The notes under the pieces: generated by a model
What the model saw: only the letters and a program-made list of their open reading frames with translations
Told to the model about the DNA's origin: nothing
Databases searched by the model: none
IMG/VR virus record: IMGVR_UViG_3300045988_151198
Source: a virus
Strand: one strand, 5' to 3'
Length of the DNA: 64,000 nucleotides
In this document: piece after piece, positions 1 through 64,000 of the stretch
How the letters are laid out: the number at the start of each line of letters is the position of its first letter
How positions within the stretch are numbered: the first letter of the stretch is position 1
Translations under genes and position numbers: made by a program

Positions 1-255
1 TGTCTTATATTTGAATCCCCATTTTTCCATCAACCAAAGACCTTCCTTGATTAATGGATATGTCATCCACATGAAAAGAACACAGTTGTCTTTACTAATG
101 GATTCTACGGGAAGCTCCCCAATATCTTTTATGTTCATAGTAGAATAATGTTTTTCTGCCGAGCCATTAAGACCTTTATTGGAATAGCTCCAAGGTGGGT
201 CCGCGTAAATGACATCGTATTTTTCAGGGCAATGCCGCAGGTCTTTTATAATCAT
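1..255 (-). CDS. DNA N6-adenine methyltransferase, MT-A70-like; 5' portion only, the ORF runs off the left window edge
   Basis: Minus-strand translation from the ATG at 253-255 gives MIIKDLRHCPEKYDVIYADPPWSYSNKGLNGSAEKHYSTMNIKDIGELP..., with the DPPW catalytic motif typical of MT-A70 adenine MTases. No stop occurs before coordinate 1, so the ORF is absent from the ORF track. Confidence 0.6.
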   Translation of the reverse strand, partial: MIIKDLRHCPEKYDVIYADPPWSYSNKGLNGSAEKHYSTMNIKDIGELPVESISKDNCVLFMWMTYPLIKEGLWLMEKWGFKYKT

Positions 256-266
256 GAAGCGTCCTA

Positions 267-497
267 TTAAAGTGTTTCAAATTCAATTTCGGAATCATCG
301 GTATTTTCAGTATCCTCAACGAAAGGCTCATATTCCCTACAAACAGAGCACACCTCGCCAGAAGTGATAGGCGCGATTACTTCATCTTCATTTTCAGGAT
401 TTTTGTAAACAAATCTTACGCATCGTACAACAAGCCTATTTTCATTTTCAGGAATATCCACATAGGCGCACTTACACGTTCCAATTTTTGAATCCAT
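267..497 (-). CDS. small zinc-ribbon protein (CxC...CxxC), about 76 aa
   Basis: ORF 267..584 trimmed to an internal Met (MDSKIGTCKC...) preceded by a GAGGAGG RBS. Four Cys are arranged as two pairs. Confidence 0.4.
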   Translation of the reverse strand: MDSKIGTCKCAYVDIPENENRLVVRCVRFVYKNPENEDEVIAPITSGEVCSVCREYEPFVEDTENTDDSEIEFETL

Positions 498-627
498 TTT
501 TAAGAGCCTCCTCTTCCCATTCTTTTTCGAGTTTTTCTTTATTAGGTACAGGGATGATAAAAACACAAATGATGACCGCAGCAAAAGAAATCAGGCCACC
601 ATACAAAAGTGTCATAATAGTTTCCAT
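472..627 (-). CDS. small membrane protein (52 aa, one TM)
   Basis: Not in the ORF track because it is under 60 aa. An AAGGAGAA RBS precedes an ATG giving METIMTLLYGGLISFAAVIICVFIIPVPNKEKLEKEWEEEALKNGFKNWNV. It overlaps the next gene's start in another frame. Confidence 0.3.
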   Translation of the reverse strand: METIMTLLYGGLISFAAVIICVFIIPVPNKEKLEKEWEEEALKNGFKNWNV

Positions 628-638
628 CTGTGTTCTCC

Positions 639-959
639 TTACATATGAAACATAGATTTCAGTTTTTCGATAGTAGAGAGATATGGATTCTCTTCATCAT
701 CGATAGAGACATTTTCCGTTGGAGTAAGTTCATCTAAAAGAGACTTTAACTCCGAGCGGATAAGTTTTTCGCAATTTTGCATCGCTCTATATTTAGTTAC
801 ATATCTTGAACTCGACAGAAATGTCCTACCAAATGCTGTAAATCCCCAATTTCCTTTGTCATCTTTAAAAACAGTTGCGCCCGGGTCTATTACGCTTTTC
901 GTACAAAGGAGATATCTTTCTTGTTCGAGTGTCGATATATCTGCCCAATGATAATCCAT
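639..959 (-). CDS. hypothetical protein
   Basis: 106-aa ORF with a GAGGAGG RBS upstream of the ATG at 959. It is the last gene before the divergent intergenic region 960-1080. Confidence 0.5.
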   Translation of the reverse strand: MDYHWADISTLEQERYLLCTKSVIDPGATVFKDDKGNWGFTAFGRTFLSSSRYVTKYRAMQNCEKLIRSELKSLLDELTPTENVSIDDEENPYLSTIEKLKSMFHM

Positions 960-1080
960 AATTCATCCTCCTCAATTTTTTTCCCATACTATTTCACGAA
1001 GAAGTTTTTGTCAAGGGAAAAGTCTTGAATTTTTTGGTTGGATAGGTTACTTTGAAAAAATCACAGATTTGGAGGGAATT

Positions 1081-2682
1081 ATGAGGTTGAGGTATAACGG
1101 AAAACTTTTTCAAATACGGGCACATACACAGGAAGAACGGAGTGCCCTTAGTAAAATGAAACACGTAACATATAATAAGGAAGAAGATTGGTTCGAGACA
1201 AAGCTATTCAGGATTGCGAAGGAATTTATAGAAAGTTCTCACGATTACAGGACTAGAAGCACTCTTGAGAGTTTTTCAGAAAAATGGGATTTTTCTTGGG
1301 CCACAGCTCCGTCGAAAGGATTTTCCGTACCATCTAATGAAGGTTTGCAGTATTTAGATTATCAGTTGGCAGGTATAGAATATATGATGAGGAACCCCGG
1401 AGTCTTACTTGCTGACGAACCGGGAACGGGGAAAACCATTCAGATTGCCGGATATCTGAACAGCCTTCCGGAAATAAAGAGAGCTTTAATTATATGTCCA
1501 TCATCCCTCAGACTGAATTGGAAAAGGGAATTGGATAAATGGCTTGTCGATAAATCCCGTAAAGTAACTTTGGACCCTAAAGACGATGAGGCTTTCGCGC
1601 ATATCGTAAGCTTTTCGAGTGTATGGAGGCCGAACGTATTTCCTTTCCTCGACAAGAGAAAATACGATGTTGTGGCTATTGACGAAGCCCATAATTGCAA
1701 GAATGACGAAGCGAAAAGGACTATTCAGTCGCTTTATCTCGCAAAAAAAGCATTTCGGAAAGTCTTGATGACCGGAACTCCTTTGGTGAATAGACCCATA
1801 GAATTATTCCCGCTTCTGAACTGTCTTGACGAAAAAAGATGGCCTAATAAATTCGCGTTTGCATTCGAGTATTGTTCCGCACATTATGAAGATATATACA
1901 TATATGATAAGCAAAAAGGATGTGCGGTAAAAAAATCCGTACTCAATATGAGTGGAGCTAGCAATCTTCCATCATTATCCGAGAAGCTCCGTGGATCGAT
2001 GATGATTCGAAGATTGAAATCAGATGTGCTTCCGCAGCTCCCCAAGAAAAGAAGACAACTTATCGAAATACCTTTGGAGACGAAAGATTGTAAGGCAGCT
2101 ATCAAAGAAGAAGCCAAACGATGGGCTAAATTATGTGATCTTTATGGATACGAAGAATGCGTGCGCCAGATGGAGTTTGGTGAGGGAGTCGCGTTTACCG
2201 AGATGGCGGCAAAGCGCAAGGAAGTTGCATTGAGCAAAATACCATTTTGTGTAGAATATTTAAAAGATTTGCTTGAGGGGGTTGACAAAGTCGTCGTTTT
2301 CGCGCATCATAGGGCTGTTGTTGATTTACTAACTGACGAGCTTAAAGAGTACAATCCCGTAAAAGTTGTAGGAGGAATGTCGGACAAACAAAAGCAGGAA
2401 AGTGTTGATTCATTTCAAGAAAATGATAATGTGCATCTTTTTATCGGAAATATCCAAGCTGCTGGTGTCGGATACACCTTGACAAAAAGTTCAATAGTGG
2501 TATTTGTAGAATTGGCATTTGTGCCCGGTCTTATGAGTCAAGCTGAGGATCGTTGTGTACGAATCGGGGCTACAGCGGATTATGTGCTTGTTCAGCATTT
2601 AGTCTTAGAAAAATCCCTTGATAAAGAACTTTGTTCCATGCTTATTCATAAACAGGAAATTGCAGATAAAATTTTAAATTAA
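1081..2682 (+). CDS. SNF2-family DNA helicase (DEAH box)
   Basis: Motifs LLADEPGTGKT (Walker A / motif I), AIDEAHNCKN (motif II) and MTGTPLVNRP (motif III), plus C-terminal helicase motifs (QAAGVGYTLT, QAEDRCVRIG). Start set to the ATG at 1081 after the GGAGG RBS. Confidence 0.85.
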   Translation: MRLRYNGKLFQIRAHTQEERSALSKMKHVTYNKEEDWFETKLFRIAKEFIESSHDYRTRSTLESFSEKWDFSWATAPSKGFSVPSNEGLQYLDYQLAGIEYMMRNPGVLLADEPGTGKTIQIAGYLNSLPEIKRALIICPSSLRLNWKRELDKWLVDKSRKVTLDPKDDEAFAHIVSFSSVWRPNVFPFLDKRKYDVVAIDEAHNCKNDEAKRTIQSLYLAKKAFRKVLMTGTPLVNRPIELFPLLNCLDEKRWPNKFAFAFEYCSAHYEDIYIYDKQKGCAVKKSVLNMSGASNLPSLSEKLRGSMMIRRLKSDVLPQLPKKRRQLIEIPLETKDCKAAIKEEAKRWAKLCDLYGYEECVRQMEFGEGVAFTEMAAKRKEVALSKIPFCVEYLKDLLEGVDKVVVFAHHRAVVDLLTDELKEYNPVKVVGGMSDKQKQESVDSFQENDNVHLFIGNIQAAGVGYTLTKSSIVVFVELAFVPGLMSQAEDRCVRIGATADYVLVQHLVLEKSLDKELCSMLIHKQEIADKILN

Positions 2683-2696
2683 TAAATAGGGATAAT

Positions 2697-3194
2697 ATGA
2701 AGCTTAATTTTGATAGTATCGTAGGTGTGGAGATAGGTGAATTTCGTGATATCCTAACCTCTGTTCTTGATGGAAATCCATGTTTTATGGAAGAGATTTC
2801 TTTGAAAGCTCGTAGGGAATTGGGGTTTGCATTAGTGAAAGAAGAAGATTGTCATGGCAGGTCATATCTTCCTCTTATTAAAAAGTACGTTAAACTTATT
2901 AAATGTCAAGAAAGCTCCGAATATGAAAGATTGGTTTTGCATGGCGCAAAATTTATGGGCCTTGAAAGAGAAATTGGTTCCTATGCCATGCGAAATAAGG
3001 AGGAACTTATTTTCAGAGATCCGAGTAAACTAGCCATAATTTCCGTTTATGTGAAAGAAGTTCTTATCCCTGAAATTTTAGATTCTTTGGAAAATATTCC
3101 TGTGGAGGAAAGAAAGTCTTTAGCTATTCTTATAAAAAGTATGTCGGAATCTGAGCTTGCAGACCTTATTTTTGAAAATTTTTTTAATAAATAA
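2697..3194 (+). CDS. hypothetical protein
   Basis: 165-aa ORF packed tightly downstream of the SNF2 gene. No recognisable motifs. Confidence 0.5.
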   Translation: MKLNFDSIVGVEIGEFRDILTSVLDGNPCFMEEISLKARRELGFALVKEEDCHGRSYLPLIKKYVKLIKCQESSEYERLVLHGAKFMGLEREIGSYAMRNKEELIFRDPSKLAIISVYVKEVLIPEILDSLENIPVEERKSLAILIKSMSESELADLIFENFFNK

Positions 3195-3213
3195 TTAAAG
3201 GAGAGAGAACTTA

Positions 3214-4017
3214 ATGTGGGCATCTGATAATATCCGAGTAAATGTGGAAGGTTCCCCCGAAGCGGTTGCCGAGTTTTTCTTGCGTCTTGGAGGAATGAAG
3301 TCCGGATTTAATGAAGCAGTAGAATCGCCTATTTCTTCCGAGCCACATAAACACGAATCAGTGGTAAAAAAGATTGATACGAAAGATGAAAAGAACACGT
3401 CTTCCATCGAAGATAAGCCCGTTGAAAATGAAGAAGAGGCACCTGACGTAGAAAACAAGCCTACGAATAGTGACGAAGAACGTGAGCATTTGAAGTCTAT
3501 TCTTACCGAACGTGGCATCGAGTTTTCTCCTCGTGCACGTCTTGCCACATTGAAGAAGCTCGTAGAAGATTCCGATAATACTGTCGAAGAAACCGCCAAA
3601 GAACCTGAACCCGAAATTATCGAAAATGACGATGTTCCTCCTGTCATGGAAGACCCTGCGGCGACTATTTTGCAGAAGACCGGGCAGGAAGAATATAACG
3701 GCGGTGAAGGTGTGTCCTCCGAGGAAGAGGATTATGGGGACGTTCCTTCCGAACCGCTCAAGTTTGAGGAAGAACCTGAAAGAACTTATACTCCGGCAGA
3801 ATTTCTGGATGAGTGCAAGCGGTATTGCAGTCGGGTAATGCGGACTGGCAGAGATCTTGATACGTCTCATAGAATGCTTGCCGATATTCTTCAAAATGTG
3901 ACGGGTGTAACTCGCAAAGTCATTGAAGTGGAGGAGAAATATTACAATACGATTGTGACGAAACTTCATAATCATATAGACCTTTTGCGAGAAGATCACA
4001 ATTCAACCAATGAATAA
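3214..4017 (+). CDS. highly acidic hypothetical protein
   Basis: 267 aa with a strong AAAGGAGAG RBS. Long Glu/Asp-rich tracts (EEEAPDVENKPTNSDEE...SSEEEDYGDVPSEPLKFEEEPE). Overlapping minus-strand ORFs are considered shadows. Confidence 0.55.
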   Translation: MWASDNIRVNVEGSPEAVAEFFLRLGGMKSGFNEAVESPISSEPHKHESVVKKIDTKDEKNTSSIEDKPVENEEEAPDVENKPTNSDEEREHLKSILTERGIEFSPRARLATLKKLVEDSDNTVEETAKEPEPEIIENDDVPPVMEDPAATILQKTGQEEYNGGEGVSSEEEDYGDVPSEPLKFEEEPERTYTPAEFLDECKRYCSRVMRTGRDLDTSHRMLADILQNVTGVTRKVIEVEEKYYNTIVTKLHNHIDLLREDHNSTNE

Positions 4018-4037
4018 AGAAATGAAAGGTAAGTGTA

Positions 4038-5300
4038 TTGGGAAAACATAGCAGGATAGGAGCTTCTTCCTCAGAAAGATGGATGGCGTGCCCCGCTTCC
4101 GTCAGGATGAGCGTAGGGCTCAAAAACGAAGGCGGCCCCGCAGCAAAAGAGGGCACGGCGGCCCATGCTCTCGCAGAGTTCTGCCTTAAAAATGAGATGT
4201 ATCCCGCATGTAAGAAAGGAAAAAAGATCTACGTAAAGGGAGATTCCTTTGAGATAGAAGAAGAGATGATAAAAAGCGTCTCTCTTTACGTAGGCCACAT
4301 TCTTTACGTAGTTCATAATCAAAAATTGTGGATGGACGAGAATGGCGACCTTGTTCAAATCGAATCCGAAAATATTCATTTTGAAAAGTTTGAGAAAGGG
4401 GATAGCAAGAAGCTGTCCGTCGAGGAAAAATTCGCTCTTACTTGGATAAAGGAAGGGATGTTCGGTACATGCGACTGTAATTACAAAGATTATAAGAATA
4501 GGAGACTGTATGTATTCGACCTAAAATATGGAAAGAGCACGCCAGTAACAGCCGTTGACAATTCTCAAATGAAATACTACGCTTTGGGTATTGTAGGAGA
4601 GCCATTATCGAATGACGACTTTGATGAAGTAGTAATGGTTATTGTCCAGCCGAGAAACGATTGTTTCGGGGTAAGTTCGTACAGTCTAAAGATCGATGAT
4701 CTCTATCTCTGGGCTGAAACGGAGTTACGCCCTGCGGCAGAAAAGACAGAAGATCCTGATGCCGAATTTTCATCAGGAGATCACTGTAAATGGTGCCCGG
4801 CCTTTGGAGTTTGTCCTCAGATCGAAAAAGATCTTGGATATTTAGTAAATTATAACAATTATATAGAAGAAAAGAAAAAAAATATTGAACTTCCAGACCC
4901 AAGACACTTGACAAGTGAAGAAAAGTCTCGTATATTGCATCTATCGATTGTGTACGCACCTTGGATCGAAGCGGTGGCAAAATCAGCTTATGAAGACGCT
5001 GTCGCGGGAAGATTAGTTCCGGGGTTTAAGTTAGTTAAAAAAAGAAAATCGAGACGAGTTTGGAGGGACAATGCGCTCACCGCCCAAGAGCTAAGTTTGA
5101 AGTATGGAGATGAAATTTTTGAGGAGAGAAAGTTAAAATCGCCTTCTAAATTAGAAGGTATTTTGACAGGAGAGGAAATTGATCTCTACTCATTTAGACC
5201 GGAATCCGGTACGGAATTAAAACCAGAAAACGATAAACGTAAATCCGTAAATCCATTAACATCTATCGACGAATTTTATTCGCAACAAGAGGAAAACTAA
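4038..5300 (+). CDS. PD-(D/E)XK nuclease, DUF2800/Cas4-like, with a C-terminal Cys cluster
   Basis: D-x-K core (YVFDLKYGK) and a C-terminal HCKWCPAFGVCPQ Cys cluster as in Cas4/DUF2800 phage nucleases. A DUF2815-like gene follows it, which is the usual pairing. The start is uncertain: TTG at 4038 or ATG at 4083. Confidence 0.7.
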   Translation: MGKHSRIGASSSERWMACPASVRMSVGLKNEGGPAAKEGTAAHALAEFCLKNEMYPACKKGKKIYVKGDSFEIEEEMIKSVSLYVGHILYVVHNQKLWMDENGDLVQIESENIHFEKFEKGDSKKLSVEEKFALTWIKEGMFGTCDCNYKDYKNRRLYVFDLKYGKSTPVTAVDNSQMKYYALGIVGEPLSNDDFDEVVMVIVQPRNDCFGVSSYSLKIDDLYLWAETELRPAAEKTEDPDAEFSSGDHCKWCPAFGVCPQIEKDLGYLVNYNNYIEEKKKNIELPDPRHLTSEEKSRILHLSIVYAPWIEAVAKSAYEDAVAGRLVPGFKLVKKRKSRRVWRDNALTAQELSLKYGDEIFEERKLKSPSKLEGILTGEEIDLYSFRPESGTELKPENDKRKSVNPLTSIDEFYSQQEEN

Positions 5301-5301
5301 A

Positions 5302-5961
5302 ATGGCAAGAGTTACTAAGCGCGTTATTTTCAAGGCTTCTATTTCTTATCCTCATCTTTCCGAGCCTGTAGTCAATCCCAATGATAAGAACAAAGACCCT
5401 CAGTACAGCATTGAAGCGCGCATTCCCAAGAGCGACGTAGACACGATTAAGAAAGTGCGCTCCGTGCTTGAGGAAGTTTATACCGAGGGCGCTGGCCCGG
5501 ATAAGAAGAAGTGGAAAGTTGATTTCCGTGAGCCCGGCTTTTTTGATACGTATCTGTCGAAGCAAGGCAAGGATGGTTTCCCTCTTCGAGACGGCAAATA
5601 TAAGCCGAGCGGCGATTGCGACGATATTGTTTTCATGAGCGTCAAAAACAAGTATCCTATTGCTCTGGGCGTAAAGACTGGCCCCACGACTTATCGGAAG
5701 CTCGAATCGAAAGAAGAAATCGAAAAGGAACTTTACGCTGGTTGTATTGCCGATGTCATCATGGATGTTTACTACAATGACAAGCCCGGCACTGAATCCG
5801 GATGCTTCCTTTCCCTCAAGGGTGTCGTAAAGACTGGTGAAGGGCAGCGTCTTGCCGGAAGCTCTCCCGTCGACCTTGGTGAACTCTATGGCACCGAAGA
5901 AAATAACGATGTAACCTACGGTGGCTCGGAAGATTCTTCCTCCGATGATTTGCCGTTCTAA
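5302..5961 (+). CDS. phage ssDNA-binding protein, DUF2815-like
   Basis: 219 aa. The N-terminus MARVTKRVIFKASISYPHLSEP resembles DUF2815 proteins encoded next to DUF2800 nucleases. Gly/Asp/Ser-rich acidic C-terminal tail ending DDLPF, typical of SSB tails. Confidence 0.55.
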   Translation: MARVTKRVIFKASISYPHLSEPVVNPNDKNKDPQYSIEARIPKSDVDTIKKVRSVLEEVYTEGAGPDKKKWKVDFREPGFFDTYLSKQGKDGFPLRDGKYKPSGDCDDIVFMSVKNKYPIALGVKTGPTTYRKLESKEEIEKELYAGCIADVIMDVYYNDKPGTESGCFLSLKGVVKTGEGQRLAGSSPVDLGELYGTEENNDVTYGGSEDSSSDDLPF

Positions 5962-5983
5962 TAAAAAATAAGGAAATAAAATA

Positions 5984-6286
5984 ATGTCAGAGAATGAAAA
6001 GACCAACAATGTTTGCCGCCGCGACTTGACGAATGCCGTCATGCGTATTACCGGATTCCGCCGTGCTGATATCGAAAAGGTTATCAATGCGTATACTGAG
6101 GTGATTTATGCCAATCTTAAAGCAGGGCGTAGCGTGAAGCTGCATCGGCTGTGTACTTTCAAGGTCGTAGACTTGGCCCCCCGTGAGTTCCGTTCAAACC
6201 TTACCGGAGAAATTGTTCGTAAGCCCGCACGAAAACGTGTTCGTGTGAAGCTTTCCTCCCGACTCCAGATTAATGAGAAGAACTAA
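5984..6286 (+). CDS. HU/IHF-family DNA-binding protein
   Basis: 100 aa. The beta-arm region FRSNLTGEIVRKPARKRVRVK matches the HU/IHF DNA-binding arm; the size fits. Confidence 0.7.
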   Translation: MSENEKTNNVCRRDLTNAVMRITGFRRADIEKVINAYTEVIYANLKAGRSVKLHRLCTFKVVDLAPREFRSNLTGEIVRKPARKRVRVKLSSRLQINEKN

Positions 6287-6301
6287 AACCCTATAACAAA
6301 A

Positions 6302-6342
6302 GTCCCCGCATCCGAGCTAAAAAAAGCAAAGAGCGGGGACTC
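6302..6342 (+). terminator. hairpin AGTCCCCGC...GCGGGGACT after the HU gene
   Basis: A 9-bp GC-rich stem with a long (23-nt) loop; the U-tract is weak. Confidence 0.3.
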
Positions 6343-6366
6343 TACGTTTATACTGAGAGATACGCT

Positions 6367-6555
6367 ATGACCATATCAAACTGTTTGTACTGCGGGGGAA
6401 AGGGGAAGCTCGTAATTCGATCCGGATTAAAGAATTATCGTAAAGTCGATATTTATCAGGTGCAATGCAATAAATGTCGTGCTAGAGGTCCTATATCCGA
6501 TAATGAAATCAATGCTATACGTTATTGGAACGGAAAAGGGTATCCTTCCGCATAA
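6367..6555 (+). CDS. Lar-family restriction alleviation-like zinc-ribbon protein
   Basis: 62 aa with CLYCGG...CNKCRARG and a C-terminal ...AIRYWNGK motif, as in Lar family proteins (C4 zinc ribbon followed by WN). Confidence 0.45.
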   Translation: MTISNCLYCGGKGKLVIRSGLKNYRKVDIYQVQCNKCRARGPISDNEINAIRYWNGKGYPSA

Positions 6556-6619
6556 AAAGTTCTTGACACGAAAAGCGTAATTTAATAGGTTGTAAAAAAC
6601 ATCAACAAGGAGAGAAAAT

Positions 6620-7669
6620 ATGTCTATTCTCAAGTCCAAAGTTTCCGTTATCCGTTTTATCACCGAAGTTGAAGATAATCTTGAAACTATCATCAATGGG
6701 CTTAACGCCGCACGTTTTCAGGAAAAGTGGGAAGCCGGGATGGATTCCATGCAAGGCTTCCGCCCCCTTAATGACCGTTGGGGCTCCTCTGATTTCCACG
6801 AAGGCAACATCAAGGCGAATGGGTTTATTGCATTCTTTTTCCGTACTGACACTAAGCGGGTAGATCCCAATCTTCTCAAGCGTGAAATCTCTGACCGGAT
6901 TGAGCGTTTCTCTGAAACTCATGGGAAGAAGCCCAATCGTGAAGAACGTAAGGACATTCAGGTCACTGTAAAGAATAAGCTGCTCGGAGAAGAAAAGGCC
7001 AAGCCTTCTTTCTATCCGGTTATGTTTAATCCTGAAACGGGGGAAGGGTATCTTTTCGCTACTTCCAATAGTGTCTTTGAGAAGTTCCGGGCGTCGTTCA
7101 AGTTGGTCGCCGGGATTCCAAATGTCAAGAATCTCGAAGAAATCGTGGAATCCAGAAATCTTGATTTTATGGTCGATAGCCAGACGTTCCTGACGTGGTT
7201 CTGGTGGCGCATGGAGAACGATCCCACCAAACCCGTCACCACCGAGAATACTTCCTACGAATGCTCCATGAGCGGCACTGTAACGGTAAGTTCGGCGGAA
7301 ACCGGGGAAAAGGTCACGGAGAAGTCGGATCAGCTTCATGAGGCTCGTATGGCCCTTCTGCGGGGTCTTCGTGCGGAAAAGGCGGCGGTTACTTGCTGCG
7401 CTGGTTCTGGAGTTAATATTGAGTTTACTTTGAATAATGAAAGCCTCAATATTTCCGGGCTCCCTATTCCTAAGATGGAAGAAAAGCCGAGCGACGTGTT
7501 TGAAGAATTTGAACATGCGAAGATTCATATTGATGAAGCTTTTGCTCTTATTGATTCTTTGATGGAGGAATATATTGAGCTTAATGCGGTAGGCGACCCG
7601 CTGCCTCCTACTCCGCTTATTCATTGGGGCCGTGGGGACTTTTGTTCCGGAAGCATTGAAATTCTGTAA
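6620..7669 (+). CDS. hypothetical protein; possible RdgC-like recombination-associated protein
   Basis: 349 aa with a strong AAGGAGAG RBS. Size, N-terminus and position in a recombination module are reminiscent of RdgC, but the similarity is weak. The 362-aa ORF on the opposite strand lacks an RBS and is considered a shadow. Confidence 0.3.
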   Translation: MSILKSKVSVIRFITEVEDNLETIINGLNAARFQEKWEAGMDSMQGFRPLNDRWGSSDFHEGNIKANGFIAFFFRTDTKRVDPNLLKREISDRIERFSETHGKKPNREERKDIQVTVKNKLLGEEKAKPSFYPVMFNPETGEGYLFATSNSVFEKFRASFKLVAGIPNVKNLEEIVESRNLDFMVDSQTFLTWFWWRMENDPTKPVTTENTSYECSMSGTVTVSSAETGEKVTEKSDQLHEARMALLRGLRAEKAAVTCCAGSGVNIEFTLNNESLNISGLPIPKMEEKPSDVFEEFEHAKIHIDEAFALIDSLMEEYIELNAVGDPLPPTPLIHWGRGDFCSGSIEIL

Positions 7670-7683
7670 GCACGGAGGATATA

Positions 7684-7875
7684 ATGGCAAAAGGAACTTT
7701 CAGGGTAGTAGAAAAAATTTGTCCTTTCTTGAATGCGCCGTGTAAGGAAAAGAGGTGTATGATGTGGGATGAAAAATATCTAGTCTGCCAATTGGCATAT
7801 CCAGCGAAACGTAGGGTAAAAGGCGAAAGTATACAGCCGCTTTATCTAAATCATATAAACATGGAAACGAAATAA
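7684..7875 (+). CDS. small Cys-rich hypothetical protein
   Basis: 63 aa with a GGAGGA RBS. CPFLNAPCKEKRC...C motif. Confidence 0.35.
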   Translation: MAKGTFRVVEKICPFLNAPCKEKRCMMWDEKYLVCQLAYPAKRRVKGESIQPLYLNHINMETK

Positions 7876-7885
7876 ATAAAAAAAA

Positions 7886-7922
7886 GATACCAGCGTTTGT
7901 TAAAAATTCTGGTATCTTTTTT
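7886..7922 (+). terminator. rho-independent terminator (GATACCAG...CTGGTATC followed by TTTTTT)
   Basis: An 8-bp stem with a 15-nt loop and a T6 tract, between the small Cys protein and polA. Confidence 0.55.
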
Positions 7923-7934
7923 AATAAAGGAGGC

Positions 7935-10064
7935 ATGATGAAATCCGTAATTGACTTTGAAACGAGGTCCCCTGTAGATATTAAAACCTGTGGAGCTTAC
8001 GCATATGCTGCACACCCTGATACTGAGGTGATGATGCTTGCCGTCCGTATATGTGGACAGGAGGCTCGTGTATGGGTAGCTCCGGCATATAGGCATTTTC
8101 TTGATACTGAATTGAGCGACGATGAATTGCAGGATATTATTAATAATTGTGAAGAGATTGCAGCACATAACGCCCCTTTCGAAAGAGCCATTTGGAAGTT
8201 CAAGATGGAGCCTCTCTGGTTTAAGCCATTGCCATTAGAGAAAATTCGATGCACGATGTCTCAGGCCCTTATGTGCAACCTTCCCCGTAAACTGGAACAA
8301 GCGGTAAAGGTTTGGCGAAAAGACGCCCCTCAGAAGGATAATGAAGGGCATAAGCTGATGATGAAAATGTCAAAGCCTAGGAAGTTCCGTAAAGCCGAAC
8401 TTTCCGCATTCCCAGACCCCGAAAAGGCTAAGGCTACTCAAGAGTACGTCTATGCCGTGCTTTCAAAAGGTGGCATTCCTACCATTAAAAACTACCATCA
8501 ATATATTGTCTATCCTTGTGACGAGCCAATGTTTAAACGATATGTTGAATATTGTCGACAGGACGTGGTTGCGGAAGAAGTTCTTTTTACGGAGCTTCCT
8601 CCTATCCCTGAGCGGGAGCTTAAAGTGTGGCGGCTCGACCAGACGATCAATGACCGTGGAGTAGGAATTGACAGGTTTCACGCGGTCAAAATTATGGATA
8701 TGGTTAATAAAGTAGAAGATATTTTGACGGATGAAGCTTCCGAGATTACGTATGGTGCTGTATCTACCATGAAGTCTTCCAAGTCTATTATTGAATGGCT
8801 TCAATCTCGTGGGGTTGATACTGATTCGGCAAGCAAGCAAGCTATCTCCGACCTTCTTGAACGGACTGATCTCCCCTCTGATGTTCGTAGATTCCTTGAG
8901 ATTCGTCAGACTATTGCCATGTCTTCTACGGCAAAATATCAGACCATGCTTTGTACTTCGTGCTATGATGGCAGGGCTCATGGAACGATGATATATCATG
9001 GAGCCTCTACCGGACGATTTGCTGGTGCTCTTATTCAACCGCAAAATTTGACTAGACCTTCAACAAATAATATGAATATCCCCGAAGGTTCCAAGCCGAT
9101 AAAAAATTATAAAATATCCGATATAGATATTGAATTGGCTTCAAGTGGAAATTTAGATATTATTTCCGAGTTTTGGAAAGATCCAAAAATTCTTGCAGCC
9201 GATTGTCTTCGAGCTATGATTCATGCTAAAAGAGGAAGCGATTTCATTTGCGCTGACTATAGTGGTATTGAAGCCAGAGCTATCGCATATCTTGCGGGAG
9301 AAGAATATGTCCTACAATCCTTTAGGGATAACCTAGATCCATATAAAGTTGCAGCGTCTATTATTTATGGAATTAGATATGACGATGTCGATGATGACCC
9401 ACAAAGAAAAATTGGAAAAGTGGTTGTTCTTGCTTGCGGATTTGGGGGAGGATATGGGGCCTTCTTGAGATTTGGAGCAGACCGGATGGGTATTGGTGAA
9501 GAAGAAGGAAAAAGGATTATCAATGCTTGGAGGGAAGGTAGACCAATGACGGTTAAGCTTTGGAGTAAACTCGTAGAAGCTTCCGTTATGGCAATGAAGG
9601 ATAAAGGCACCGTTTATACATATAGAAATATTTCTTTTATTTATCATAAAAGATTTTTGTTAATGCGACTTCCTAGTGGAAGATATCTTTATTATTTTGA
9701 TCCTAAACTTGAAGATGTGGAGATGGCATGGTCTACGCCAGAAAAGCCAGCGTTCAAGAAGCTTGTTACGGCAATGACCTTGACGCCAGAAAAACAATTT
9801 GTGAGAAGGCCGCTTAACCATCTCATACTTTCAGAAAATGTTACACAAGCTTTCTGTAGAGATCTGATGGTGAATGCGATGTTCAATCTCGAAGAAGCCA
9901 ATTATCCGGTAGTGTTTCATGTTCATGATGAAATCATTGCGGAAGTTCCTAAAGGGTTTGGATCTGTCGAGGAATTTGAAAATATCATGTGCAAGCTTCC
10001 TCAATGGGCGGAAGGTCTGCCAGTAAAGGCCGAAGGATGGAGGGGAGAATTTTATAGGAAATAA
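7935..10064 (+). CDS. family A DNA polymerase with N-terminal 3'-5' exonuclease domain
   Basis: Exo I-like DFETRS; Pol motif A ICADYSGIEARAIAYLAGEE; motif B RKIGKVVVLACGFGGGYGAF; motif C VHDEIIAEV. 709 aa with an AAAGGAGG RBS. Confidence 0.85.
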   Translation: MMKSVIDFETRSPVDIKTCGAYAYAAHPDTEVMMLAVRICGQEARVWVAPAYRHFLDTELSDDELQDIINNCEEIAAHNAPFERAIWKFKMEPLWFKPLPLEKIRCTMSQALMCNLPRKLEQAVKVWRKDAPQKDNEGHKLMMKMSKPRKFRKAELSAFPDPEKAKATQEYVYAVLSKGGIPTIKNYHQYIVYPCDEPMFKRYVEYCRQDVVAEEVLFTELPPIPERELKVWRLDQTINDRGVGIDRFHAVKIMDMVNKVEDILTDEASEITYGAVSTMKSSKSIIEWLQSRGVDTDSASKQAISDLLERTDLPSDVRRFLEIRQTIAMSSTAKYQTMLCTSCYDGRAHGTMIYHGASTGRFAGALIQPQNLTRPSTNNMNIPEGSKPIKNYKISDIDIELASSGNLDIISEFWKDPKILAADCLRAMIHAKRGSDFICADYSGIEARAIAYLAGEEYVLQSFRDNLDPYKVAASIIYGIRYDDVDDDPQRKIGKVVVLACGFGGGYGAFLRFGADRMGIGEEEGKRIINAWREGRPMTVKLWSKLVEASVMAMKDKGTVYTYRNISFIYHKRFLLMRLPSGRYLYYFDPKLEDVEMAWSTPEKPAFKKLVTAMTLTPEKQFVRRPLNHLILSENVTQAFCRDLMVNAMFNLEEANYPVVFHVHDEIIAEVPKGFGSVEEFENIMCKLPQWAEGLPVKAEGWRGEFYRK

Positions 10065-10071
10065 CCGAAAA

Positions 10072-10090
10072 AATATGTTGACATAAATAG
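10072..10090 (+). repeat. left copy of the direct repeat (aatatgttgacat + acataaatag) flanking the HNH cassette
   Basis: aatatgttgacat at 10072-10084 recurs at 10888-10900. acataaatag at 10081-10090 recurs at 10871-10880. Confidence 0.6.
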
Positions 10091-10106
10091 TTTTAAAATT
10101 TAATAT
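10078..10106 (+). promoter_or_regulatory. sigma70-like promoter: TTGACA, 17-nt spacer, TAATAT
   Basis: A perfect -35 hexamer at 10078-10083, a 17-nt spacer and TAATAT at 10101-10106, upstream of the HNH-like ORF. Confidence 0.55.
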
Positions 10107-10139
10107 TGATTATTCACACACATAAAGGAGAAGATTAAA

Positions 10140-10880
10140 ATGGACAAATACCATAAAAGACCTTTTGATTCACGATGGGAGAGTAGGGAAGATATTACTA
10201 AAAATAATCGGGTTAAATTAACGTATAAACCTAGAAGTGGAGAAAAGTTTGGGAGATTAACTATTATTGAATCCGATTGGGGTCAGTATCGTGCATACGC
10301 AAAAGTTCGATGTGAATGTGGGTCTGAATTTAAAGTTCCAGTAGCGCAAATTCGGATGGGAGAGCATCTTTCGTGCCGTAGATGCGCACAAAAAAATAGA
10401 AAATATAAAAATAAAATTCTTAAAAAACTAAATGAACTTATCCCTGATTCAAAATTACGATCACTTTGGACACAGCGTTACCGCAATATTATGGAAAAAT
10501 GCTATAACACTAGTTGTAAACAATATCATCAATGTGGAGGCAGAGGAATCGAAATATACGAAGAATGGATGGAGGATAGACTTAAATTTTTAGAATATAT
10601 TAAAACATTACAAAACTGGGAAAACACCGCATATGATTTTTGTAGAATAAATGTTAATGGTAATTATGAACCGGGAAATGTTAGATTAGTCACCAGAAAA
10701 GAAAATATCAATAATAGGAGAGTATCTATAAAAATTAAATATGATGGTTGTAAATACACTATACGAGAATTTAAAGAAAAATTTACTCCAGAATGGACTA
10801 GGTCATCTATTTTATATCATACAAAAAAAGGTCACACACCTGAATATATGATCTATAGATATAATATCAAACATAAATAG
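10140..10880 (+). CDS. putative free-standing HNH-like homing endonuclease (zinc ribbon plus C-terminal HNH-like region)
   Basis: 246 aa. CECGSEFKV...CRRC zinc ribbon. C-terminal ...NVNGNYEPGNVRLVTRKENINNRR resembles the HNH_3 / homing-endonuclease His-Asn motif. Strongly AT-rich (about 30% GC) compared with its neighbours. Flanked by direct repeats. Confidence 0.4.
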   Translation: MDKYHKRPFDSRWESREDITKNNRVKLTYKPRSGEKFGRLTIIESDWGQYRAYAKVRCECGSEFKVPVAQIRMGEHLSCRRCAQKNRKYKNKILKKLNELIPDSKLRSLWTQRYRNIMEKCYNTSCKQYHQCGGRGIEIYEEWMEDRLKFLEYIKTLQNWENTAYDFCRINVNGNYEPGNVRLVTRKENINNRRVSIKIKYDGCKYTIREFKEKFTPEWTRSSILYHTKKGHTPEYMIYRYNIKHK

Positions 10881-10900
10881 CCTAAAGAATATGTTGACAT
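10871..10900 (+). repeat. right copy of the direct repeat flanking the HNH cassette; includes a second TTGACA -35 element
   Basis: Exact 13-bp and 10-bp matches to 10072-10090. TTGACA at 10894-10899 probably serves as the promoter for rtcB. Confidence 0.6.
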
Positions 10901-10968
10901 TCGCTTCCGATTGATGAATACTCCATTTGTCGGAAGCAAACATCTTTAGAAAGAAGGAGTGTAAGAGA

Positions 10969-11763
10969 ATGATTGAGGTAAAAGGATCAGTAAGTACAGC
11001 TAAGGTTTTCACAGACTATGTGGATCCGACCGCGTTATCTCAGATTATTGAATTATGTAATCAGGAGTTCACCGAAGGAAGTAAAATCCGTATTATGCCT
11101 GATGTACATGCTGGTGCTGGATGCGTTATTGGAACGACGATGACCATTGAAAATAAGAAAATCGTTCCTAATCTTGTCGGTGTTGATATTGGCTGTGGGT
11201 TGACATCGGCAAGATATGGCGGTTACGAATTGGGCTTCCTGCAAGAATATGAAAAAGAAGAAGGTGTGTGGGTAAATGATTTTTTAAAAGAATTTGATAG
11301 GTTGATTCGGGCAAATGTTCCTATGGGTACGAATGTTTGCGAAAAGCTAATGTACCATCCATTTAGGACACGAATAAAAGAATTGATTTGCGCTAAAAAT
11401 GTAAATATTGAAAGGGGGTATCACAGTATTGGAACCCTTGGTGGTGGAAATCATTTTATTGAAGTTGGATGTGATATTTTCTCTGAAAAGAAAGGGCACA
11501 TAGGAGAATTGCGTAGAGATTTTTATATCACGGTTCATTCCGGATCTCGTGGTATCGGAAAAGAAGTAGCTACTTATTATCAAAAAATTGCGGAAGAACA
11601 ATGCAAAAATGTGCCAAAGCACTTAGCATATTTATCTGGGAACGCATTTGAAGACTATATTCACGATATGCAGATTATGCAGGAATACGCTTCTATTAAT
11701 CGTGATTGTATAATCGAAAAAAATAGCTATGAATTGCGCTTTAATCGCTCCCGCTCCGGATAG
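10969..11763 (+). CDS. rtcB: RtcB-family RNA 3'-phosphate ligase, N-terminal two-thirds (frame interrupted)
   Basis: RtcB motifs MPDVHAGAG, GVDIGCG and GGGNHFIEVG. Start set to MIEVKGS after the AAGGAG RBS. The frame ends at 11763 shortly after an A7 run. Confidence 0.75.
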   Translation: MIEVKGSVSTAKVFTDYVDPTALSQIIELCNQEFTEGSKIRIMPDVHAGAGCVIGTTMTIENKKIVPNLVGVDIGCGLTSARYGGYELGFLQEYEKEEGVWVNDFLKEFDRLIRANVPMGTNVCEKLMYHPFRTRIKELICAKNVNIERGYHSIGTLGGGNHFIEVGCDIFSEKKGHIGELRRDFYITVHSGSRGIGKEVATYYQKIAEEQCKNVPKHLAYLSGNAFEDYIHDMQIMQEYASINRDCIIEKNSYELRFNRSRSG

Positions 11764-12151
11764 CTACGAAGAAACAATTCATAATTATGTCGAGATTGGA
11801 GAAAAGATTATTCTTCGCAAAGGTGCAATCTCCGCGAAAAAAGATGAAAAAGTCATGATTCCATTAAACATGCGGGATGGTATCATAATCGGAAAAGGTA
11901 AGGGCCTTGAGGATTGGAATGAATCCGCGCCTCATGGTGCCGGGCGCGTACTTAGTCGAGGACAAGCTAAACGGCAATTGTCCGTAGATATTTTTAAGGA
12001 TCAAATGGAAGGAATCTATTCAACCTGCATAAACGAATCGACGTTGGATGAAAGCCCTTCCGCATACAAGAATTCTGATGAGATTTGTAATAATCTCGAT
12101 TCCGTAGAAATTGTCGGAAGGACTAAGCCTATCTATAATATTAAAGCATAA
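11729..12151 (+). CDS. rtcB: RtcB-family RNA ligase, C-terminal part in the +1 frame
   Basis: Contains HNYVEIG...RKGAISA and the invariant PHGAGR motif of the RtcB C-terminus. Overlaps the upstream fragment and lies in a different frame. Confidence 0.7.
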   Translation: MNCALIAPAPDSYEETIHNYVEIGEKIILRKGAISAKKDEKVMIPLNMRDGIIIGKGKGLEDWNESAPHGAGRVLSRGQAKRQLSVDIFKDQMEGIYSTCINESTLDESPSAYKNSDEICNNLDSVEIVGRTKPIYNIKA

Positions 12152-12164
12152 GAAGGAAAAACAA

Positions 12165-12773
12165 ATGAATATGAAAGTTGAATTTATCGAGGAAGCTGGA
12201 TGGAATTCTGCATTGCTTGGTCTTGGCCTGTCTTTTGGCCTTACATCAGATAAGACGTTGGATGACTTAGAGAGCGAGGAAGTGGCTCCCGGTCAGGAAT
12301 GGCCTCTCCATGAACGTCTTTATCGCCGAGCATGGAATCTTGCCCGGCTTGATAATGGTCATAATAAATATCTGGAAAGTATCGTAGTTTGGATCGATAT
12401 TACTGCACCCCGCTATTTCTGGTCGCAATTCGATACCTATCGTGTGGGAACGTCCAAACAGTCCGAGTCTACGATGCACACGATTATGAAGCGGCATCTC
12501 ACGAAGGACGATTTCTCCGACAAAGTTCGTCAGGAAATCATTGACATCCTGAATAAAATGATTGACGAAAAGGACTTTGAAGGTGTAAAAGAAAATCTCC
12601 CAGAAGGATTCTTGCAGCGGAGAATCGTATGCACCAATTATAAGGTTCTTCGGAATATGTACCATCAGCGCAAGAATCACAAATTGAAAGAATGGAGGTT
12701 TTTCTGCGACCAGATTCTCATGTATCTTGATGATAGGTTTATCCCTGCCGTAAAGGGAGGGGTGGATGTCTAG
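12165..12773 (+). CDS. ThyX-like (FAD-dependent thymidylate synthase-like) protein with a non-canonical active-site motif
   Basis: About 200 aa. ITAPRYFWSQFDTYRVGTSKQSESTMH aligns with the ThyX core [26 protein letters not shown], but RHR is replaced by TYR and the downstream RY by MH. Start set to the ATG at 12165 after the AGAAGGA RBS. Confidence 0.4.
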   Translation: MNMKVEFIEEAGWNSALLGLGLSFGLTSDKTLDDLESEEVAPGQEWPLHERLYRRAWNLARLDNGHNKYLESIVVWIDITAPRYFWSQFDTYRVGTSKQSESTMHTIMKRHLTKDDFSDKVRQEIIDILNKMIDEKDFEGVKENLPEGFLQRRIVCTNYKVLRNMYHQRKNHKLKEWRFFCDQILMYLDDRFIPAVKGGVDV

Positions 12774-13416
12774 GAGAGAATTTTTTGGAACATTATTTAT
12801 TTCTTGTGCTATGGCGAGTCTTACTATTTTCTCAACATCGATGTATCTAAAACTTCGTAATTATGAGATTTATGCAGATACATATATACGTTCCCTTGTT
12901 AAAGAAAACAGTTACTTCAAGGACAAAATGTCCGATGCTATGATGGAATCCGCACAACTAAAGGCACAATTGAAGGATTGCCAAGATAAGGGAATTATTT
13001 CTCAAGATAAAAAAGAAATATACGGAGATACAAGGGGGTTGCGAAATAACAATCCCTGTAATCTCAAAAGCTCGAAGAATACGAAATGGGATGGTCAAGT
13101 TGGAAGTGATGGCAAGTTCATCATTTTTGAATCCCCTGAGTATGGTATCCGGGCTTGTGCAAAAAATCTAAAGAATTATCAACACAAGAACGGCCTTGAC
13201 ACATTGCGGAGCATGGTGTATAGAATGGGACCTCCTCACGAAAACGATACAAAAAAATATGTTCGTAATTTATCTAATATCGTAGGAGTATCCCCGGATG
13301 AAAAAATTAATGTTCTTAAACATCTCCCCGAGATTATAAAGGGAATCATTTTTCTTGAGAACGGGAAGATGCCTTACCCCGAGAAGATGTTTATCGGATA
13401 TACAATCTTTAACTAA
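12766..13416 (+). CDS. exported protein with a Tat-like signal (SRREFFG) and an uncharacterised C-terminal domain; possibly a cell-wall-active enzyme
   Basis: The N-terminus MSRREFFGTLFISCAMASLTIFS fits a twin-arginine signal or anchor. The C-terminal domain has conserved RNNNPCNLK...W.G...G.F..F.....G.RA motifs of unknown family. Confidence 0.45.
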   Translation: MSRREFFGTLFISCAMASLTIFSTSMYLKLRNYEIYADTYIRSLVKENSYFKDKMSDAMMESAQLKAQLKDCQDKGIISQDKKEIYGDTRGLRNNNPCNLKSSKNTKWDGQVGSDGKFIIFESPEYGIRACAKNLKNYQHKNGLDTLRSMVYRMGPPHENDTKKYVRNLSNIVGVSPDEKINVLKHLPEIIKGIIFLENGKMPYPEKMFIGYTIFN

Positions 13417-13430
13417 TAAGGAGAATTTAC

Positions 13431-13886
13431 ATGAGCAATCACGTTATCAACTTCAAGCGTTTTCATGAAAATGCCAGTATGCCCCTCCGTGGAACCGATT
13501 GGTCTGCTGGATATGACCTTCATGCGGTCACCTGCGATATTGATTGGGATAAAGGGCTTGTTACCTATGGAACCGGAATCGGTATGGAAATCCCTGCGGG
13601 GTACGTGGGCCTCGTATTTCCTCGGTCTTCTGTATTCAAGAAGGAAATGACACTCTCTAATTGCGTAGGCGTCATTGACTCCGATTATCGCGGAGAGATC
13701 AAGGCTGTCTTCCGTATTCCCAAGAATTACTTCCAAGATCCTAGCCTTGCGAATAAAATTTATGTAACGGGCGACCGGATTTGCCAGATTGTCATTGTTC
13801 CGTATCTTCCTGTCGATTGGGTGGAGACTGAGGAGCTTTCCACAACCGTTCGAGGCACTGGCGGGTTTGGCAGCACTGGTGTGTAA
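13431..13886 (+). CDS. dut: dUTP diphosphatase (dUTPase)
   Basis: Canonical trimeric dUTPase motifs: RSSVFKK (motif II-like), GVIDSDYRGEI (motif III), and a C-terminal RGTGGFGSTG (motif V). Confidence 0.9.
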   Translation: MSNHVINFKRFHENASMPLRGTDWSAGYDLHAVTCDIDWDKGLVTYGTGIGMEIPAGYVGLVFPRSSVFKKEMTLSNCVGVIDSDYRGEIKAVFRIPKNYFQDPSLANKIYVTGDRICQIVIVPYLPVDWVETEELSTTVRGTGGFGSTGV

Positions 13887-13901
13887 ATAGAAAATTGGGA
13901 A

Positions 13902-13920
13902 GGGGGGCTTAAAGCCCCCT
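13902..13920 (+). terminator. GC-rich hairpin (GGGGGCttaaaGCCCCC) after dut
   Basis: A 6-bp G/C stem with a 5-nt loop; the 3' U-tract is weak. Confidence 0.3.
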
Positions 13921-13946
13921 TAAACTAAAATTATATGGAGATAAAT

Positions 13947-16130
13947 ATGGGAAAGAAGCCTAACATGATTATTAAGCGTGATGGTTCTAAAGTTCTTTTT
14001 GATCCTAAAAAGATTGAACTTGCTATTACTAAAGCTCTTATTTCGGAAGGGGTAGCTTCTATTTTTACTGGAACTGCTCACGCTATTGCTGAATCTTTTG
14101 AAAGTGAAAATGAAACTCCAACGATTAAAGAAATTGAAGAATATGTTTTTAAGAGCCTTTGCGAGGCCGGGCTTCCTCTTGTAGCAAAAGCCTACGAAGG
14201 TTACCGGAGTATTCGAGAATTTCAACGCTCTGATCAATTTACCGATGAATCCATCCTTTCTATTGTAGCCGGAGGAACGGATGAGGACCTTCGAGATGAG
14301 AATAGTAATAAGAATGTCGCTACAGCGTCTACGCAACGAGACATGATCGCTGGTGAGGCTTCAAAAGATATTGCTATGCGGCACATGCTTCCCCCTCATG
14401 TTGTACAGGCTCATAAAGACGGGCTTATTCACTTTCATGATTTGGATTATGCTGTGCAGCGAATTTTTAACTGTTGTCTTGTTGATTTGCGTGGTCCATT
14501 TAAGGACGGAACCGTTATTAATAAGAAGATGATTGAGACTCCTAAGTCGTTCAGGACAGCCTGTACAGTCGCTACGCAGATCGTCCAACAGGTAGCGTGT
14601 GGACAATATGGTGGTCAGACTATTTCCCTCGCGCATCTCGCTCCGTATGTTAGGGTAAGTTACGAAAAGATTAAAAACCAAGTTAGGGAAGAACTTTTTG
14701 GGGATGATGTCCCTCTTGCGTCTCCCACTAAGCTTTGCGGGAATCGAGAAGTTGAGCATATTGCCAAGAAGCGGCTTCGCAAAGAAATTGAAGATGGTTT
14801 ACAGACTATTCAATATCAGGTGAACACTTTTTCGACAAGCAATGGGCAAGCTCCGTTCCTTAGTATTTTCATGTATCTGAATGAAGATCCTGAATATATT
14901 GAAGAGACGGCAATGCTTATCGAAGAGATGATTAAGCAGCGGTATATTGGGATGAAGAATGAAGCCGGAGTGTATGTTACCCCCGCGTTTCCTAAACTCC
15001 TGTATGTGCTTGATGAAAATAATGTTCCTAAAGATAGTAAGTATCGGTATCTGACAGATCTAGCAGTGAAATGCGTAGCTAGGCGTATGATGCCGGACTT
15101 CATTTCCGCAAAAAAGATGAAAGAAAATTATGAAGATGTTTTCCCCTGCATGGGATGCCGTTCTTTTCTTTCTCAATATAGAGATAAAGATGGTAAGCTG
15201 AAATGGTATAATAGATTCAATCAGGGCGTGGTAACTTTGAACCTTGCGGATGCAGGACTTTCCGCAGGTGGTAATATTGATGCTTTCTGGAAAATCCTTG
15301 ACGAGCGCCTTGAATTGGTTCATGATGGCCTCATGTGCAAACATAAGAGCCTTCTTGGTACGAAGGCCGAAAAGTCTCCTATTCATTGGCAGCATGGAGT
15401 TATCGCTCGCCTTAAAAAAGATGATGTAATTGACCCATATTTGAAAGATGGGTATTCAACTTTGTCTCTCGGATACATTGGGCTCCATGAATGCGTTCTT
15501 GCTCTTATCGGAGAATCACATACTACGGAACGTGGAGAAGAACTTGCTGTACGTATTATGCGTAGATTGAGAAAAGCTTGCGATGATTGGCGTGCAGAAT
15601 CCGGTCTTGGATTCAGCTTGTACGGATCGCCTTCTGAATCTACGACTTATCGTCTTGCACAGACAACTCAGAAGCGATTTGGAGTGGTTAAGGGAATTAC
15701 TGACCGAGATTATTTGACAAATTCATACCATGTTGATGTAACCGAAAAGATTAACGCATTTGATAAACTTCGTTTTGAATCTCAATTTCAGAAAATTTCT
15801 TCTGGCGGCTGCATCAGCTATGTGGAAGTTCCGAATTTGGAGCAGAATCTCGAAGTGATTGATCAATTGGTTTCTTATATGTATGAAACTATTCAGTACG
15901 CTGAGATCAATACCAAATCGGACTATTGCGCTAAATGTGGATTTCGAGGAGAAATCAAACTGAATAATAATCTTGACTGGGAATGTCCTCAGTGCCATAC
16001 GGTCAATCGAGATGATCTTACTGTTTGCCGTAGAACTTGTGGCTACTTGGGTGATAATTTTTGGAACAAGGGACGAACCGAGGAAATCGGTGCCCGAGTA
16101 TTGCATGTTGACAATGAAGACTTGAGCTGA
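13947..16130 (+). CDS. nrdD: anaerobic ribonucleoside-triphosphate reductase (class III RNR)
   Basis: The N-terminus shows an ATP-cone-like segment. C-terminal Zn-ribbon Cys (CAKCGF...CPQCH) and the glycyl-radical motif RTCGYLG are present. Start set to the ATG at 13947 after GGAG. Confidence 0.9.
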   Translation: MGKKPNMIIKRDGSKVLFDPKKIELAITKALISEGVASIFTGTAHAIAESFESENETPTIKEIEEYVFKSLCEAGLPLVAKAYEGYRSIREFQRSDQFTDESILSIVAGGTDEDLRDENSNKNVATASTQRDMIAGEASKDIAMRHMLPPHVVQAHKDGLIHFHDLDYAVQRIFNCCLVDLRGPFKDGTVINKKMIETPKSFRTACTVATQIVQQVACGQYGGQTISLAHLAPYVRVSYEKIKNQVREELFGDDVPLASPTKLCGNREVEHIAKKRLRKEIEDGLQTIQYQVNTFSTSNGQAPFLSIFMYLNEDPEYIEETAMLIEEMIKQRYIGMKNEAGVYVTPAFPKLLYVLDENNVPKDSKYRYLTDLAVKCVARRMMPDFISAKKMKENYEDVFPCMGCRSFLSQYRDKDGKLKWYNRFNQGVVTLNLADAGLSAGGNIDAFWKILDERLELVHDGLMCKHKSLLGTKAEKSPIHWQHGVIARLKKDDVIDPYLKDGYSTLSLGYIGLHECVLALIGESHTTERGEELAVRIMRRLRKACDDWRAESGLGFSLYGSPSESTTYRLAQTTQKRFGVVKGITDRDYLTNSYHVDVTEKINAFDKLRFESQFQKISSGGCISYVEVPNLEQNLEVIDQLVSYMYETIQYAEINTKSDYCAKCGFRGEIKLNNNLDWECPQCHTVNRDDLTVCRRTCGYLGDNFWNKGRTEEIGARVLHVDNEDLS

Positions 16131-16138
16131 TAGACATA

Positions 16139-16169
16139 GGGCCTGTAAGTAAAATATATTTACAGGCCC
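16139..16169 (+). terminator. hairpin GGGCCTGTAA/TTACAGGCCC after nrdD
   Basis: A 10-bp perfect stem immediately after the nrdD stop; the U-tract is weak. Confidence 0.4.
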
Positions 16170-16190
16170 TTACTAAATAAAGGAGGATCT

Positions 16191-16475
16191 ATGGAGTTTA
16201 CGAATCGAGAAGGTGCGGTAGTTTCCGCATTTACTGGATTTCTGATGGGTGCATGGAGTGAATACCATTCTTATGTTGAGGAACTTTTTGGGCGGCCCGT
16301 AACCCCCGCAGAAATGTGTGACCCTGATTTTAGAAAGGAGCTTAGAGAAAAAGCCCGTCCAGATTATACTGCTATTTGTGATACGCTCTATGGAGAATGG
16401 CTTAATAGCGAAAAATGTAAGAAGGAAATAGAGGCGTGTTTAAAGAAAGTAGATGATATTTTTAAGGAGGTGTAA
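16191..16475 (+). CDS. hypothetical protein
   Basis: 94 aa with an AAAGGAGG RBS. Confidence 0.5.
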   Translation: MEFTNREGAVVSAFTGFLMGAWSEYHSYVEELFGRPVTPAEMCDPDFRKELREKARPDYTAICDTLYGEWLNSEKCKKEIEACLKKVDDIFKEV

Positions 16476-16477
16476 TA

Positions 16478-16948
16478 ATGAGCGAGCTATATCAAACTAT
16501 TATAGAAATACCTAAATTCACACTGTTCATCCCTACCGAAAAACGCCCCATCCATAGAATTGTTCTTGGAACTCATAGATGCAGAATTGTGGATATTGGG
16601 GATGACGCCTTTCCTATCGAGGATGGAACTCTTTCTTTTGCAAATGGTCTTAACCTTTTTCGGGTTAAGGGACGCTATTCTCAATATGATCTTCTTTTTA
16701 AGGAGCAAATACCAGAAGAAGAAATTGATAAATACGATAAGGATGATTCTGAAATCTATTATGCTCGTAAGCATTGGTTTTCAAATAAGAAAGTGGCGTA
16801 TGGGGATGGATGGTGCAAGTTAAAAGAAAAAAGGGAAATTGATATAATTTTCAAAGCTCCTTTGCATCTTAGTATAGCCCTCATTCCTTTGGAGCAGCGA
16901 GAAGAGCTTTGGGAAGATTTGATTAAGAAAGGAGCCGTATGTATATGA
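16478..16948 (+). CDS. hypothetical protein
   Basis: 156 aa with an AAGGAGG RBS. Confidence 0.5.
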   Translation: MSELYQTIIEIPKFTLFIPTEKRPIHRIVLGTHRCRIVDIGDDAFPIEDGTLSFANGLNLFRVKGRYSQYDLLFKEQIPEEEIDKYDKDDSEIYYARKHWFSNKKVAYGDGWCKLKEKREIDIIFKAPLHLSIALIPLEQREELWEDLIKKGAVCI

Positions 16949-17499
16949 AGGATACTAAAGTTATCAATCTTTATGGAGGCCCCGGATGCGGGAAAAGTAC
17001 CGGAGCCGCCCATATATTCTCGGAGCTAAAGCTGTGTGGGATTTCTTGCGAGCTTGTAACTGAGTTTGCTAAAGATTGTGTATGGGACAATAGCGTCGAC
17101 CTACTGAATGATCAATTGCTCGTTACTGCGCAGCAATGGCATCGAGTAGATAGGCTTCTTGGAAAAGTTGATTATGTTATTACGGACTCGCCTATCCTGA
17201 TTGGACTGGCATATATCGCTCCTAGGTCTTATTACTCCGCGCCTTTGACAAATCTAATTTTAAACCTTCATCAGTCTGCAAAAACAATAGATGTTCTTGT
17301 AAAAAGGGTTAAAAAATATTCCTCGACAGGTAGAATTCAAACGGAAACGGAAGCAAAAGAGAAAGATTCTATCATCAAAGAGATTTTTGATAAGTATACT
17401 AACTTGTCTTCTCAATTCTATATTGTTGGAGATGAGGATGGCTATAATGCTGTAATCGACCTAATTCTTTTTAACCATAAAGGAAAGAGAAATAATTAA
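16939..17499 (+). CDS. P-loop NTPase; possibly a (deoxy)nucleotide or nucleoside kinase
   Basis: Walker A GGPGCGKST near the N-terminus and Walker B-like VDYVITDSP; about 186 aa. Sits within the nucleotide-metabolism module between nrdD and nrdG. Confidence 0.5.
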   Translation: MYMKDTKVINLYGGPGCGKSTGAAHIFSELKLCGISCELVTEFAKDCVWDNSVDLLNDQLLVTAQQWHRVDRLLGKVDYVITDSPILIGLAYIAPRSYYSAPLTNLILNLHQSAKTIDVLVKRVKKYSSTGRIQTETEAKEKDSIIKEIFDKYTNLSSQFYIVGDEDGYNAVIDLILFNHKGKRNN

Positions 17500-18002
17500 T
17501 GAGATATGCAAAAATTCGTCTTATGGACATAGCGAATGGCCCCGGCATTAGAGTAAGTATTTATTTTCAAGGTTGTAGCCATCATTGTAAAAATTGTTTT
17601 AATCCAGAAACGTGGCCTTTTTACGAGGGCTCCGAATTTAGAGAACCTGAGATTAAAGCTGTTATTGAGGCGGCAAAAGAACCATTTATTAAAGGTCTTT
17701 CAATACTCGGAGGAGAACCTTTCCAACAAAACCACGAAGACCTTGCGGAATTTATTCAAAGATTTAAATGGGAAGTTAATAAGCCCATCTGGATCTGGAC
17801 CGGATATAAGTTTGAGGATTTGGTTAAACATTCATTTTTGCGCGATAAAGTGCTTTCTGAGGTCATAACCGTTGTCGACGGAACATTTATTGATTCCCTA
17901 AAAGACCCAAATCTTAAATTCAGGGGGAGCAGCAATCAGCGTATCATTGATGTTCAAAAATCGTTGAAAGAAAATAAAGTAATCACCTATTCCGAATATT
18001 GA
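17499..18002 (+). CDS. nrdG: anaerobic ribonucleotide reductase activating protein (radical SAM)
   Basis: CxxxCxxC radical-SAM motif GCSHHCKNC near the N-terminus; 167 aa, typical for NrdG; directly downstream of nrdD. Confidence 0.8.
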   Translation: MRYAKIRLMDIANGPGIRVSIYFQGCSHHCKNCFNPETWPFYEGSEFREPEIKAVIEAAKEPFIKGLSILGGEPFQQNHEDLAEFIQRFKWEVNKPIWIWTGYKFEDLVKHSFLRDKVLSEVITVVDGTFIDSLKDPNLKFRGSSNQRIIDVQKSLKENKVITYSEY

Positions 18003-18022
18003 TATAAATAAAAATTAATAAT

Positions 18023-18048
18023 GGGGCGTATTTACGCCCCATATTTTT
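18023..18048 (+). terminator. rho-independent terminator (GGGGCGT-attt-ACGCCCC followed by a T-run)
   Basis: A 7-bp GC stem followed by ATATTTTT. It separates the early/middle genes from the morphogenesis genes. Confidence 0.65.
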
Positions 18049-18061
18049 CCTATTTTACAAT

Positions 18062-18090
18062 TTTGTCAATTTTTTACTTGACAAAGGAAA
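18062..18090 (+). promoter_or_regulatory. palindromic operator-like element TTGTCAAttttttacTTGACAA, overlapping a -35-like TTGACA upstream of the portal gene
   Basis: Inverted repeat TTGTCAA/TTGACAA with an 8-nt spacer. TTGACA lies at 18080-18085, but the -10 is poor, suggesting an activator-dependent late promoter. Confidence 0.35.
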
Positions 18091-18141
18091 ATATATGTCG
18101 TATAGGACGTAGTAGTAAATTTTTACCGTAGGGCAGGTACT

Positions 18142-19470
18142 ATGGGTTTTTTAAATATTTTCAATAACTTCCGAAAAAAGGATTCAGAATATAAATCGAA
18201 TATGGATGATTCGTTCTTAAATTCGATTTCTGTTTCCGATTCCGGTACTCCCGTTACCACACGGACAGCACTTGATTGTTCTGTCGTCTTGGCTTGTGTT
18301 TCCGTTATTTCCAATGGTATCGCTCAGGTTCCTTTTCGTTTGTATCAAAAAAAGGGAAATACTAGAAAGCCAGCGGAAAATCATCCATTGTATTGGCTTT
18401 TTGAGGAAGGCCCAAATCCATATCAAAGCCAATTTGAATTTCGGGAGACTCTCGGCTTGCATCTCGCGCTGACTGGAGAGGCTTTCGTTTGGCTTGTAAG
18501 AGTACGTGGAGAGATTAAGGAGATGTATCCTTTCCCTCCCGGCATGGTTAATGTTCAGATGGATGAATCTGATTCTCTTGGGCTTCGGTCAAAATATTTT
18601 GTAACGACCGAAAACGGGCGATATATTGAAATTCCTGAAAAGGATATGTGGCATTTGAAGTGGAGGGGGTACGATGTTATTCGTGGACTGTCTCCTGTCA
18701 AACTGGCAAAAAATGCTATTGGTCTTTCTTTGTCTTCGGATAAATATCTTGGAACATCTTTAAAGAATGGAGTTAAACCTTCCGGAATTCTTACCGCAGT
18801 AAATGACTTGACAGAGGAACAGAGAAAGCGTATTCGTGAGACGTGGGAGAGAGAATATAGCGGTTCAAGAAATGCCAATAAGACAATTATCTTGAGCAAC
18901 GATTTTCGATATCAGCAGATGTCCATGACTAATCAGGACGCTCAGTTTGTTGAGAATCGTCAATTCCAAGTTGCGGATCTTTGTCGAAATTGGGGAGTGA
19001 TGCCAATCATGGTCTTTGATTATATGAAGACCACAACGTACGCATCTTCCGAACAGCTTTTCTTACAGCATAAAATTCATACGCTTGATCCGTGGTATCG
19101 GCGTATTGAAACGAGTGCTAATAAATTCTTGCTCACAGAAGAACAGCGTAGAAAGGAAGGTCTGTATTTCAAGTTCATGGATGATGGATTGCTTCGTGGC
19201 GACGCAAAAAGCCGTGCCGAAGTTTATCGTACTGCCATCAATTCCGGATATATGACTCCTAACGAAGTTCGAGCCCTGTCTGAAATGAATCCCGTCAAGG
19301 GCGGCGATGAGCTATTTATGCAGGGGGCTATGAGGACTGTAGAATCCATTGTTAAGGAAGCGGACGTAATGGACGCGCAGATTCCTCAATCAGGTAGTAC
19401 AATTCCGAAAAAACCTAAAAACGGAGAGACGAACAATGGCGATCAACGGAATGACGAAGACAATGAGTAA
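18142..19470 (+). CDS. portal protein (HK97-family-like)
   Basis: 442 aa. It is the first gene of the morphogenesis block and is followed by the protease and capsid genes. The size and charged C-terminal tail are typical of portals. Confidence 0.7.
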   Translation: MGFLNIFNNFRKKDSEYKSNMDDSFLNSISVSDSGTPVTTRTALDCSVVLACVSVISNGIAQVPFRLYQKKGNTRKPAENHPLYWLFEEGPNPYQSQFEFRETLGLHLALTGEAFVWLVRVRGEIKEMYPFPPGMVNVQMDESDSLGLRSKYFVTTENGRYIEIPEKDMWHLKWRGYDVIRGLSPVKLAKNAIGLSLSSDKYLGTSLKNGVKPSGILTAVNDLTEEQRKRIRETWEREYSGSRNANKTIILSNDFRYQQMSMTNQDAQFVENRQFQVADLCRNWGVMPIMVFDYMKTTTYASSEQLFLQHKIHTLDPWYRRIETSANKFLLTEEQRRKEGLYFKFMDDGLLRGDAKSRAEVYRTAINSGYMTPNEVRALSEMNPVKGGDELFMQGAMRTVESIVKEADVMDAQIPQSGSTIPKKPKNGETNNGDQRNDEDNE

Positions 19471-19639
19471 AGATCAAGCCACCCTTTCTAAGCTTATTTA
19501 TTTCAAGAAACGTGATTTGGATTGGGTAGAGGAGCTTTTGCGGCAAGGCGTCGACCCAACCTGTACTGAATATGAACTCATTAAAAAAGAGTTGGCGGAA
19601 CTGGAGAGCGAATTTAAAGGAAATTCGGAGAAAAAATAA
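19436..19639 (+). CDS. hypothetical small protein
   Basis: 67 aa with a GGAGAG RBS, lying between the portal and protease genes. Confidence 0.4.
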   Translation: MAINGMTKTMSKDQATLSKLIYFKKRDLDWVEELLRQGVDPTCTEYELIKKELAELESEFKGNSEKK

Positions 19640-20577
19640 TGACAGTTGAAACGAAACATTTTTGCCCTTTTAGTGATCTTGAATGTAAAAGTGATGACGG
19701 AGATCAATATACATTTTCCGGATATCTCGCCGTTTGCAATAATGTCGACCAAGGTATGGACGTTATCATGCCCGGCGCATTTAAAGACACTCTCCGAGAA
19801 TGGAAAAATAAGGGGCATTATCCTCCAATGCTAAAGCAGCATGGCGGCATGAAACTTACCGCTGATGATCTTGAGCCTATTGGAAAATGGACGCTTATGC
19901 GTGAGGATGAAAAGGGCCTTTATGTAGAAGGGAAACTTTTCAGTACCACGTCTGGCAAAGATATGTGGACAGTCTTGAAAGAATCAGACCCCGGTTCTAT
20001 GGGCATGAGCATTGGCTATCAAGCCAGAGATTATAAATATGTGGAAGGAAAGAAATACGGTCGGAAATTTTCCGCATATACTGTCCGAGAATTAAATAAA
20101 GTACATCTTATTGAAGGGTCTGTGGTGACGTTTCCCATGAATACGGAAGCTACTATTGACGCGGTGAAAAATATCGGCACTCTGCGAGATGCCGAACAAT
20201 TCCTCCGTGAAAAAGGTTTTTCTAATAAGGAAGCCAAAGATATCGTTGTTCAGCTTAAATCCATTATCTCCGCTGATATTGATGCGGAAATCAAAGGAAT
20301 TAAACAGCCGGAAGAATCTAAGGAGACTCATGAAGAACCCAAGGGCATCCAAGAGGAATCCGTAAATATTTCCGAAGAGTCGAATGAGCCCGAAAACAAT
20401 ACTCCCGAAAATAACGCCGAAGATAAAACGAAAGGCGAAACTGTTTCTGAAAATACAGAAGAAGCTAAAATGGACGAAGAACTTTCTGCATGGCTTGATG
20501 AGGTTATTGCTGCCAAACGTAAAGAAAATGCAGAAAGGGAAGCTCTGGAAGCCTTGGAAGCATTGTTTAAAAAATAA
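19639..20577 (+). CDS. prohead protease (HK97 family) fused to an acidic scaffold-like C-terminal domain
   Basis: N-terminal S78/HK97 protease-like region (FSGYLAVCNNVDQGMDVIMPGAFKDTL). The C-terminal 100 aa are acidic and coiled-coil-like. Canonical position between portal and capsid. Confidence 0.7.
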   Translation: MTVETKHFCPFSDLECKSDDGDQYTFSGYLAVCNNVDQGMDVIMPGAFKDTLREWKNKGHYPPMLKQHGGMKLTADDLEPIGKWTLMREDEKGLYVEGKLFSTTSGKDMWTVLKESDPGSMGMSIGYQARDYKYVEGKKYGRKFSAYTVRELNKVHLIEGSVVTFPMNTEATIDAVKNIGTLRDAEQFLREKGFSNKEAKDIVVQLKSIISADIDAEIKGIKQPEESKETHEEPKGIQEESVNISEESNEPENNTPENNAEDKTKGETVSENTEEAKMDEELSAWLDEVIAAKRKENAEREALEALEALFKK

Positions 20578-20603
20578 TTTTTAATAAAAAATATGACTGA
20601 TTA

Positions 20604-20642
20604 TTACGCCGTTTTCTTAATTGAGACGGCGTAATTTTTTTG
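20604..20642 (+). terminator. rho-independent terminator (TTACGCCGT...ACGGCGTAA followed by T7)
   Basis: A 9-bp stem with a 13-nt loop followed by TTTTTTTGTTCTTTTT. Confidence 0.6.
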
Positions 20643-20662
20643 TTCTTTTTAAAAAAGGGGTT

Positions 20663-20700
20663 GACAAAAATGTAAAAATATGATTTACACTATCAAAGTC
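20663..20700 (+). promoter_or_regulatory. promoter-like TTGACA element upstream of the capsid gene
   Basis: GGGGTTGACAaaaatgtaaaaatatgatttacact; the -35 is perfect and the -10 is ambiguous. Confidence 0.3.
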
Positions 20701-20787
20701 AATATTGGCAATGCCTCAGTTCGGGATGAATGGGAGGTACTTTTTACTTTATCTATTTTAAAAATCTCGAAAAGAGGAAGTGTTTTT

Positions 20788-22089
20788 ATGGCTGAAAATA
20801 CTATTATCGACAAGATCAATGCACTTTGGGAGGAGCAGAAGGCTGCTCTCGACAAGCGTGATGAACTCCTGAAAAAGGATAGCTCTGCCGCTATTTCCGA
20901 TCTCAAAGAAATGCTTGCTAAACAGGACGAAGACTTTAAGAAGTATAAGGCTGAGGCGGACGAAGAGATTAAGCGTCTCAAGATTTCAAGCGCCCCCTCT
21001 GGTGATCCGAAGACTCGTGAAGATATGGTTAAGTCCGCTTTCTTCCGTACCGTCCACAAGACCAATTATCAGGATCTTCCCGAGGAATCAAAGTCAGCTC
21101 TTATTGAAGCTGAAATGCGCGCCGCGAAAGCTTATGGCCTTCCCAAGTCAGAAACGGAAATGAAGACCCTCCTGTCTGGTATTGATACCTATGGTGGCAT
21201 TTTCGTCCCTGTGGAAGTCGAACGTGATATCCTGAAACTCGCTCGTGATGACTCTGCGATTTATCGTCTTGCTGAAAAGAAGACTACGGGTACGTCAAGC
21301 TATGAACGTCCTGTCCGTCTTTCCGAATCATCTGCTGTGTGGACTGGTGAAGTCGAAACGCGCCGCGAAACCAAGACTCCGGATTACGGTCAGCTCAAGT
21401 GGGATGTCCATACGCTCATGGCGAAGCCTACTTTGTCTTCCGAACTCATCGAAGACTCTTATGTTGATATTGAAGCCGAACTCATGGACAGTACTCGTAT
21501 CGCCTTCGGTGAAACGATTGCTCATGCCCATGTGTGGGGCAATGGCGTGAAGAAGCCTTTCGGCATTCTTGCCTATCCCGTTGCCGAACAGACTGGCAAG
21601 GCTGGTGTTGATTGGGGCAAGCTCGGTTTTGCTAAGACTGGCAAGTCTGGTGCGTTCCTTCCTTACGATTCTGCCTCTAAGGATAAAGGCCCCGCCGATT
21701 GCCTTATCGATATGACCACCTTCCTGAAACGTGGTTATCGTCAGGGCGCTAACTGGTTGATGAACTCCTTTACCGAGTCCTCCGTGCGTAAGCTCAAGGA
21801 TAACGATGGTAACTATCTGTGGCAGCCGTCCTTGCAGATGGGCAAGCCGAACACCCTGCTCGGCTACAACATCGAAATTGACGAAAATATGCCCGACATT
21901 GAAGCCAATGCTTTCTCTATAGCCTTCGGCAACTTCCGTAAGGGATATCTTGTTGTCGAACGTCGCGGTATGCGTATCCAGCGAGACACCGTGACCAAGG
22001 CCCCTCTCGTTATCTTCAACATTGACCTGCGTACTGGCGGCGGCATTCAGAACTTTGAAGCGATTAAGCTGCTCAAGTTCGCGGCCTAA
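20788..22089 (+). CDS. major capsid protein (HK97 fold)
   Basis: About 433 aa. Start set to MAENTII after the AAAAGAGGAAG RBS. It follows the protease, and its size and gene order fit an HK97-like major capsid protein. Confidence 0.75.
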   Translation: MAENTIIDKINALWEEQKAALDKRDELLKKDSSAAISDLKEMLAKQDEDFKKYKAEADEEIKRLKISSAPSGDPKTREDMVKSAFFRTVHKTNYQDLPEESKSALIEAEMRAAKAYGLPKSETEMKTLLSGIDTYGGIFVPVEVERDILKLARDDSAIYRLAEKKTTGTSSYERPVRLSESSAVWTGEVETRRETKTPDYGQLKWDVHTLMAKPTLSSELIEDSYVDIEAELMDSTRIAFGETIAHAHVWGNGVKKPFGILAYPVAEQTGKAGVDWGKLGFAKTGKSGAFLPYDSASKDKGPADCLIDMTTFLKRGYRQGANWLMNSFTESSVRKLKDNDGNYLWQPSLQMGKPNTLLGYNIEIDENMPDIEANAFSIAFGNFRKGYLVVERRGMRIQRDTVTKAPLVIFNIDLRTGGGIQNFEAIKLLKFAA

Positions 22090-22109
22090 GCAAAAAAGGA
22101 GAAATCATT

Positions 22110-22460
22110 ATGGCTATGAAAGATCTTGCATCTCATATGAAGGTGGTCCCGGTTACTTCGGGAACTCCCATTGACATTCAGGGGTTCAATTCCGTTACTT
22201 TCGTGCTCGAAGGTGACGGCACCAATGAAGCTTCGCTTGCTATTACGCATGGCGACACGGATTCTACCGCTACCGAGGAACTTGAACCTCTGGACCTCAC
22301 TAAACCCATTGCGGAAGTGAAAGTCACTGCGTCCGCCAAGAGTGCTAAAGTCGGTTACATCGGTAGCCGCCAGTTCGTGAAGGTTGAAGTTACTAAGTCC
22401 GCTGGCACCCCGACCGTTCATGCGGTCCTGATGCGTGCCGACCTCGTTCCGGTGGAGTAA
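22110..22460 (+). CDS. hypothetical head protein (possible decoration or Ig-like protein)
   Basis: 116 aa, Thr/Val-rich with a beta-rich composition, immediately after the major capsid gene. Confidence 0.4.
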   Translation: MAMKDLASHMKVVPVTSGTPIDIQGFNSVTFVLEGDGTNEASLAITHGDTDSTATEELEPLDLTKPIAEVKVTASAKSAKVGYIGSRQFVKVEVTKSAGTPTVHAVLMRADLVPVE

Positions 22461-22466
22461 TCCCCT

Positions 22467-22778
22467 ATGGCTATCAACGAAGCGATTACCAGCGTAGCAT
22501 CTCCTGTAGAAGTCTCCGCTGATGAAACCCCGAAGTCTTCCGCGAAGCCTAAATCATCAAAAGAAATTGTGAGTGGGGCGGATACCGCCCCCTCCGTTTC
22601 AGAAGATGTTATGGGTATCGTAGAGGACCTGAAAAAGGCCGGGCTTGATGAACGACTTAAAAGGGAAAATCTGACTATCGTTGCTTTTGTCGGTGGTCGT
22701 TCCGGTTTCGGTTCCGCCGAGATTGTTCTTACCGAGCTTGCCGATAAAGTAAAGCATAAAATCAACGAAGGGAAATAG
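22467..22778 (+). CDS. hypothetical head-associated protein
   Basis: 103 aa with a GGAG RBS. Confidence 0.4.
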   Translation: MAINEAITSVASPVEVSADETPKSSAKPKSSKEIVSGADTAPSVSEDVMGIVEDLKKAGLDERLKRENLTIVAFVGGRSGFGSAEIVLTELADKVKHKINEGK

Positions 22779-22783
22779 ACGAT

Positions 22784-23746
22784 ATGAGTCTTGACATGAC
22801 CATTGCCCCTAAATGCTATCCTGTTTCTGTGGAAGAGGTTAAGCAGCATTTGAGGCTGAATACCACAACTGCGGAAGAAGATTTTTATATTGAAAATCTT
22901 ATAGCTTCCGCTACGACTCACGCGGAACAGAAGACCGGGCGAGTTTTTGTAGATTCAGAATGGTCGTGGACTCCCTCCGAAAAAGAGATGAATGGGTCTG
23001 CGGTTCCTCTCCCCGTGGTTCCCGTTACATCCGTAGAAGTGTTTGACTCTTCGGGTCAGCCTGTCTCTCCTGACCTGTATACCGTTGAATACCCTGCGTT
23101 GTCGCCGCAAGGAAATCCGCTTATTGGATCTCTCTCCCCTTTGAGCGGATTTCCCCTCAATCCAAAAATTGTTCTTCGCGCTGGATATACGGTAGAAGAA
23201 AAATTGGAAAAAATTGTAACTAACGAATCTCCTTTCATTGAACCAGCTAAAACCGGATTCACTGAATCTAGTGTTATTCTCGTATTCAATCGACCCATTA
23301 TGGGCGATGCAAAACCAGAAAATTTTCAAATCTATGATTCCGTTGGAAACAACGTACCCGTGCTTGCCATTTTTGTCAAGGATGATGTTGTAGAAATTCA
23401 GACTACGGAAGCATCAATTGTAAAAGGTGCATCCCTCATCATAAATTATGCTGGTGGTTTCATTCACGATGAATTTCATAATTATGTAGATGCCCAATCT
23501 GTAAAGCTTCCTCCTATCACGGAAATTCCGAAATTACATATTTCGCCTGATGCGATCCCAACTCAAAAAGTTTTTGTAAGCAATTGTCCTCATCCTTTGA
23601 AACAATGGATTATGGTTCGTACAGGAACGCTCTTTCAGCAAAGGTCTGAAATAGCCCTTCGTGCTGGCAAATCTAACGACGCATTATTTCCAAGCAATTT
23701 TATAGATAATATATTGGACACATTTAAAATTATAGGATTTGTTTGA
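22784..23746 (+). CDS. head-tail connector (gp6-like N-terminal domain) with a C-terminal extension
   Basis: The N-terminus ...VSVEEVKQHLRLNTTTAEEDFYIENLIASATTHAEQKTGRVF matches the Phage_connect_1 / gp6-like motif. It is 320 aa, longer than usual. Confidence 0.5.
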   Translation: MSLDMTIAPKCYPVSVEEVKQHLRLNTTTAEEDFYIENLIASATTHAEQKTGRVFVDSEWSWTPSEKEMNGSAVPLPVVPVTSVEVFDSSGQPVSPDLYTVEYPALSPQGNPLIGSLSPLSGFPLNPKIVLRAGYTVEEKLEKIVTNESPFIEPAKTGFTESSVILVFNRPIMGDAKPENFQIYDSVGNNVPVLAIFVKDDVVEIQTTEASIVKGASLIINYAGGFIHDEFHNYVDAQSVKLPPITEIPKLHISPDAIPTQKVFVSNCPHPLKQWIMVRTGTLFQQRSEIALRAGKSNDALFPSNFIDNILDTFKIIGFV

Positions 23747-24098
23747 TATGCTTGATTATACTTCAAATCCTGCCGTATTAAATAAAAGAGCGACATTGCT
23801 TAAAGAAGTTCGATCAAGAGACGTTACTGGTTCACCGACAAGTTTATATCATCCTGTAGCTGACATCTATGTTGGCATTGAATATATGTCTGGGAGAGAA
23901 TATTGGATTGCTTCTCAGTCTCAAGGAGAAGGGACGATACGACTTTCCATGAGATTTCGTTCGGACGTTTCAGACAGAAGTAGATTCATATTACATTCGG
24001 ATCATGAAGGCGATATTGTTTTGGAAGTAAAGTCACCTCCTATAAATAAAGAGAATACTTATCTTGAAGTTATGTGTAGGAGACTTTCCGATGCTTAA
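23739..24098 (+). CDS. head-tail adaptor / head closure protein (putative)
   Basis: 119 aa, in the canonical position after the connector. Confidence 0.35.
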   Translation: MFDMLDYTSNPAVLNKRATLLKEVRSRDVTGSPTSLYHPVADIYVGIEYMSGREYWIASQSQGEGTIRLSMRFRSDVSDRSRFILHSDHEGDIVLEVKSPPINKENTYLEVMCRRLSDA

Positions 24099-24501
24099 TA
24101 CGCCATTAAAGCTTGTCCAAAGAGCGGAAACAAAACTTTTTCAACTTTTCATAAAGTCTCAAGAAGTAAAAAAATTTTTTGGTGAAAATATTTTCCAAGG
24201 AATCGTCGAAGCGAACACTGTAGCTAATACTAAACGCTTCGTTCTAATTCATCGAATTTCCGGAGATCCCTTGGACAAAACACTTTCTGATAGGGGAGAC
24301 TTATTGCGGTCAGTCCGTGTACAAGTTGATGTAATGAGCACCAACTATGCAGACGCCACAGAGGGTTCCGAAATTATCAGAAGTTTATCGGAAACGGAGT
24401 TTCCATCTTGCGTAGATGGAGATCATTATGGAACAACGCAGATTGGGCAAAATATTTGGCATATTCAATCTGTAGATTTTATCCTTGAAGAAGGAGCTTA
24501 A
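24091..24501 (+). CDS. tail completion / neck protein (putative)
   Basis: Start set to MLNTPLKL after the AGGAGA RBS; overlaps the upstream gene by 8 nt. Confidence 0.35.
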   Translation: MLNTPLKLVQRAETKLFQLFIKSQEVKKFFGENIFQGIVEANTVANTKRFVLIHRISGDPLDKTLSDRGDLLRSVRVQVDVMSTNYADATEGSEIIRSLSETEFPSCVDGDHYGTTQIGQNIWHIQSVDFILEEGA

Positions 24502-24503
24502 CA

Positions 24504-25307
24504 ATGGCTGTATCTTATCAAGCCAGAACGAGTAAAGGACTGAAATTCTTCCGTGGTACGGGGTCTTCTTTCGCTACGGCAGTATGGGAACACGTTCCGG
24601 GAATTTCGGCTTGGAATGGACCTAACATTTCCAAACCTACAATTACCGTTACGACTACTCAATCGGAAGCCGTAGAAAAAATCTCGGATATTCCTGATAA
24701 CGGCACTATTACTTTTAACGGTTATGTTGATGACCTTTGTGAAACGCATCAGAATTTGCTGACGCAAGATTTGTACTCTCGTGATTACCGTCCGTGTAAG
24801 GTAGAATTCCCCACGGGTACGGTTATGTACTTCATGGGCCAGCTTACCGGGATGCCGCTTTCTGGTGGTGTCGGTGCTGCGAATACGACTACGTACACTT
24901 TCGATGTTTCCAGCAAGATTGAATGGGTTTTTGGTGGTAAACGCGCAACCTTGAGTTGGGATAGCACACTCGCTGGCACTGAATCGTCTGGCGCTGTGAC
25001 TGGTAAAGTTACTGTAACGCTTATTCCGGGTAAGGAATCTACTGCTAAATTTACTACGAGCGTTGAAAACGCCGCAAACTTTACCGCAAATACGCATTAT
25101 AAATTGGCTAATGTTCCGGCGGGACTTGTTGGTGCTCTTAAGAAAGTTAGTGATACGGTTGCTGAATTGTCTTTCACTGGAGCCGCTACTAATAAGGCAG
25201 ATGTTTTTAATATCGCCTTGACTTTTATGGATAGCGCTTTTGCTAATGCTGATGCGAATCTCATTTCCGGCAGTACGAAGACCGATATTGCTATCACTTT
25301 CGTTTAA
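24504..25307 (+). CDS. major tail (tube) protein
   Basis: 267 aa, upstream of the G/GT chaperones and the tape measure. The N-terminus MAVSYQARTSKGLKFFRGTG is paralogous to ORF 43580. Confidence 0.6.
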   Translation: MAVSYQARTSKGLKFFRGTGSSFATAVWEHVPGISAWNGPNISKPTITVTTTQSEAVEKISDIPDNGTITFNGYVDDLCETHQNLLTQDLYSRDYRPCKVEFPTGTVMYFMGQLTGMPLSGGVGAANTTTYTFDVSSKIEWVFGGKRATLSWDSTLAGTESSGAVTGKVTVTLIPGKESTAKFTTSVENAANFTANTHYKLANVPAGLVGALKKVSDTVAELSFTGAATNKADVFNIALTFMDSAFANADANLISGSTKTDIAITFV

Positions 25308-25328
25308 TCTATAACAACCAAATAGAAA

Positions 25329-25352
25329 GAGAGGGAGAATCGTCTCCCTCTC
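25329..25352 (+). terminator. GC-rich hairpin GAGAGGGAG...CTCCCTCTC after the major tail gene (possible attenuator)
   Basis: A 9-bp perfect stem with no U-tract. Commonly seen after highly expressed tail tube genes. Confidence 0.35.
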
Positions 25353-25379
25353 GAAAAAAAAATTCAGGAGAGGAATCAT

Positions 25380-25751
25380 ATGGCTATTCTTACTATTGAA
25401 AAATTTGCGGAGCTGCGTAATAGTCTTACTGTTGTGAAAGACAAGTTTTATATCCCCGTATGGGACGCGGAAGTTTACATGCGTAGACTGAGCGCCGGGG
25501 AAGCAATGAAAATTTATAGCCGCGCCGAGAAAGTTCAAGACGAGGATAAAAAGGTCGAAGAGTATAACTTTGCGATGTACCGCATGGTTATTGCTTGCCT
25601 TGTCGATGAGAACGGCAACCAGATGCTTACTGAAAATGACATCAATTGGCTTTTGAGTCAGGATGTTCAGGTTGTTACTGCCTTGGTTGAAGCCGCATCA
25701 AAGATGAATACTATCAATGAAAAGGCTCAGGAAGAGGCAGAAAAAAACTAA
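25380..25751 (+). CDS. tail assembly chaperone (G-like)
   Basis: 123 aa directly upstream of the tape measure. Ends at a slippery A AAA AAC site. Confidence 0.6.
   Translation: MAILTIEKFAELRNSLTVVKDKFYIPVWDAEVYMRRLSAGEAMKIYSRAEKVQDEDKKVEEYNFAMYRMVIACLVDENGNQMLTENDINWLLSQDVQVVTALVEAASKMNTINEKAQEEAEKN
25741..25747 (+). promoter_or_regulatory. programmed -1 ribosomal frameshift slippery heptamer A AAA AAC
   Basis: The heptamer lies in the zero frame 3 codons before the G stop. The -1 frame continues open to 25990 (KKLTTGWLWMFAYSLARDL...). Confidence 0.55.
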
Positions 25752-25990
25752 CTACTGGCTGGCTTTGGATGTTTGCGTATTCTCTTGCGCGTGATCTTCA
25801 TATGACGGTAAACCAGCTTTTAGAAAACATGGACGTAGAAGAGTTCATGGGATGGGTTGCCTACCATAAGATTAAAAACGAAGAACAAGAGAATGAAGAA
25901 GGGGGCCAATCTCCTAGAAAAAGAGAGATGACCCCCGAAGAACAAGAAAAGGCGATGTTCGCTCTTTATGGCGGAAAAGTTATTGAATAA
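25746..25990 (+). CDS. T-extension of the tail assembly chaperone (GT fusion product via -1 frameshift)
   Basis: ORF 25769..25990 lies in the -1 frame relative to G and is contiguous with the slippery site. This is the classic G/GT arrangement before the tape measure. Confidence 0.5.
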
Positions 25991-25999
25991 AAAAGTCGC

Positions 26000-26266
26000 C
26001 TACTTCTTCGCAGCGTTTTCTTTATCCAGCCGTTTGCGCGCCTCCCATTCTTTACGCATCGAAACAATCTGATTGATGCCCGGAATAATTGCACTCTTGA
26101 GTAGCACATGGCAACTCAATGCCATATACAAACCGATTATGCCCAACTTTGTACCATAAGGTTTTCCATTCACGTCCGCAAGAATACCAAAGGCAAAAAT
26201 CAAGGCACCGATGATTTCAACAGAAACAAAGACTCTAAGCAAAACGTAAAATTTTTTCATTTTCAA
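26000..26266 (-). CDS. small membrane protein (2 TM) on the opposite strand inside the tail module (moron)
   Basis: 88 aa with an AAGGGAG RBS and two hydrophobic helices. Opposite orientation to all surrounding structural genes. Confidence 0.5.
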   Translation of the reverse strand: MKMKKFYVLLRVFVSVEIIGALIFAFGILADVNGKPYGTKLGIIGLYMALSCHVLLKSAIIPGINQIVSMRKEWEARKRLDKENAAKK

Positions 26267-26303
26267 TCTCCCTTAAAAAGCCCGTAATGGATTGGAGGTG
26301 TAC

Positions 26304-26879
26304 ATGGCTTTTAATGTACAACAACTCCCGCTCAAACTTCTCTCTGAAATTTCATTTCAAATAGAGACGGAGGGTGCGAAAGTCCTTACGGGCTTTTCTA
26401 ATGCGCTCCGTCTTGAGATGATAAAAAATGCTAAAAGTATCCCCCTTTCCAAGAACCCTTGGTACGTAACGCCCAATGAAAATTTTAGAGAAACGCCATT
26501 TGTCCGTCCATCAAAAAGAATACCTAAAAAAGCTAAACTTGTTGACGCTGGAGCTTGGTATGCACATTTTCTTGAATACGGTACGGAGCCCCATGTTGTC
26601 AAGGGAAAAAGAAGTCCTAAAAAATGGATGCGATATGAAGACAAACTTGGCGTACCTCCCGGTATAGTATTCAGAGATCCAGCTACGAAAGAAATTATCA
26701 GATTTACGGAAAGAAGTAAAGTAGACGGAAAAGTCTACGTTTTTTCAAAAAAAGAAGAGCATGGCATTCCCGGTAAATCCACACCAAACCCTTTTCAACC
26801 TGCGGGATATGTGCGTAAAACTGCGGATTCAGCCGAAAAAGTGCTTGAAAAATATTTGTCCACGGAAGAGGGATCTTAA
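26304..26879 (+). CDS. hypothetical tail-associated protein
   Basis: About 190 aa between the GT chaperone and the tape measure. Start set to the ATG at 26304 after GGAGG. Confidence 0.4.
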   Translation: MAFNVQQLPLKLLSEISFQIETEGAKVLTGFSNALRLEMIKNAKSIPLSKNPWYVTPNENFRETPFVRPSKRIPKKAKLVDAGAWYAHFLEYGTEPHVVKGKRSPKKWMRYEDKLGVPPGIVFRDPATKEIIRFTERSKVDGKVYVFSKKEEHGIPGKSTPNPFQPAGYVRKTADSAEKVLEKYLSTEEGS

Positions 26880-29800
26880 TGGCGACTAAAAGACTCACAC
26901 GGCTAGTTATTCCGGTGGAGCTTGACGATAGTAAAACAGCAAGCACTCTCACCAATCTTAAAGAAGTAATCACTCAAACAAGCCAGCAAATTTCTCGGAG
27001 CATGGAGAAAGCCCTGCCCGTTGCTGATATTACTAATGCTTCTATAAATATTATCAGGTCAATCGGAAGTATTCAAGCGTCCGCCAAAACCGCCGCCGCA
27101 GGAATTAAAAGTGAGACTGATAAAATTGGGAACGCTCTGCAAGGTGCTTTCGGCGTAGATGCGACGAAAGCGTCTTCTATGATGCAAAAATTCCTTGAGA
27201 TGCGCGGTGTTGAAAGGGCGGTAACTCAGTTAAAACGGATGCAGCGTGAGTATGGGCTTACATCCGCCGAAGCTATTGAGTTTGCGAAAAGCATCAATGC
27301 GTCTGACGAGGTTCTTCGTCGATTTGCTGACACTCAGGAACGCACAAAACAGGGTGGTAGAGGCGTTTCCGGGCTTCTTACGCCGTATTCCCTTACTTCT
27401 GGTGTTCAAGCCGCAGCGGGCGCTGTAGGCGTTTCTTTCGGTATGTACGGAATGGTCGAGCTTACCAAGTCCGTATTTAACGCTACCACCGCTCTTGATA
27501 GCTTACAGCTTTCTTTCAAGTCGATTTACGGAGAGTCCGCAGTAGCCGAGCAATCCCTCGGGTTTGTGCGTAAAGTAAGTGATGAACTCGGCCTGTCTTT
27601 TATCGATACTGCGCAAGCTGCGAAAGCCTTATTCGCTTCCGCGAAAGGTACTGTCTTAGAAAACGACGCTCAGATGATTTTTAAAAGCTTCTCCCAGATG
27701 GGCGTTGCGCTTAAACTCACTGGCGAACAGATGAACTCTGTGTTCCTCGCTATCTCTCAGATGATTTCTAAGGGTAAGGTCAGCGCGGAAGAACTTAGGT
27801 TGCAGCTTTCTGAAAGAATGCCCGGTGCAGTGAATCTTTTTGCGAAAGCTATTGGAGTGACCACAAAACAACTTGACGATATGCTCCAAAAAGGCGAAGT
27901 GGGACTTGAACATCTTCGTACCTTTGCGGAAGAAGTCGGAAAGACGTATGCTAAGGGAGCGGAAGAAGCTTCTCACGGTCTGCAAGCCGAGCTTAATAGA
28001 TTGGCTACCGCATGGTTTGACCTTAAATCCGCAATGATGGATTCTGAGGGTGCAGCAGCTTTTATTCGCGTACTTACGGAAATTACGAAATTCATTGGAC
28101 AGAACATTGATTCAATAATGAATTTCGTGAAGTGGATTGGGATTGTATATACAACGCTTAAAGTTACTACGGCTTTCGGTGTTGCGGTAGATGCGCTCAA
28201 GAATCTCAGGACTGCTTTCACTTTAACTGGAGTAGCCGCAGCGGAAACTTCCGGCATAATGAAAGCCGCACAAGCTGTAATCGCTAAATTCGCACTTGCT
28301 TTTAACGCCAATCCTATCGCGCTTACCGTCACTGCTCTAGTCGCGGTAGGTACTGCGGCATACGCTCTTAGCAACCAGATGTCCGATTCTGAAAAATTCA
28401 TTTCCGGATATGCCAAGAGCTTCGACGAAATTGCCAGTAAGTCCGAAAAAGCTGCGGCAAGTCAGAACAATCTTTCGAACTCCAATAAACGTCTTCAAGA
28501 ACAATATCTTAGCGGTGAATACGTAAAGCGTCAGATGGACTTTATTCAAGCCCTTCAAGAGCTTCCTAACGTATTCTCTTCTACTAAAGTGGTGAGTTTC
28601 TTCGACTCTATTCTCGGACCGCTTTCCGATACGGATTCAGAAGCTCTCTTTACCTTGAGAAGTCAAGCCGTTAAGCTTGCTAAAGAGACTCGTGATGCTA
28701 TTGATAAAGCATTAAACGAAGAAACCGATCCGAAAGCCCGAGATGAAATGATTAAGAATACTCTTGATCGTTTCAAGATCATGTTCCGTACCATCAAGGA
28801 CGGCATGAAAGAAGCTGGTGCATCCGAAGAGGTCATTAAGCAATGGGATAATTTCGGTGGTGCCATTCTCAATGCAAAAGATACCGCAGATGCAGCTAAA
28901 GCGGCGTTGGAAGCACTCACCGGAGAAGCGAACAAAAGCGGGAATAGCATAACTAAATTCGCGGAAGCCTACGAAGCTATTCGCAAGGGGACAAAGACTA
29001 CAGAATTTGGTAAGCAACTTGCTGGACAGGAGGATTTCGAAACTCAGATTCGTGGCCTTCTCCAAATGTCCGAAGCTCAAGAGCAGTTGGAAAACAAGAC
29101 TCGGAATCTCCTTGCAGCATATACTGAACAGCAGAACGCCAATACTTTGACCGAAGAAAAGATGAGAGAGCTTGAATCAGCTTTTGATTCTATGTCTAGT
29201 CAATCTGGTCAACTTGATAATGCTTTCCGGCTTGTAGCTGAGGCGGCAGTATCCTCTGGAGCGGACGCTTCTACTCTCGATTCAATCATTGAAAAACTTG
29301 GGGAGACTTTCCATCTTTCATCTCAAGATATTGACGAGTTTAGAACAAAACTAAATTCTGCGTTGTCTGTTGCGGCACTCCAATCTGCGGAACAAAAACT
29401 CGCTGCTATTGAAGGTAAATTAGCAACAGTAGGGAGTAAGACCTCTCGTGCTGCTTTGACTACCCTTTCATCAATGAAAGAACTTCAAAAAGGGCAGGAG
29501 AAACAGATATTAGAAGCTATAGAATCCGGTGATTTTACGAATCTCCTTAATGCACAAGGAAATAAAATAGCCGCAGATGTAGCTAAAGTCTATAAAGAAA
29601 TCGCTGAAAAATCCGAAGCTCTTGTTGCCGCAGAAGATGCTAATCGCAAAGCAAAAAGAGACGCAAATAAAAAGCCAAAGAAAATCCCTGAATTTGATAT
29701 TGAAGGATTTGATGTTCGCGTACAGAAGTTGTTTGGAACCGAAACGAACTTCGCAAAAATTGTTGAAGCCGAAATTGAAAAATTAAACGCTTCACTGGCT

Positions 29801-30979
29801 ACACATAAACTTGATATTAAAAAAGTCGCGGAAATCTACAAAGATGAGCTTCCTGATGGATTACATTCCGTTGCTGAGGCGCAAGAGTTCCTGAGCAACA
29901 AGCTCAAAGAAGGATTGTTCGCCAAGCAAGCGGAAAAAGAAAAAAAAGCTGTCGATGATCTTCGTGAAAAGTTGATGGACTTTGAAAGGGCTTATTCCGA
30001 AATCGTTTCTGGCGATAAGGGTGAGGCCGCACTTAAATCCTATGAAAAGCAATCTAAGCAATGGAAAGACACCGCTGAGAAGCTCTATAGGTCTATATCC
30101 AATTCCGCGTTCTCTTCCACAGAAGAAAGAATCGCCGCTGAACAAGAATATGCCGATACCGTTGCCCGTATTGATGAATGGATGGCGGAACAGAGAATCC
30201 GTACGTCTGGTGGTGTTTTAGATAATCTGAAACTTGGTATCAAAGACTACTATGATCAGCACAAGAACTATGCTCTTGGATTGGGAGAAGTAGTAACCTC
30301 TACTACGGATAGCATGGCTGCCGCCTTATCTGATTTTGTGGTAGGAGGTATGCGAGACTTTAAGTCCTTCGGAGAGGCATTTGATAGCTTGGTCAATGAC
30401 ATGATCAGAAGCCTGTCAAAATTGCTTGCGCAACAGCTTATGTCCGGCATTCTCCAATCTGCGCTTGGCCTCTTCACCGGAGGTATTGGCGGTGGAGGCG
30501 GTGCCGATAATGCGGTTTCATTCTCGTCTTGGTTCGGCGGTATTAATAGAAAAGCCAATGGTGGCGTGATGACTGGAATTTCTGGTCATAGCAATTCGAT
30601 AGTAACTTCACCGACTCTTTTCTCTTACGGAAAAGAAATCAGCCAGTATGCCAATGGTGCTGGATTGATGGGAGAAGCTGGACCCGAAGCTATTATGCCT
30701 TTGACGAGAACAAGCTCAGGTAAACTCGGCGTCATTTCTAAACGAGAAAATGAGTCGAGCCGACCCACATCTTCTTCATCTTCCGAGGTGTTTGTAAATG
30801 TTTATAATTCTACTGGTCAAAAGGCACAAACCAAACAAACTCAGAATGCAAATGGGTCAAAAAGCATAGATGTTATAATTGGTGATGTCGCCGCACAGCA
30901 GATGCTTACTCCCGGCACCAAAGCCAATTATGCTATCAGAACTCAAACCGGGGCTACTCCCCCGACGATTAAGCGGTGA
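26879..30979 (+). CDS. tail tape measure protein
   Basis: 1366 aa, Ala/Gln/Lys-rich with alpha-helical and coiled-coil character, hydrophobic segments and a C-terminal Gly-rich region, downstream of G/GT. Confidence 0.85.
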   Translation: MATKRLTRLVIPVELDDSKTASTLTNLKEVITQTSQQISRSMEKALPVADITNASINIIRSIGSIQASAKTAAAGIKSETDKIGNALQGAFGVDATKASSMMQKFLEMRGVERAVTQLKRMQREYGLTSAEAIEFAKSINASDEVLRRFADTQERTKQGGRGVSGLLTPYSLTSGVQAAAGAVGVSFGMYGMVELTKSVFNATTALDSLQLSFKSIYGESAVAEQSLGFVRKVSDELGLSFIDTAQAAKALFASAKGTVLENDAQMIFKSFSQMGVALKLTGEQMNSVFLAISQMISKGKVSAEELRLQLSERMPGAVNLFAKAIGVTTKQLDDMLQKGEVGLEHLRTFAEEVGKTYAKGAEEASHGLQAELNRLATAWFDLKSAMMDSEGAAAFIRVLTEITKFIGQNIDSIMNFVKWIGIVYTTLKVTTAFGVAVDALKNLRTAFTLTGVAAAETSGIMKAAQAVIAKFALAFNANPIALTVTALVAVGTAAYALSNQMSDSEKFISGYAKSFDEIASKSEKAAASQNNLSNSNKRLQEQYLSGEYVKRQMDFIQALQELPNVFSSTKVVSFFDSILGPLSDTDSEALFTLRSQAVKLAKETRDAIDKALNEETDPKARDEMIKNTLDRFKIMFRTIKDGMKEAGASEEVIKQWDNFGGAILNAKDTADAAKAALEALTGEANKSGNSITKFAEAYEAIRKGTKTTEFGKQLAGQEDFETQIRGLLQMSEAQEQLENKTRNLLAAYTEQQNANTLTEEKMRELESAFDSMSSQSGQLDNAFRLVAEAAVSSGADASTLDSIIEKLGETFHLSSQDIDEFRTKLNSALSVAALQSAEQKLAAIEGKLATVGSKTSRAALTTLSSMKELQKGQEKQILEAIESGDFTNLLNAQGNKIAADVAKVYKEIAEKSEALVAAEDANRKAKRDANKKPKKIPEFDIEGFDVRVQKLFGTETNFAKIVEAEIEKLNASLATHKLDIKKVAEIYKDELPDGLHSVAEAQEFLSNKLKEGLFAKQAEKEKKAVDDLREKLMDFERAYSEIVSGDKGEAALKSYEKQSKQWKDTAEKLYRSISNSAFSSTEERIAAEQEYADTVARIDEWMAEQRIRTSGGVLDNLKLGIKDYYDQHKNYALGLGEVVTSTTDSMAAALSDFVVGGMRDFKSFGEAFDSLVNDMIRSLSKLLAQQLMSGILQSALGLFTGGIGGGGGADNAVSFSSWFGGINRKANGGVMTGISGHSNSIVTSPTLFSYGKEISQYANGAGLMGEAGPEAIMPLTRTSSGKLGVISKRENESSRPTSSSSSEVFVNVYNSTGQKAQTKQTQNANGSKSIDVIIGDVAAQQMLTPGTKANYAIRTQTGATPPTIKR

Positions 30980-30983
30980 TTAT

Positions 30984-31370
30984 ATGAGTATTACTTGGCC
31001 CGCAGATCTTCCTCAAGTACCCTTCGCAGACGGAGGGTACTCCGAATCAATGCCGTCCAACCTTCTTGTGTCTACTATGGATACAGGTCCGAGTAAAGTT
31101 AGACGGAGGGGAAGCGCGACTCCCGGAAAAATGAATGTATCTTTTAAAATGACTACGGCAGCTACTAAAAAATTAGAAACCTTTATCCGAACAATTCTTG
31201 GCGGTGGGGCAAAAGCCTTTGAATTTCCTCATCCTAGACTTGACAAAAATGTAAAAGTACGTATAATGCCGAAGTCGGACACGGAATTGTATGAAATAAA
31301 TTTCATCGCTCCCGGCCTATGGAAAGTAGATTTTACCTTTGAGGTTTTTTACGATGCCCCTCTCGCCTAG
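30984..31370 (+). CDS. minor tail protein (lambda M-like position)
   Basis: 128 aa. Start set to the ATG at 30984 just after the tape-measure stop; the ORF-track start at 30879 lies inside the tape measure. Confidence 0.45.
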   Translation: MSITWPADLPQVPFADGGYSESMPSNLLVSTMDTGPSKVRRRGSATPGKMNVSFKMTTAATKKLETFIRTILGGGAKAFEFPHPRLDKNVKVRIMPKSDTELYEINFIAPGLWKVDFTFEVFYDAPLA

Positions 31371-31875
31371 TACGGTGGCGTCGATGATGGCGCAGGAAAC
31401 GGATAACGCCGACATAGTTCTTTTGACAATTACGCATCCAAGCTGGACGGAACCTATTTATCTATCGTCCGACCCTACGGTTTTTCTCAGGAATGATACG
31501 GAAACTAATCTTCCTATCTACGGAACGATATCCCGTGGCAAAGAATTTCTTTATATTCCCATGAGAGCTATTGCCCCGGACTCTAGGCAAGAGACGCCTC
31601 CTGAATGCAAAATTTCAATCGACAATGTTTCGCGGTATATAGCACCGTATCTTGTTAAAACAGATCGACGCACTCCTAAAGTAACTTTTGAAATAGTTAC
31701 CACCGCTTTTCCGGATATTGTTGATACTGTGTATCCGGAATTTGATTTATCTTCCGTAACAATCAACGCCCAAACTGTAGATGCCAGCATTTCCTTGAAT
31801 ACGGCTTCGCAAGAGCCTGTGCCGTGGCTTAGATTTGTTCAAGCATATTTTTACAGTCTTTTTTATAGTGGATAA
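31354..31875 (+). CDS. minor tail protein (lambda L-like position)
   Basis: About 173 aa. Start set to the ATG at 31354 after the GAGG RBS. Confidence 0.45.
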   Translation: MPLSPSTVASMMAQETDNADIVLLTITHPSWTEPIYLSSDPTVFLRNDTETNLPIYGTISRGKEFLYIPMRAIAPDSRQETPPECKISIDNVSRYIAPYLVKTDRRTPKVTFEIVTTAFPDIVDTVYPEFDLSSVTINAQTVDASISLNTASQEPVPWLRFVQAYFYSLFYSG

Positions 31876-31878
31876 AAC

Positions 31879-32298
31879 ATGAAAATGAGAGACAAGTTTT
31901 CAAAATACATAGGAATCCCTTTTGTGGATCACGGAGTATCGAAAGAAGGTTGCGACTGTTATGGCCTTGTGCTTCTCGTGTATAAAGAGGAGCTTGGCAT
32001 TGATCTTCCGTGGCTCGGGGATTCCTATTCTCATGCGTATCGTAGAAAAGACGTAAACTCCACGGTAAAAAAGAACATTGATCTTGGTTGCTATATAGAC
32101 GTTACGAATGAGCCTCGCAAACCTCTTGATATTATTATTTTTAGGACTGGAGGTCTTGAAACACATATCGGACTTTGGGTTGAGGATGGATGGCTTTTGG
32201 ACATACTTGAAGGGGCGCATAGTACGATTCGTAGGTACGATACGTCTGAATGGAAAAACAGAATTACGAGAATTTTGAGGCACGTAGATGCGCGGTAA
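31879..32298 (+). CDS. tail-associated NlpC/P60-family peptidase (lambda K-like)
   Basis: GIPFVDHGVSKEGCDCYGLVLLVY contains the catalytic Cys, and a downstream His is present, as in phage NlpC/P60 tail proteins. Confidence 0.65.
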   Translation: MKMRDKFSKYIGIPFVDHGVSKEGCDCYGLVLLVYKEELGIDLPWLGDSYSHAYRRKDVNSTVKKNIDLGCYIDVTNEPRKPLDIIIFRTGGLETHIGLWVEDGWLLDILEGAHSTIRRYDTSEWKNRITRILRHVDAR

Positions 32299-35200
32299 AG
32301 CAATGAAAAAGCGAGCCTCTCGTAAAAGAGGGGAAATCACAGTTCTTGGTCGGCATTGGGCAAGTTCGTCTCGTGTCTCGCTCACAGTCCAAGAAGGTCA
32401 ATCCCTTGAAAACATCATCACAGACTCCGTAAAAATTCTTCGGGCTAACCAAGCTATCACTCCCGCATATGCCGAATATCTAAAGAAGCATTGTGTTTGC
32501 CGTGTGGATTTTATCAATATCCCTAAAGAAAAATGGGCCGTCACTTATCCTGCGGATGGTCAAAGAGTCGAGTTTTTCATTAAGCCCGGTAAAGGCGGCG
32601 GTAAAAATCCTTTTGCTACAATCCTTAACATTGTTGTAGCTGTCGCTGCTATCGCAGTGCCCGTACTTGCTCCGGCTTCATGGGGGTTGATGACAGCGGC
32701 GGGAGCCTTGACTTGGACTGGTGCCGCAGTAAGTTTTGGTATCTTAACGGTTGGCTCACTCGCTGTCAATATGCTTTGCCCTCCTGCAACACCTAAACTT
32801 AGCGGACCTAAATCTTCCGAAAAAGAATCTCCTACCTATTCTATTTCCGGGGCAAGAAACGGAGCGAACCCATATGGTTTTGTTCCTCTTATCTTCGGAA
32901 GGAATAAGGTCACTCCTCCTTTGGCAGCGAAATCTTGGACGAATATTGAATCGGATAAAACCTATTTCAATATGTGCGTTATTTGGGGGCACCCAGATAT
33001 GTCCGTAAGAGATTTTAAAATTGGGGATACGCCTTTAGAAAACTTTAAAAATATTGACCACAGATTCCATCCTTCTACCACTGGTGAGGGGCTTGTCTAT
33101 TTTGGCAAATCCTTTAATGAAGAAACCGTGGGGACTTTAATCTCGAAAGAAGCTGGATATATTACTCGGACAATGGGAGAATGCGATACAATCAGCTTAG
33201 ACATCACATTCTCCAAAGGGCTGACTTCCATCAATGAGAAAAATGGAGATAACTATGATCGTACCGTTGAATTTGAAGCTGAATATAAATTAAAGAATGA
33301 TACGGTATGGAAAGGACTTGTCGGAGGGTCATTCCCTATTCGTGGGACATCTATCGAGCTTAAAAGAAAAACTGGCTTTTATTTAAACGCCGGAAAAAAC
33401 TCTATTGTCTATAGTGATTTTTCTGGTAATATCAATATGGCTGATGGAGAAACAGCTCCAGTTAATACCGTTCCATTAGCAAAAGTTATTCTTGTATCAA
33501 CTCCTCATTATGAATTTGATGATGATGGAAGACAGCGGGTAACATATACATATTCATATACTTGCGAAGACTTGCGGGTAAGTTCTGTATCCGGTGCCGC
33601 TCCGTATATTAATGAAGTAAAACATTATACGAAAAAATGCGGATATGGATTAGGTAGTCCTTATTGGAGTTATACTTGCGTCGAAGTTTATGATTATTCG
33701 ACTTATGAAATTGTCATTCCTGACCAATATGTGAATGGCATTAACAAATTTGCCATCTCTGGACAGCAATTAAAGCCCTTGACCCGTACCTATACTGTGA
33801 ATGTTCCTCACGGAGATTACGATGTTCGTATTCGAAGACTTACTGATGATAATTCAAATAAGTATATCTATGATGAAGCTACGTGGGCGACGAAAAGGGC
33901 TATTGTAAATCGTCAATCTTTTTCAACTCCTGTTCCCGTATGTGTTTCTGAATTGCGTATTCAGGCATCGGAACAGCTTTCTGGATACGTCGATAACTTT
34001 AATGCTATTTGCACGGCATTGATTCCAGACTTTAATACTAGCAATAATACGTGGGAATGGAGGGAGACGAGAAATCCTGCATCTGCTTATAGGTATGTAT
34101 TGACATCCCGTCATGCTTTAAATTCTCCTTATACGGAAGACAAGCTTGACGAACCAACGCTACGTGAGTTTCATAAGTATTGTACCCGAATGGGGTGGAC
34201 TTTCGATTTTGTTTGTGATACAGAAGAGAATCTGTGGTCACGTCTTACTCAGATCGCTGCGGCAGCGCGTGCTTCCGTAACCACAGAAATAGATGGAAAA
34301 TATGGTGTGGTGATTGACGATAAGAATAAAACTCCTGTGCAGCAATTCAACCAGCGTAATAGTTGGGGATTCAGCATGGAGAAACTTTTTCCTAACGTCC
34401 CTCATGCTCTTAGAATCAAATTTGTTAATAGTGAAAATAATTTCCTGCAATCGGAAGATTTCTGCTATGCGGACGGATTTGATAAAAACAATGCTACGGA
34501 TATTCAAGAAATCGACTTTCCCGGCATTACTACGTGGACAAATAACTGGAAGCAAGGAAGATATCATTTAGCATCACAACTTCTTCGTCCCCTAAGCGTT
34601 ACAATTAATGCTGACTGGGAGCACAGGATGTGTCATCGTGGAGACGTTATTGAAATTTTCCATGACGTTCTCATGAACACTTTCGGAGCGGCACGTGTTG
34701 TAGGATTGATTTATCGGGATACAGGTGGTACGGAATATATTATTTACGAAAATTCCGAAAGGCCCATTGATACTCCCGCCGTAGGTGTCGTTCTTGATGA
34801 TTCCATTGTCTTTAGCGAACGTGATGTTATTTACGGTATTGCAATTAGAAATCCATATGGAAAAACTGTTACTTATCAAATTCAACCACAATTTGGAGAG
34901 GAACATTCCCATATTTATTTTACTTTTGCAATAACATATGCTACTACTCCCTATATTGGAGATTTAGCTAGCGTATCATTAATGGGTGAAGCGAATGATA
35001 AATACCTTGTAACTCAGATTGCGCCCGCCGAAAATTCTTCGGCGGAAATTAAAGCAATTCCGTATTCTCCCGAAGTTCTTGATGCGGATAAAGGAGAAAT
35101 TCCTCCTTGGAATCCTCCTATTATCATTGACAAGCTGCCTACTTATACTATTCCCAATCCTACTATTATACAGATAATTTCCGATGAATCCATGCTCGTT

Positions 35201-37531
35201 AAGATTGGGCAGAATATCATTCCTCAGGTTGGTATCTGGTTTAAGGTTGGAGATGGAACCTCGTTAGATTGTGTGGTTTACGCCCGTGCAAAGAAAACGC
35301 AAGAAGCAGCTTGGGGCAATACCGTTCGAACTTCCGTATCCGAAGGATATGTCGTCATTTCGAATATGGAGTCTGGTGAGCTATATGACTTGTCTATCCA
35401 AGTTACCGATCCTGTACGGGGAATTAGCAGTGATTGGATAACTCAAACCGGATATTTCGTTATTGGAAAAACCGCGCCGCCTCCTGATGTGGACGGCGTT
35501 ACCGCTGAGCTTCTTCCTCCGTCCGGGGTAAAAATCAGTTGGAATCCCGTAGCCACTCTTGATATAGATTACTATGCTGTTCAAGGGGACATTACAGGGA
35601 AAACGATTGACACGAGTATCATACTTCCCGTCCCAAATAAATTCGGCACATTGAATATGACAGTTAGCGCAGTGGATACGCTTGGAAATTTTTCCTTGCA
35701 ACCTGCCCCCGTTTCTGTTACTATTCAAAAACCTAAAAACCCTGTCATTAAAACGGAAGTCACTATCGATGGCCTTAAATTGAGTTGGACAGATTGTACA
35801 ACTTCTTGGCCTATCAAGAATTATGAAGTTCATGATAAATATATGTCAAGAACGGAATTTTCTAATGTGACTTCAATATATGTGTCGCCAAGACCTGTGG
35901 GTAATTATAAATTCACAGTGAAAGCTATAGACATTTTTGGAAATGAATCTGGTACTGTTCCTGCATTTATTGAAGTGGATCTTCTCGGGAGGGTCCAGCC
36001 GACAGCAAGAATTGATGGCGCTGATATCCTGTTAGAATGGCCTATTGTATCGTCGGCGTTTCCGATAGATGAATTCGAAATCGTTGAAGGGGATTTCACT
36101 CCGGTAGGTAGAGCGAAAGTCAACTATTTCCGAGTTCCTGCGGGAGCTGTCGGGTTTCATGAATGGAAAATCCGAGCACGAGATATCGTCGGTAACTATG
36201 GAGATTGGGGTGAAGTTTCTATCGAGATTAAACCTGCTGGTGCCCCAACTGTAAAAGCGACAATTCAAGAAGATAAAATCCTTATTTCTTGGGTAGCGCC
36301 TTCAACAATCAATTTACCAATAACTGAATACGAGATAGAAAATAGTACAACAGGAGAATCTTTCGGAAGGATTAATGCGACACAGATAGTCGTACCTCCT
36401 GAAAAAACTGGAAACCACATTTTCAGGGTTCGTAGTTGGGATACTGGAGGAAATGCTGGAGCATGGGGAGAAACGAGTTTCCGAATCGAAGCTCCCGGCA
36501 GAGTTTATATAACTCCTACCGTCATCGACAATAACGCGCTTCTTGTTTGGACTGAACCTTCCACGGTATTCTTTCCAATTCATCATTATGAGGTACTTCG
36601 TGGGGATGAATTGGAATACGCGGAACTTATTTTCAATGTCAACGCTTTGATTGTCAATATCTTTGAAGCTGTATCCGGTAATTATACATATTGGGTTGTT
36701 CCGGTAGACGTAGCAGGTAACAAAGGCACCGCAACTCCCATTACTTGCGTAATTTCTCAGCCTCCGGATTATGTTCTTTTCTATGATTGGGATTCCGTTT
36801 TCTCTGGAACACGCCATAATTTTGTTCTTGATGGCATTGGAGGGATGATTGGTCCTATCGTAGATGAGAATGAAACATGGACGCAGAATATTGCACGATT
36901 CGGTGGAACGACAGCGGACTCTACATGGAAAAACAAGGTGGATATTGCCGGACCTACTTGGATGGAACCAGCAGGTACAGAGGGGTGGTATCAAGAAGAA
37001 TTTGATTATGGACAAATCATGCAGTCCATCAGACTTGTGGTCACACCTACGGTTCAAATTCTTTCCGGCACGCCTTTGTATTATGTTAAAGTTGAATTTA
37101 AAGTGGATGTGAATGACCCGTGGGAATTAGCCGCAGAAAATGCTACGCAGGTGTTTTTACAGCGATTCCGGTATATCCGATTCACACTTGGAATGCTTCC
37201 GGACTCCACGGGACTTATCCGAGTGTCCGAATTGAACCTTAAATTCGACGTTAAAATTCGAAATGACTCTGGTGTCGCTTTGGCTGAGGCAAATACGAAC
37301 GGTCCAGAATGGCCCGGAAACGCAAATGATACTGGAAATCTGGTAAACTTTTCTATGCCATACCTCGATGTATGGGAAGTTACGGCTGCACCTGAAAGTG
37401 AAGATGCGGGATTGGTCGCCTTGGTTTCTTTCCAAGACATTCCTTCTCCCAAGTTTTTCAGAGTGTCTCTTTTCAATAATAAGGGCGAACGCACTACGGG
37501 GAACGTGGTGTGGAGAGCAGTAGGAATATAA
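32288..37531 (+). CDS. host specificity / central tail fibre protein (lambda J-like) with multiple fibronectin type III-like repeats
   Basis: 1747 aa directly after the K-like gene. The region around 35.4-36.8 kb encodes at least five repeats of about 90 aa with a W...P...Y.V.A.D..GN.S pattern (FN3-like). Confidence 0.75.
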   Translation: MRGKAMKKRASRKRGEITVLGRHWASSSRVSLTVQEGQSLENIITDSVKILRANQAITPAYAEYLKKHCVCRVDFINIPKEKWAVTYPADGQRVEFFIKPGKGGGKNPFATILNIVVAVAAIAVPVLAPASWGLMTAAGALTWTGAAVSFGILTVGSLAVNMLCPPATPKLSGPKSSEKESPTYSISGARNGANPYGFVPLIFGRNKVTPPLAAKSWTNIESDKTYFNMCVIWGHPDMSVRDFKIGDTPLENFKNIDHRFHPSTTGEGLVYFGKSFNEETVGTLISKEAGYITRTMGECDTISLDITFSKGLTSINEKNGDNYDRTVEFEAEYKLKNDTVWKGLVGGSFPIRGTSIELKRKTGFYLNAGKNSIVYSDFSGNINMADGETAPVNTVPLAKVILVSTPHYEFDDDGRQRVTYTYSYTCEDLRVSSVSGAAPYINEVKHYTKKCGYGLGSPYWSYTCVEVYDYSTYEIVIPDQYVNGINKFAISGQQLKPLTRTYTVNVPHGDYDVRIRRLTDDNSNKYIYDEATWATKRAIVNRQSFSTPVPVCVSELRIQASEQLSGYVDNFNAICTALIPDFNTSNNTWEWRETRNPASAYRYVLTSRHALNSPYTEDKLDEPTLREFHKYCTRMGWTFDFVCDTEENLWSRLTQIAAAARASVTTEIDGKYGVVIDDKNKTPVQQFNQRNSWGFSMEKLFPNVPHALRIKFVNSENNFLQSEDFCYADGFDKNNATDIQEIDFPGITTWTNNWKQGRYHLASQLLRPLSVTINADWEHRMCHRGDVIEIFHDVLMNTFGAARVVGLIYRDTGGTEYIIYENSERPIDTPAVGVVLDDSIVFSERDVIYGIAIRNPYGKTVTYQIQPQFGEEHSHIYFTFAITYATTPYIGDLASVSLMGEANDKYLVTQIAPAENSSAEIKAIPYSPEVLDADKGEIPPWNPPIIIDKLPTYTIPNPTIIQIISDESMLVKIGQNIIPQVGIWFKVGDGTSLDCVVYARAKKTQEAAWGNTVRTSVSEGYVVISNMESGELYDLSIQVTDPVRGISSDWITQTGYFVIGKTAPPPDVDGVTAELLPPSGVKISWNPVATLDIDYYAVQGDITGKTIDTSIILPVPNKFGTLNMTVSAVDTLGNFSLQPAPVSVTIQKPKNPVIKTEVTIDGLKLSWTDCTTSWPIKNYEVHDKYMSRTEFSNVTSIYVSPRPVGNYKFTVKAIDIFGNESGTVPAFIEVDLLGRVQPTARIDGADILLEWPIVSSAFPIDEFEIVEGDFTPVGRAKVNYFRVPAGAVGFHEWKIRARDIVGNYGDWGEVSIEIKPAGAPTVKATIQEDKILISWVAPSTINLPITEYEIENSTTGESFGRINATQIVVPPEKTGNHIFRVRSWDTGGNAGAWGETSFRIEAPGRVYITPTVIDNNALLVWTEPSTVFFPIHHYEVLRGDELEYAELIFNVNALIVNIFEAVSGNYTYWVVPVDVAGNKGTATPITCVISQPPDYVLFYDWDSVFSGTRHNFVLDGIGGMIGPIVDENETWTQNIARFGGTTADSTWKNKVDIAGPTWMEPAGTEGWYQEEFDYGQIMQSIRLVVTPTVQILSGTPLYYVKVEFKVDVNDPWELAAENATQVFLQRFRYIRFTLGMLPDSTGLIRVSELNLKFDVKIRNDSGVALAEANTNGPEWPGNANDTGNLVNFSMPYLDVWEVTAAPESEDAGLVALVSFQDIPSPKFFRVSLFNNKGERTTGNVVWRAVGI

Positions 37532-37550
37532 TATATGGAGAGCCCCCGAA

Positions 37551-39524
37551 ATGGCAGAAGTACCTTCTAAAGTTGACGTTATTGTCAGTATGAAATCCGC
37601 ATTTAGGTCTAATTTGAGTACGGATTGCGTAAGATGGAATTATTCAAAACGCAATTTTGAGTACTGGAATGGAACTGAATGGGTGCTTGTCGGGGGCTCT
37701 TCTACTGGGGAGGGGCGGTCAATTCAAGATAGCTTGTCGTTATTTAATGTCCTTCCCCGGAATCCCTCCCTCAATCTTTTCGCGGACGAATATGAATACT
37801 CGTGGGGAAAGGTTCCTCCGCAAGTCACATTTACTCGTAATTCGTCAGCTACGTATTGGGGGCCTGACGGCGTATCTCATATCGCTGCGGCAGGAGAACC
37901 TCGTATTGATCATAATCCTGTTACGGGTGAATGTTTGGGATGGCTTCGTGAGCCACAGCGTACAAATCTTACAGATTACATAGCCATTAAAGGTCTAGGA
38001 ACTGATGGAGCGCATTATATAGAGCCTTCCGCTTCTTATAATTTTAAATTTAGATATAATGTATATAAGTATAGAATGGGTACTCCTACAAATACACAGT
38101 TCGGAGTTTTTACCCTAGCAGTTATCCCAAAAGAAGATCAAACATATTTCAGTTCAATATTTTTTAGATGTGATAAAAATAGTCCTTTATCTATTATAAA
38201 TATTGATACTCCGAATTATGTTGCTATCCAAGGCGGTGGATTATCCGTAGATTTTAATTTCAAGACTAATACTATCATTAGAAAATCTGCTGCTATAACT
38301 GAAAATAATTTTGGTCTTGAGGATGTCGGGGACGGATGGTTTAGAGCATGGTTCCGTTTTAAAGGAGCAGAAAACGCAAATGTAAAAACGGGCATACGTA
38401 TGTATTTTAAAGATTCTGCGGGTCTTGTTACAACTTTTAATGGGGACGGTAAATCCACCTTCTGGTATTGCTGCCCTCAAACAGAAGAAGCCGAAGATTT
38501 TGATACTAAACCAACATCCCCGATTCCTACGGAAGGAACCGCCCAAGTTACAAGAGCCGAAGATAAGTTTTCTATAAATAACGGGATTACGTTTACTAGA
38601 GCATCACAAGCTACGTATTTTGATGCGGAAGGATATATGAGAACTGTCGGAAACGATATTGAACGGCCTTTATATGATAATAAAACGGGTAAATTTATTT
38701 CTACTTTCCTCGAAACACAAAGAACGAATTATGCTACTGCTGCGGGCATAAACAGGCTTACAAAAGAGGAAATTCAAGATAAATTCATCGGCTCCGCATT
38801 AAAATTGACGCTTGACGCAACTTTAGATTCGTATCATTACGCAAACTATAGATTATACACACCTGCTGAAATTCCGGATCATGTTGGGGAGGATGTAACA
38901 TTTTCATTAGTAGTAAAACCTGTAAATCATAGGTATATTCAATTAAAAATTGGTTCCGATATTACGGGAATTACAGGATATTATGGAGCTTCATACGATA
39001 TAAAAACATGCTCTCTCATAAAAGTCGTTAAACCTACTTCTTCAAATATAGTATGGAGAACTACCATAGAAAAAATGCGAAACGGATGGGTTCAAGTTTC
39101 TATTGGTGCAAGAATCCTAGAAGAATATTCTACAGGTACAATTTCCAATTACGGTTTTTATTCAGGATTATATTTTGCCGATGCTACAGGAAATACCAGA
39201 ATCGATGGAGATTCATTTTCGTCTATTTTAGTTGGAAATATTCAAACTGAGATCGGAATTGGATACTCATCTTATATCCCTATTGTCAATAATACCGCAA
39301 CTACTCGTGCTATGGATAACTATACTAACGTATTTCCGACAAAGGACTCTCCATTTTTATTTAACCCGGTAAAACAAGCATTCTTCTTTAATGAGGGTGA
39401 TGGAAAACGGGCATATAACTTAAAAACTACTAGAACAATCGAATTTTCTATGGGCACCACGAAACAGTGCGTCGTTTTCCCCGCGCATTTAACAAATAGC
39501 CAACTTTCAGATTTAATTAGATAA
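37551..39524 (+). CDS. tail fibre / receptor-binding protein (putative)
   Basis: 657 aa after the J-like gene. The C-terminal two-thirds are AT-rich and aromatic-rich (jelly-roll or lectin-like composition). Confidence 0.45.
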   Translation: MAEVPSKVDVIVSMKSAFRSNLSTDCVRWNYSKRNFEYWNGTEWVLVGGSSTGEGRSIQDSLSLFNVLPRNPSLNLFADEYEYSWGKVPPQVTFTRNSSATYWGPDGVSHIAAAGEPRIDHNPVTGECLGWLREPQRTNLTDYIAIKGLGTDGAHYIEPSASYNFKFRYNVYKYRMGTPTNTQFGVFTLAVIPKEDQTYFSSIFFRCDKNSPLSIINIDTPNYVAIQGGGLSVDFNFKTNTIIRKSAAITENNFGLEDVGDGWFRAWFRFKGAENANVKTGIRMYFKDSAGLVTTFNGDGKSTFWYCCPQTEEAEDFDTKPTSPIPTEGTAQVTRAEDKFSINNGITFTRASQATYFDAEGYMRTVGNDIERPLYDNKTGKFISTFLETQRTNYATAAGINRLTKEEIQDKFIGSALKLTLDATLDSYHYANYRLYTPAEIPDHVGEDVTFSLVVKPVNHRYIQLKIGSDITGITGYYGASYDIKTCSLIKVVKPTSSNIVWRTTIEKMRNGWVQVSIGARILEEYSTGTISNYGFYSGLYFADATGNTRIDGDSFSSILVGNIQTEIGIGYSSYIPIVNNTATTRAMDNYTNVFPTKDSPFLFNPVKQAFFFNEGDGKRAYNLKTTRTIEFSMGTTKQCVVFPAHLTNSQLSDLIR

Positions 39525-39539
39525 AGGAAAAATCTCATT

Positions 39540-39878
39540 ATGAATACTGCTATAGCACCAATGCCTTCGGAGCTTATCAATGCGTATACAGATTTCTATT
39601 TCGCCGCTCCTAATGTAGCCGCCCTTGAAGAATCATTGGGAATCTCTCTTAACGATCCTCCGGAAGGTGTTTATGTCGATTATATTGGAAAAGCCGAAAA
39701 AACTCCTCCGATATATTCAAACGATGACCCAGAAAATGCTACTATCGTTACTCCGGCTACTTATTATGATTTTGAATTGGTCAATATCCGAATTTCGAGT
39801 TTCGTAATTCCAGACAAATTCGTTAACTCGAAATTCCTTATTCCTGAGCCTAAGACTCCAGTTAGAGTGTGGTTTTAA
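39540..39878 (+). CDS. hypothetical protein (tail fibre-associated)
   Basis: 112 aa. Confidence 0.4.
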   Translation: MNTAIAPMPSELINAYTDFYFAAPNVAALEESLGISLNDPPEGVYVDYIGKAEKTPPIYSNDDPENATIVTPATYYDFELVNIRISSFVIPDKFVNSKFLIPEPKTPVRVWF

Positions 39879-39879
39879 A

Positions 39880-40209
39880 ATGAATAATACTCAAATTTGG
39901 GCAGAATTAAAATCCGCCCATGAAGTAAAGATTTCAAATATTTTTCATCAAATAACGCCAATTCCAGCCACGGCGTCTATATTTACCGTAAATCATACTG
40001 GCCTTTTAATGGCTTCTGGAATTTCTTCCACGGATGTTGGTCAGGTATGGTTGATAAATTTAAGGTCTACAGAAAACTCATCCGGTTATTCCGGTGGTGG
40101 TACGGGAAATGCGGTGGGCGCAAGTATCCATGTTGTTGATGGGGATAGAGTCCAAATTTATTATAGTGGAGTGAATATGGATAGTTTAAAAATAGCGGAA
40201 TTTATGTGA
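39880..40209 (+). CDS. hypothetical protein
   Basis: 109 aa with a Gly-rich C-terminus. Confidence 0.4.
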   Translation: MNNTQIWAELKSAHEVKISNIFHQITPIPATASIFTVNHTGLLMASGISSTDVGQVWLINLRSTENSSGYSGGGTGNAVGASIHVVDGDRVQIYYSGVNMDSLKIAEFM

Positions 40210-40286
40210 TTGCATAAATTTGATATTGACAAATTCCAAAATATCTGGTAGATGGATAAAAATAAAAAAAATTATTGGAGAGGATT

Positions 40287-40556
40287 ATGAATTCTAAAAA
40301 GATTGAAGAAATTATGAAGTTTGTAGACGGGGTCCAGCGTGAAGCCAATGAAGACTATGCTTTGATTACGCAGTTGCGTAGCTCGCTTTTTTTCCTCGAC
40401 AAGTCCCTCGAACAGAAGCAAAAAGATCTTGAAAAAGTATCTGAAAAATTGAAAGGATTCTTCAATGCGATGATTGCCCCCGATCCGGAAATTACTCATG
40501 AGAATGCTTCCGAATCCGACGAAAAGGCGGAAATCGTCGACTTGAATAAATCCTGA
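40287..40556 (+). CDS. hypothetical coiled-coil protein
   Basis: Start set to the ATG at 40287 after the GGAGAGG RBS. Confidence 0.4.
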   Translation: MNSKKIEEIMKFVDGVQREANEDYALITQLRSSLFFLDKSLEQKQKDLEKVSEKLKGFFNAMIAPDPEITHENASESDEKAEIVDLNKS

Positions 40557-40593
40557 ATATAAAAGTTTTTTACTATGATAAGGTAATTTCTAA

Positions 40594-42168
40594 ATGGCAA
40601 ATCCTAATTTTTCCGCACCAGCAATATCCAATAAAATCGCATCGGATATTGATTCCATTCGAGAACTTGCAAAACTTATTGCGAGGCTGCGAGGGGATCT
40701 TGCTGACAATGCTCCGGACGGTACTATTATCTTCAATCAATCCGCAATGAATTTCCAGATGAAAAGCGGCTCGGTCTGGAATGCTTTGGATGGCGATACT
40801 GGCAAGTACGCTTTCAATGTCGATAAGCTTGATGGGTTTCATGCTAATGCGGGGATTATAGCCAATTCCATCGTGGTGCGGGATTCCAAGGGCGTGATTC
40901 CCGGAAACATCTCCGGGCGTGCCCCTAATGCTACACAAGCTGATAAGCTTACTACGGTTAACCCCATTGCGAAAGGGGGGACAGGAGCTTCTACTGCTGC
41001 ACAGGCTCGTGCTAATCTTGGTACGAATGACGTAGGTAATTTGACAGCAGGGGTTCTGCCTTTTAAACGTGGCGGTACTGGCAGGACTGATGGTAGCGCT
41101 CAGGATGTTCAAATAAATAGTAGTGGTGAGGGGATTAATGCCAATCTGACTACCGCTAAAGGATGCGGTCAGCTCGGATTATTGGCTCTTGGAAAAGGTA
41201 TTGGCACCGATGCTAATTTGTTCATTGCAAACGGAAATTTCTGGTTTAATAATGAGCACGCATTAACGAATTTTCCAATAAATAGTGTAGGTGGGATACT
41301 CACTGTTCGCGGCTATTATACATATGCGCGACAAGAATTCGTTAATTATAACAATACTGGCAGATATTGGCGATTAACTCAAAATTCAGGTTCAACGTGG
41401 ACCCCGTGGTATCGTGTCCCCGAAGGTTTGACAGATAATTACACCACAAATTCGTCTGTCGTTGCCGCATCCGCTAAAGCCTTGATGAATCTCAAATCTT
41501 ACGCGGATACGAAATTGCCTTTGGCTGGCGGGGCTATGACCGGAAGGATTAACGGATTGCGGGGGACTTATAATAGTTCAATCATTGCAAGATATAGTAC
41601 TTCCGCTTTAGAAATTAGAGAAAATGACGGTGTTGGTAATACGCAAACAGATATAGGATATGCTCCATCAATCGGCTTTCATTGGGCGAATATAGCTGCG
41701 GCACAGCTTGTTTTAAGAGCAGATGGGTCTTTCGCCTTCATTAAACAGGGCGGCGAAAGAAATTTTGTTGATTGTTGGGCCGCTCTTGCCGAGACTTCGC
41801 GGTATGTACGTAATTCAGGCGATCAAGATATGAGATTTTATTGGGATGGTCAAGCCGGGCAGCCGCAATGGTTATGGGGATCTAATGACGGCGTAAATAT
41901 AAAAGTGTGGAATCCTTCAAATTTCTCCGTAAACTATGCAAATAGAGCAGGTTCTGCTCCAGCAGATGGTGGGACATCATGGCAAACGGTAAATGTTCCA
42001 AATGTATGGTACGTCCCTTCCGGAGGGGTGACGGTGCCAGCGGGCGGAACATTCCTGTTTGTTTACATGCCTTGGGATTCCCACTATCTTAGCCATTCCT
42101 ATTTGCCTGGAGGCCACCAGATAGGAAATCGGATTTGCGATGGTGGCCTCCTAATCCGAGTTTCATAA
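40594..42168 (+). CDS. tail fibre protein
   Basis: Contains the classic fibre motifs ...DKLDGFHANAG... and ...IAKGGTGASTAAQARANLG.../...KRGGTGRTDGSAQ. Confidence 0.65.
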   Translation: MANPNFSAPAISNKIASDIDSIRELAKLIARLRGDLADNAPDGTIIFNQSAMNFQMKSGSVWNALDGDTGKYAFNVDKLDGFHANAGIIANSIVVRDSKGVIPGNISGRAPNATQADKLTTVNPIAKGGTGASTAAQARANLGTNDVGNLTAGVLPFKRGGTGRTDGSAQDVQINSSGEGINANLTTAKGCGQLGLLALGKGIGTDANLFIANGNFWFNNEHALTNFPINSVGGILTVRGYYTYARQEFVNYNNTGRYWRLTQNSGSTWTPWYRVPEGLTDNYTTNSSVVAASAKALMNLKSYADTKLPLAGGAMTGRINGLRGTYNSSIIARYSTSALEIRENDGVGNTQTDIGYAPSIGFHWANIAAAQLVLRADGSFAFIKQGGERNFVDCWAALAETSRYVRNSGDQDMRFYWDGQAGQPQWLWGSNDGVNIKVWNPSNFSVNYANRAGSAPADGGTSWQTVNVPNVWYVPSGGVTVPAGGTFLFVYMPWDSHYLSHSYLPGGHQIGNRICDGGLLIRVS

Positions 42169-42189
42169 TAAAAAAAAAGGATAATACAT

Positions 42190-42750
42190 ATGGATTACGG
42201 AGATATTATTCATAGAATTGATGACGATTCTTTTGTCATTATTAAAAACGGGCTTCCTTACCACGTCCCCAAGAATATAGACGAGTATTCGGAGGAATGG
42301 AAAAGCGTTTCGGAATATGCAAAAAATAACCCAGAAAAAGTTTCTGTAGAAGAAGGAAAAGCGATTACGCTTGAAAATCTTAAAGAATCAAAAAAAAGCT
42401 CTATAGACTATGAAACTCGAAATAGAATCTATGATGGATTTAATTATGTGATAAATGGATTAGAATATCATTTTTCTTATGGTGCAACTGATCAACAAAA
42501 TTATGCAGATGATGCTAATTTAATTTTATATCAAAAATATTCTGGAATAGAGCCAATTTCGATCATATCTAGGACAGGATATTCCATCCCAGATAACAAT
42601 CCAGTTTCTTTTCAATTTAAAGGCGATGCGTTCCTTGACCTTTATTATAATGGAGCTTTAGCTCATAAGAATAAAGCATTGAAAGAAGGTAAAGAGCGTA
42701 AACTTAAAGTCGAAAAAGCCTCTACAAAAGAAGAATTGGACACTATTTAA
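42190..42750 (+). CDS. hypothetical protein (possible tail fibre assembly or chaperone)
   Basis: 186 aa, AT-rich, directly after the fibre gene. Confidence 0.4.
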   Translation: MDYGDIIHRIDDDSFVIIKNGLPYHVPKNIDEYSEEWKSVSEYAKNNPEKVSVEEGKAITLENLKESKKSSIDYETRNRIYDGFNYVINGLEYHFSYGATDQQNYADDANLILYQKYSGIEPISIISRTGYSIPDNNPVSFQFKGDAFLDLYYNGALAHKNKALKEGKERKLKVEKASTKEELDTI

Positions 42751-42760
42751 AAAGGTAAAT

Positions 42761-42931
42761 TATGGAAGACCTCTCTTTTCAAAATAATATTTTTTCTATC
42801 CGTGGAATTAAGAAAAATGCAGACCAATCTTTTACCATAACTCTTGGTATTGGCGACCAGACTGCGGAATTTATTATCCCGGATACTGATGAATATGAAC
42901 TTATTTATGACGGAATCAAAGAGTTTCTGGA
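42761..42931 (+). CDS. small hypothetical protein (56 aa)
   Basis: Too short for the ORF track. An ATG at 42761 gives MEDLSFQNNIFSIRGIK... Confidence 0.25.
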
Positions 42932-42959
42932 TAACAACTAAAAAGGACAATATACGAAT

Positions 42960-43319
42960 ATGAGCGACACACATCAAACAGTTACGGTAGGCGGTGGGGA
43001 GAAAACGGACGGAATTTCTAGTGCTATTCTTGCATTTGCTAAAGATATTCCGAGGGAAGTTTCAGATCATGTATCTACGCTCTTTTGGAGGATGCTGACG
43101 TTGCTTCTTATCGTCATGTTCCTTCTTACCGGGGGAGCTTCCTATTATTTTTCATCAAGAATCAATGATATGGAAGCTCAAATCTCTGAGAAAAACAGAG
43201 CTATCGAATCAATTAATCGTAGACATAGAGATCTGGTTAGGGCTATCGGCAAGGGAGATATTCAGTCTCTTTCTAAAGCGAATATTAAATCAGATTCAAA
43301 TCATGAAATTTCAGAATAA
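42960..43319 (+). CDS. single-pass membrane protein with a coiled-coil C-terminus (holin- or spanin-like candidate)
   Basis: TM segment LTLLLIVMFLLTGGASYYF followed by a charged coiled coil. Confidence 0.35.
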   Translation: MSDTHQTVTVGGGEKTDGISSAILAFAKDIPREVSDHVSTLFWRMLTLLLIVMFLLTGGASYYFSSRINDMEAQISEKNRAIESINRRHRDLVRAIGKGDIQSLSKANIKSDSNHEISE

Positions 43320-43337
43320 AAGTGGCAATGGTAAACA

Positions 43338-43580
43338 ATGGCTACATCCGACGCTAATATTTGTCCCGTTTGCAAAGAAAGGGCTTTTTATCAAACAACC
43401 GTAGTAGCTTTTGAAGATACTCATTTACATCGATTAGGAATGGAAGAGAGATCGACCTATACTTGTGCCGTATGCGGAGCGACTTTTCTGAGAAAGGTAA
43501 AACCTGAGTTTTATCAAGTCAAAACTCAAACGCCTCCAGCTTGGCTAGTAAGGAAATTAAGCAAGAAGGAGGCTAAATAA
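43338..43580 (+). CDS. zinc-ribbon protein (CPVC...CAVC)
   Basis: 80 aa with two CxxC pairs. Confidence 0.4.
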   Translation: MATSDANICPVCKERAFYQTTVVAFEDTHLHRLGMEERSTYTCAVCGATFLRKVKPEFYQVKTQTPPAWLVRKLSKKEAK

Positions 43581-44860
43581 TGGCATACGAACCTCGTACA
43601 AGCAAAGGTCTTCGTTTTTTCCGGGGAACAGGGACAGACCTTGCAACGACATCATGGCAGATAATTAATGGTATTTCGGATTGGGCGGCCCCAACACCCA
43701 CCATCCAATCTATCGATATGACGACGATTAAGGATGAAGCCACTGTATACGCTCCCGGAATCCGAGAGAGCGGAAGCTCATCCATGACCCTGTATTTTGA
43801 TGATTTAAACACGATTCACCAGAATCTTTTGATTGCCGATAGCAAGTCTGCGGTCAACATCCCTTATCGCATCGATTTTACTGAGACAGGGACTAGCGTA
43901 GCCTTCATGGGGCACCCAACCTCTGTACCTGTTTCCGGTTCCGTAGGCTCCGCAAATAGCGCTGCGATTACATTCTATGTTTCCGGCGACCCTGAATGGT
44001 CTTTCGGTTCTGGAAGTAGCCCTGAGCTTGATCCTTCCCAATTTCCGGAATCCGTAAAAGAAAGATTCGTTATTGCTACCAATGAAGCTGCAATGCTTTC
44101 CTTGACAATCAAAAACGTACAAAATGGTGACTCTGTAATTGTCAAAGAGCCGAAGCCTCTTATGTACGCTGTGGTCGATGACGGCGCACTTGGTACAATG
44201 GCGGCTTTTTATGCTTATCAGGCTAAATCTGATTGGAGCCTTCTTTCTAGTATCCCTGCCACATTTAAGCCTTCTGCACATGCGGATGAAAGTGCGGCGT
44301 ATGGATTAGCAACAACAACTCTGTATGGTCATGCAAAAATCACGACAACTACTCCAAAAGCCCTCGGCGTAGCCAACGTAGGCTCGGAAGATGCGTTTGC
44401 TAGAGGCGACCATGTTCATCCAGCTCAAACAGAAGTGTCCGGCAATGCTGCAACGGCTACGCAATGGAAAACTCCGAGAACATTCTATATCTCTGGGGTA
44501 TATAAAGCGGAAGCTATTGTTAATGGGACGAAAAATATAGATTTCGCTCTGGAAAAGAATATCCAAAGTTTGGCTTCCGGTACGGGCACCGTTTCAGTTG
44601 AATTAGTCCCTTCCGTAACCCACATCGTTACAGTAGACCGCGCCTTTACTGTAACGATCCCCGCAGGGTTACAATCCGATAAATTTTATGAGTTTCATGC
44701 CATCCTTAAAGCCGCGAATACCTCTGCTGCATTAACGATTTCCGAACCTATTCAATGGGAAAACAATACGCCCCCCTCACTCACTGAAAATAAAGTTACT
44801 GAAATTAAAATACAGATCTATGGTAATATAAAAATCGGAACATACCGTATATTCGGATAA
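43580..44860 (+). CDS. major-tail-protein paralog with a fibre-like C-terminal extension
   Basis: The first 150 aa or so (MAYEPRTSKGLRFFRGTGTD...IHQNLL...) align with the tail tube protein 24504..25307. The C-terminal 250 aa carry the fibre-like motif AYGLATTTLYGHAKITTTTPKALGVANVGSEDAFARGDHVHP. Confidence 0.55.
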   Translation: MAYEPRTSKGLRFFRGTGTDLATTSWQIINGISDWAAPTPTIQSIDMTTIKDEATVYAPGIRESGSSSMTLYFDDLNTIHQNLLIADSKSAVNIPYRIDFTETGTSVAFMGHPTSVPVSGSVGSANSAAITFYVSGDPEWSFGSGSSPELDPSQFPESVKERFVIATNEAAMLSLTIKNVQNGDSVIVKEPKPLMYAVVDDGALGTMAAFYAYQAKSDWSLLSSIPATFKPSAHADESAAYGLATTTLYGHAKITTTTPKALGVANVGSEDAFARGDHVHPAQTEVSGNAATATQWKTPRTFYISGVYKAEAIVNGTKNIDFALEKNIQSLASGTGTVSVELVPSVTHIVTVDRAFTVTIPAGLQSDKFYEFHAILKAANTSAALTISEPIQWENNTPPSLTENKVTEIKIQIYGNIKIGTYRIFG

Positions 44861-44960
44861 TCTTAAATAACTCCGTCGACGGTCGTGGACGCATTTCAAT
44901 ATTTAAAACTTCGCGCTATATTGCCCCCATGATGTTAATCATCACTTTGGGGGCTTTATT

Positions 44961-45476
44961 ATGTCTAACGCAACTACAGGATTTAATCAATCCGCATATT
45001 CTTCTCCTACGCAACGCTCTTCTATGCCTATGAACACATACAGCTACGCGATGGTAAGTTCTGATGGCGTTATTTACACATGGGATGTCAATGCCGGAAA
45101 CCAACCTATCGGGGTAGCCACGGAGATTCACGAGAAGCTTAAAGCGCAGCTTATACAAGCGATTGATAAGGCAGAGTCTTATTATAAGATGCTCGTAGAA
45201 AACGGAATTATAAAGCCTGAACCTACGCAAGAAGAAGTTCTTAACAACGCTTTGAAGGAATTGCAGGAATCCCGTGCGCAGAATGCTAAACTGGCTGAGA
45301 TGATTGCTGGTCTTACCGATAAGATTCAAGTCATTTCATCGAATATCGCTTCAACTAAGTCCGTCAATGAGGAAACTCAGGACACTCCGAAATTCGTAGA
45401 TGACGTGATTAAGGAAGATGCAAAGAATCCTCCAGTTAAAATGGAACAAGGCAACAATAGAGGTAATAAACGATGA
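44961..45476 (+). CDS. hypothetical protein
   Basis: 171 aa. Confidence 0.45.
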   Translation: MSNATTGFNQSAYSSPTQRSSMPMNTYSYAMVSSDGVIYTWDVNAGNQPIGVATEIHEKLKAQLIQAIDKAESYYKMLVENGIIKPEPTQEEVLNNALKELQESRAQNAKLAEMIAGLTDKIQVISSNIASTKSVNEETQDTPKFVDDVIKEDAKNPPVKMEQGNNRGNKR

Positions 45477-45841
45477 ACGTACAAAAGATCATGAGCATTG
45501 TAAATACCTTGTCCGGAGGAAACTCAAAGGTAATTGACGCCGCGCAAAAGGCTATCTCCGAATCTCGTAATTACCAACCAACTCTTGAGGGCGCACTTCA
45601 AGTTGCCCAGAAGTTTGGTATTGATGCTCAAATTCTTGCGGGGATGAAGAAACATTTGGACAATCCCGCCATTAAGATGGGACTGAACTCCATAGCTCCC
45701 GGAAGCATCGACAAAATTACCGAGATGGGGAATCAGCTTGAGGCCGCGCTTCGTCAAAGAGGTCCAGCCCCTACTTCAAACGCTCCTAATCCCGGAAACG
45801 ACGAATTGGCTAAACGCCTTCAAAAACTTGGAATAAAATAA
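45473..45841 (+). CDS. hypothetical protein
   Basis: 122 aa; overlaps the upstream stop (ATGA). Confidence 0.45.
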   Translation: MNVQKIMSIVNTLSGGNSKVIDAAQKAISESRNYQPTLEGALQVAQKFGIDAQILAGMKKHLDNPAIKMGLNSIAPGSIDKITEMGNQLEAALRQRGPAPTSNAPNPGNDELAKRLQKLGIK

Positions 45842-45921
45842 TACCTTCGGTGATTCGAGAAGAAATTCGCAGTTTCTTCTCTTCACATATACCCAAAAAC
45901 TTTTTTTATGGAGAATGACTT

Positions 45922-46491
45922 ATGGAATCTGAACGCGAATCTTCCATGAACTTCGGCTGGATCTTTATCGTGCTGCTCCTGTTCTTCGGGATCTTCGGCG
46001 GTGGCTTCGGCTGCGGTGGTAACGGCCTGTTCGGTCGTGGTAATTGCGGTGGTGCCGCTGCTGTTGCTGGTACCGAGCTTGCTGATCTGGTCGCGCTGCG
46101 CTCCGTGCTTGGTCACAAGACCATGACGGATAACTGCCAGACCGACCGCGATGTTCTGGAACTCAAGTGCAACATGACTGCGCAGAACGCTGTGCTGACG
46201 CAGCAGCTTGAAACTGCCTTCCGCACGATTATCTCTAATCAGGACGCTGGTTTCTCGGCTCTGCGTACTCAGATGCTCGAAGACCAGATTCGTACCCGCG
46301 ACATGACCCTGATGGCTCAGAACAACGAAATTCAGGGGCTCAAGGCGCAGATGTACAATGACGGTCGTTTCAACGCTCTGGAACGCTCCATTGAAGCTGG
46401 TTTCTGCCAGACTGTCAAGCGTCCGCCCTTCTTCCCCGTGGGTTGCTCCCCGTGCGTGAATCCTTGTGGTTGCGGTGGCGTCACCGCCTAA
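45922..46491 (+). CDS. membrane-anchored Gly/Cys-rich protein with a YjcZ-like N-terminus and central coiled coil
   Basis: NFGWIFIVLLLFFGIFGGGFGCGGNGLFGRGNCGG resembles the sporulation YjcZ-family peptide motif. The C-terminus is CSPCVNPCGCGG. Local GC is about 57% against a genome background of about 41%. Confidence 0.5.
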   Translation: MESERESSMNFGWIFIVLLLFFGIFGGGFGCGGNGLFGRGNCGGAAAVAGTELADLVALRSVLGHKTMTDNCQTDRDVLELKCNMTAQNAVLTQQLETAFRTIISNQDAGFSALRTQMLEDQIRTRDMTLMAQNNEIQGLKAQMYNDGRFNALERSIEAGFCQTVKRPPFFPVGCSPCVNPCGCGGVTA

Positions 46492-46568
46492 CACGGGCTG
46501 ATTTCACCTTGATATGAGAGGGGTGCAATTAAACCCCTCTCATTAACCACAATGTACGGAGAATTACT

Positions 46569-47006
46569 ATGTGCAATCGCTGCTGCATTCCGTGCATCCG
46601 TGTAGCAAGTATCACTACAACCGCCACGACTGCGACTCTTACTCTGGCTACCAGTATTCCGGTAGGAAGATTTGATATCGTAGTTGGAAGGAACTTGTGC
46701 ATCAGTCCTTGTGCTGATGAAGAAGTTCAGATTGTTGCTGGAGGCGTTACGTTTACGAACGTACTCAACACCTCTGGGAACTATCTTACCCTTGGACAAC
46801 TTTCTCGTTTCGTCCGATGCGGCTGCCGCATTCGTATGATTCAGGCAAGCAATCCTGCGGGTAACATCATGGCTATTGATGTGTCTTGCCCCGGCCCGAA
46901 CGGAGTACCCATCGTAAACTGCGGGACATCTTTGCTTCCCGTAACCGCCTCTGCTTCCCTCGCTTCCCCGGAACTTGACAAGTCGGAAGCCCCCGCTAAG
47001 AAATAA
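46569..47006 (+). CDS. Cys-rich secreted or structural protein
   Basis: MCNRCCIPCIRV... with 13 Cys and Thr/Ala runs. Part of the same high-GC island. Confidence 0.45.
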   Translation: MCNRCCIPCIRVASITTTATTATLTLATSIPVGRFDIVVGRNLCISPCADEEVQIVAGGVTFTNVLNTSGNYLTLGQLSRFVRCGCRIRMIQASNPAGNIMAIDVSCPGPNGVPIVNCGTSLLPVTASASLASPELDKSEAPAKK

Positions 47007-47113
47007 AGTATCCGGGATTTGGGAGCATACGTAGCCTATGACTACGTAACCCCTACCGCGCAGCGTGGGACGATTTTTATCTTCTCGCGCTGCGTTTTTA
47101 TTAAGGAAATATC

Positions 47114-47518
47114 ATGTTTAGATTAGGACTCGGTATCCTGTTAGGATGGCTTATCTTTGACGAAGAAGGGAAAAAGGCTTCGAATAAGGCTGGTAAATTT
47201 ATCAAAGATAAATCCGGTGAAGCCATAGACTATGCGTCTAAGCATATTGATACGGATAAAGTCGCTGATTTCGTTAAAAAGCAAATTTCCCCGAAAGGCA
47301 TTGCTGAAAATATCGCCCAAGACGTAGCTGAGGATGCCGTCATAGATACGGTTGCAGAGGAAGCTGTGCTTGGTAATGCCGCCGGAGGCATTCTAGCCGG
47401 AGGTATTCTAGCCGGAGAAACTTTGGCTACCGAACGAAACAACGAAAATTTGAATCAGATTGACCTTCTTCAACAGCGTGTAGATGCTTTGGCAGCAGAA
47501 AACGCGCCCATTATATAA
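47114..47518 (+). CDS. membrane protein (N-terminal TM, Gly/Ala-rich region)
   Basis: 134 aa; the N-terminus is LGLGILLGWLIF. Confidence 0.45.
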   Translation: MFRLGLGILLGWLIFDEEGKKASNKAGKFIKDKSGEAIDYASKHIDTDKVADFVKKQISPKGIAENIAQDVAEDAVIDTVAEEAVLGNAAGGILAGGILAGETLATERNNENLNQIDLLQQRVDALAAENAPII

Positions 47519-47538
47519 CCACCACAAGGAAATGAATC

Positions 47539-48063
47539 ATGCACGATAGCAAATCCGCTGAAAAGATTGCAAAAGAAGAATACAAAGAAGAACTTGCATT
47601 CTTGGAAGAACTTGAACATGAAATTGGCGAGCATTGCGAGGCCGGAGTCCGGTCAATGCCCCATGTCGAAAACACTCGTGAACTGCTTAAAGCACATAAA
47701 GAATTGTGCCATTATCTCATGTATAAGTGCGCTATTCATGAAATGTCGGAATATTCCGAAGTGTATCATGAGATTGAAGACATTATTGAAAATCCGCCCC
47801 ATACGTGGTATCCCTACATGGATAAACCGGGCGGGCACATGAATATCATTGAGATGGAAGTCGGAGAGATGATGCACGCCTATGAAGGAATGCACGCCAC
47901 GCCTCCCACGATGACCCATGCTCAGTTCGTACATGAGCTTAAACACGCCGCCGCCGCAATTTGCTACGCTCTGGAAGAAATGACCTGCTCTGACAAGGAA
48001 TACCATAAAAAGCACCATTTCCATAAGCCGTATCCCGAAGAATACGGTTCTAAGGCGAAATAA
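47539..48063 (+). CDS. His/Met/Glu-rich putative metal-binding protein (sits where a small terminase would be expected)
   Basis: 174 aa with many HxxxE/H pairs (HEIGEHCEAG, HKELCHYLMYKCAIHEMSEYSEVYHEIE, HKKHHFHKPYPEEYG). No recognisable TerS features. Confidence 0.45.
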   Translation: MHDSKSAEKIAKEEYKEELAFLEELEHEIGEHCEAGVRSMPHVENTRELLKAHKELCHYLMYKCAIHEMSEYSEVYHEIEDIIENPPHTWYPYMDKPGGHMNIIEMEVGEMMHAYEGMHATPPTMTHAQFVHELKHAAAAICYALEEMTCSDKEYHKKHHFHKPYPEEYGSKAK

Positions 48064-48065
48064 TC

Positions 48066-48275
48066 ATGAACATCGAATCTGATCGCAGGATAGATACAGG
48101 ACAATCGGAATCGAAGGCTTTCGGATGGATACCTTGTGCATTATGCAAGGCGTGGATTCCGATTGTCAAAGACGGAGTACACGAACCTCCGAAACACGGT
48201 ATTTGCCCGTATCGGAAGCCCTCTAAATGCAAAACGGAACCTAGCTTCGGTTGTCGTTGGGGCTTTACTGCTTAA
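48066..48275 (+). CDS. small Cys-rich hypothetical protein
   Basis: 69 aa. Confidence 0.3.
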   Translation: MNIESDRRIDTGQSESKAFGWIPCALCKAWIPIVKDGVHEPPKHGICPYRKPSKCKTEPSFGCRWGFTA

Positions 48276-48423
48276 TCAGAAATTCTCCCTACCTCCTTCC
48301 CATCCCTCCCTTAAAGGCGTCTATCCGGACGCCTTTTTCTTTTCTTGACAAAAATATAGAATGAAGATATACTTCAAAGATATATTGAAAATATCATTTT
48401 ATCAGATAAGGAGAGGAGTTTCA

Positions 48424-50559
48424 ATGGCTAATGTAAAACCCATAACGACTAAACAATTCAATCAAAACAAAAAGCATATCACCGACATCCATTGGTACGC
48501 CGACAATGTTCTTAACGGAAATATTCAGGTCTGTAAATACATTAGAGCATTGTGCAAAAACTTTAAAGATGATCTTGCCAATAAAGACCTCGATTTTTAT
48601 TTTTCGGAAGAATCGTCTATCCGAGTAATTTGTTTTATTGAAAATATGGTGCATGTCAAGGGCGTTCTTACTGGAAAAAGATTAAAGCTTGAGCCTTGGC
48701 AGAAATTCTTCGTTGGAAACATCTTTGGGTGGCTGGATAAGAAAAACAATCTCCGCAGGTACAGGGAGGCCGCCCTTATCGTCCCCCGAAAAGCTGGCAA
48801 GGCTTTAGCTGTAAGCACTCCAATCCCTACTCCCGAGGGTTGGGTCACGATGAATGATTTAAAGCCCGGAGATGCCGTTTATGGGCCAAATTCGGATATA
48901 CGGAGAGTAGTAGCCGTAACGGAAGTGATGTACGGAAGGCCGTGCTATGAAATTTCTTTCAGTGATGGTTCCGCTATTACTGCCGACGCGGAGCATCTTT
49001 GGAAAATCGACGGTAAGAATATCGTAACCTCCGAAAGTCTGCATCAAATCCTGTCCCATAATGGCAGAAAGCCCAAAGTGTGGGTAGCTCCGAATATAAA
49101 AAGGCATGATGGCGAGACGGTGCCTGTGGTAAGATTTATTACGGATTGTAAACCTGTGGAAAGCGTTCCGGTGAAGTGTATACAGGTTGACAATGAAGAT
49201 GGAATGTATCTTTGCGGGAAAACGTATATTCCGACTCACAATAGCAGCCTTGCAGCGGCTATTGGTCACTATATGCTTGTTGGTGAAAAAGAAAAAGGTT
49301 CAGAAGTATACTGTGGCGCGACCACAGAAGTTCAAGCATTTGTCCTGTTCAACATCGCTCGGGATATGATTGTTGCCAATAAAGCATTTGAAGAAGCATT
49401 TGGTCTGACTTATACTAAAGAATCGATTCATGCGCAATCAACGCTTTCTACGTTCAAACCTATTATCGGAAGCCCGAAGGACGGTAGTAATCCTCAATGC
49501 GCTATTGTTGACGAGTATCACGAGCATCCTTCCGACGCGCTGTATGACTCGTTGAAGCTCGGTATGGGCGCAAGACAGCATCCTCTCTTGCTTGTTACTA
49601 CCACCGCAGGGACGAACATTAAAGGCCCGTGCTATCGTTATGTGGAGCAAGGCAGGAAGGTCGTATTGGGAAAAGCAAAGAACGACCGACTATTTTACAT
49701 GGAATTCACCATTGACGATACGGATAAATGGGAAGATTTTTCATGTTGGATTAAGGCCAGCCCGAACTTTGGAGTTTCCGTATCCGAAGAGTTCCTGCGC
49801 GAGCAATACGAAATAGCCAAATCATCACAGTACAAGCGTTCATCCATTCTTACCAAAATGCTGAATGTTTGGAACAATGAATCTGTGGGGTGGATTGACT
49901 TTCCTAAATGGCTTAATTGTACTGACAGAAATCTAAAGATGGAAGATTTTGAAGGCGAGAAATGCTGGATTGGCATTGACCTAGCCTCTAAAGTCGACTT
50001 AACAGCAATGGTTGCCGTCTTTAAGCGTGACGGTAAGTTCTATGTTTTCGGAAAATACTATCTTCCTTCCGATACTGTAGATAGGCCGGAGAATGACCAT
50101 TATCGTGGCTGGAGGGATGAAGGCTGGCTGACCGTAACGCAAGGGGCTCGAACAGATTATCACGCGCTAGAGGAGGACTTGCAAAATTGGGCTGATAAAT
50201 ATGCGATTCAGGAAGTAGCATATGACCCTAGAGAAGCCGAATATCTTATGCAGAATATCCGGGAATGGGCGGCATTTGAATGTATTGAATTCACACAGTC
50301 ATCCGCTACTTTCTCCGAGCCGATGAAAGAGTTTGAAGCTGCGTATCTTAATGGGGAACTTTTCCACCAGAATGACCCTATCCTCAATTTCGCAGCAGGG
50401 AATGTAGTCCTGAAATCCACAACGAACAAACTTGTTTACATGACCAAAACGGCGAATGAAAATAAAATCGACCCGATGGTCGCTATGATTATGGCAATCG
50501 CTAGAGCAATGGAAGATAAAGAAGAAGAGGCGTCAGATCCGTTTATTATGTTCCTTTAA
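48424..50559 (+). CDS. terminase large subunit (Terminase_1-like) interrupted in the Walker A loop by a mini-intein
   Basis: Start set to the ATG at 48424 after the AGGAGAGGAG RBS. Removing residues 148-294 of the ORF restores IVPRKAGK|SSLAAAIGHYMLVG, a canonical PRKxGKS/T P-loop plus the ALY-like segment. Downstream nuclease-domain acidic residues are present. Confidence 0.85.
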   Translation: MANVKPITTKQFNQNKKHITDIHWYADNVLNGNIQVCKYIRALCKNFKDDLANKDLDFYFSEESSIRVICFIENMVHVKGVLTGKRLKLEPWQKFFVGNIFGWLDKKNNLRRYREAALIVPRKAGKALAVSTPIPTPEGWVTMNDLKPGDAVYGPNSDIRRVVAVTEVMYGRPCYEISFSDGSAITADAEHLWKIDGKNIVTSESLHQILSHNGRKPKVWVAPNIKRHDGETVPVVRFITDCKPVESVPVKCIQVDNEDGMYLCGKTYIPTHNSSLAAAIGHYMLVGEKEKGSEVYCGATTEVQAFVLFNIARDMIVANKAFEEAFGLTYTKESIHAQSTLSTFKPIIGSPKDGSNPQCAIVDEYHEHPSDALYDSLKLGMGARQHPLLLVTTTAGTNIKGPCYRYVEQGRKVVLGKAKNDRLFYMEFTIDDTDKWEDFSCWIKASPNFGVSVSEEFLREQYEIAKSSQYKRSSILTKMLNVWNNESVGWIDFPKWLNCTDRNLKMEDFEGEKCWIGIDLASKVDLTAMVAVFKRDGKFYVFGKYYLPSDTVDRPENDHYRGWRDEGWLTVTQGARTDYHALEEDLQNWADKYAIQEVAYDPREAEYLMQNIREWAAFECIEFTQSSATFSEPMKEFEAAYLNGELFHQNDPILNFAAGNVVLKSTTNKLVYMTKTANENKIDPMVAMIMAIARAMEDKEEEASDPFIMFL
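48802..49242 (+). mobile_element. mini-intein (147 aa, no homing endonuclease domain) in the terminase P-loop; class 3-like (Ala1, W-C-T motif)
   Basis: Block A ALAVSTPIPTPEGWVTMNDL; block B ...ITADAEHLW; block F/G VKCIQVDNEDGMYLCGKTYIPTHN followed by the +1 Ser. Excising it restores the Walker A motif. Confidence 0.65.
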
Positions 50560-50574
50560 CGTGCGTTAGCACAT

Positions 50575-50640
50575 ACAATAATACCCGATTAATCTACGAA
50601 TCTCTTTCCATTGATTCCGCGATTAATCGGGTATTATTGT
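50575..50640. repeat. 20-bp perfect inverted repeat (ACAATAATACCCGATTAATC ... GATTAATCGGGTATTATTGT) between the convergent terminase and the minus-strand block
   Basis: Arms at 50575-50594 and 50621-50640 with a 26-nt spacer. No U-tract on either side. Confidence 0.6.
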
Positions 50641-50653
50641 ATTCTAGGGAACC

Positions 50654-50896
50654 CTAAAAAGGAAATCCTTTTCCCTTATTAATCGACTTTAGAAATAATG
50701 TATGGATGCACCTATCAATTATAAAACAAACGCTAATGATAGGCAGTAAAAAGAAGAAAAAGGTTGTACTAAAATCTTTTGATCTTAGTACATCTGAAAA
50801 TAAAAATAATCCAATCGCAAAGATTATGGAACTTATTGTCAGGTCATAGTATTTAAGAACCTGTAATTTCTTCTCGAAGAATATTGAGCGCTTCAT
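50654..50896 (-). CDS. small membrane protein
   Basis: 80 aa with two hydrophobic helices and an AAAGGAGA RBS. Confidence 0.45.
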   Translation of the reverse strand: MKRSIFFEKKLQVLKYYDLTISSIIFAIGLFLFSDVLRSKDFSTTFFFFLLPIISVCFIIDRCIHTLFLKSINKGKGFPF

Positions 50897-51149
50897 TTAT
50901 ATCATCATCTCCTTTGATCGTATCGAAAATGATATCGTGTGTTAATCCTCCCCTTAAAAATATAGTTATAATATTATTTTTCTTCTTAACTCCGACAATA
51001 CTGTCTATTTCAAAAAATTCAATATCGGATGATAAGGTATTTTCAAAAATTATATAATTCTTTTTTGATGATGGAACGGGAGGAGGCGGAGGCGCACAGT
51101 GTTTTGGCACACCCCACCATATTTGTCTATCAGGTTTACATTCATCCAT
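50853..51149 (-). CDS. hypothetical protein with a poly-Pro segment
   Basis: 98 aa with an AGAAGG RBS; contains CAPPPPPVPSS. Confidence 0.4.
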   Translation of the reverse strand: MDECKPDRQIWWGVPKHCAPPPPPVPSSKKNYIIFENTLSSDIEFFEIDSIVGVKKKNNIITIFLRGGLTHDIIFDTIKGDDDINEALNILREEITGS

Positions 51150-51177
51150 ATTATAATACCTTCTTAATTTCCTTTTT

Positions 51178-51432
51178 TTATTTATGGTATAAGGTACGCT
51201 GTCCTTTTGGTGGATCTGGCCTTTCAGGGCAAACCCACTCTTTTGGATGCGAGACTATGTGGGCTCCTGTTTTGCCGCCTTCATTCCCTAGTAGGTAGAA
51301 TAACAGAAGCATAAGAAGCACGGAGAATATTATGATAAACACTGTCTCTATCCTCCTTTGAAGGAAATACAAATCTTCGATCAAAAATTTCAGTTTTAGT
51401 TTCCAACGATATGACCAATTCATGGTAGTCAT
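51178..51432 (-). CDS. possible small membrane protein (uncertain; overlaps the 3' end of the next gene)
   Basis: 84-aa ORF with a hydrophobic core VFIIIFSVLLMLLLFYLLG. Overlaps 51281..51523 by 150 nt in another frame. Confidence 0.2.
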   Translation of the reverse strand: MTTMNWSYRWKLKLKFLIEDLYFLQRRIETVFIIIFSVLLMLLLFYLLGNEGGKTGAHIVSHPKEWVCPERPDPPKGQRTLYHK

Positions 51433-51523
51433 CGTAGTCCCCGCGCATAAGAATGATGCGGTCTAAATCAATAGCTATTTTCCTTTCAAGCGTGACGCCA
51501 TACCAAAAGCTATAAAGTTTCAT
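51281..51523 (-). CDS. hypothetical protein, paralog of 51525..51746
   Basis: The MKLYSFWYG...DLDRIILMRGDYDD pattern is shared with the neighbour (MKLVDFRFG...DTDRIISMSKEKG). Confidence 0.5.
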   Translation of the reverse strand: MKLYSFWYGVTLERKIAIDLDRIILMRGDYDDYHELVISLETKTEIFDRRFVFPSKEDRDSVYHNILRASYASVILPTRE

Positions 51524-51524
51524 G

Positions 51525-51746
51525 CTATCCCCTATTATTACTCATTATGAGAAGTTTAGAAAATGCTTCATCCCTATATTCCTCGGAAGAAAAAGAATAC
51601 TCAAAAATATGGTCTTCTTTGGTTCCGCATAGCATAATTCGAAGTTTCGTACTACCTTTTTCCTTACTCATCGAAATTATTCTATCCGTGTCAACAGCTT
51701 CTACGCTTTCGCAGTCCTTTCCAAATCGAAAATCTACCAATTTCAT
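51525..51746 (-). CDS. hypothetical protein, paralog of 51281..51523
   Basis: 73 aa. Tandem duplicate. Confidence 0.5.
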   Translation of the reverse strand: MKLVDFRFGKDCESVEAVDTDRIISMSKEKGSTKLRIMLCGTKEDHIFEYSFSSEEYRDEAFSKLLIMSNNRG

Positions 51747-52114
51747 GCCAATCCCTTCCCTTTCCGATAGTCGGAGGTTATTTTTGAATGACAGGATTTA
51801 CATAACGCCATAAGGTTATTTTCGTCAAGTACTTTTCCGCCCTCGTTAATAGGGACTATGTGGTGGACTTCGTTAGCTGCGCTAGGGAATGGGGACGTTT
51901 TCTCGCATTCCTCGCAGAAAGGATGCTTTCGCAGGTATCGCTCACGAACTTTCTTCCATCTTGAATCATACCCTCTTTCCGCTGGAGTTCCGCGCTTCAT
52001 ATCATATCGTTTGTCTGACGAGATCCTGTGCTTGGCGCAATCTTCGCAGTACCCCGAAGGGTGATCCGTTGGTTTTTTACAGTGCTTACATGGTTTTTTT
52101 GGTCTAGGGGGCAT
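51743..52114 (-). CDS. HNH endonuclease
   Basis: N-terminal CKHC...CEDC zinc-finger Cys pairs, then the HNH core VHHIVPINEGG...NLMALCKSCH; GGAGG RBS. Such genes are often terminase-associated. Confidence 0.75.
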   Translation of the reverse strand: MPPRPKKPCKHCKKPTDHPSGYCEDCAKHRISSDKRYDMKRGTPAERGYDSRWKKVRERYLRKHPFCEECEKTSPFPSAANEVHHIVPINEGGKVLDENNLMALCKSCHSKITSDYRKGKGLA

Positions 52115-52130
52115 ATTGTGACCTCCACAA

Positions 52131-52325
52131 TTAATAGTATTTTATTGTTAAGGCTCCAGCGGAAAGAAACCACGCCAGTCTATAGACAGCTCCACTAAGT
52201 TGGTCTTTGCTTATATAATCCGCGAACGGGTTAATCCATTCCATACAGATAAAGCAAGAAAGAAGATAAAGACCTAACAACGATAATAAAAAGCATATAA
52301 TATGGCTTACGAAATTATTATTCAT
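52131..52325 (-). CDS. small membrane protein
   Basis: 64 aa with two TM segments. Confidence 0.4.
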   Translation of the reverse strand: MNNNFVSHIICFLLSLLGLYLLSCFICMEWINPFADYISKDQLSGAVYRLAWFLSAGALTIKYY

Positions 52326-52330
52326 GGATT

Positions 52331-52711
52331 TTACTTTTCCCCCGACATAAAAATATCAAAATGCTTTTTTGCAGGTTCGCAGTATCGCCATTGAATTATA
52401 TGTTTATTGGTCGCTCTATATCCTGTATATTTCGGCTCATCTTCTTGTATCTTCTTATTAAAAAATCCTATATACCACATTTTTTTATCGTTGCTAAAAG
52501 CAACAAGTTCTCCCTCTTGAAATTCCTTATGATGGGCATTGTAAGTCCCCGCAAGATGTTCGTTACCTTCGTAAGGAATGCAATACCTATATACACTCAA
52601 GCTGGTATCTTTAAAAGCGGCCCCTACCTTTCCCGAAAAAAGTACGGGCTCCCAAATTTCATGTTCAGAATCTCGCATCAAAACTTTATCGAAAGGCTTA
52701 AACTCGTACAT
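52331..52711 (-). CDS. hypothetical protein, member A of a tandem triplicated family
   Basis: 126 aa. Shares F.KVLVRDSE..W....FS......YCIPY.GNEHL.GT....W.PKKGELVA....W...F...EYCEPAK.HF with 53040 and 53423. Confidence 0.55.
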   Translation of the reverse strand: MYEFKPFDKVLMRDSEHEIWEPVLFSGKVGAAFKDTSLSVYRYCIPYEGNEHLAGTYNAHHKEFQEGELVAFSNDKKMWYIGFFNKKIQEDEPKYTGYRATNKHIIQWRYCEPAKKHFDIFMSGEK

Positions 52712-52737
52712 TATGTAATCTCCTTTTTTTTAAATGG

Positions 52738-53028
52738 TTAAAGTGACAGTTCGTTCATTTTACGATTAAATCTTTCTTCAAGAAAATTAACCTCTTCGTA
52801 AGAAAGATTGAAATTACATCCCTCCATAAGATGATCACGTGCATAAGGGTCAAGTCTCCATGTTTCAAATTTTTCTCCCTTTTGGTTTTGGTCCTCCTGC
52901 CATTCAATGCTACATTCCCTATAAAACCCTCCCGATAGAACCTTCGTTTCTCCATCTACTGTGAAAGTAAGATGCCCTTCTTCAATCTCAGAGTTCCATT
53001 CGTAGCGTACAAGATTAATTTCGCGCAT
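52738..53028 (-). CDS. hypothetical protein
   Basis: 96 aa, inserted between paralogs A and B. Confidence 0.45.
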   Translation of the reverse strand: MREINLVRYEWNSEIEEGHLTFTVDGETKVLSGGFYRECSIEWQEDQNQKGEKFETWRLDPYARDHLMEGCNFNLSYEEVNFLEERFNRKMNELSL

Positions 53029-53039
53029 TACCTATTCTC

Positions 53040-53423
53040 CTAAGAATTAAATTCAAAGTGATTTTTTGCAGGCTCGCAATATTCCCATTCTCCTCGATTA
53101 TGGTCAAATGTGTCCATACCTCCTGCAATATAGACCTTATTGCCGTTACGAGTATTCGTTCCATAAAAAATACGAAGGAACCACCCATCACCATGAAATC
53201 TATCTCTGACCGCAACAAGGTCGCCTTTTTTAGGAACCCATTCATTATTCTTCGTCCCCACAAGATGCTCATTGCCGAGGGCAGGGATGCAATATTTCCA
53301 AGAAGCGTCATTGATAGCTATAACACGCCCTTCTATATCATAATGAGAGAAAAAAGTTGCGACCCAATTATCATCCTCGGAATCCCTAACTAAAACTTTA
53401 TCAAACATTTTAAACTCAGGCAT
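53040..53423 (-). CDS. hypothetical protein, member B of the triplicated family
   Basis: 127 aa; same pattern as 52331 and 53423. Confidence 0.55.
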   Translation of the reverse strand: MPEFKMFDKVLVRDSEDDNWVATFFSHYDIEGRVIAINDASWKYCIPALGNEHLVGTKNNEWVPKKGDLVAVRDRFHGDGWFLRIFYGTNTRNGNKVYIAGGMDTFDHNRGEWEYCEPAKNHFEFNS

Positions 53424-53824
53424 TAGATTTCTTCCTTCTTACCAATATCAAAATGATGCTCAAGAGGTGCACGGTATTCCCATGTTTCAAATAACTCTTC
53501 AAAAATACGGCCTTCACAGTTTTTTACTCTGTAGATAGTACCTTCTTCGCTTTTTTCTTCACTTATAAAGACCCTAGCGAACCATGAGCTACCCTCATGA
53601 CTCACAGCCACAAGTTCCCCCTTCTTAGGTTTCCATGCGCTTTTAGCTGTTCCTACAAGATCTTCATTGCCATGATAGGGAATACAATACGCCCACAAAC
53701 GATTGCCGAGAGTCACAAATTCGTCATCAATATAATGGGAAAACAAGTCTACTGCCCAAATTCCATCCTCAGTATCTCTAACCAAAACCTTTTGATATTC
53801 TTTAAACTTAGGCATGTTATTCAT
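53423..53824 (-). CDS. hypothetical protein, member C of the triplicated family
   Basis: 133 aa; same conserved pattern. Confidence 0.55.
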   Translation of the reverse strand: MNNMPKFKEYQKVLVRDTEDGIWAVDLFSHYIDDEFVTLGNRLWAYCIPYHGNEDLVGTAKSAWKPKKGELVAVSHEGSSWFARVFISEEKSEEGTIYRVKNCEGRIFEELFETWEYRAPLEHHFDIGKKEEI

Positions 53825-54198
53825 TCTCCTTTATTAATTTGTTCTGCCATAATAAATGCGGCATCAATTTCCTTAGCCAGTTGGTCAGCATTATAATTTT
53901 CGTCCTTAATGCCGTCTTTCTCTACAGACATAGACGCTAGGCATAAAAGCGCGTCGGAAAGAATCTTGACCGACTTACACGCTGCAACGATATAAGTAGC
54001 GTTGGCAAGCTGTTGCTCTCTAAGAACATTTTGCGTAGGATAATCATTGCAAACATACATATTTACCATTGCGATATGTTTGTCCCCACAGTTAATGGCT
54101 CCATGACAATGAGACTCGTCAAGATGCCAATCGCCTCCATTCGTAGCGGCTTTCCTCAGCTTTTCCAATTCTGTAAGGAATCTAAGACTTTCGTTCAT
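53821..54198 (-). CDS. hypothetical protein (Cys/His-containing)
   Basis: 125 aa; HCHGAINCGDKH segment. Confidence 0.45.
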   Translation of the reverse strand: MNESLRFLTELEKLRKAATNGGDWHLDESHCHGAINCGDKHIAMVNMYVCNDYPTQNVLREQQLANATYIVAACKSVKILSDALLCLASMSVEKDGIKDENYNADQLAKEIDAAFIMAEQINKGE

Positions 54199-54574
54199 TT
54201 CTTACCATCCTTTCTTCACGTTCCATTTCCGCTTCGACCATAAGTTCAGCTTCACGCAAAAGGCACCAATTGCCGCAACCGGGGAAACTTCCACCTTTGC
54301 GCGGGCACAACGCCTTCATGCTGTGAGCGCAAGGAACATCGTTGTAATCCATGCTAATCAGTTTAAGTTTCACACGAGACTCGAACATAAGAGCGTCATA
54401 ATAGTCAGGATACAAGGAATCAAAATACCCTCTTTCCGGACAATCACTGCACATAAAGGAAAATCGAAATTCACAATTTTCGCATTGATTGATAAAAAGA
54501 ATTCTGTTTTTAAGCCACTCTTTTTCCTTGTTTGTAAGACTGTACTTGTTTTTTCTCATGATGTCAATTCTCAT
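54182..54574 (-). CDS. Cys-rich hypothetical protein
   Basis: 130 aa; CENCEF...CSDCPERG...CAHS...CPRKGGSFPGCGNWC. Confidence 0.45.
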   Translation of the reverse strand: MRIDIMRKNKYSLTNKEKEWLKNRILFINQCENCEFRFSFMCSDCPERGYFDSLYPDYYDALMFESRVKLKLISMDYNDVPCAHSMKALCPRKGGSFPGCGNWCLLREAELMVEAEMEREERMVRNERKS

Positions 54575-54998
54575 TTTTACTTATTTTATAGAAAACCGCG
54601 TCGTTTTTATCCCCGCTAGGCTCATGATACGTAGCGAATGCAATACCATCCTTTCTTCCGAATCTCTGGAACATCTCCCTCGCAATAGTAACCATCCTGA
54701 TCTTGGCTACAGAGTTAGCGGAATGCACTCTTACGATTTGAAGATTGGAGAGCTTACCCTCGGAGATCAGTTTTTCGATTTCATTCAGGATTTGATAGCC
54801 TTCGCTAAGATGCCCCGAGCCTCCAAGGTCATTATCAAGACTAATGCCGTGGGGATTTACTTCTTCAATAATCCTCATAAACTGCTTTCCGCTCCGAACG
54901 GTGTACACTTCAAAATCTTCATCGTCGCCTTCATCCACATCTTGGAAGAAATTATATGAAGGTGTTCTTTCGTCATCCAGATAAATCCATGTTTTCAT
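54564..54998 (-). CDS. receiver (REC)-like fold protein resembling the cyclic-phosphate-processing receiver (crREC) family
   Basis: N-terminal MKTWIYLDDERTP followed by ISLDNDLGG...GYQIL...IVRVHSANSVAK, the pattern recalled for REC-like domains found in RNA-repair contexts. AAGAGGA RBS. Confidence 0.35.
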   Translation of the reverse strand: MKTWIYLDDERTPSYNFFQDVDEGDDEDFEVYTVRSGKQFMRIIEEVNPHGISLDNDLGGSGHLSEGYQILNEIEKLISEGKLSNLQIVRVHSANSVAKIRMVTIAREMFQRFGRKDGIAFATYHEPSGDKNDAVFYKISKNEN

Positions 54999-55002
54999 TA
55001 CT

Positions 55003-55497
55003 TTAATCCTCTTTTTTATAGAAGATATACTTTTCCGGAATATCTACACACTTGTTTACGGCATACTCGGTTTCTTCATTACATATGGCAGCAATTTTCC
55101 AATAGTTCATTGTTGTTTTTATTGGAAAAACATCATTAGTTGAAATTTCTCTAAAAAATGTTTTTATCCATTTCTCCCTATCATTATCTCTAACTAGAAT
55201 AGGAGCAAGGTGTTGGGGGGTAGGTGCCCTTTGCAAAAAAATTTCAGGGTGATTGGAGAGTGCCTTTTTGATAAGATTCGTGGTAAGCTCTTTTTTGAGA
55301 AATATAGAAGGATATGAATGATCACTGTGCCATTTGATACCCTTAGTATCGAACCATTGAATATGATCATATCTCTCATCATCTTTAAAAGTTACGCTAA
55401 TTTTGTGCCCTTCTTCACCTTCATAAGTAATTTCATTGACAAAACCCCAACCATAACCAAAATGATATACCTCATCCAAAACATTAAACTTCATCAT
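55003..55497 (-). CDS. hypothetical protein
   Basis: 164 aa. Confidence 0.45.
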   Translation of the reverse strand: MMKFNVLDEVYHFGYGWGFVNEITYEGEEGHKISVTFKDDERYDHIQWFDTKGIKWHSDHSYPSIFLKKELTTNLIKKALSNHPEIFLQRAPTPQHLAPILVRDNDREKWIKTFFREISTNDVFPIKTTMNYWKIAAICNEETEYAVNKCVDIPEKYIFYKKED

Positions 55498-55500
55498 AAT

Positions 55501-55761
55501 CTATATCCTTTTTGAATCTTCAATTAAAGATGGAAGCATAAGCGATAAGAAAAAAGATAGTACAAGCACTATGACTCTAATTCCTTTAGCAATATCTACG
55601 CCATCTGGGTTTGGTATAGACATGAAAGGATTGAAAAAATCTCCGTTTACAAAAGCCATCCCTGCATACAAAATCACTAAAATGACCAGCATCCTTAAAA
55701 ATATGGCGGAAAAATCCATTGACAAGGCTATATAATTTCTTATGTTTATAATCATTTCCAC
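55501..55761 (-). CDS. small membrane protein, paralog of 55779..56030
   Basis: GDFFNPF...LPSLIE is shared with the neighbour (GDILNPF...LPLIEK). Confidence 0.45.
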   Translation of the reverse strand: MEMIINIRNYIALSMDFSAIFLRMLVILVILYAGMAFVNGDFFNPFMSIPNPDGVDIAKGIRVIVLVLSFFLSLMLPSLIEDSKRI

Positions 55762-55778
55762 AGAGACATTCCTTTGTG

Positions 55779-56030
55779 TTATTTTTCTATCAAAGGAAGT
55801 ATCACAGCGAACGCTATCCCTGAAAGATAAGCAAACATTCGTGTTATAACCCCAAAATCATCGCCATAGCGAGAAATGTATTCTCCAAAAGGATTTAGAA
55901 TATCCCCTGCCATAAAACAAATTGAAATATAAAAAAAGATTAAAGCTACTATGAATCGCAGGACATATGCTAGCGCGGATTTTTGCGTAGAAAAGTACCA
56001 CCACAATACATTTCTTTCCTCTCTTGTCAT
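55779..56030 (-). CDS. small membrane protein, paralog of 55501..55761
   Basis: 83 aa. Confidence 0.45.
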   Translation of the reverse strand: MTREERNVLWWYFSTQKSALAYVLRFIVALIFFYISICFMAGDILNPFGEYISRYGDDFGVITRMFAYLSGIAFAVILPLIEK

Positions 56031-56050
56031 TTTCGAGCCTCCTTTAATTT

Positions 56051-56263
56051 TTATCGGTTATCTGGCAATCCCAAAGTTATAAGCCTCGTAAGAACATGAG
56101 GTTTCGGAACTCCGAAAAGCATTGAGAGCCTAGTAATACTATAATTATGTTCCTCTGCTTTCTCTCTAAACAATTCCTCCGGCATCAAAAGCTCGTATGC
56201 GAATAGGTTAGCTTCAATCTCTTCTTCTCTCGTAAATTGCTTTGATTCGTTTTTCATCTTCAT
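56051..56263 (-). CDS. truncated ImmA/IrrE-family remnant (C-terminal E-EANxFAxELLMP motif only, no HExxH)
   Basis: REEEIEANLFAYELLMPEELF is the hallmark C-terminal motif of ImmA/IrrE metallopeptidases. Only 70 aa are present and the zinc-binding region is absent. Confidence 0.45.
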   Translation of the reverse strand: MKMKNESKQFTREEEIEANLFAYELLMPEELFREKAEEHNYSITRLSMLFGVPKPHVLTRLITLGLPDNR

Positions 56264-56281
56264 CCACCTCCCTTGAAATAG

Positions 56282-56310
56282 ATACTATGAAATTATCTGA
56301 GAGGTGTCAA
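56282..56310 (-). promoter_or_regulatory. sigma70 promoter on the minus strand: TTGACA, 17-nt spacer, TAGTAT
   Basis: Reverse complement of 56282-56310 reads TTGACAcctctcagataatttcaTAGTAT, upstream of the ImmA-like ORF. Confidence 0.55.
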
Positions 56311-56340
56311 TACTTTTTTGTTTAAACTACAGGATAAAAA

Positions 56341-56387
56341 TAAAGACTTGTGACAACTAAAACCGCATTTAGATTGTCACAAGTCTT
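56341..56387 (-). terminator. 15-bp perfect inverted repeat AAAGACTTGTGACAA/TTGTCACAAGTCTTT followed on the minus strand by ATTTTTAT (terminator or operator)
   Basis: It sits between the stop of the SPFH gene and the promoter above. On the minus strand the hairpin is followed by a T-run. Confidence 0.45.
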
Positions 56388-56396
56388 TATTAACAT

Positions 56397-57281
56397 TTAT
56401 TCGAGGGGGATACTCAGCATGGGGATATTCTCTCCTGTAACCTTGGGCAGAACTCCATTCCATCCAGTAGCCATGATGTATCGGATAAGCTCAGGAGTGA
56501 GGGATTCAGCGAGCTTCTTATTCGCCGTATACTGGGCTTCCGCTTTCTTCGTAATGGAATATGCCTCGGCATCCGCGATCTTCCGCATGGATTCGGCGCG
56601 TCCTTCCGCCTCGGCTTTCTTCTTATCCGCCTCAGCTTGCGCAGTTTCAATTTCTGTGCGGCGCTGCGTAGCAATCTGAATAGCACCCACTTTAGCGTCA
56701 ATCGCTTCCTTTACGTTTTGGGGAAGCCAGATATTGCCGACAATGGCAATGTAATCAATTTTAATCCCAAGAGGCGCGAGACGTTCACGAACTGCTTCCG
56801 TCACCTGCATAATGAACTCGGTCTTCTTTTCTCCGTAAAGCTCCTCGGAAGTCCTTGTAGAAGCGGCACGGACAATCTCGTCTCGAATCATATTGTAAAC
56901 ATATACATTCGTGATTTCGTCAATGCCCTTTCTGTACGTCTGGAAAAGCAAAGACACTTTATTGGGATCAACGGAGTAGGACAGGGAAACGTCAGCACTG
57001 AGAGAAAGTCCCTCTTTGGATTGGAACTGGAATGCGCCGCTATTTCCGGTTCCTCGCCATTCCTTTGTCTGCTGCGCCGTAGAGAACGTGAAAAGCTGTT
57101 CATTAAGGCTGATCCAATGTCGACCCACACCGAGAATTTCTACTTCAACTCCTTTCGACGAGCCAAGCAGATTCACCTTTACGCCAACAGATCCAGCCTC
57201 GACCTTCTCAATGCAAGTAAGAGCGTAAATACCGAAAGCAAGGACAAAAACAAGAGTAACACACGCGATAATCTTTTTCAT
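56397..57281 (-). CDS. SPFH/band-7 (stomatin/prohibitin-like) membrane protein
   Basis: N-terminal TM, a band-7 core and a C-terminal Ala/Glu/Lys coiled coil (AQAEADKKKAEAEGRAESMRKIADAEAY). Confidence 0.7.
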   Translation of the reverse strand: MKKIIACVTLVFVLAFGIYALTCIEKVEAGSVGVKVNLLGSSKGVEVEILGVGRHWISLNEQLFTFSTAQQTKEWRGTGNSGAFQFQSKEGLSLSADVSLSYSVDPNKVSLLFQTYRKGIDEITNVYVYNMIRDEIVRAASTRTSEELYGEKKTEFIMQVTEAVRERLAPLGIKIDYIAIVGNIWLPQNVKEAIDAKVGAIQIATQRRTEIETAQAEADKKKAEAEGRAESMRKIADAEAYSITKKAEAQYTANKKLAESLTPELIRYIMATGWNGVLPKVTGENIPMLSIPLE

Positions 57282-57541
57282 TATACGTCTTCCTTAAAAA
57301 TACTTTTAAAGGTTTTATAGCTCAAAAACACAGTTACGGGGAAACTAAAAATCAATGCCGCTCCGGTCAGGACTAAAGCCGTAGATTCGGAGCTAATCAA
57401 AAACGGCAGAAGAAACCCAAACAAACCAACCACATAAACCAGATTGATTATGACATAAACCAAAAATAGGAGAATATCATCTTCCGTCTTTTGTAGAATT
57501 GAAGCACCCTTTTCCGTTTTTTCGTTATTCATCGGAGCCAC
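57281..57541 (-). CDS. small two-TM membrane protein, probable partner of the SPFH protein
   Basis: 86 aa, translationally coupled (ATGA overlap) to the SPFH gene. Confidence 0.45.
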   Translation of the reverse strand: MAPMNNEKTEKGASILQKTEDDILLFLVYVIINLVYVVGLFGFLLPFLISSESTALVLTGAALIFSFPVTVFLSYKTFKSIFKEDV

Positions 57542-57797
57542 CTTTATGATCTAGTTTTTCCCGGAGCTTCCATTCTTGGATAGAACGCTGGAGATATCCT
57601 TTTTCCCATTCTTCCACTCCTACCTCCTTTTTTACGGCTACCATAGCGTTTCTTACTTCCGCGCAAGACCGTTTCAATGCTGCGGTATACGTTACTCCAG
57701 CATACTCGTAGCCAAGAGCGGCTACGAGCCTTGCCCGTTCGAGAAATCTTTCGCACTCAAAGATTGCGGTGTCTACGGTTTTCTTATTAATACTCAT
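57525..57797 (-). CDS. hypothetical protein
   Basis: 90 aa. Confidence 0.45.
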   Translation of the reverse strand: MSINKKTVDTAIFECERFLERARLVAALGYEYAGVTYTAALKRSCAEVRNAMVAVKKEVGVEEWEKGYLQRSIQEWKLREKLDHKGGSDE

Positions 57798-57997
57798 ATT
57801 ACAAGCTCCCCTTTAACCAATTTTTCCAAAGCTTCAATCCAATCTGATTGTTCAATTTCAGTGCACGATCCTCTATGAGATAATGGACAGTGGTTCCACA
57901 AACAGTCTCTATCAAGATCTTTACAAGCCTGAGTGTGCATGTAAGCAATATCGCTAATAGTAATTATCTTCCCTACGTCTTTTTTATTAGCTTTCAT
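57794..57997 (-). CDS. small protein carrying one copy of a Cys-rich CP..CP..C..DW module
   Basis: HTQACKDLDRDCLWNHCPLSHRGSCTEIEQSDWIEAL. Confidence 0.45.
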   Translation of the reverse strand: MKANKKDVGKIITISDIAYMHTQACKDLDRDCLWNHCPLSHRGSCTEIEQSDWIEALEKLVKGELVI

Positions 57998-58227
57998 TCA
58001 ATCGTCTCCTTTGCAAGATCTTCTAATCTTTTAAAGAACCTTAGCCAGTCATTGACCTCAATGTCTTCACAGCCATACTCAAAAGTAAAACAAACTAGAG
58101 GGCATTTAAATCCATGAAAAGGGCAGGACTTTTTAATTTCATGGGTACGGTGCTTCTGACAAGAAATAGTTAATAGCTTTGCAAGAGCTTCAATCTCATC
58201 TTTATCATCATTATTATTTTCAGTCAC
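57994..58227 (-). CDS. small protein carrying one copy of the Cys-rich module
   Basis: SCQKHRTHEIKKSCPFHGFKCPLVCFTFEYGCEDIEVNDWLRFF. Confidence 0.45.
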   Translation of the reverse strand: MTENNNDDKDEIEALAKLLTISCQKHRTHEIKKSCPFHGFKCPLVCFTFEYGCEDIEVNDWLRFFKRLEDLAKETIE

Positions 58228-58862
58228 TCAATCGCCTCCTTTTCATACGGGTTTTCAAGGCCAAGCTGCTTGCACCGATTTTGAATATATCCTTCCATTT
58301 CAGCTTTAGCTTCCATTAAAGTACGTTCCGTAGCTTCGCGGAGGCATTTAAGGTTGTATTCGCTATTAGCTGTAAGGTTGCGCTCAACAGTATTAAGAAC
58401 ACTCAAAACACGTTCTTTATCACGTTTACACAACTTAGAATCATTGACTACATTCACGGCATCCTTAGTCAAAGTATTCTTGAGCCGCCCAACGGATTTT
58501 TTAAATGCTTCCTCTGCAAGGTCGGCATCTGTCTTAATACCTTCCCGAACGTATTTTACTGAGCCATAAATAGGATGCCGAGTGATGGTACATGGGACAC
58601 CTTCATATCTATCGGCAGACATAAGAAGCTCGGAGAATTGGAGAGGAGTAAGCTCAACCCTAATAAGCGGGGCACCTCCAGCATCCCTAACACGCTGTTC
58701 CCCGTGGTCTGTAACAATTTCGGCATTATTGATTTCAATAAGAATCGAATTAGTTACTCTTACTTTAGAGCCAAAGAAGAACTGACCGCCTCCACCGATT
58801 TGCGCCCTTGACAAACGGATGGTCCCATAAGAAGCTTCACGTTTTACGTTTTCTTCTTCCAT
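58224..58862 (-). CDS. hypothetical protein
   Basis: Start set to MEEENVK after the AAAAGAGGA RBS; about 212 aa. Confidence 0.45.
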   Translation of the reverse strand: MEEENVKREASYGTIRLSRAQIGGGGQFFFGSKVRVTNSILIEINNAEIVTDHGEQRVRDAGGAPLIRVELTPLQFSELLMSADRYEGVPCTITRHPIYGSVKYVREGIKTDADLAEEAFKKSVGRLKNTLTKDAVNVVNDSKLCKRDKERVLSVLNTVERNLTANSEYNLKCLREATERTLMEAKAEMEGYIQNRCKQLGLENPYEKEAIE

Positions 58863-58930
58863 TTTATCCTCTTTTATTTTTTTTGTTAGCATGGGGGCAT
58901 TAAGCCCCCACCACTTTACAAGATCCGGCT

Positions 58931-59098
58931 ATTCGGGCTTCGCGTAATTCGGAGCTTTTACGGGCTTACGAAATTCCGCCTTGCACTTGTCACAAAGCTG
59001 AGTTCCTCTTACGCGGGGCTTTCCACATTCCGCACAACGCAACGCCTTTTCGGGATTCTTCTTGCCATAGAAAAAGCTGGTAGGAATCATAATAGCCA
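58931..59098 (-). CDS. small zinc-ribbon protein (56 aa; CAECGK...CDKC)
   Basis: Not in the ORF track. MAIMIPTSFFYGKKNPEKALRCAECGKPRVRGTQLCDKCKAEFRKPVKAPNYAKPE. Confidence 0.3.
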
Positions 59099-59203
59099 TG
59101 TTGATCTCTCCTTGTTGATTAAAATGGTTTGATAGAATATTTCCGTGTTCCCTTTCTCTTGAAAGGCATACTATGAAATTTTCGTTACCTTGTCAACACT
59201 TTT

Positions 59204-59704
59204 TTAAAAATTATTTTCAATGCTCCATTCAATCCAATTCATCCTATCTTTATGCGCGGTTCCATTGGGCTTCGCTACAGGCCAGTAGTAACCCTTTGGG
59301 TAGCAATCCAACGAGTCCTTGCTAATGCCGCCAAAAAACTTTTTCGTGTGATAGTAGTCAAAGTCCTTACGCAAGAGATTAACCCTTTGCGACAGGTGGA
59401 AAAGATTATCCCCGAGCCAGAAAGGTTTTTCGGTTGACTCAAAACTGTATAATCTGACACCATTCAACCATTCACGAGTCGCATGTAACTTTCCGAACCG
59501 CATATAGTATTCGGAGCACAAAGTCGCAATATATTTTCTTAAATCGTATTCATACCCCTCCCACATAAGACAAGCTGGATGGTTCTTTGTAGGCACACGA
59601 CCAGAAAAAATCTGATAGGCTTCCACGATTTGCTTATTCAGCCTCTTGTTGTCGAGAATCTTAGCCGTTTCAAGGAAGTCTGGAACGGGAAGAAATGTCT
59701 GCAT
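59204..59704 (-). CDS. conserved phage/bacterial protein with N-terminal MQTFLPxPDF...LDNKRLNKQ..E signature; possibly endonuclease V (DenV)-like pyrimidine-dimer glycosylase family
   Basis: 166 aa. The N-terminal signature parallels the LD.K.L...REA region of Pyr_excise-family proteins. The assignment is tentative. Confidence 0.3.
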   Translation of the reverse strand: MQTFLPVPDFLETAKILDNKRLNKQIVEAYQIFSGRVPTKNHPACLMWEGYEYDLRKYIATLCSEYYMRFGKLHATREWLNGVRLYSFESTEKPFWLGDNLFHLSQRVNLLRKDFDYYHTKKFFGGISKDSLDCYPKGYYWPVAKPNGTAHKDRMNWIEWSIENNF

Positions 59705-59718
59705 GACAATTAACCTCT

Positions 59719-60072
59719 TTAGTTAAAAATGGTACGTCTACGCAAGCTGGAACATCCTTTGACACGATGATTTTCGTCCCGTACAAGTTCGTCTGGGCAA
59801 AGCAAATCAATCCTGTCAGACGAGTCAAAAACCATGTTCGTTACGATGTACATAACATCCTTGGCAGGAGCTGGCAAGCCTTTAATTTCCCTTTCCACAA
59901 TTTCACTTACAGGTACGTAAAGTGAGGGTCCATGATCAGGACAGAATACTCCATCATATTCTCGGATATAGTTAACCCGAGCCATACCTTCGGATTTAAA
60001 ACGAAGCAGCTCAACAGTTCCAGAAGGATTGTAAATATTAATATCGTGTCCGGTGAAATTACGAATCTTCAT
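59719..60072 (-). CDS. hypothetical protein
   Basis: 117 aa. Confidence 0.45.
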   Translation of the reverse strand: MKIRNFTGHDINIYNPSGTVELLRFKSEGMARVNYIREYDGVFCPDHGPSLYVPVSEIVEREIKGLPAPAKDVMYIVTNMVFDSSDRIDLLCPDELVRDENHRVKGCSSLRRRTIFN

Positions 60073-60108
60073 TTTTATCCTCTTTTAGTTTATTTATTGC
60101 TTGTAGAA

Positions 60109-60414
60109 TTATCGCTCACAGATTCTTAACTGTGCGTCTAACCCACACCAACTAAAGTCTTTATAGACAGTGTAGCATTTAGGGGCTTCGTCTGATGGTC
60201 TTTCCGTGGTTATGATTATGTCACTGAGGAAAAAGGCTTGGCTCATCCCTACAAACTTTTCTCCTTTTCGTAAATTTACTTTCCGTATGTCTTCATCATT
60301 TGCATTCTCAGCAGGACTACATGCTGGAAGGATGGAAAACACAAAGACCACTATGGCGGCGACAATCATCCTTTCAACAAAACTGAATGTAGCGAAATTT
60401 TTCATAGGAGTCAA
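60109..60414 (-). CDS. secreted protein or lipoprotein (signal peptide ending ILPAC)
   Basis: Hydrophobic h-region MIVAAIVVFVFSILPACSP. Possible TTG start at 60414 with an AGGAAA RBS, or ATG at 60405. Confidence 0.4.
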   Translation of the reverse strand: MTPMKNFATFSFVERMIVAAIVVFVFSILPACSPAENANDEDIRKVNLRKGEKFVGMSQAFFLSDIIITTERPSDEAPKCYTVYKDFSWCGLDAQLRICER

Positions 60415-60424
60415 CCATTTTTTC

Positions 60425-60805
60425 CTATTCTTTAAAGTTTACGTAAAAATTTTCGAGGCACAAAGTAAGTTCCGTTTTACAGGTGCAGCATCTATATGAT
60501 ACTTGCGTTTCTCCTCCACATCCAGAAGCTCTTGTATATTCCATGCGTTCGCCACAGGAAGGGCATGTCGCATTGATGAATTCATAAACTAGCGGCGTAC
60601 TGTTGCATGTAGAAGTAAAGCTCATCTTATCTTTAATCATCCTCTCCAATGCTTCTTTGCGATAATCATATGGTACGCCTCTGCGTCTACGTGCAGATCC
60701 TTCCCGAAACGTAATTTGTTCCATGAACTCCATAGGGTTGATTTCCACCTCATCCAAGTATCTATCGGTTGGAATGAATTTCTTAAAATCGGACAATTTC
60801 ATAAT
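60425..60805 (-). CDS. hypothetical protein with a C-terminal zinc ribbon (CPSCGER...CCTCK)
   Basis: Start set to MKLSDFKK after the GAGAGG RBS. Confidence 0.45.
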   Translation of the reverse strand: MMKLSDFKKFIPTDRYLDEVEINPMEFMEQITFREGSARRRRGVPYDYRKEALERMIKDKMSFTSTCNSTPLVYEFINATCPSCGERMEYTRASGCGGETQVSYRCCTCKTELTLCLENFYVNFKE

Positions 60806-60901
60806 TACCTCTCTATTATTTAAATTTCCTTCAACACACATTTCGTCTTTCCGTAAATGCACATTGAAGGAAATTTTAGATGATGTCAAGCATTTTTTAA
60901 C

Positions 60902-61873
60902 TTAGCAATCAAAAACAATTTCCGCCATATCGAAGTAAAGATAATCACTGTAAGTAATGGCTCCGTTACTATTCTCTGTCGCGGAGATTGCGCGTCTCCG
61001 AATTTCCGAGATTACCCTAGACAGTTCTGTAATGCTCATATCCTGATAAGCGTCCGCAAGTTCATGCAAAAGCTGCCTACGGCTCACTGCATAGGAGCAT
61101 TCGATGCTTCTGACAAAAAGATCTCGCTGACTTTCAGAGGTAAATGCCACAGGTACAGTCTTGCGTCGCGTAAAAACGCCCTTGTAAAAAACAATCTTTT
61201 CTTCTTTCACCATGTAAGCATAGTAGCATCGAACGGTAGGTTCTTTGTTTTCCTGCGCACTACCCTCCCAAGTATTGACTTCCTGTGTATGAGCTTCTCT
61301 CTGGATGTTAGCTTCTCTCTGCATATTAACTTCCTCCTTTTCCTTTACATACAACTTAAGTTTATCCCAATCGTCAGCAGTGATTTCTGAGCACAACTTA
61401 TTATCTCCAAAAGGGCACCCAACATCCTTATTTACGAGAGGACACATATTGTAGCCGTAGAGAATTTTATTATTACATTGTCTGGCAAGATCTTCAACCA
61501 AATTTTCTTCAACCAAATTTTCTTCAAACAAATATTTATAAGAATCTATGCCTTCGTCAAGAAAACTGGAGTCAATGAGAGGAAAAGGTGCCAAAACTTC
61601 CCGCTGGTTTTCATGTTCTACGCTTTCCAATTTATTATCCTCCTTTTTTTCTACCATAGCTCTCACCTCGCTCCAATGGCTTTCATCTACGTCACCACAC
61701 ATAGCCTTTAACGGGCATGGGCCTTCTTCTGCATCTGGGCAGACCACATGTATCGTGCAAAGCCCGGGTGATCTTCTACAAAGATGAGCTAGCTCTTTAT
61801 CCGTCTTTCTACTTAAAATGAGAGTAAAAAGTTCTTTCCTTCGCTCTACGTTCTTCTGAGAAATATTTGACAT
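60902..61873 (-). CDS. 323-aa protein with two copies of the Cys-rich CP..CP..C..DW module, an in-frame (ENLVE)n repeat and a C-terminal globular domain
   Basis: Repeat 1 LCRRSPGLCTIHVVCPDAEEGPCPLKAMCGDVDESHWSEV; repeat 2 QCNNKILYGYNMCPLVNKDVGCPFGDNKLCSEITADDWDKL. Confidence 0.5.
   Translation of the reverse strand: MSNISQKNVERRKELFTLILSRKTDKELAHLCRRSPGLCTIHVVCPDAEEGPCPLKAMCGDVDESHWSEVRAMVEKKEDNKLESVEHENQREVLAPFPLIDSSFLDEGIDSYKYLFEENLVEENLVEDLARQCNNKILYGYNMCPLVNKDVGCPFGDNKLCSEITADDWDKLKLYVKEKEEVNMQREANIQREAHTQEVNTWEGSAQENKEPTVRCYYAYMVKEEKIVFYKGVFTRRKTVPVAFTSESQRDLFVRSIECSYAVSRRQLLHELADAYQDMSITELSRVISEIRRRAISATENSNGAITYSDYLYFDMAEIVFDC
61493..61530. repeat. 15-bp tandem repeat (ttcttcaaccaaatt, about 2.5 copies), in-frame inside 60902..61873 (ENLVE repeats)
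   Basis: Direct tandem copies visible in the sequence. Confidence 0.6.
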
Positions 61874-61958
61874 TTCATCCTCCTTGATAAATTCTTCGTA
61901 GATAAACTCTTCGTGAACACACTATGCCGAATTTTCGCTAGCATGTCAACAATTATGT

Positions 61959-62288
61959 TTATTTAAAAATATACACGATAAAGATTGTAAACAAGCTTAC
62001 CGCACCAAACCCGGCTAGAGAAGCAACTACTCCATATGCAAATGATTTGGGAAACTTTTCAACAAAACGCTTTTTCATGACATACATTCTTTGGGAAATC
62101 TCTTTTGAGGGAACTTCATATTCACGCCCGCACATTGTGCATTTCCAAATAAAAACAATAAAAACCGTCTCCCCATCTCCTCTTAGTTCGTTCCCATCCT
62201 TTTGGAAAACCGTATGTGAACCACCACAAACAGGGCAGTCCCTTCCAAAATCATATGCTGGCACTGAGATACGAATATCGTTTTTCAT
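61959..62288 (-). CDS. zinc-ribbon plus C-terminal TM protein, paralog of 62313..62645
   Basis: PAYDFGRDCPVCGG...GDGETVFIV..WKCTMCGREYEVPSKEISQ plus a TM tail. Confidence 0.5.
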   Translation of the reverse strand: MKNDIRISVPAYDFGRDCPVCGGSHTVFQKDGNELRGDGETVFIVFIWKCTMCGREYEVPSKEISQRMYVMKKRFVEKFPKSFAYGVVASLAGFGAVSLFTIFIVYIFK

Positions 62289-62312
62289 TTAATTATCTCC
62301 ATTTTTTTTAAA

Positions 62313-62645
62313 TTACGAAAAAATCGAATTGAAAAGTAAGAGCCCCAAAACGCCTACCCCAAATGCACCTACAGAAAACAATGCGAAACAGAGCAAAGTT
62401 CCGGATAAATCTTCCCAAAAAAGTTTAATAAAAATATATTTTAGATATTCCGTCTTTTGGGAAACCTTTTTTCCCGGAACCACGTAATTATAAGAGCATC
62501 TCCGGCATCTCCAAACAAACACTGTTTCTCCATCTTCCGTTGTTTTTATATCTGGTGTATAACCATTAAAAGGCCAGTCCCCACAGATAGGGCATTTATC
62601 GGGAGCCTTATATGCTGGCCTATCCACAATATCGCTGTATTTCAT
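62313..62645 (-). CDS. zinc-ribbon plus C-terminal TM protein, paralog of 61959..62288
   Basis: PAYKAPDKCPICGD...EDGETVFVWRCRRCSYNYVVPGKKVSQ plus a TM tail. Confidence 0.5.
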   Translation of the reverse strand: MKYSDIVDRPAYKAPDKCPICGDWPFNGYTPDIKTTEDGETVFVWRCRRCSYNYVVPGKKVSQKTEYLKYIFIKLFWEDLSGTLLCFALFSVGAFGVGVLGLLLFNSIFS

Positions 62646-62760
62646 TTTAAATATCCCCCTTTTTATCGTTTTGTTCCAATAATCGTAAAGAAGAAAATCA
62701 CACTAAGAATTGCTATAACGTAAATAAAATTATCTGGAATCATGTATGTTTTCCTTTTTT

Positions 62761-62808
62761 CGTGATTTTATGATTTCGTGATTTTATGATTTCGTGATTT
62801 TATGATTT
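62761..62808. repeat. 16-bp tandem repeat (cgtgattttatgattt, 3 copies)
   Basis: Three perfect copies. The stop codon of 62800..63288 lies in the third copy. Confidence 0.7.
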
Positions 62809-63288
62809 ATTAAATTCTTTTCGCTTCTGCCTCCATATCTCACCACCCAAAATTCCCGGAGGAACAATCCATTGATTTGTTCTTCCATAATTTGCACCGT
62901 TATTTGCTTCGCGGTAATTTCTGATACACATTTGCATCCACGTATCACTCAAAGCACCATTCTCTTTTACAAAATACGGAGTTCCTCTATAAGGTAATCT
63001 GGACCTATATATAAAAATCTCACGCCCTCCACTCTTCCAATACTTTCTCGTGTTTTCAAAATTAAAAGAGAACTTTACCTTTTCTACGAGCATCACAGCA
63101 GGTTCAAATTCGCCTTTCTTGATATCGAATATTTCCATCCTTCCCGCCTTAGCTCTGATTCTGCGGTTAGTTACAAGCGCCCTTACGAAACCAAGAATTT
63201 CATTGGAATCAATACCAATGATAACACCTGTGATATTATGCGTGTGAAGGTATCCTATGAAATGACGAGTTTCCGAGTTATCTTTCAT
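62800..63288 (-). CDS. hypothetical protein adjacent to the iteron-like repeats (weak GIY-YIG-like N-terminal pattern)
   Basis: Start set to MKDNSE after the AAGGAG RBS. HFIGYLHTHNITGVIIGIDS loosely resembles GIY...YIG. It is the last gene before the repeat-rich terminus. Confidence 0.35.
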   Translation of the reverse strand: MKDNSETRHFIGYLHTHNITGVIIGIDSNEILGFVRALVTNRRIRAKAGRMEIFDIKKGEFEPAVMLVEKVKFSFNFENTRKYWKSGGREIFIYRSRLPYRGTPYFVKENGALSDTWMQMCIRNYREANNGANYGRTNQWIVPPGILGGEIWRQKRKEFNKS

Positions 63289-63384
63289 TACCTCATCTCC
63301 TTGTGTTAAGATCAACCTACCCTACTTTGAATTTTCATGCAACAAAATTTTCTATTTTATGAAAAAATTTTAGCTCCGAAAATA

Positions 63385-63548
63385 CTCCCCACCTGTCCCA
63401 AAAATGTTAGCTTGGATCGAGATCCCCACCTCGTCCAAAAATGTTAGCTTGCCTCGCATCCCCCACCTTTTTCGTTTACGTTAGCTCGGCTTGCACTCCC
63501 CACCTGTCTCGAAAATGTTAGCTTGGATCGAGTCCCCCACCTTGTATT
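63385..63548. repeat. about 4.5 imperfect direct repeats of 36-38 bp, each with a CCCCACCT core and (A)ATGTTAGCTTGG (iteron-like)
   Basis: Units at about 63385, 63423, 63459, 63496 and a partial one at 63534. About 80% identity between units, with no unique spacers. Confidence 0.65.
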
Positions 63549-63559
63549 AGAGCGCGCGC

Positions 63560-63665
63560 GACCTTGATTGATTGCTCGCTCAACCAAGGTAGGTTGATTG
63601 CTCGCTCAACCAAGGTAGGTTGATTGACCGAACAATCAAGACTGGTTGATTGTACGCGCAACCAA
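63560..63665. repeat. GGTTGATTG-based repeats, including two 26-bp copies of ggttgattgctcgctcaaccaaggta, each containing the hairpin GGTTGA...TCAACC
   Basis: Direct repeats visible. Each unit is internally palindromic. Confidence 0.6.
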
Positions 63666-63945
63666 TGTTGCTTCACGGGTACAGAGCAAGAGCGCGTCCA
63701 TAGATGTAAGAACTGGACGCCACAAGGTGAAGCGCGACCGTGCAAAAACATGAGCTTATACACTAGACGCTGCCCATGCTTTTCTTTTCGTGATAGTGTT
63801 ATGTTTCATTGCCTAGGCATTTGTTCCTTCATAAATCGATTATACGGCCTTTTTGTTTCTTTCATGGGTTCTCCTTTACGTTTCAATAAATCGCTTCTTA
63901 AATCGGCATTTGTGAGCGTCTTTTTTTCTTTCTCATGGATACGGG

Positions 63946-64000
63946 CAAGCTGTACCGTGCTCAAGCTGTACCGTGCTCAAGCTGTACCGTGCTCAAGCTG
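63946..64000. repeat. 16-bp tandem repeat caagctgtaccgtgct (more than 3 copies; runs off the window end)
   Basis: Perfect copies at 63946, 63962 and 63978, and a partial one at 63994. Confidence 0.7.

Follow-up and report, generated by a model that had tools for sequence, protein, structure and literature searches.

The window, the whole 64,000-nucleotide stretch of DNA that was analyzed, comes from an uncultured human-gut phage and encodes on its plus strand a 426-aa protein in which a paralog of the phage's own major tail (tube) protein is fused to a C-terminal, fiber-type cassette (Table 1). The first-pass annotation had described the gene (hereafter 43580) in just these terms, and had placed it about 18 kb downstream of the canonical tube gene, 24504, and after the fiber genes; the spacing is 19.1 kb. 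Intact 426-aa ORFs were found in L001-L003, L005-L012, and L023-L029, and more than 20 independent gut-metagenome contigs from several studies carried the ORF at identities of 93 to 99%. In related contigs, 24504 was always present ~19 kb upstream. Across all three parts of the gene, dN/dS ranged from 0.02 to 0.25, with dS as high as 0.9; constraint was strongest in the tube domain (0.02 to 0.12), while the fiber cassette including its tip gave values of 0.06 to 0.25 and the orphan C-terminal domain alone 0.06 to 0.12. Hence, 43580 is a genuine gene maintained by purifying selection. Nothing except the odd architecture and odd position would favor an assembly chimera or a decaying pseudogene left by a duplication, and the recovery of the same ORF from independent assemblies in several studies, together with low dN/dS in every part of the gene despite considerable dS, refutes that reading, whose probability we regard as negligible.

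Table 1. Features of the tube-paralog/fiber fusion locus and of the canonical tube gene (window coordinates)
Feature	Coordinates	Strand	Description and evidence
Canonical major tail (tube) protein	24504..25307	+	267 aa; putative source paralog; between tail completion protein and TAC/TMP genes; phrog_158
Upstream ORF	43338..43580	+	80 aa, CxxC...CxxC; stop overlaps ATG of 43580 (TAATG)
Shine-Dalgarno sequence	43566..43572	+	AAGGAGG, 7 nt before ATG of 43580
Tube-paralog/fiber fusion gene (43580)	43580..44860	+	426 aa, ATG start, stop codon included; ORF list
Tube domain	43580..44023	+	aa 1-148; 24504 paralogy, PF16460, phrog_158, AF2/Foldseek; sole part in sister lineage P0068/L004/L035
Gly/Ser/Pro-rich linker	44006..44047	+	aa 143-156, GSGSSPELDPSQFP; tube/cassette junction; read from sequence
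Fiber module A	44024..44275	+	aa 149-232; small domain ending in W..(K)P..F.P motif
Cassette present or absent relative to sister lineage	44024..44868	+	L035/L004 gene stops after codon equivalent to Pro148
Fiber module B	44276..44614	+	aa 233-345; GDHVHP (HxH) and SGNAxTAxxxxTxR shaft motif
Orphan C-terminal domain	44615..44857	+	aa 346-426; predicted all-beta, presumed ligand-binding tip
Downstream ORF	44961..45476	+	171 aa; conserved right flank of cassette; homolog directly follows 148-aa short allele in L035

The Shine-Dalgarno sequence of 43580 ranked second by match length among 50 plus-strand genes. It is at least as strong as the AAGGAG that precedes 24504, which has a similar setting, and 43580 and 24504 were the only tail genes with a match of at least 6 nt. 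The 80-aa ORF upstream is also kept in L004. Located beyond the core tail module and surrounded by small ORFs of unassigned function, 43580 appears to be cotranscribed with the late tail and fiber genes, no strong terminator occurring before 48313. The position of a major polymerizing subunit, between the tail completion and TAC/TMP genes, is held by 24504 and not by 43580. The TMP gene ends at 30979 and is followed by gpM-like, gpL-like, and gpK-like genes, with 43580 a further 12.6 kb on. Its product is 1366 aa long, from which some 290 copies of the major tail protein per tail would be predicted. The lambda-type tip set (gpM-like 30879, gpL-like 31339, gpK-like 31879, and gpJ 32288), and with it the tail module, is complete without 43580, making its product an accessory one.

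Residues 1 to 143 of the 43580 protein align with residues 3 to 144 of the 24504 protein at 44% identity with a single gap (BLASTP, E 7e-35), and phmmer scored the tube domain at 107 bits against 24504 (E 1.2e-25 scaled to 1.84 billion sequences); the N-terminal resemblance proposed at first pass is thus far beyond chance. Both proteins matched phrog_158, 'major tail protein' (E 1.5e-13 over aa 7-141 for 43580 and 4.4e-17 for 24504), and the 43580 protein also exceeded the cut-off for PF16460 (30.3 against 28.4 bits), placing it by sequence in the lambda-like tube family (PF16460/PF16461; phrog_158). Among 1.84 billion representatives, no tube protein reached 73 bits against the 43580 tube domain other than the short allele described below, and a homolog search using aa 1-150 returned only P0068, which represents that allele. 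Given that the phage's own tube protein scored 107 bits and all others apart from the short allele less than 73, sequence similarity points to an origin of the 43580 tube domain by intragenomic duplication of the phage's tube gene. PDB sequence searches with the full protein and with a tube-domain profile retrieved only C. difficile toxin CROP repeats, which we judged to be repeat-inflated chance matches to aa 6-52. BLAST matches starting at aa 95-119 were extensions through the Gly/Ser-rich segment and not tube homology.

Structure prediction, which had been suggested at first pass, agreed with the alignment. The full-length AF2 model had a mean pLDDT of 52.5 and was usable in the tube core only, where pLDDT reached 70 to 79 and the model comprised strands and a helix at residues 78-88. 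The best Foldseek matches of this core were to lambda gpV (8iyd, 8k36, 7t4f; probability 1.0, E 2e-4 to 9e-4), with TM-scores kept modest by poorly modeled loops. The model of aa 1-148 accords with the beta-sandwich, flanking helix, and long hairpin of tube proteins, and the domain is thus predicted to adopt a lambda gpV-like tube fold. Divergence between the paralogs was unevenly distributed, with 60% identity in the N-terminal arm and 49 to 55% in the core, falling to 23% at aa 36-70 (49 to 60% elsewhere), a region predicted to form a long loop or hairpin (pLDDT 30 to 45). Long loops of tube proteins make ring-to-ring contacts in T5 (PMC10038345) and also in JBD30. The focusing of divergence in this loop suggests that the 43580 tube domain has an altered stacking specificity.

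The pattern of conservation also bears on whether the domain lies in the DNA channel at all. It could instead dock onto the tube or tip from outside, at the tail-tip periphery or neck, as a Dit-, collar-, or whisker-like protein. The tube fold recurs in Dit, hub, and terminator proteins, lambda and T5 anchor their side fibers via collars at the tube-Dit junction, and 43580 follows the fiber genes instead of lying in the tube/TMP cluster. However, 44% identity that includes the N-terminal arm implies that a ring-forming geometry has been kept, known peripheral collars are built from Ig-like or beta-sheet domains and not from tube folds, and the Dit position is already taken by gpM-like 30879. 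We therefore consider docking from outside improbable.

The remainder of the protein (aa 149-426) is fiber-type and modular. At its junction with the tube domain lies a linker region with pLDDT below 50 at aa 143-151. Module A occurred in 44 of 213 collected fiber proteins, often in repeated form; it had no matching Pfam family, and its profile matched 'tail collar fibers gp4' (PDB 9d93, E 7e-4). Module B (aa ~228-345) was common to 207 of the 213 proteins, with H278, H280, and their neighbors in the GDHVHP motif (nt 44405-44422) invariant, and its profile matched two known structures, the phage L Dec trimeric stalk (6e3c, E 1.8e-10) and gp47, a tail fiber of PhiM1 (8vbx, E 1.6e-7). Phage-related Pfam domains co-occurring with module B were of fiber type only. 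The 43580 protein therefore shares the shaft module, with its invariant HxH, of homotrimeric fiber proteins, and by analogy with these homologs the cassette may trimerize; in the monomer AF2 model, aa 158-251 had pLDDT below 50. The fiber motif originally quoted for the C-terminal part corresponds to aa 250-281 (nt 44327-44422), inside module B, and its fiber nature stands. Its proposed sharing with fiber gene 40594 does not, as the best BLASTP match between the two (E 0.13) lay in a different region and the module B profile gave E 3.7 against 40594, where only 'ISGrapNATQADKLTT' resembles 'SGNAxTAxKLxT'.

Among the 213 collected proteins, the orphan C-terminal domain was matched in P0001 and P0002 only. 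Its beta strands were predicted at pLDDT 54 to 64, and a single-sequence AF2 model of aa 296-426 (pLDDT 32.5) was discarded. P0079 aligned to aa 146-416, but no significant similarity was left when the C-terminal domain was compared by itself (E 0.6 or worse). While the main fiber tip and chaperone vary among close relatives, the tip of the 43580 protein is conserved. None of the ~210 other module-bearing proteins resembles the 43580 tube domain, and a Pfam scan of 100 module-bearing proteins found a tube domain in none. A homolog search with a chimeric query (aa 144-232 plus 323-426) returned nothing, missing even close homologs, and was uninformative.

In a sister lineage (L004/L035; P0068), the same locus encodes a protein of 148 aa that consists of the tube domain and nothing else. 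Homology between the long and short alleles ends exactly after Pro148; in L035/L004 the stop codon is followed by ~83 nt of unrelated sequence, after which homology to the window resumes from 44860 (L035 1582-1927 corresponds to window 44860-45205, 83% identity). The short allele was seen in only three contigs, each below 2 kb, from two sequencing runs. Since L004 and L035 carry the tube domain alone, the cassette is a precise in-frame presence/absence module, which directly supports the earlier suggestion of a module-swapped adhesin. Its boundary behind the conserved tube domain marks a natural in-frame fusion point for a fiber cassette and, should the protein be part of the tail tube, could inform the design of tail tubes or tailocins that display binding modules.

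A tube-only allele might also be expected of a nonstructural protein, an intracellular decoy or regulator that, for example, titrates a DSR2-type tube-sensing defense or controls tube polymerization, the cassette being incidental. A location beyond the core tail module, among small ORFs, would fit such a role, and a DSR2-tube complex (8ygo_C) was among the weak Foldseek matches of the tube fold (rank 39, E 0.14). Purifying selection on the cassette, tip included, is hard to reconcile with a cytoplasmic decoy, to which the cassette would be useless, and the apparent cotranscription with late tail and fiber genes also argues against this role, which we consider very improbable.

INPHARED was searched by megablast with positions 43000-46000 and by tblastn with the 43580 and tube proteins, none of which returned a match; the clade is without relatives among the sequenced phage isolates in INPHARED. 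A scan of genome contigs with an alignment of the tube domain turned up no relatives in prophages, and hence no clue to the host, and scans of IMG/VR and metagenomes with the tube domain and TerL recovered the same species-level clade only. This clade is common in human-gut metagenomes (the 90% cluster of the 43580 protein has 254 members), and the protein may contribute to adsorption in the gut.

Of the roles first envisaged, a specialized or decorating tube subunit still accounts best for the function, and the 43580 protein probably anchors a fiber directly in the tail tube. We infer, tentatively, a virion tail protein whose tube domain occupies one or a few dedicated rings and bears two trimeric accessory fibers, an arrangement that we find plausible but would stop short of calling probable. 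The N-terminal domain, which arose by an old duplication of the phage's tube gene, would act as the anchor. Six copies would assemble into a dedicated ring, or a few such rings, aligned with the tail tube and most likely located at its distal end beside the gpM-like ring, as for T5 p140. The flexible linker of ~14 residues could let the six cassettes gather into two short trimeric fibers, each composed, in order, of module A, the HxH/beta-helix module B, and the orphan tip domain, and the pair may be an accessory adhesin that recognizes a conserved surface ligand. The bare 148-aa domain of the sister lineage, a decoration-less paralog like T5 p140, and the match of module B to known trimeric structures both speak for a dedicated ring. 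The paralogy, gpV-like fold, and strong constraint of the tube domain, its diverged loop, the linker-joined trimeric shafts of Ur-lambda Stf, a tail module complete without 43580, and the conserved tip of the protein count in its favor as well. Against it, the very strong ribosome-binding site would better suit an abundant subunit than one present in six copies, 43580, in contrast to the p140 gene of T5, is not part of the tail-tip cluster, two trimers on a six-fold ring would be an unusual symmetry, the AF2 model is poor beyond the tube core, and the short allele comes from three small contigs only.

The main alternative, which we regard as rather unlikely, is that the 43580 protein is dispersed along the tail as a minor tube subunit, copolymerizing with the major tail protein over the whole tube and displaying the fiber-like adhesin as a decoration. 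Such a subunit would be functionally akin to SPP1 gp17.1* or lactococcal TpeX, although encoded by a separate gene and not by a frameshift. The Shine-Dalgarno sequence, matched in strength among tail genes only by that of 24504, would accord with it, as would the well-kept N-terminal arm and core and the precedent of tube-protein variants that are extended and bind carbohydrate on the cell surface (PMC8718954). Furthermore, the 24504 protein has a C-terminal decoration of its own (~120 aa), making a swap of decorations plausible. However, trimeric fiber modules call for three adjacent copies, an unlikely arrangement when occupancy is low and random, the product of the bare 148-aa allele would bring no obvious benefit when scattered and undecorated, and 44% identity with a diverged inter-ring loop argues for a distinct position in the lattice.

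If a dedicated ring is formed, it might represent a third mode of mounting side fibers on a lambda-type tail, a proposal that we advance as possible only. A true tube ring within the DNA conduit would serve as the anchor, in place of a surrounding collar; trimerization would preassemble half-rings of three tube domains, two of which would close to a hexamer with two fibers, and the tube-only allele would form a p140-like ring in a lambdoid-type tail. Rings of the p140 type would then be more widespread than the T5 family and could gain or lose a covalent fiber by cassette exchange. The mounting of accessory fibers on flexible tails is known structurally for few models, among them the collar of T5 and that of Ur-lambda Stf. 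A fiber covalently attached to a tube-protein duplicate would be a simpler and distinct solution, and the fusion would be a natural case of a tube lattice accepting a heterologous ring.

Several known systems share part of this architecture. Dit proteins and lambda gpM have a tube-fold N-terminal domain, form hexameric rings, and may serve as platforms for receptor-binding proteins. Dit genes, however, directly follow the tape-measure gene, a position filled here by the gpM-like gene, and Dit proteins, whose sequences are far removed from those of tube proteins, bear galectin, OB, or CBM domains. The 43580 gene does not adjoin the tape-measure gene, the tip set is complete without it, and its C-terminal part consists of fiber modules with no galectin-like domain, all of which disfavors the Dit-like baseplate component that had been considered. 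Actinobacteriophage clusters such as that of Damascus (gp17 and gp19) likewise have two tube-protein genes in one siphophage genome (PMC11080557), but there the second gene follows two positions after the first, inside the tail module, and a fiber fusion is not mentioned in PMC11080557.

SPP1 gp17.1*, a tube protein with an FN3 extension and a 1:3 ratio, and lactococcal TpeX, likewise an extended major tail protein (PMC8718954), resemble the 43580 protein in joining a tube domain to an additional outer C-terminal domain, thought to aid adsorption, while a shorter canonical protein is also made (PMC8718954). These variants arise by programmed frameshift of the same gene, have identical tube domains, and carry monomeric FN3, Ig, or CBM domains. 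In contrast, 43580 is a separate gene with its own Shine-Dalgarno sequence and ATG, its tube domain is only 44% identical to that of 24504, and its cassette is modular and probably trimeric.

In Ur-lambda Stf, ring-forming N-domains are joined by ~10-residue linkers to trimeric shafts, with 12 collar domains giving four trimers (PMC12617516), and, as an accessory adhesin, the fiber accelerates adsorption (PMC12617516). A ring-forming N-terminal anchor, a short flexible linker, a trimeric fiber, and a lambda-type (gpM/gpL/gpJ) tail would be common to both, but the two proteins have no sequence relationship. The Stf anchor is a small domain of a six-strand sheet and a helix, assembled as a 12-mer collar around the gpV/gpM junction (PMC12617516), unlike the 43580 N-terminal domain, which has the predicted fold and the sequence of a tube protein and would sit in the tube stack as a 6-mer with two trimers.

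The closest parallel is T5 p140, a decoration-less tube paralog that forms a single ring, placed between the distal tail protein and the first ring of the tube, and carries the side-fiber collar (PMC10038345), namely the p132 collar with the L-shaped fibers pb1 (PMC10038345). Both p140 and the 43580 tube domain are duplicates of their own phage's tube protein and lack an Ig-like decoration; the 148-aa short allele of L004/L035 matches p140 exactly in this respect, whereas the long allele has a fiber in place of the decoration. Both are also associated with fibers, p140 through side-fiber attachment and the 43580 tube domain through its fused cassette. They differ in that p140 shares only 9% identity with pb6, has double tube domains assembled as a trimer, and has its gene in the baseplate cluster, while the 43580 paralog is 44% identical to its tube protein and encoded after the fiber genes. 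Furthermore, T5 holds its fibers noncovalently through a separate collar protein, whereas the fiber of 43580 is covalently fused. The 43580 product is thus an unusual variant of the known ways to attach adhesins to phage tails.

The protein encoded at 43580..44860 does begin with a paralogue of the canonical tube protein (24504), as the first-pass annotation had proposed: its aa 1-143 and tube protein aa 3-144 were 44% identical by BLASTP (one gap; E 7e-35), and phmmer gave 107 bits (E 1.2e-25 scaled to 1.84 billion sequences). It exceeded the gathering score of PF16460 (lambda-like TTP), and both proteins matched phrog_158. Its AF2 model was poor overall (mean pLDDT 52.5; tube core 70-79), and the top Foldseek PDB matches were lambda gpV (8iyd, 8iyk, 8k36, 7t4f, and 7t2e; probability 1.0). 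Apart from a tube-only allele, the next-best tube proteins in the 1.84-billion-protein scan all scored below 73 bits, and the two genes resemble each other in their ribosome-binding regions. Most simply, the tube gene would have been duplicated within the genome long ago, before the L035 contig lineage split off. The motif SKGLRFFRGTG..ATT.WQ.I.GIS spans the N-terminal arm and the first strands of both paralogues; this part gave repeat-inflated PDB matches to C. difficile toxin CROP and cell-wall-binding repeats (profile E 3e-5), judged chance beta-hairpin similarity.

In a sister lineage (P0068, P0214, and P0215, on contigs L004 and L035), aa 1-148 of the paralogue were 81% identical, the genes 5' of it were the same, and a stop codon directly followed the residue equivalent to Pro148. 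In L035, ~83 nt of unrelated sequence followed, after which homology resumed from 44860 and extended into the homologue of ORF 44961. From this comparison, the conserved element of the locus is the second tube domain, and the fibre cassette is a precise in-frame presence/absence module with a Gly/Ser/Pro-rich linker at the join.

The full-length protein was compared with 5.8 billion proteins by word index and with 1.84 billion representatives in a full HMMER scan (1391 matches at E<=1e-3). In both, beyond near-identical orthologues and one tube-only protein, all matches covered aa ~146-345 only, and local domain mapping divided the C-terminal part into three modules. Module A ends in a W..KP..F.P motif and matched 'tail collar fibers gp4' (9d93). 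In module B, an invariant GDHVHP precedes a SGNAxTAxKLxTxRTI...FDGSxNI stretch that matched the trimeric stalk of phage L Dec (6e3c, E 1.8e-10) and PhiM1 tail fibre gp47 (8vbx, E 1.6e-7). No homologues of module C were found beyond the clade. Every phage-related Pfam family in 100 module-bearing proteins was fibre-type (PTR, Phage_fiber_2, head fibre, tail-collar fibre, Collar, Gp10_C, S74 chaperone, and tail tip domain), other matches being single weak ones to unrelated families; a tube-protein domain was absent from all 100. The fibre motif had also been reported in the main fibre gene (40594), a claim that was not confirmed: BLASTP gave no relevant match, and the module profile scored E 3.7 there vs 1e-44 on the fusion protein. 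The module A/B junction is a two-allele mosaic patch, SIPATFKPSAHADESAAYGLATTTL vs GKPDAFKPINHAYVGTGYGVSSTTQ, whose forms are spread over otherwise similar genes, suggesting recombination between variants.

Features of the siphophage genome segment and the fusion gene
Feature	Position	Description
Early block		helicase, exonuclease, DNA polymerase, NrdD, in order
NrdD-type anaerobic ribonucleotide reductase	13935-16130	E 2e-203
Head block	18142 (portal), 20680 (major capsid protein)	portal, protease, major capsid protein, adaptor, head completion, tail completion protein, in order
Tube block	24504 (tube protein), 26879 (TMP)	tube protein, TAC, TMP, in order
Antisense ORF	24498-25538 (-)	346 aa
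Tip block	32288-37531 (gpJ)	gpM-like, gpL-like, gpK-like (NlpC/P60), gpJ-like central fibre (1747 aa), in order
Fibre block	40594 (fibre), 42190 (chaperone)	657-aa tail protein, 524-aa fibre, fibre chaperone, three small ORFs, in order
Variable main fibre locus	40594-42750	L001 7046-9169; L002 7034-9130
CxxC ORF	43338-43580	80 aa; two CxxC pairs, zinc-ribbon-like
Perfect SD	43566-43572	AAGGAGG, 7 nt 5' of fusion gene start
Fusion gene	43580..44860 (+)	426 aa
Shared tube motif	43595-43735	aa 6-52; also in 24504
Antisense ORF	43805-44281 (-)	158 aa
Fibre cassette	~44024-44868	
Module A	aa 146-232	44/213 proteins, often repeated
Module B	aa 228-345	207/213 proteins, usually repeated
Module C	aa 346-426	predicted all-beta
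Mosaic patch	44249-44323	aa 224-248
3' of fibre block	48361 (TerL)	fusion gene, six unknown ORFs, terminator and promoter, TerL, in order
Strong terminator	48313-48336	5' of TerL
Near-consensus promoter	48345-48373	5' of TerL
TerL region	48313-50559	732 aa

Judged by this gene set, the tail module is complete without the fusion gene. Within gpJ, aa 94-209 matched phrog_32 'tail assembly protein', suggesting a fused gpI-like segment; no separate gpI gene was seen in the window. TerL, with PHROG matches in two pieces (aa 36-267 and 294-726), is the last plus-strand gene, 30 kb 3' of the portal gene and past both the tail and the fibre genes; L001 has an HNH endonuclease gene on the minus strand ~1 kb beyond it. 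The reductase fits an anaerobic gut host. The window is free of tRNA genes, and a scan of 185,579 reference genomes gave no prophage relatives. The antisense ORFs opposite the tube genes probably reflect codon composition and encode no protein.

Related phages were compared for the second copy, as first suggested: this 426-aa ORF recurred in three ENA/Logan, eight IMG/VR, and seven ENA gut-metagenome contigs, with the canonical tube gene ~19 kb 5' of it in every sufficiently long contig. Of the 254 members of its 90% cluster, one bears just the name 'MAG TPA: tail tube protein'. In comparisons with ten relatives (dS up to 0.9), Nei-Gojobori dN/dS was 0.02-0.12 in the tube domain, 0.05-0.25 across modules A and B, and 0.06-0.12 in module C. 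Together, recurrence and low dN/dS exclude an assembly chimera or pseudogene. While the fusion protein, tip included, was 93-99% conserved among relatives, the main fibre tip and chaperone varied between close ones, a pattern that is consistent with an accessory adhesin whose ligand is conserved and speaks against a strain-specific receptor-binding protein. The 524-aa fibre and its 509-aa and 553-aa versions aligned only within their first ~410-455 aa (at 71-75% identity), the tips being unrelated; the 186-aa chaperone had no BLAST match to the 140-aa PF16778 protein of L002, and the adjoining 657-aa tail protein was 84-86% identical among the same relatives.

In the chain, a tube-fold anchor would be followed by a flexible linker and then by a fibre that is probably trimeric. 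Tentatively, we favour a dedicated tube ring: the short allele, a bare tube domain, mirrors T5 p140, a trimeric module requires three chains side by side, and paralogue divergence peaks at aa 36-70 (23% identity vs 49-60% for the N-terminal arm and the core), a low-confidence long loop in the model whose counterpart makes inter-ring contacts in other tubes (T5: PMC10038345). Co-polymerization, with copies scattered among tube subunits, is the main rival and somewhat less likely. In its support, the N-terminal arm is conserved between paralogues, and the very strong SD, second in match length among 50 plus-strand genes, has its like among tail genes only at the major tube gene. Peripheral docking is improbable, and a non-structural decoy role highly improbable. 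The start codon overlaps the stop of the CxxC ORF (TAATG), coupling the two translationally; that ORF has weak PHROG matches (HNH-like, E 0.003) and is kept 5' of the short allele in L004.

Taken singly, tube paralogues, decorated tube subunits, and ring-anchored side fibres have all been described. A tube paralogue with a gene of its own and a covalent link to a modular fibre cassette occurred in none of the other 210 module-bearing proteins collected (none resembling aa 1-100), nor among the best 150 of the 1391 matches, and no report was found in the literature. The architecture is tidy and testable, and the gut phage that has it is abundant and uncultured. T5 p140, a tube-protein duplicate without the Ig-like decoration, makes up a single ring, placed between Dit and the first ring of the tube, and bears the p132 collar where side fibres are grafted; according to the same authors, anchoring in lambdoid phages must differ (PMC10038345). 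Like p140, the short allele has no decoration. In Ur-lambda, N-terminal domains of Stf form a 12-mer collar at the gpV/gpM junction, joined by ~10-residue linkers to four trimeric shafts (PMC12617516), and SPP1 gp17.1*, a tube subunit extended by frameshift, is mixed into the tube at 1:3 (PMC8718954). The fusion protein would unite these ideas, with tube-fold anchor, linker, and fibre in a single chain.

Follow-up and report, generated by a model that had tools for sequence, protein, structure and literature searches.

The DNA analysed here, referred to as the window, is a stretch of 64,000 nucleotides from a virus, the last part of which is rich in repeats. This region is an internal non-coding cassette of approximately 0.8-1.1 kb, located between two co-directional minus-strand operons within a leftward block of small genes, and it is not a genome end. 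The phage is an uncultured tailed phage of gut type, with a genome of approximately 86-90 kb and an HK97-type capsid and terminase. It encodes PolA, NrdD, tRNAs and many small early-type genes, and no integrase, repressor or par module was seen in its genome, a gene content that fits a virulent phage. The replication module (SNF2, DUF2800, Enc34-type SSB and PolA) is found on the opposite strand, at 1-10 kb of the window. The early-type proteins of this clade are nearly all ORFans, and the closest cultured phages share at most 39% identity in TerL and about 35% in the major capsid protein. In blastn searches, the region matched none of 50,697 phage records and none of 72,556 plasmids, and the use of the GP88-family gene that lies upstream of the cassette as a bait for more distant syntenic relatives returned the same clade only. 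Other tandem arrays are also present in the intergenic DNA of this phage clade.

In this phage, the first gene to follow the cassette downstream, taken from the list of open reading frames, is located on the minus strand (62800-63288, with its ATG at 63288) and encodes a protein of 162 amino acids. It is preceded by a Shine-Dalgarno sequence, AAGGAG (63297-63302, minus strand), which lies 8 nt before the ATG and is conserved in relatives. The protein showed no Pfam or PHROG match and no match in a profile search of the PDB, and its AlphaFold2 model was unusable, with a mean pLDDT of 40. Eight homologues were found among 5.8 billion proteins and two further clusters among 1.84 billion cluster representatives; judged from these searches, the protein is a clade-restricted ORFan. 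In some relatives, an extra gene is inserted between the array and the gene for this protein. No helix-turn-helix, ribbon-helix-helix or other DNA-binding domain was detected in the neighbouring genes that were scanned.

All four repeat families described in an earlier note were found where it had placed them, and they exceed chance: none of 100 dinucleotide-preserving shuffles matched the observed counts of GGTGGGG, of the AGCTAAC box, of the palindrome pattern or of the 16-mers. Across the 64-kb window, eight of the ten TRF rows scoring at least 60 fall within 61.3-64.0 kb. The 37-nt family was confirmed by TRF with about five copies, and the 26-nt family, previously credited with two or more, reaches 3.8 copies, that is, four units. 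The repeats had been called non-coding, and this agrees with unit lengths of 16, 26 and 37 nt, which are not multiples of three, and with the behaviour of the sole long sense ORF, which shifts frame with copy number. This ORF (63518-63763, 81 aa; 81-97 aa overall), which covers the GC-rich and palindromic part of the cassette, was rejected as a gene, its frame being broken where the number of 26-nt units differs in relatives. The description requires correction for the first 16-mer array, which is not purely intergenic, and the statement that 63320-64000 holds no convincing gene stands overall except for a possible 19-aa sORF with a ribosome-binding site on the minus strand. We agree that the anatomy is that of iterated protein-binding sites and that the region is not a CRISPR, as its units run head to tail without spacers and the 37-nt units are 69-80% alike. 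The CRISPR or solitary-repeat reading was dropped because spacers are absent and the unit interiors vary, and CRISPR-DR in Rfam gave no significant match. At gathering thresholds, neither the window nor two relatives matched any Rfam family, and at E <= 5 only chance-level miRNA and CRISPR-DR matches appeared. Two of the four families, a point that the note had not anticipated, are hypervariable VNTRs without a conserved copy number and are not iterons.

The first of these, VNTR1, consists of three copies of AAATCATAAAATCACG (gene sense) on the minus strand at 62761-62808, in the spacer after the 162-aa gene (TRF, 62758-62808, 3.2 copies, 100% identical). The end of this gene, its last two codons plus the TAA stop (62800-62802), comes from the copy that is last by coordinate and first on the minus strand. 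VNTR1 occurs in one to four copies in close relatives and is missing from more distant ones. The second, VNTR2, consists of 3.4 copies of AGCACGGTACAGCTTG (gene sense; TRF, 100% identical) on the minus strand at 63946-64000 and runs past the window edge; it ranges from one to more than ten copies among relatives and is the end point of many contigs. In both cases, perfect head-to-tail copies vary in number between close relatives, and both 16-nt arrays are slippage-prone VNTRs for which no sequence-specific function is needed. The idea that the 16-mers are sRNA targets was also considered and rejected, with no other match in the window at up to three mismatches.

The position of these arrays at the end of the window had suggested a terminus. 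In relatives, however, the sequence continues beyond the 16-mer array through a terminator and the GP88-family gene into further minus-strand genes, and at least seven related contigs read through the region (122762, 150955, 125712, 141352, 122143, OLZU01000396 and OLFZ01000128). At least nine contigs end within one of its arrays. Contigs 150758 (with both ends), 102485, 138443, OLZE01000053 and UMFB01024559 end in VNTR2, three Logan contigs break off in the last of the 37-nt units, and 119450 and OGRD01000130 begin at one and the same position, some 188 nt upstream of the first box, which, from its position, would lie inside a tandem-duplication region of about 48 nt in the L007 lineage. Given that these ends sit inside tandem arrays, the stops are an assembly effect, and the two ends of 150758 in the same 16-mer array indicate circular closure at the repeat. 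The region resembles a terminus because 16-nt microsatellites break short-read assemblies.

It is therefore extremely unlikely that a pac or cos terminase site, equivalent to the physical genome terminus, is present here, as had been proposed. Such a site would fit repeat-rich non-coding DNA at the window edge and the several contigs that end in the region, but these ends lie inside perfect tandem arrays, other contigs pass through, and the break points vary from one contig to another. Moreover, the cassette is neither in nor beside the terminase genes. The HK97/phiP27-like TerL gene (48361-50559) is 13 kb away, an HNH gene is found at 51743-52114, and the P27-family TerS gene of relatives lies about 6.7 kb past the end of the window, with another repeat-rich divergent region in front of it. 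That region, directly before terS, comprises 600 nt with about 13 ten-nt-phased TGAC(A/G) repeats and is a better candidate for a cos or pac site.

The centre of the cassette is an array of five bipartite boxes, AGGTGGGG-N11-AGCTAA(C)RT, on the minus strand at 63370-63542, identified with TRF and a repeat search (63363-63543). The boxes are found at 63518-63542, 63481-63505, 63444-63468, 63407-63431 and 63370-63394, and CCCCACC(T) recurs five times at exact 37-nt steps (63387, 63424, 63461, 63498 and 63535). Within a unit, two blocks are invariant and the spacer between them varies. Of 16 relatives, 13 carry five units with the 37-nt spacing and three carry four, and only one of 70 box positions is segregating, versus 58 of 115 elsewhere (Fisher p = 3e-14), a pattern of substitution from which we conclude that the boxes are under strong purifying selection. 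The box motif is found nowhere else in the window and is confined to the cassette and its paralogue. A scan of IMG/VR and metagenomes for the box pattern returned only this phage clade, and a scan of 185,579 bacterial and archaeal species genomes returned nothing; this restriction to the clade means that there is no clue to the host and no distant version for covariation. A general class of phage-specific promoters was rejected because the bipartite motif precedes no other operon in the window. A Chi-site cluster and a G-quadruplex were also considered, and neither had support beyond the G-run. Next to the array, on the minus strand at 63543-63563, an alignment of the two cassettes revealed a conserved junction, GGTCGCGCGCGCTCTAATACA, which reads GGTTGCGTGCGCTCTAAGAAA in the paralogous cassette.

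This second, shorter cassette (R2) is found about 6 kb further on. It retains the same boxes, followed by an AT-rich tract, and its flanking genes are unrelated. Both cassettes are located at operon boundaries, directly after a terminator and directly before a promoter. We consider it highly unlikely that all repeats of the region are functionless products of slippage and duplication. The 16-mers and the 26-nt units do vary freely in copy number between near-identical phages, and the clade has other intergenic tandem arrays, but the 37-nt array has kept its unit number, its spacing and the sequence of its boxes despite divergence of the spacers, and the paralogous cassette retains the same boxes among unrelated flanking genes.

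Between the array and the 162-aa gene lies a predicted sigma-A-type promoter, P_B (63314-63342, minus strand), which comprises a -35 element TTGCAT (63337-63342), a 17-nt spacer and a -10 element TAGGTT (63314-63319). Three sublineages conserve it, with a -35 element of TTGCAT or TTACAT, 17 nt, and a -10 element of TAGGTT, TAGCAT, TAAGTT or TAGAGT, even where the first downstream gene is different. Its counterpart in the paralogous cassette has the consensus TTGACA-17-TAGATT, and P_B resembles the other minus-strand promoters of the window (TTGACA-17-TAGTAT or CATAGT). A strict scan for sigma-70 promoters and terminators called nothing useful in the region, and neither P_B nor P_A, a promoter-like element at the other end of the cassette, was called; both fail the T6 or 9-of-12 rule of that scan and are consensus-level inferences from conservation. 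An AT-rich tract that could be a UP element or a DNA unwinding element, defined by its composition and conserved in relatives, occupies 63343-63369, and together with P_B it forms 50 nt at 22% GC (63320-63369).

On the other side of the array, TRF and a repeat search delimited four 26-nt units (63568-63665) with a 20-bp palindrome-like sequence, TTGATTG-N6-CAAYCAA, each containing an overlapping GGTTGA-N8-TCAACC with conserved arms and a variable centre. These units number one to four in relatives and one in the paralogous cassette. In the sequences themselves, where one palindrome arm has changed the other shows no matching change, a behaviour in keeping with a DNA site and not with an RNA hairpin. 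Beyond the palindromes lies a GC-rich segment (63659-63784, minus strand), a candidate for a conserved fold according to the RNAalifold consensus, within which a hairpin GCGTCCA-N13-TGGACGC is found (63694-63720, minus strand). Further upstream in gene sense, a ribosome-binding site AAGGAG (63871-63876, minus strand) precedes sORF2, of 19 aa, MKETKRPYNRFMKEQMPRQ (63806-63865 including the stop, minus strand). Its SD, ATG and first 12 codons or so are conserved among relatives and also in the versions of the paralogous cassette, MKEKKRPQKRFMRE, and of the L007 lineage, MKDAKRSQNLFM, a conservation that suggests that this putative sORF may be a micro-gene or a leader peptide. Another candidate, sORF1, located upstream of it, was rejected because an A6/A7 run shifts its frame. 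The 3' arm of a further hairpin, AAAGACGCTC, is located at 63914-63923 (minus strand); its 5' arm, GGCGTCTTT, lies beyond the window end, both arms are visible in relatives, and VNTR2 is within the hairpin loop. The R2 cassette of L001 has the same stem with a short loop, and that of L004 carries a precise deletion. P_A-like elements are conserved in both cassettes, with the conserved hairpin directly downstream. P_A, the 5' arm and the terminator of the GP88-family gene all lie past the window edge and are known only from relatives, in which the terminator shows three versions of its stem, with compensatory changes, and one inversion of its loop.

These features allow for a role at the RNA level, which we regard as unlikely. 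A P_A transcript through the cassette would be a long leader or a non-coding RNA, consisting of the 5' hairpin, sORF2 as a leader peptide, the folded GC-rich domain and five single-stranded AGGUGGGG...AGCUAA motifs; the latter could bind an RNA-binding protein or, being SD-like, the ribosome, or could serve in antitermination, with a boxA-like GCGCUCUAA before the motifs. This is consistent with the P_A-like elements and downstream hairpin of both cassettes, with the SD and ATG of sORF2, conserved in three divergent versions, and with the absence of a strong terminator from P_A to P_B. In the GC-rich segment, the consensus fold comprises three compensatory pairs and 99.6% paired cells, but it is drawn from only eight closely related haplotypes, and the structure was taken from the same alignment. 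Single-sequence z-scores are weak, at -2.4 for the whole region and only -0.6 to -2.1 for the GC-rich element; no Rfam family was matched even at E <= 5, and the element is not present in the paralogous cassette. In addition, the conserved boxes lie outside all predicted pairing, and the palindrome arms do not covary.

The principal competitor of a regulatory interpretation is a replication origin, a possibility that we hold to be real if rather doubtful. In this case, the five boxes would be iterons for a phage initiator, the 50-nt stretch at 22% GC would be the unwinding element, and the paralogous cassette at about 6 kb would serve as another origin or as an enhancer, in the manner of SPP1 oriL/oriR or P4 ori/crr, while transcription from P_A or P_B might activate or prime initiation for the family-A polymerase. 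Five phased direct repeats under purifying selection, with a fixed number and spacing, are what iterons would show, an AT-rich tract follows the boxes immediately, a second locus has the same boxes and then an AT-rich tract, and the boxes, downstream of P_A, have their G-rich sequence on the non-template strand in a phage that encodes PolA. Nevertheless, the predicted promoter and a UP element could fully account for the AT-rich tract: the low-GC stretch after the array is also the conserved predicted promoter with its UP-like tract. Iterons are usually phased at two helical turns, and the 37-nt period corresponds to about 3.5 turns. No DnaA boxes are present or enriched, no initiator, replisome organiser or helicase loader was recognisable in the flanking genes, and the replication module sits on the other strand. 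The GC-skew inflection that had been suggested as a check was not found at the region, either in the window or in the relative L004, where skew is negative on both sides without a change of sign; the result carries little weight, since the skew in this phage goes with the orientation of the genes. A more specific version, in which the P_A transcript would stay annealed to the DNA across the phased GGTGGGG clusters as a lasting RNA-DNA hybrid and be extended by the phage family-A DNA polymerase, with the paralogous cassette as a second origin or a replication enhancer, appears distinctly unlikely.

The earlier note had also proposed a partition site. This would be the centromere-like site of a plasmid-prophage, in which arrays of direct and inverted repeats are bound by a small centromere-binding protein encoded nearby, and it seems very improbable. 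The tandem arrays, which vary in copy number and contain inverted repeats, are reminiscent of centromeres of the sopC or parC type, and several small neighbouring proteins are unannotated. Against this, no ParA, ParB, ParM or TubZ-type domain was found in the flanking genes scanned on either side, so that the cassette has neither adjacent ATPase and binding-protein genes nor signs of plasmid or prophage maintenance: it shows no similarity to the plasmids searched, the box pattern is missing from the bacterial and archaeal species genomes, and the gene set, lacking an integrase, repressor or par module, is that expected of a virulent phage.

Starting from the observed anatomy, conservation pattern, copy-number behaviour, internal position and paralogous cassette, we tentatively favour, at somewhat less than an even chance, a protein-binding array that would control the re-initiation of transcription; promoter activity, protein binding and the direction of regulation are what we infer. 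In gene sense, the cassette would be composed of the intrinsic terminator of the GP88-family gene, the promoter-like P_A, a 5' hairpin with the 16-nt microsatellite in its loop, a tiny, possibly translated sORF, the GC-rich folded segment, one to four palindromic operator-like sites, the phased five-box array, the AT-rich tract, and finally P_B with its ribosome-binding site. Incoming upstream transcription would halt at the terminator, and P_B would drive the 162-aa gene and the following genes. One or more sequence-specific DNA-binding proteins, of phage or host, would set re-initiation into this downstream operon by occupying the five-box array and the palindromes beside P_B, and these sites would serve for activation or repression. 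The product of the 162-aa gene, which the earlier note had put forward as a possible cognate binder, would be one candidate for such a protein. In another version of this reading, the units could themselves be weak promoter-like sites, each having AGGTGGGG at -34 to -27 and TAnnnT at -12 to -7.

The sites with a conserved core do lie upstream of a promoter: counted from the -35 element of the predicted P_B, the array spans about -28 to -200. However, three sublineages place the last box 52, 69 or 46 nt from this element, so helical phasing is not fixed and an activator that depends on the face of the helix is not supported. Two further points count against a regulatory array: elsewhere in the same block, promoters function with no array of this kind, and direct repeats with an AT-rich tract at two homologous loci have the look of an iteron origin. 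P_A, if active, would transcribe the boxes too, which would make a role at the RNA level possible. Taken as a whole, the cassette is a feature of an ordinary kind, found in a new clade.

For the annotation of this clade, the result is the removal of a false terminus. Contigs that start and end in the 16-nt array would be scored as complete with a direct terminal repeat, and they are really circular assemblies broken at a microsatellite. The five-box element is a compact, constrained and duplicated cis-element, which could serve as bait for the first regulator or initiator of the clade. If the regulatory reading is true, the cassette would mark early-to-delayed switch points of the leftward transcription unit. 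We know of no origin for a replication system of the PolA/DUF2800 type; if the origin reading is true, the two cassettes would provide one with two loci, similar to that of SPP1. Priming by the P_A transcript, if true, would mean that a large uncultured phage with Firmicutes-like hosts has built a ColE1/T7-like logic out of iteron-like repeats.

Among known systems, the centromeres of the plasmid F sopC type also consist of head-to-tail units of tens of bp, some with an inverted repeat and with variable copy number, whereas the present cassette has no partition operon and no sign of plasmid or lysogenic maintenance. The middle promoters of T4 combine a MotA box centred near -30 with a sigma-70 -10 element. 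Each 37-nt unit is similar in that it has a conserved block at -34 to -27 and an invariant T-A-A-n-n-T at the distance of a -10 hexamer. In contrast to T4, the units are arranged in tandem, the motif precedes no other operon of the window, and no MotA/AsiA-like or sigma-like gene was recognised here.

The oriL and oriR of SPP1, which are bound by gp38, are comparable in that two homologous loci several kb apart comprise direct repeats followed by an AT-rich stretch. One of the SPP1 origins is an intergenic segment bracketed by transcription signals, near moron-like genes (PMC6316719). There is, however, no sequence similarity to these loci, and no gp38-like initiator was found for this phage. 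Furthermore, the cassette has a 37-nt period and bipartite boxes, and its AT-rich part also holds a conserved predicted promoter.

In the lactococcal phage TP901-1, direct repeats upstream of P_late are bound by the Alt activator, and lambda-type operator clusters are comparable. The distance between array and promoter varies here (52, 69 or 46 nt), and there are five units with a 37-nt period, unlike in those arrays; the likeness lies in the imperfect direct repeats with a conserved core, which precede a promoter at an operon boundary by no more than about 250 bp, and in the 20-bp palindromic sites nearby. T4-type phages have mobile regulatory cassettes, termed PeSL, which consist of an early promoter and a stem-loop. 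The cassette described here is much longer (0.5-1 kb), includes iteron-like arrays and VNTRs, and was seen in two copies only. Nevertheless, it resembles PeSL as a module of terminator, promoter and stem-loop that recurs within a genome, in different intergenic positions, next to unrelated small flanking genes, with mosaic alleles and the insertion of a gene beside the cassette.

The repeats at the end of the window were found to be real and non-random. TRF and a repeat finder reproduced the four families described in the earlier note at its coordinates: a first 16-mer (62758-62808; 3.2 copies, 100% identity), an array of 37-nt units (63363-63543; about 5 copies, 69-80% identity), an array of 26-nt units (63568-63665; 3.8 copies, 81% identity) and a second 16-mer (63946-64000; 3.4 copies, 100% identity), which continues past the window edge. 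CCCCACC occurs five times in the 37-nt array with a period of exactly 37 nt, and TTGATTG-N6-CAAYCAA is present in every 26-nt unit; for all motifs, the observed counts were matched in none of 100 dinucleotide-preserving shuffles. The last 2.7 kb of the window holds eight of its ten high-scoring tandem arrays. Some details required correction. The 26-nt family exists, with four units where the note gave two or more; the first 16-mer, thought to lie in non-coding DNA, overlaps the stop and last two codons of the gene at 62800-63288; and the absence of convincing genes claimed for 63320-64000 has one exception, a possible 19-aa sORF (63806-63865). A CRISPR reading of these repeats, already dismissed in that note, is excluded.

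The repeat-rich region next to the window end (hereafter the cassette) had been regarded as a terminus. Sixteen loci related to it were collected, by scanning for exact patterns and by searching with the neighbouring protein, from IMG/VR sample 3300045988 as well as ENA and Logan assemblies. At least seven contigs traverse the cassette without a break; on the far side of the 16-mer array these carry about 100 nt of non-coding sequence and a terminator hairpin, and next a gene of the GP88 family and more minus-strand genes. At least nine contigs end within one of its arrays: contig 150758 has both ends within the 16-mer array, where 102485, 138443, OLZE01000053 and UMFB01024559 have one end each, and three contigs from Logan break off in the final 37-nt unit. 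The break points vary from contig to contig, apart from 119450 and OGRD01000130, which share a start about 188 nt upstream from the first conserved box of the 37-nt array; this stretch is a tandem duplication of roughly 48 nt in a related locus, L007, and judging by its position the break would fall inside that duplication. Given that contigs read through and that the breaks are array-internal and differ, the apparent terminus is an assembly or window effect of unresolvable tandem repeats. The cassette is thus not a genome terminus; it is an internal feature, regulatory or iteron-like, of a type already familiar, and belongs to a phage clade that is uncharacterised. Assembly-breaking intergenic repeats are generally abundant in this clade; another tandem array, in which units of 10-11 nt (CATCGGGAGA and GGCTTCCAGAG) are interleaved, occupies the start of contig 122143 (L001 1-130).

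The proposal that the cassette serves as a pac or cos site is unlikely, as the genes for TerL and an HNH protein are found at 48-52 kb and, in relatives, a P27-type TerS gene lies about 6.7 kb past the window end, behind a separate divergent region. This intergenic region of about 600 nt (L023 2540-3140, also L004 12330-12755; about 6.5 kb past the window end) contains about 13 copies of (A/T)TGAC(A/G) phased at ten nt, directly upstream of the P27-family terS (L023 3146-3616); five clustered tRNA genes come after terS. As a cos/pac or origin candidate, this divergent region is better than the cassette. TerL (48361-50559; 732 aa) gives a two-piece match to phiP27-type terminases with an apparently extended N-terminus, and is encoded at the distal edge of the structural block, more than 20 kb from the TerS gene of relatives, an unusual separation of the two terminase genes.

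The window comprises most of one tailed-phage genome. A plus-strand block (1069-50559) contains genes for an SNF2 helicase, a DUF2800 nuclease, an Enc34-type SSB, PolA and RtcB, and also encodes ThyX, dUTPase, NrdD/NrdG, portal, protease, an HK97-type capsid protein and the phiP27/HK97-type large terminase. The closest cultured phages share at most 39% identity in TerL and about 35% in the capsid protein, and neither phage nor plasmid collections contain a nucleotide match to the cassette region. RtcB is encoded by two overlapping ORFs (10927-11763 and 11729-12151; profile positions 137-254 and 278-425), which may stem from a frameshift, from programmed recoding or from a sequencing error. The earlier idea of a partition site at the cassette is likewise unlikely, since no par genes were found in the flanking genes scanned, nor any plasmid signal.

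The genes between 50.6 kb and the window end are exclusively on the minus strand, small and mostly without annotation; the cassette therefore lies inside a co-directional block and calls for a minus-strand reading. Among these genes, 54564-54998 encodes a protein with a cREC_REC (cyclic-phosphate processing receiver) domain. A 70-aa fragment, whose match to the IrrE/M78 peptidase domain is limited to the C-terminal part, adjoins an SPFH/Band-7 protein (56051-56263 and 56397-57281, minus strand); an HTH repressor as partner was not seen. A 323-aa Cys-rich ORFan (60902-61873) contains in-frame tandem repeats of 18 and 15 nt (61288-61333 and 61491-61533), encoding the peptide repeats EENLV... and MQREA.... 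Directly 3' of the 162-aa gene (62800-63288) are two neighbouring minus-strand paralogues of about 110 aa (61959-62288 and 62313-62645), each with an N-terminal zinc ribbon and a C-terminal transmembrane helix.

In gene sense, the window and its relatives together give a composite order of parts. The hairpin terminator after the GP88-family gene occurs with three compensatory versions of its stem and one inversion of its loop. Next come a promoter-like element, P_A, beyond the window edge (TTGCTA/TTGGTG/TTGCGT, 17-18 nt, TATAAA), a less well conserved TRTGnTATAAA element, and a 5' hairpin, GGCGTCTTT...AAAGACGC (3' arm 63914-63923), whose loop holds the 16-nt array AGCACGGTACAGCTTG. A first small ORF, sORF1, was rejected as coding, as an A6/A7 run shifts its frame in this window. 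The second, sORF2 (63806-63865, minus strand), would encode a basic 19-aa peptide, MKETKRPYNRFMKEQMPRQ, behind a good SD; SD, ATG and the first ~12 codons are kept in relatives, in a paralogous cassette and in a divergent lineage, and the product could be a micro-protein or leader peptide. A GC-rich segment of 126 nt (63659-63784, minus strand) occurs as two alleles and one recombinant. Four 26-nt palindrome units (63568-63665), the conserved junction GGTCGCGCGCGCTCTAATACA, five bipartite boxes (63370-63542), an AT-rich tract (63343-63369) and a predicted promoter, P_B (63314-63342; TTGCAT-17-TAGGTT), lead to the 162-aa gene (SD AAGGAG, ATG 63288).

If P_A is active, a role of the cassette at the RNA level is possible. 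The GC-rich segment exhibits a consensus multi-branch fold in which 99.6% of cells are paired and three pairs show compensatory changes, and could be a structured leader RNA. Nevertheless, its fold z-scores are weak, only eight haplotypes are represented, there is no Rfam match and the element is missing from the paralogous cassette.

With regard to variation, the repeats fall into variable and constrained ones. Among close relatives the first 16-mer is present in 1, 2, 3 or 4 copies, and it is absent from more distant ones; the second ranges from 1 to >10 copies across relatives, so that both arrays are VNTRs, and the 26-nt units number 1 to 4. The 37-nt array comprises five units exactly 37 nt apart in 13 of 16 relatives, and four units spaced 37, 37 and 47 nt in the other three. 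Alignment of the 34 distinct units showed that the blocks AGGTGGGG and AGCTAA are invariant, as is a T three positions on; the spacers between the blocks vary. With box positions defined solely by the five units of this window, only 1 of 70 was polymorphic in nine orthologous haplotypes, versus 58 of 115 other positions (Fisher p = 3e-14), which shows that the boxes are under sequence-specific constraint. Part of the repeats is clearly functional. Unit lengths and copy-number changes exclude a coding role, and the only long sense ORF shifts frame with the number of 26-nt units.

The paralogous cassette, R2, lies about 6 kb further on in relatives, on the same strand (L004 9870-10340, minus strand; L001 2180-2720), and is shorter with the same order of parts. 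A terminator and P_A come first, then the hairpin, which is short-looped or deleted, and the sORF2 homologue MKEKKRPQKRFMRE; these are followed by one palindrome unit, the junction GCGCTCTAA, two boxes and an AT-rich tract, and finally by a predicted consensus promoter, TTGACA-17-TAGATT. The genes flanking R2 are unrelated. The bipartite motif is confined to the two cassettes; it was not found before any other operon of the window, and the box pattern is absent from the genomes of 185,579 species.

Both cassettes sit exactly at operon boundaries, with a terminator before and a promoter after. P_B is retained even where another gene is inserted as first downstream gene, and the remaining promoters of the minus-strand block share its TTGACA/TAGnnT flavour. 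Taken together, these features suggest that the cassette is most likely a transcription re-initiation and control module, with promoter activity predicted from sequence. The five boxes and the palindromes would be candidate sites for one or more sequence-specific proteins. Each 37-nt unit also has promoter-like geometry, with AGGTGGGG at -34..-27 and T-A-A-n-n-T at -12..-7. The distance from array to promoter varies (52, 69 or 46 nt), a weak point of the control reading. The 162-aa protein has only a handful of homologues, all within this clade, and no relatives in Pfam, PHROG or PDB; its AlphaFold2 model has a mean pLDDT of 40.

A replication origin at the cassette is a serious alternative to this transcription-control module. 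The GC skew, for which the earlier note had suggested looking for an inflection, has none at the cassette; there are no DnaA boxes, no recognisable initiator was found close by, the replication genes are located elsewhere, and the predicted promoter could already account for the AT-rich stretch. In favour of an origin are the phased direct repeats and the AT-rich stretch at two homologous loci, an organisation in which the origins of SPP1 have likewise been described (PMC6316719).
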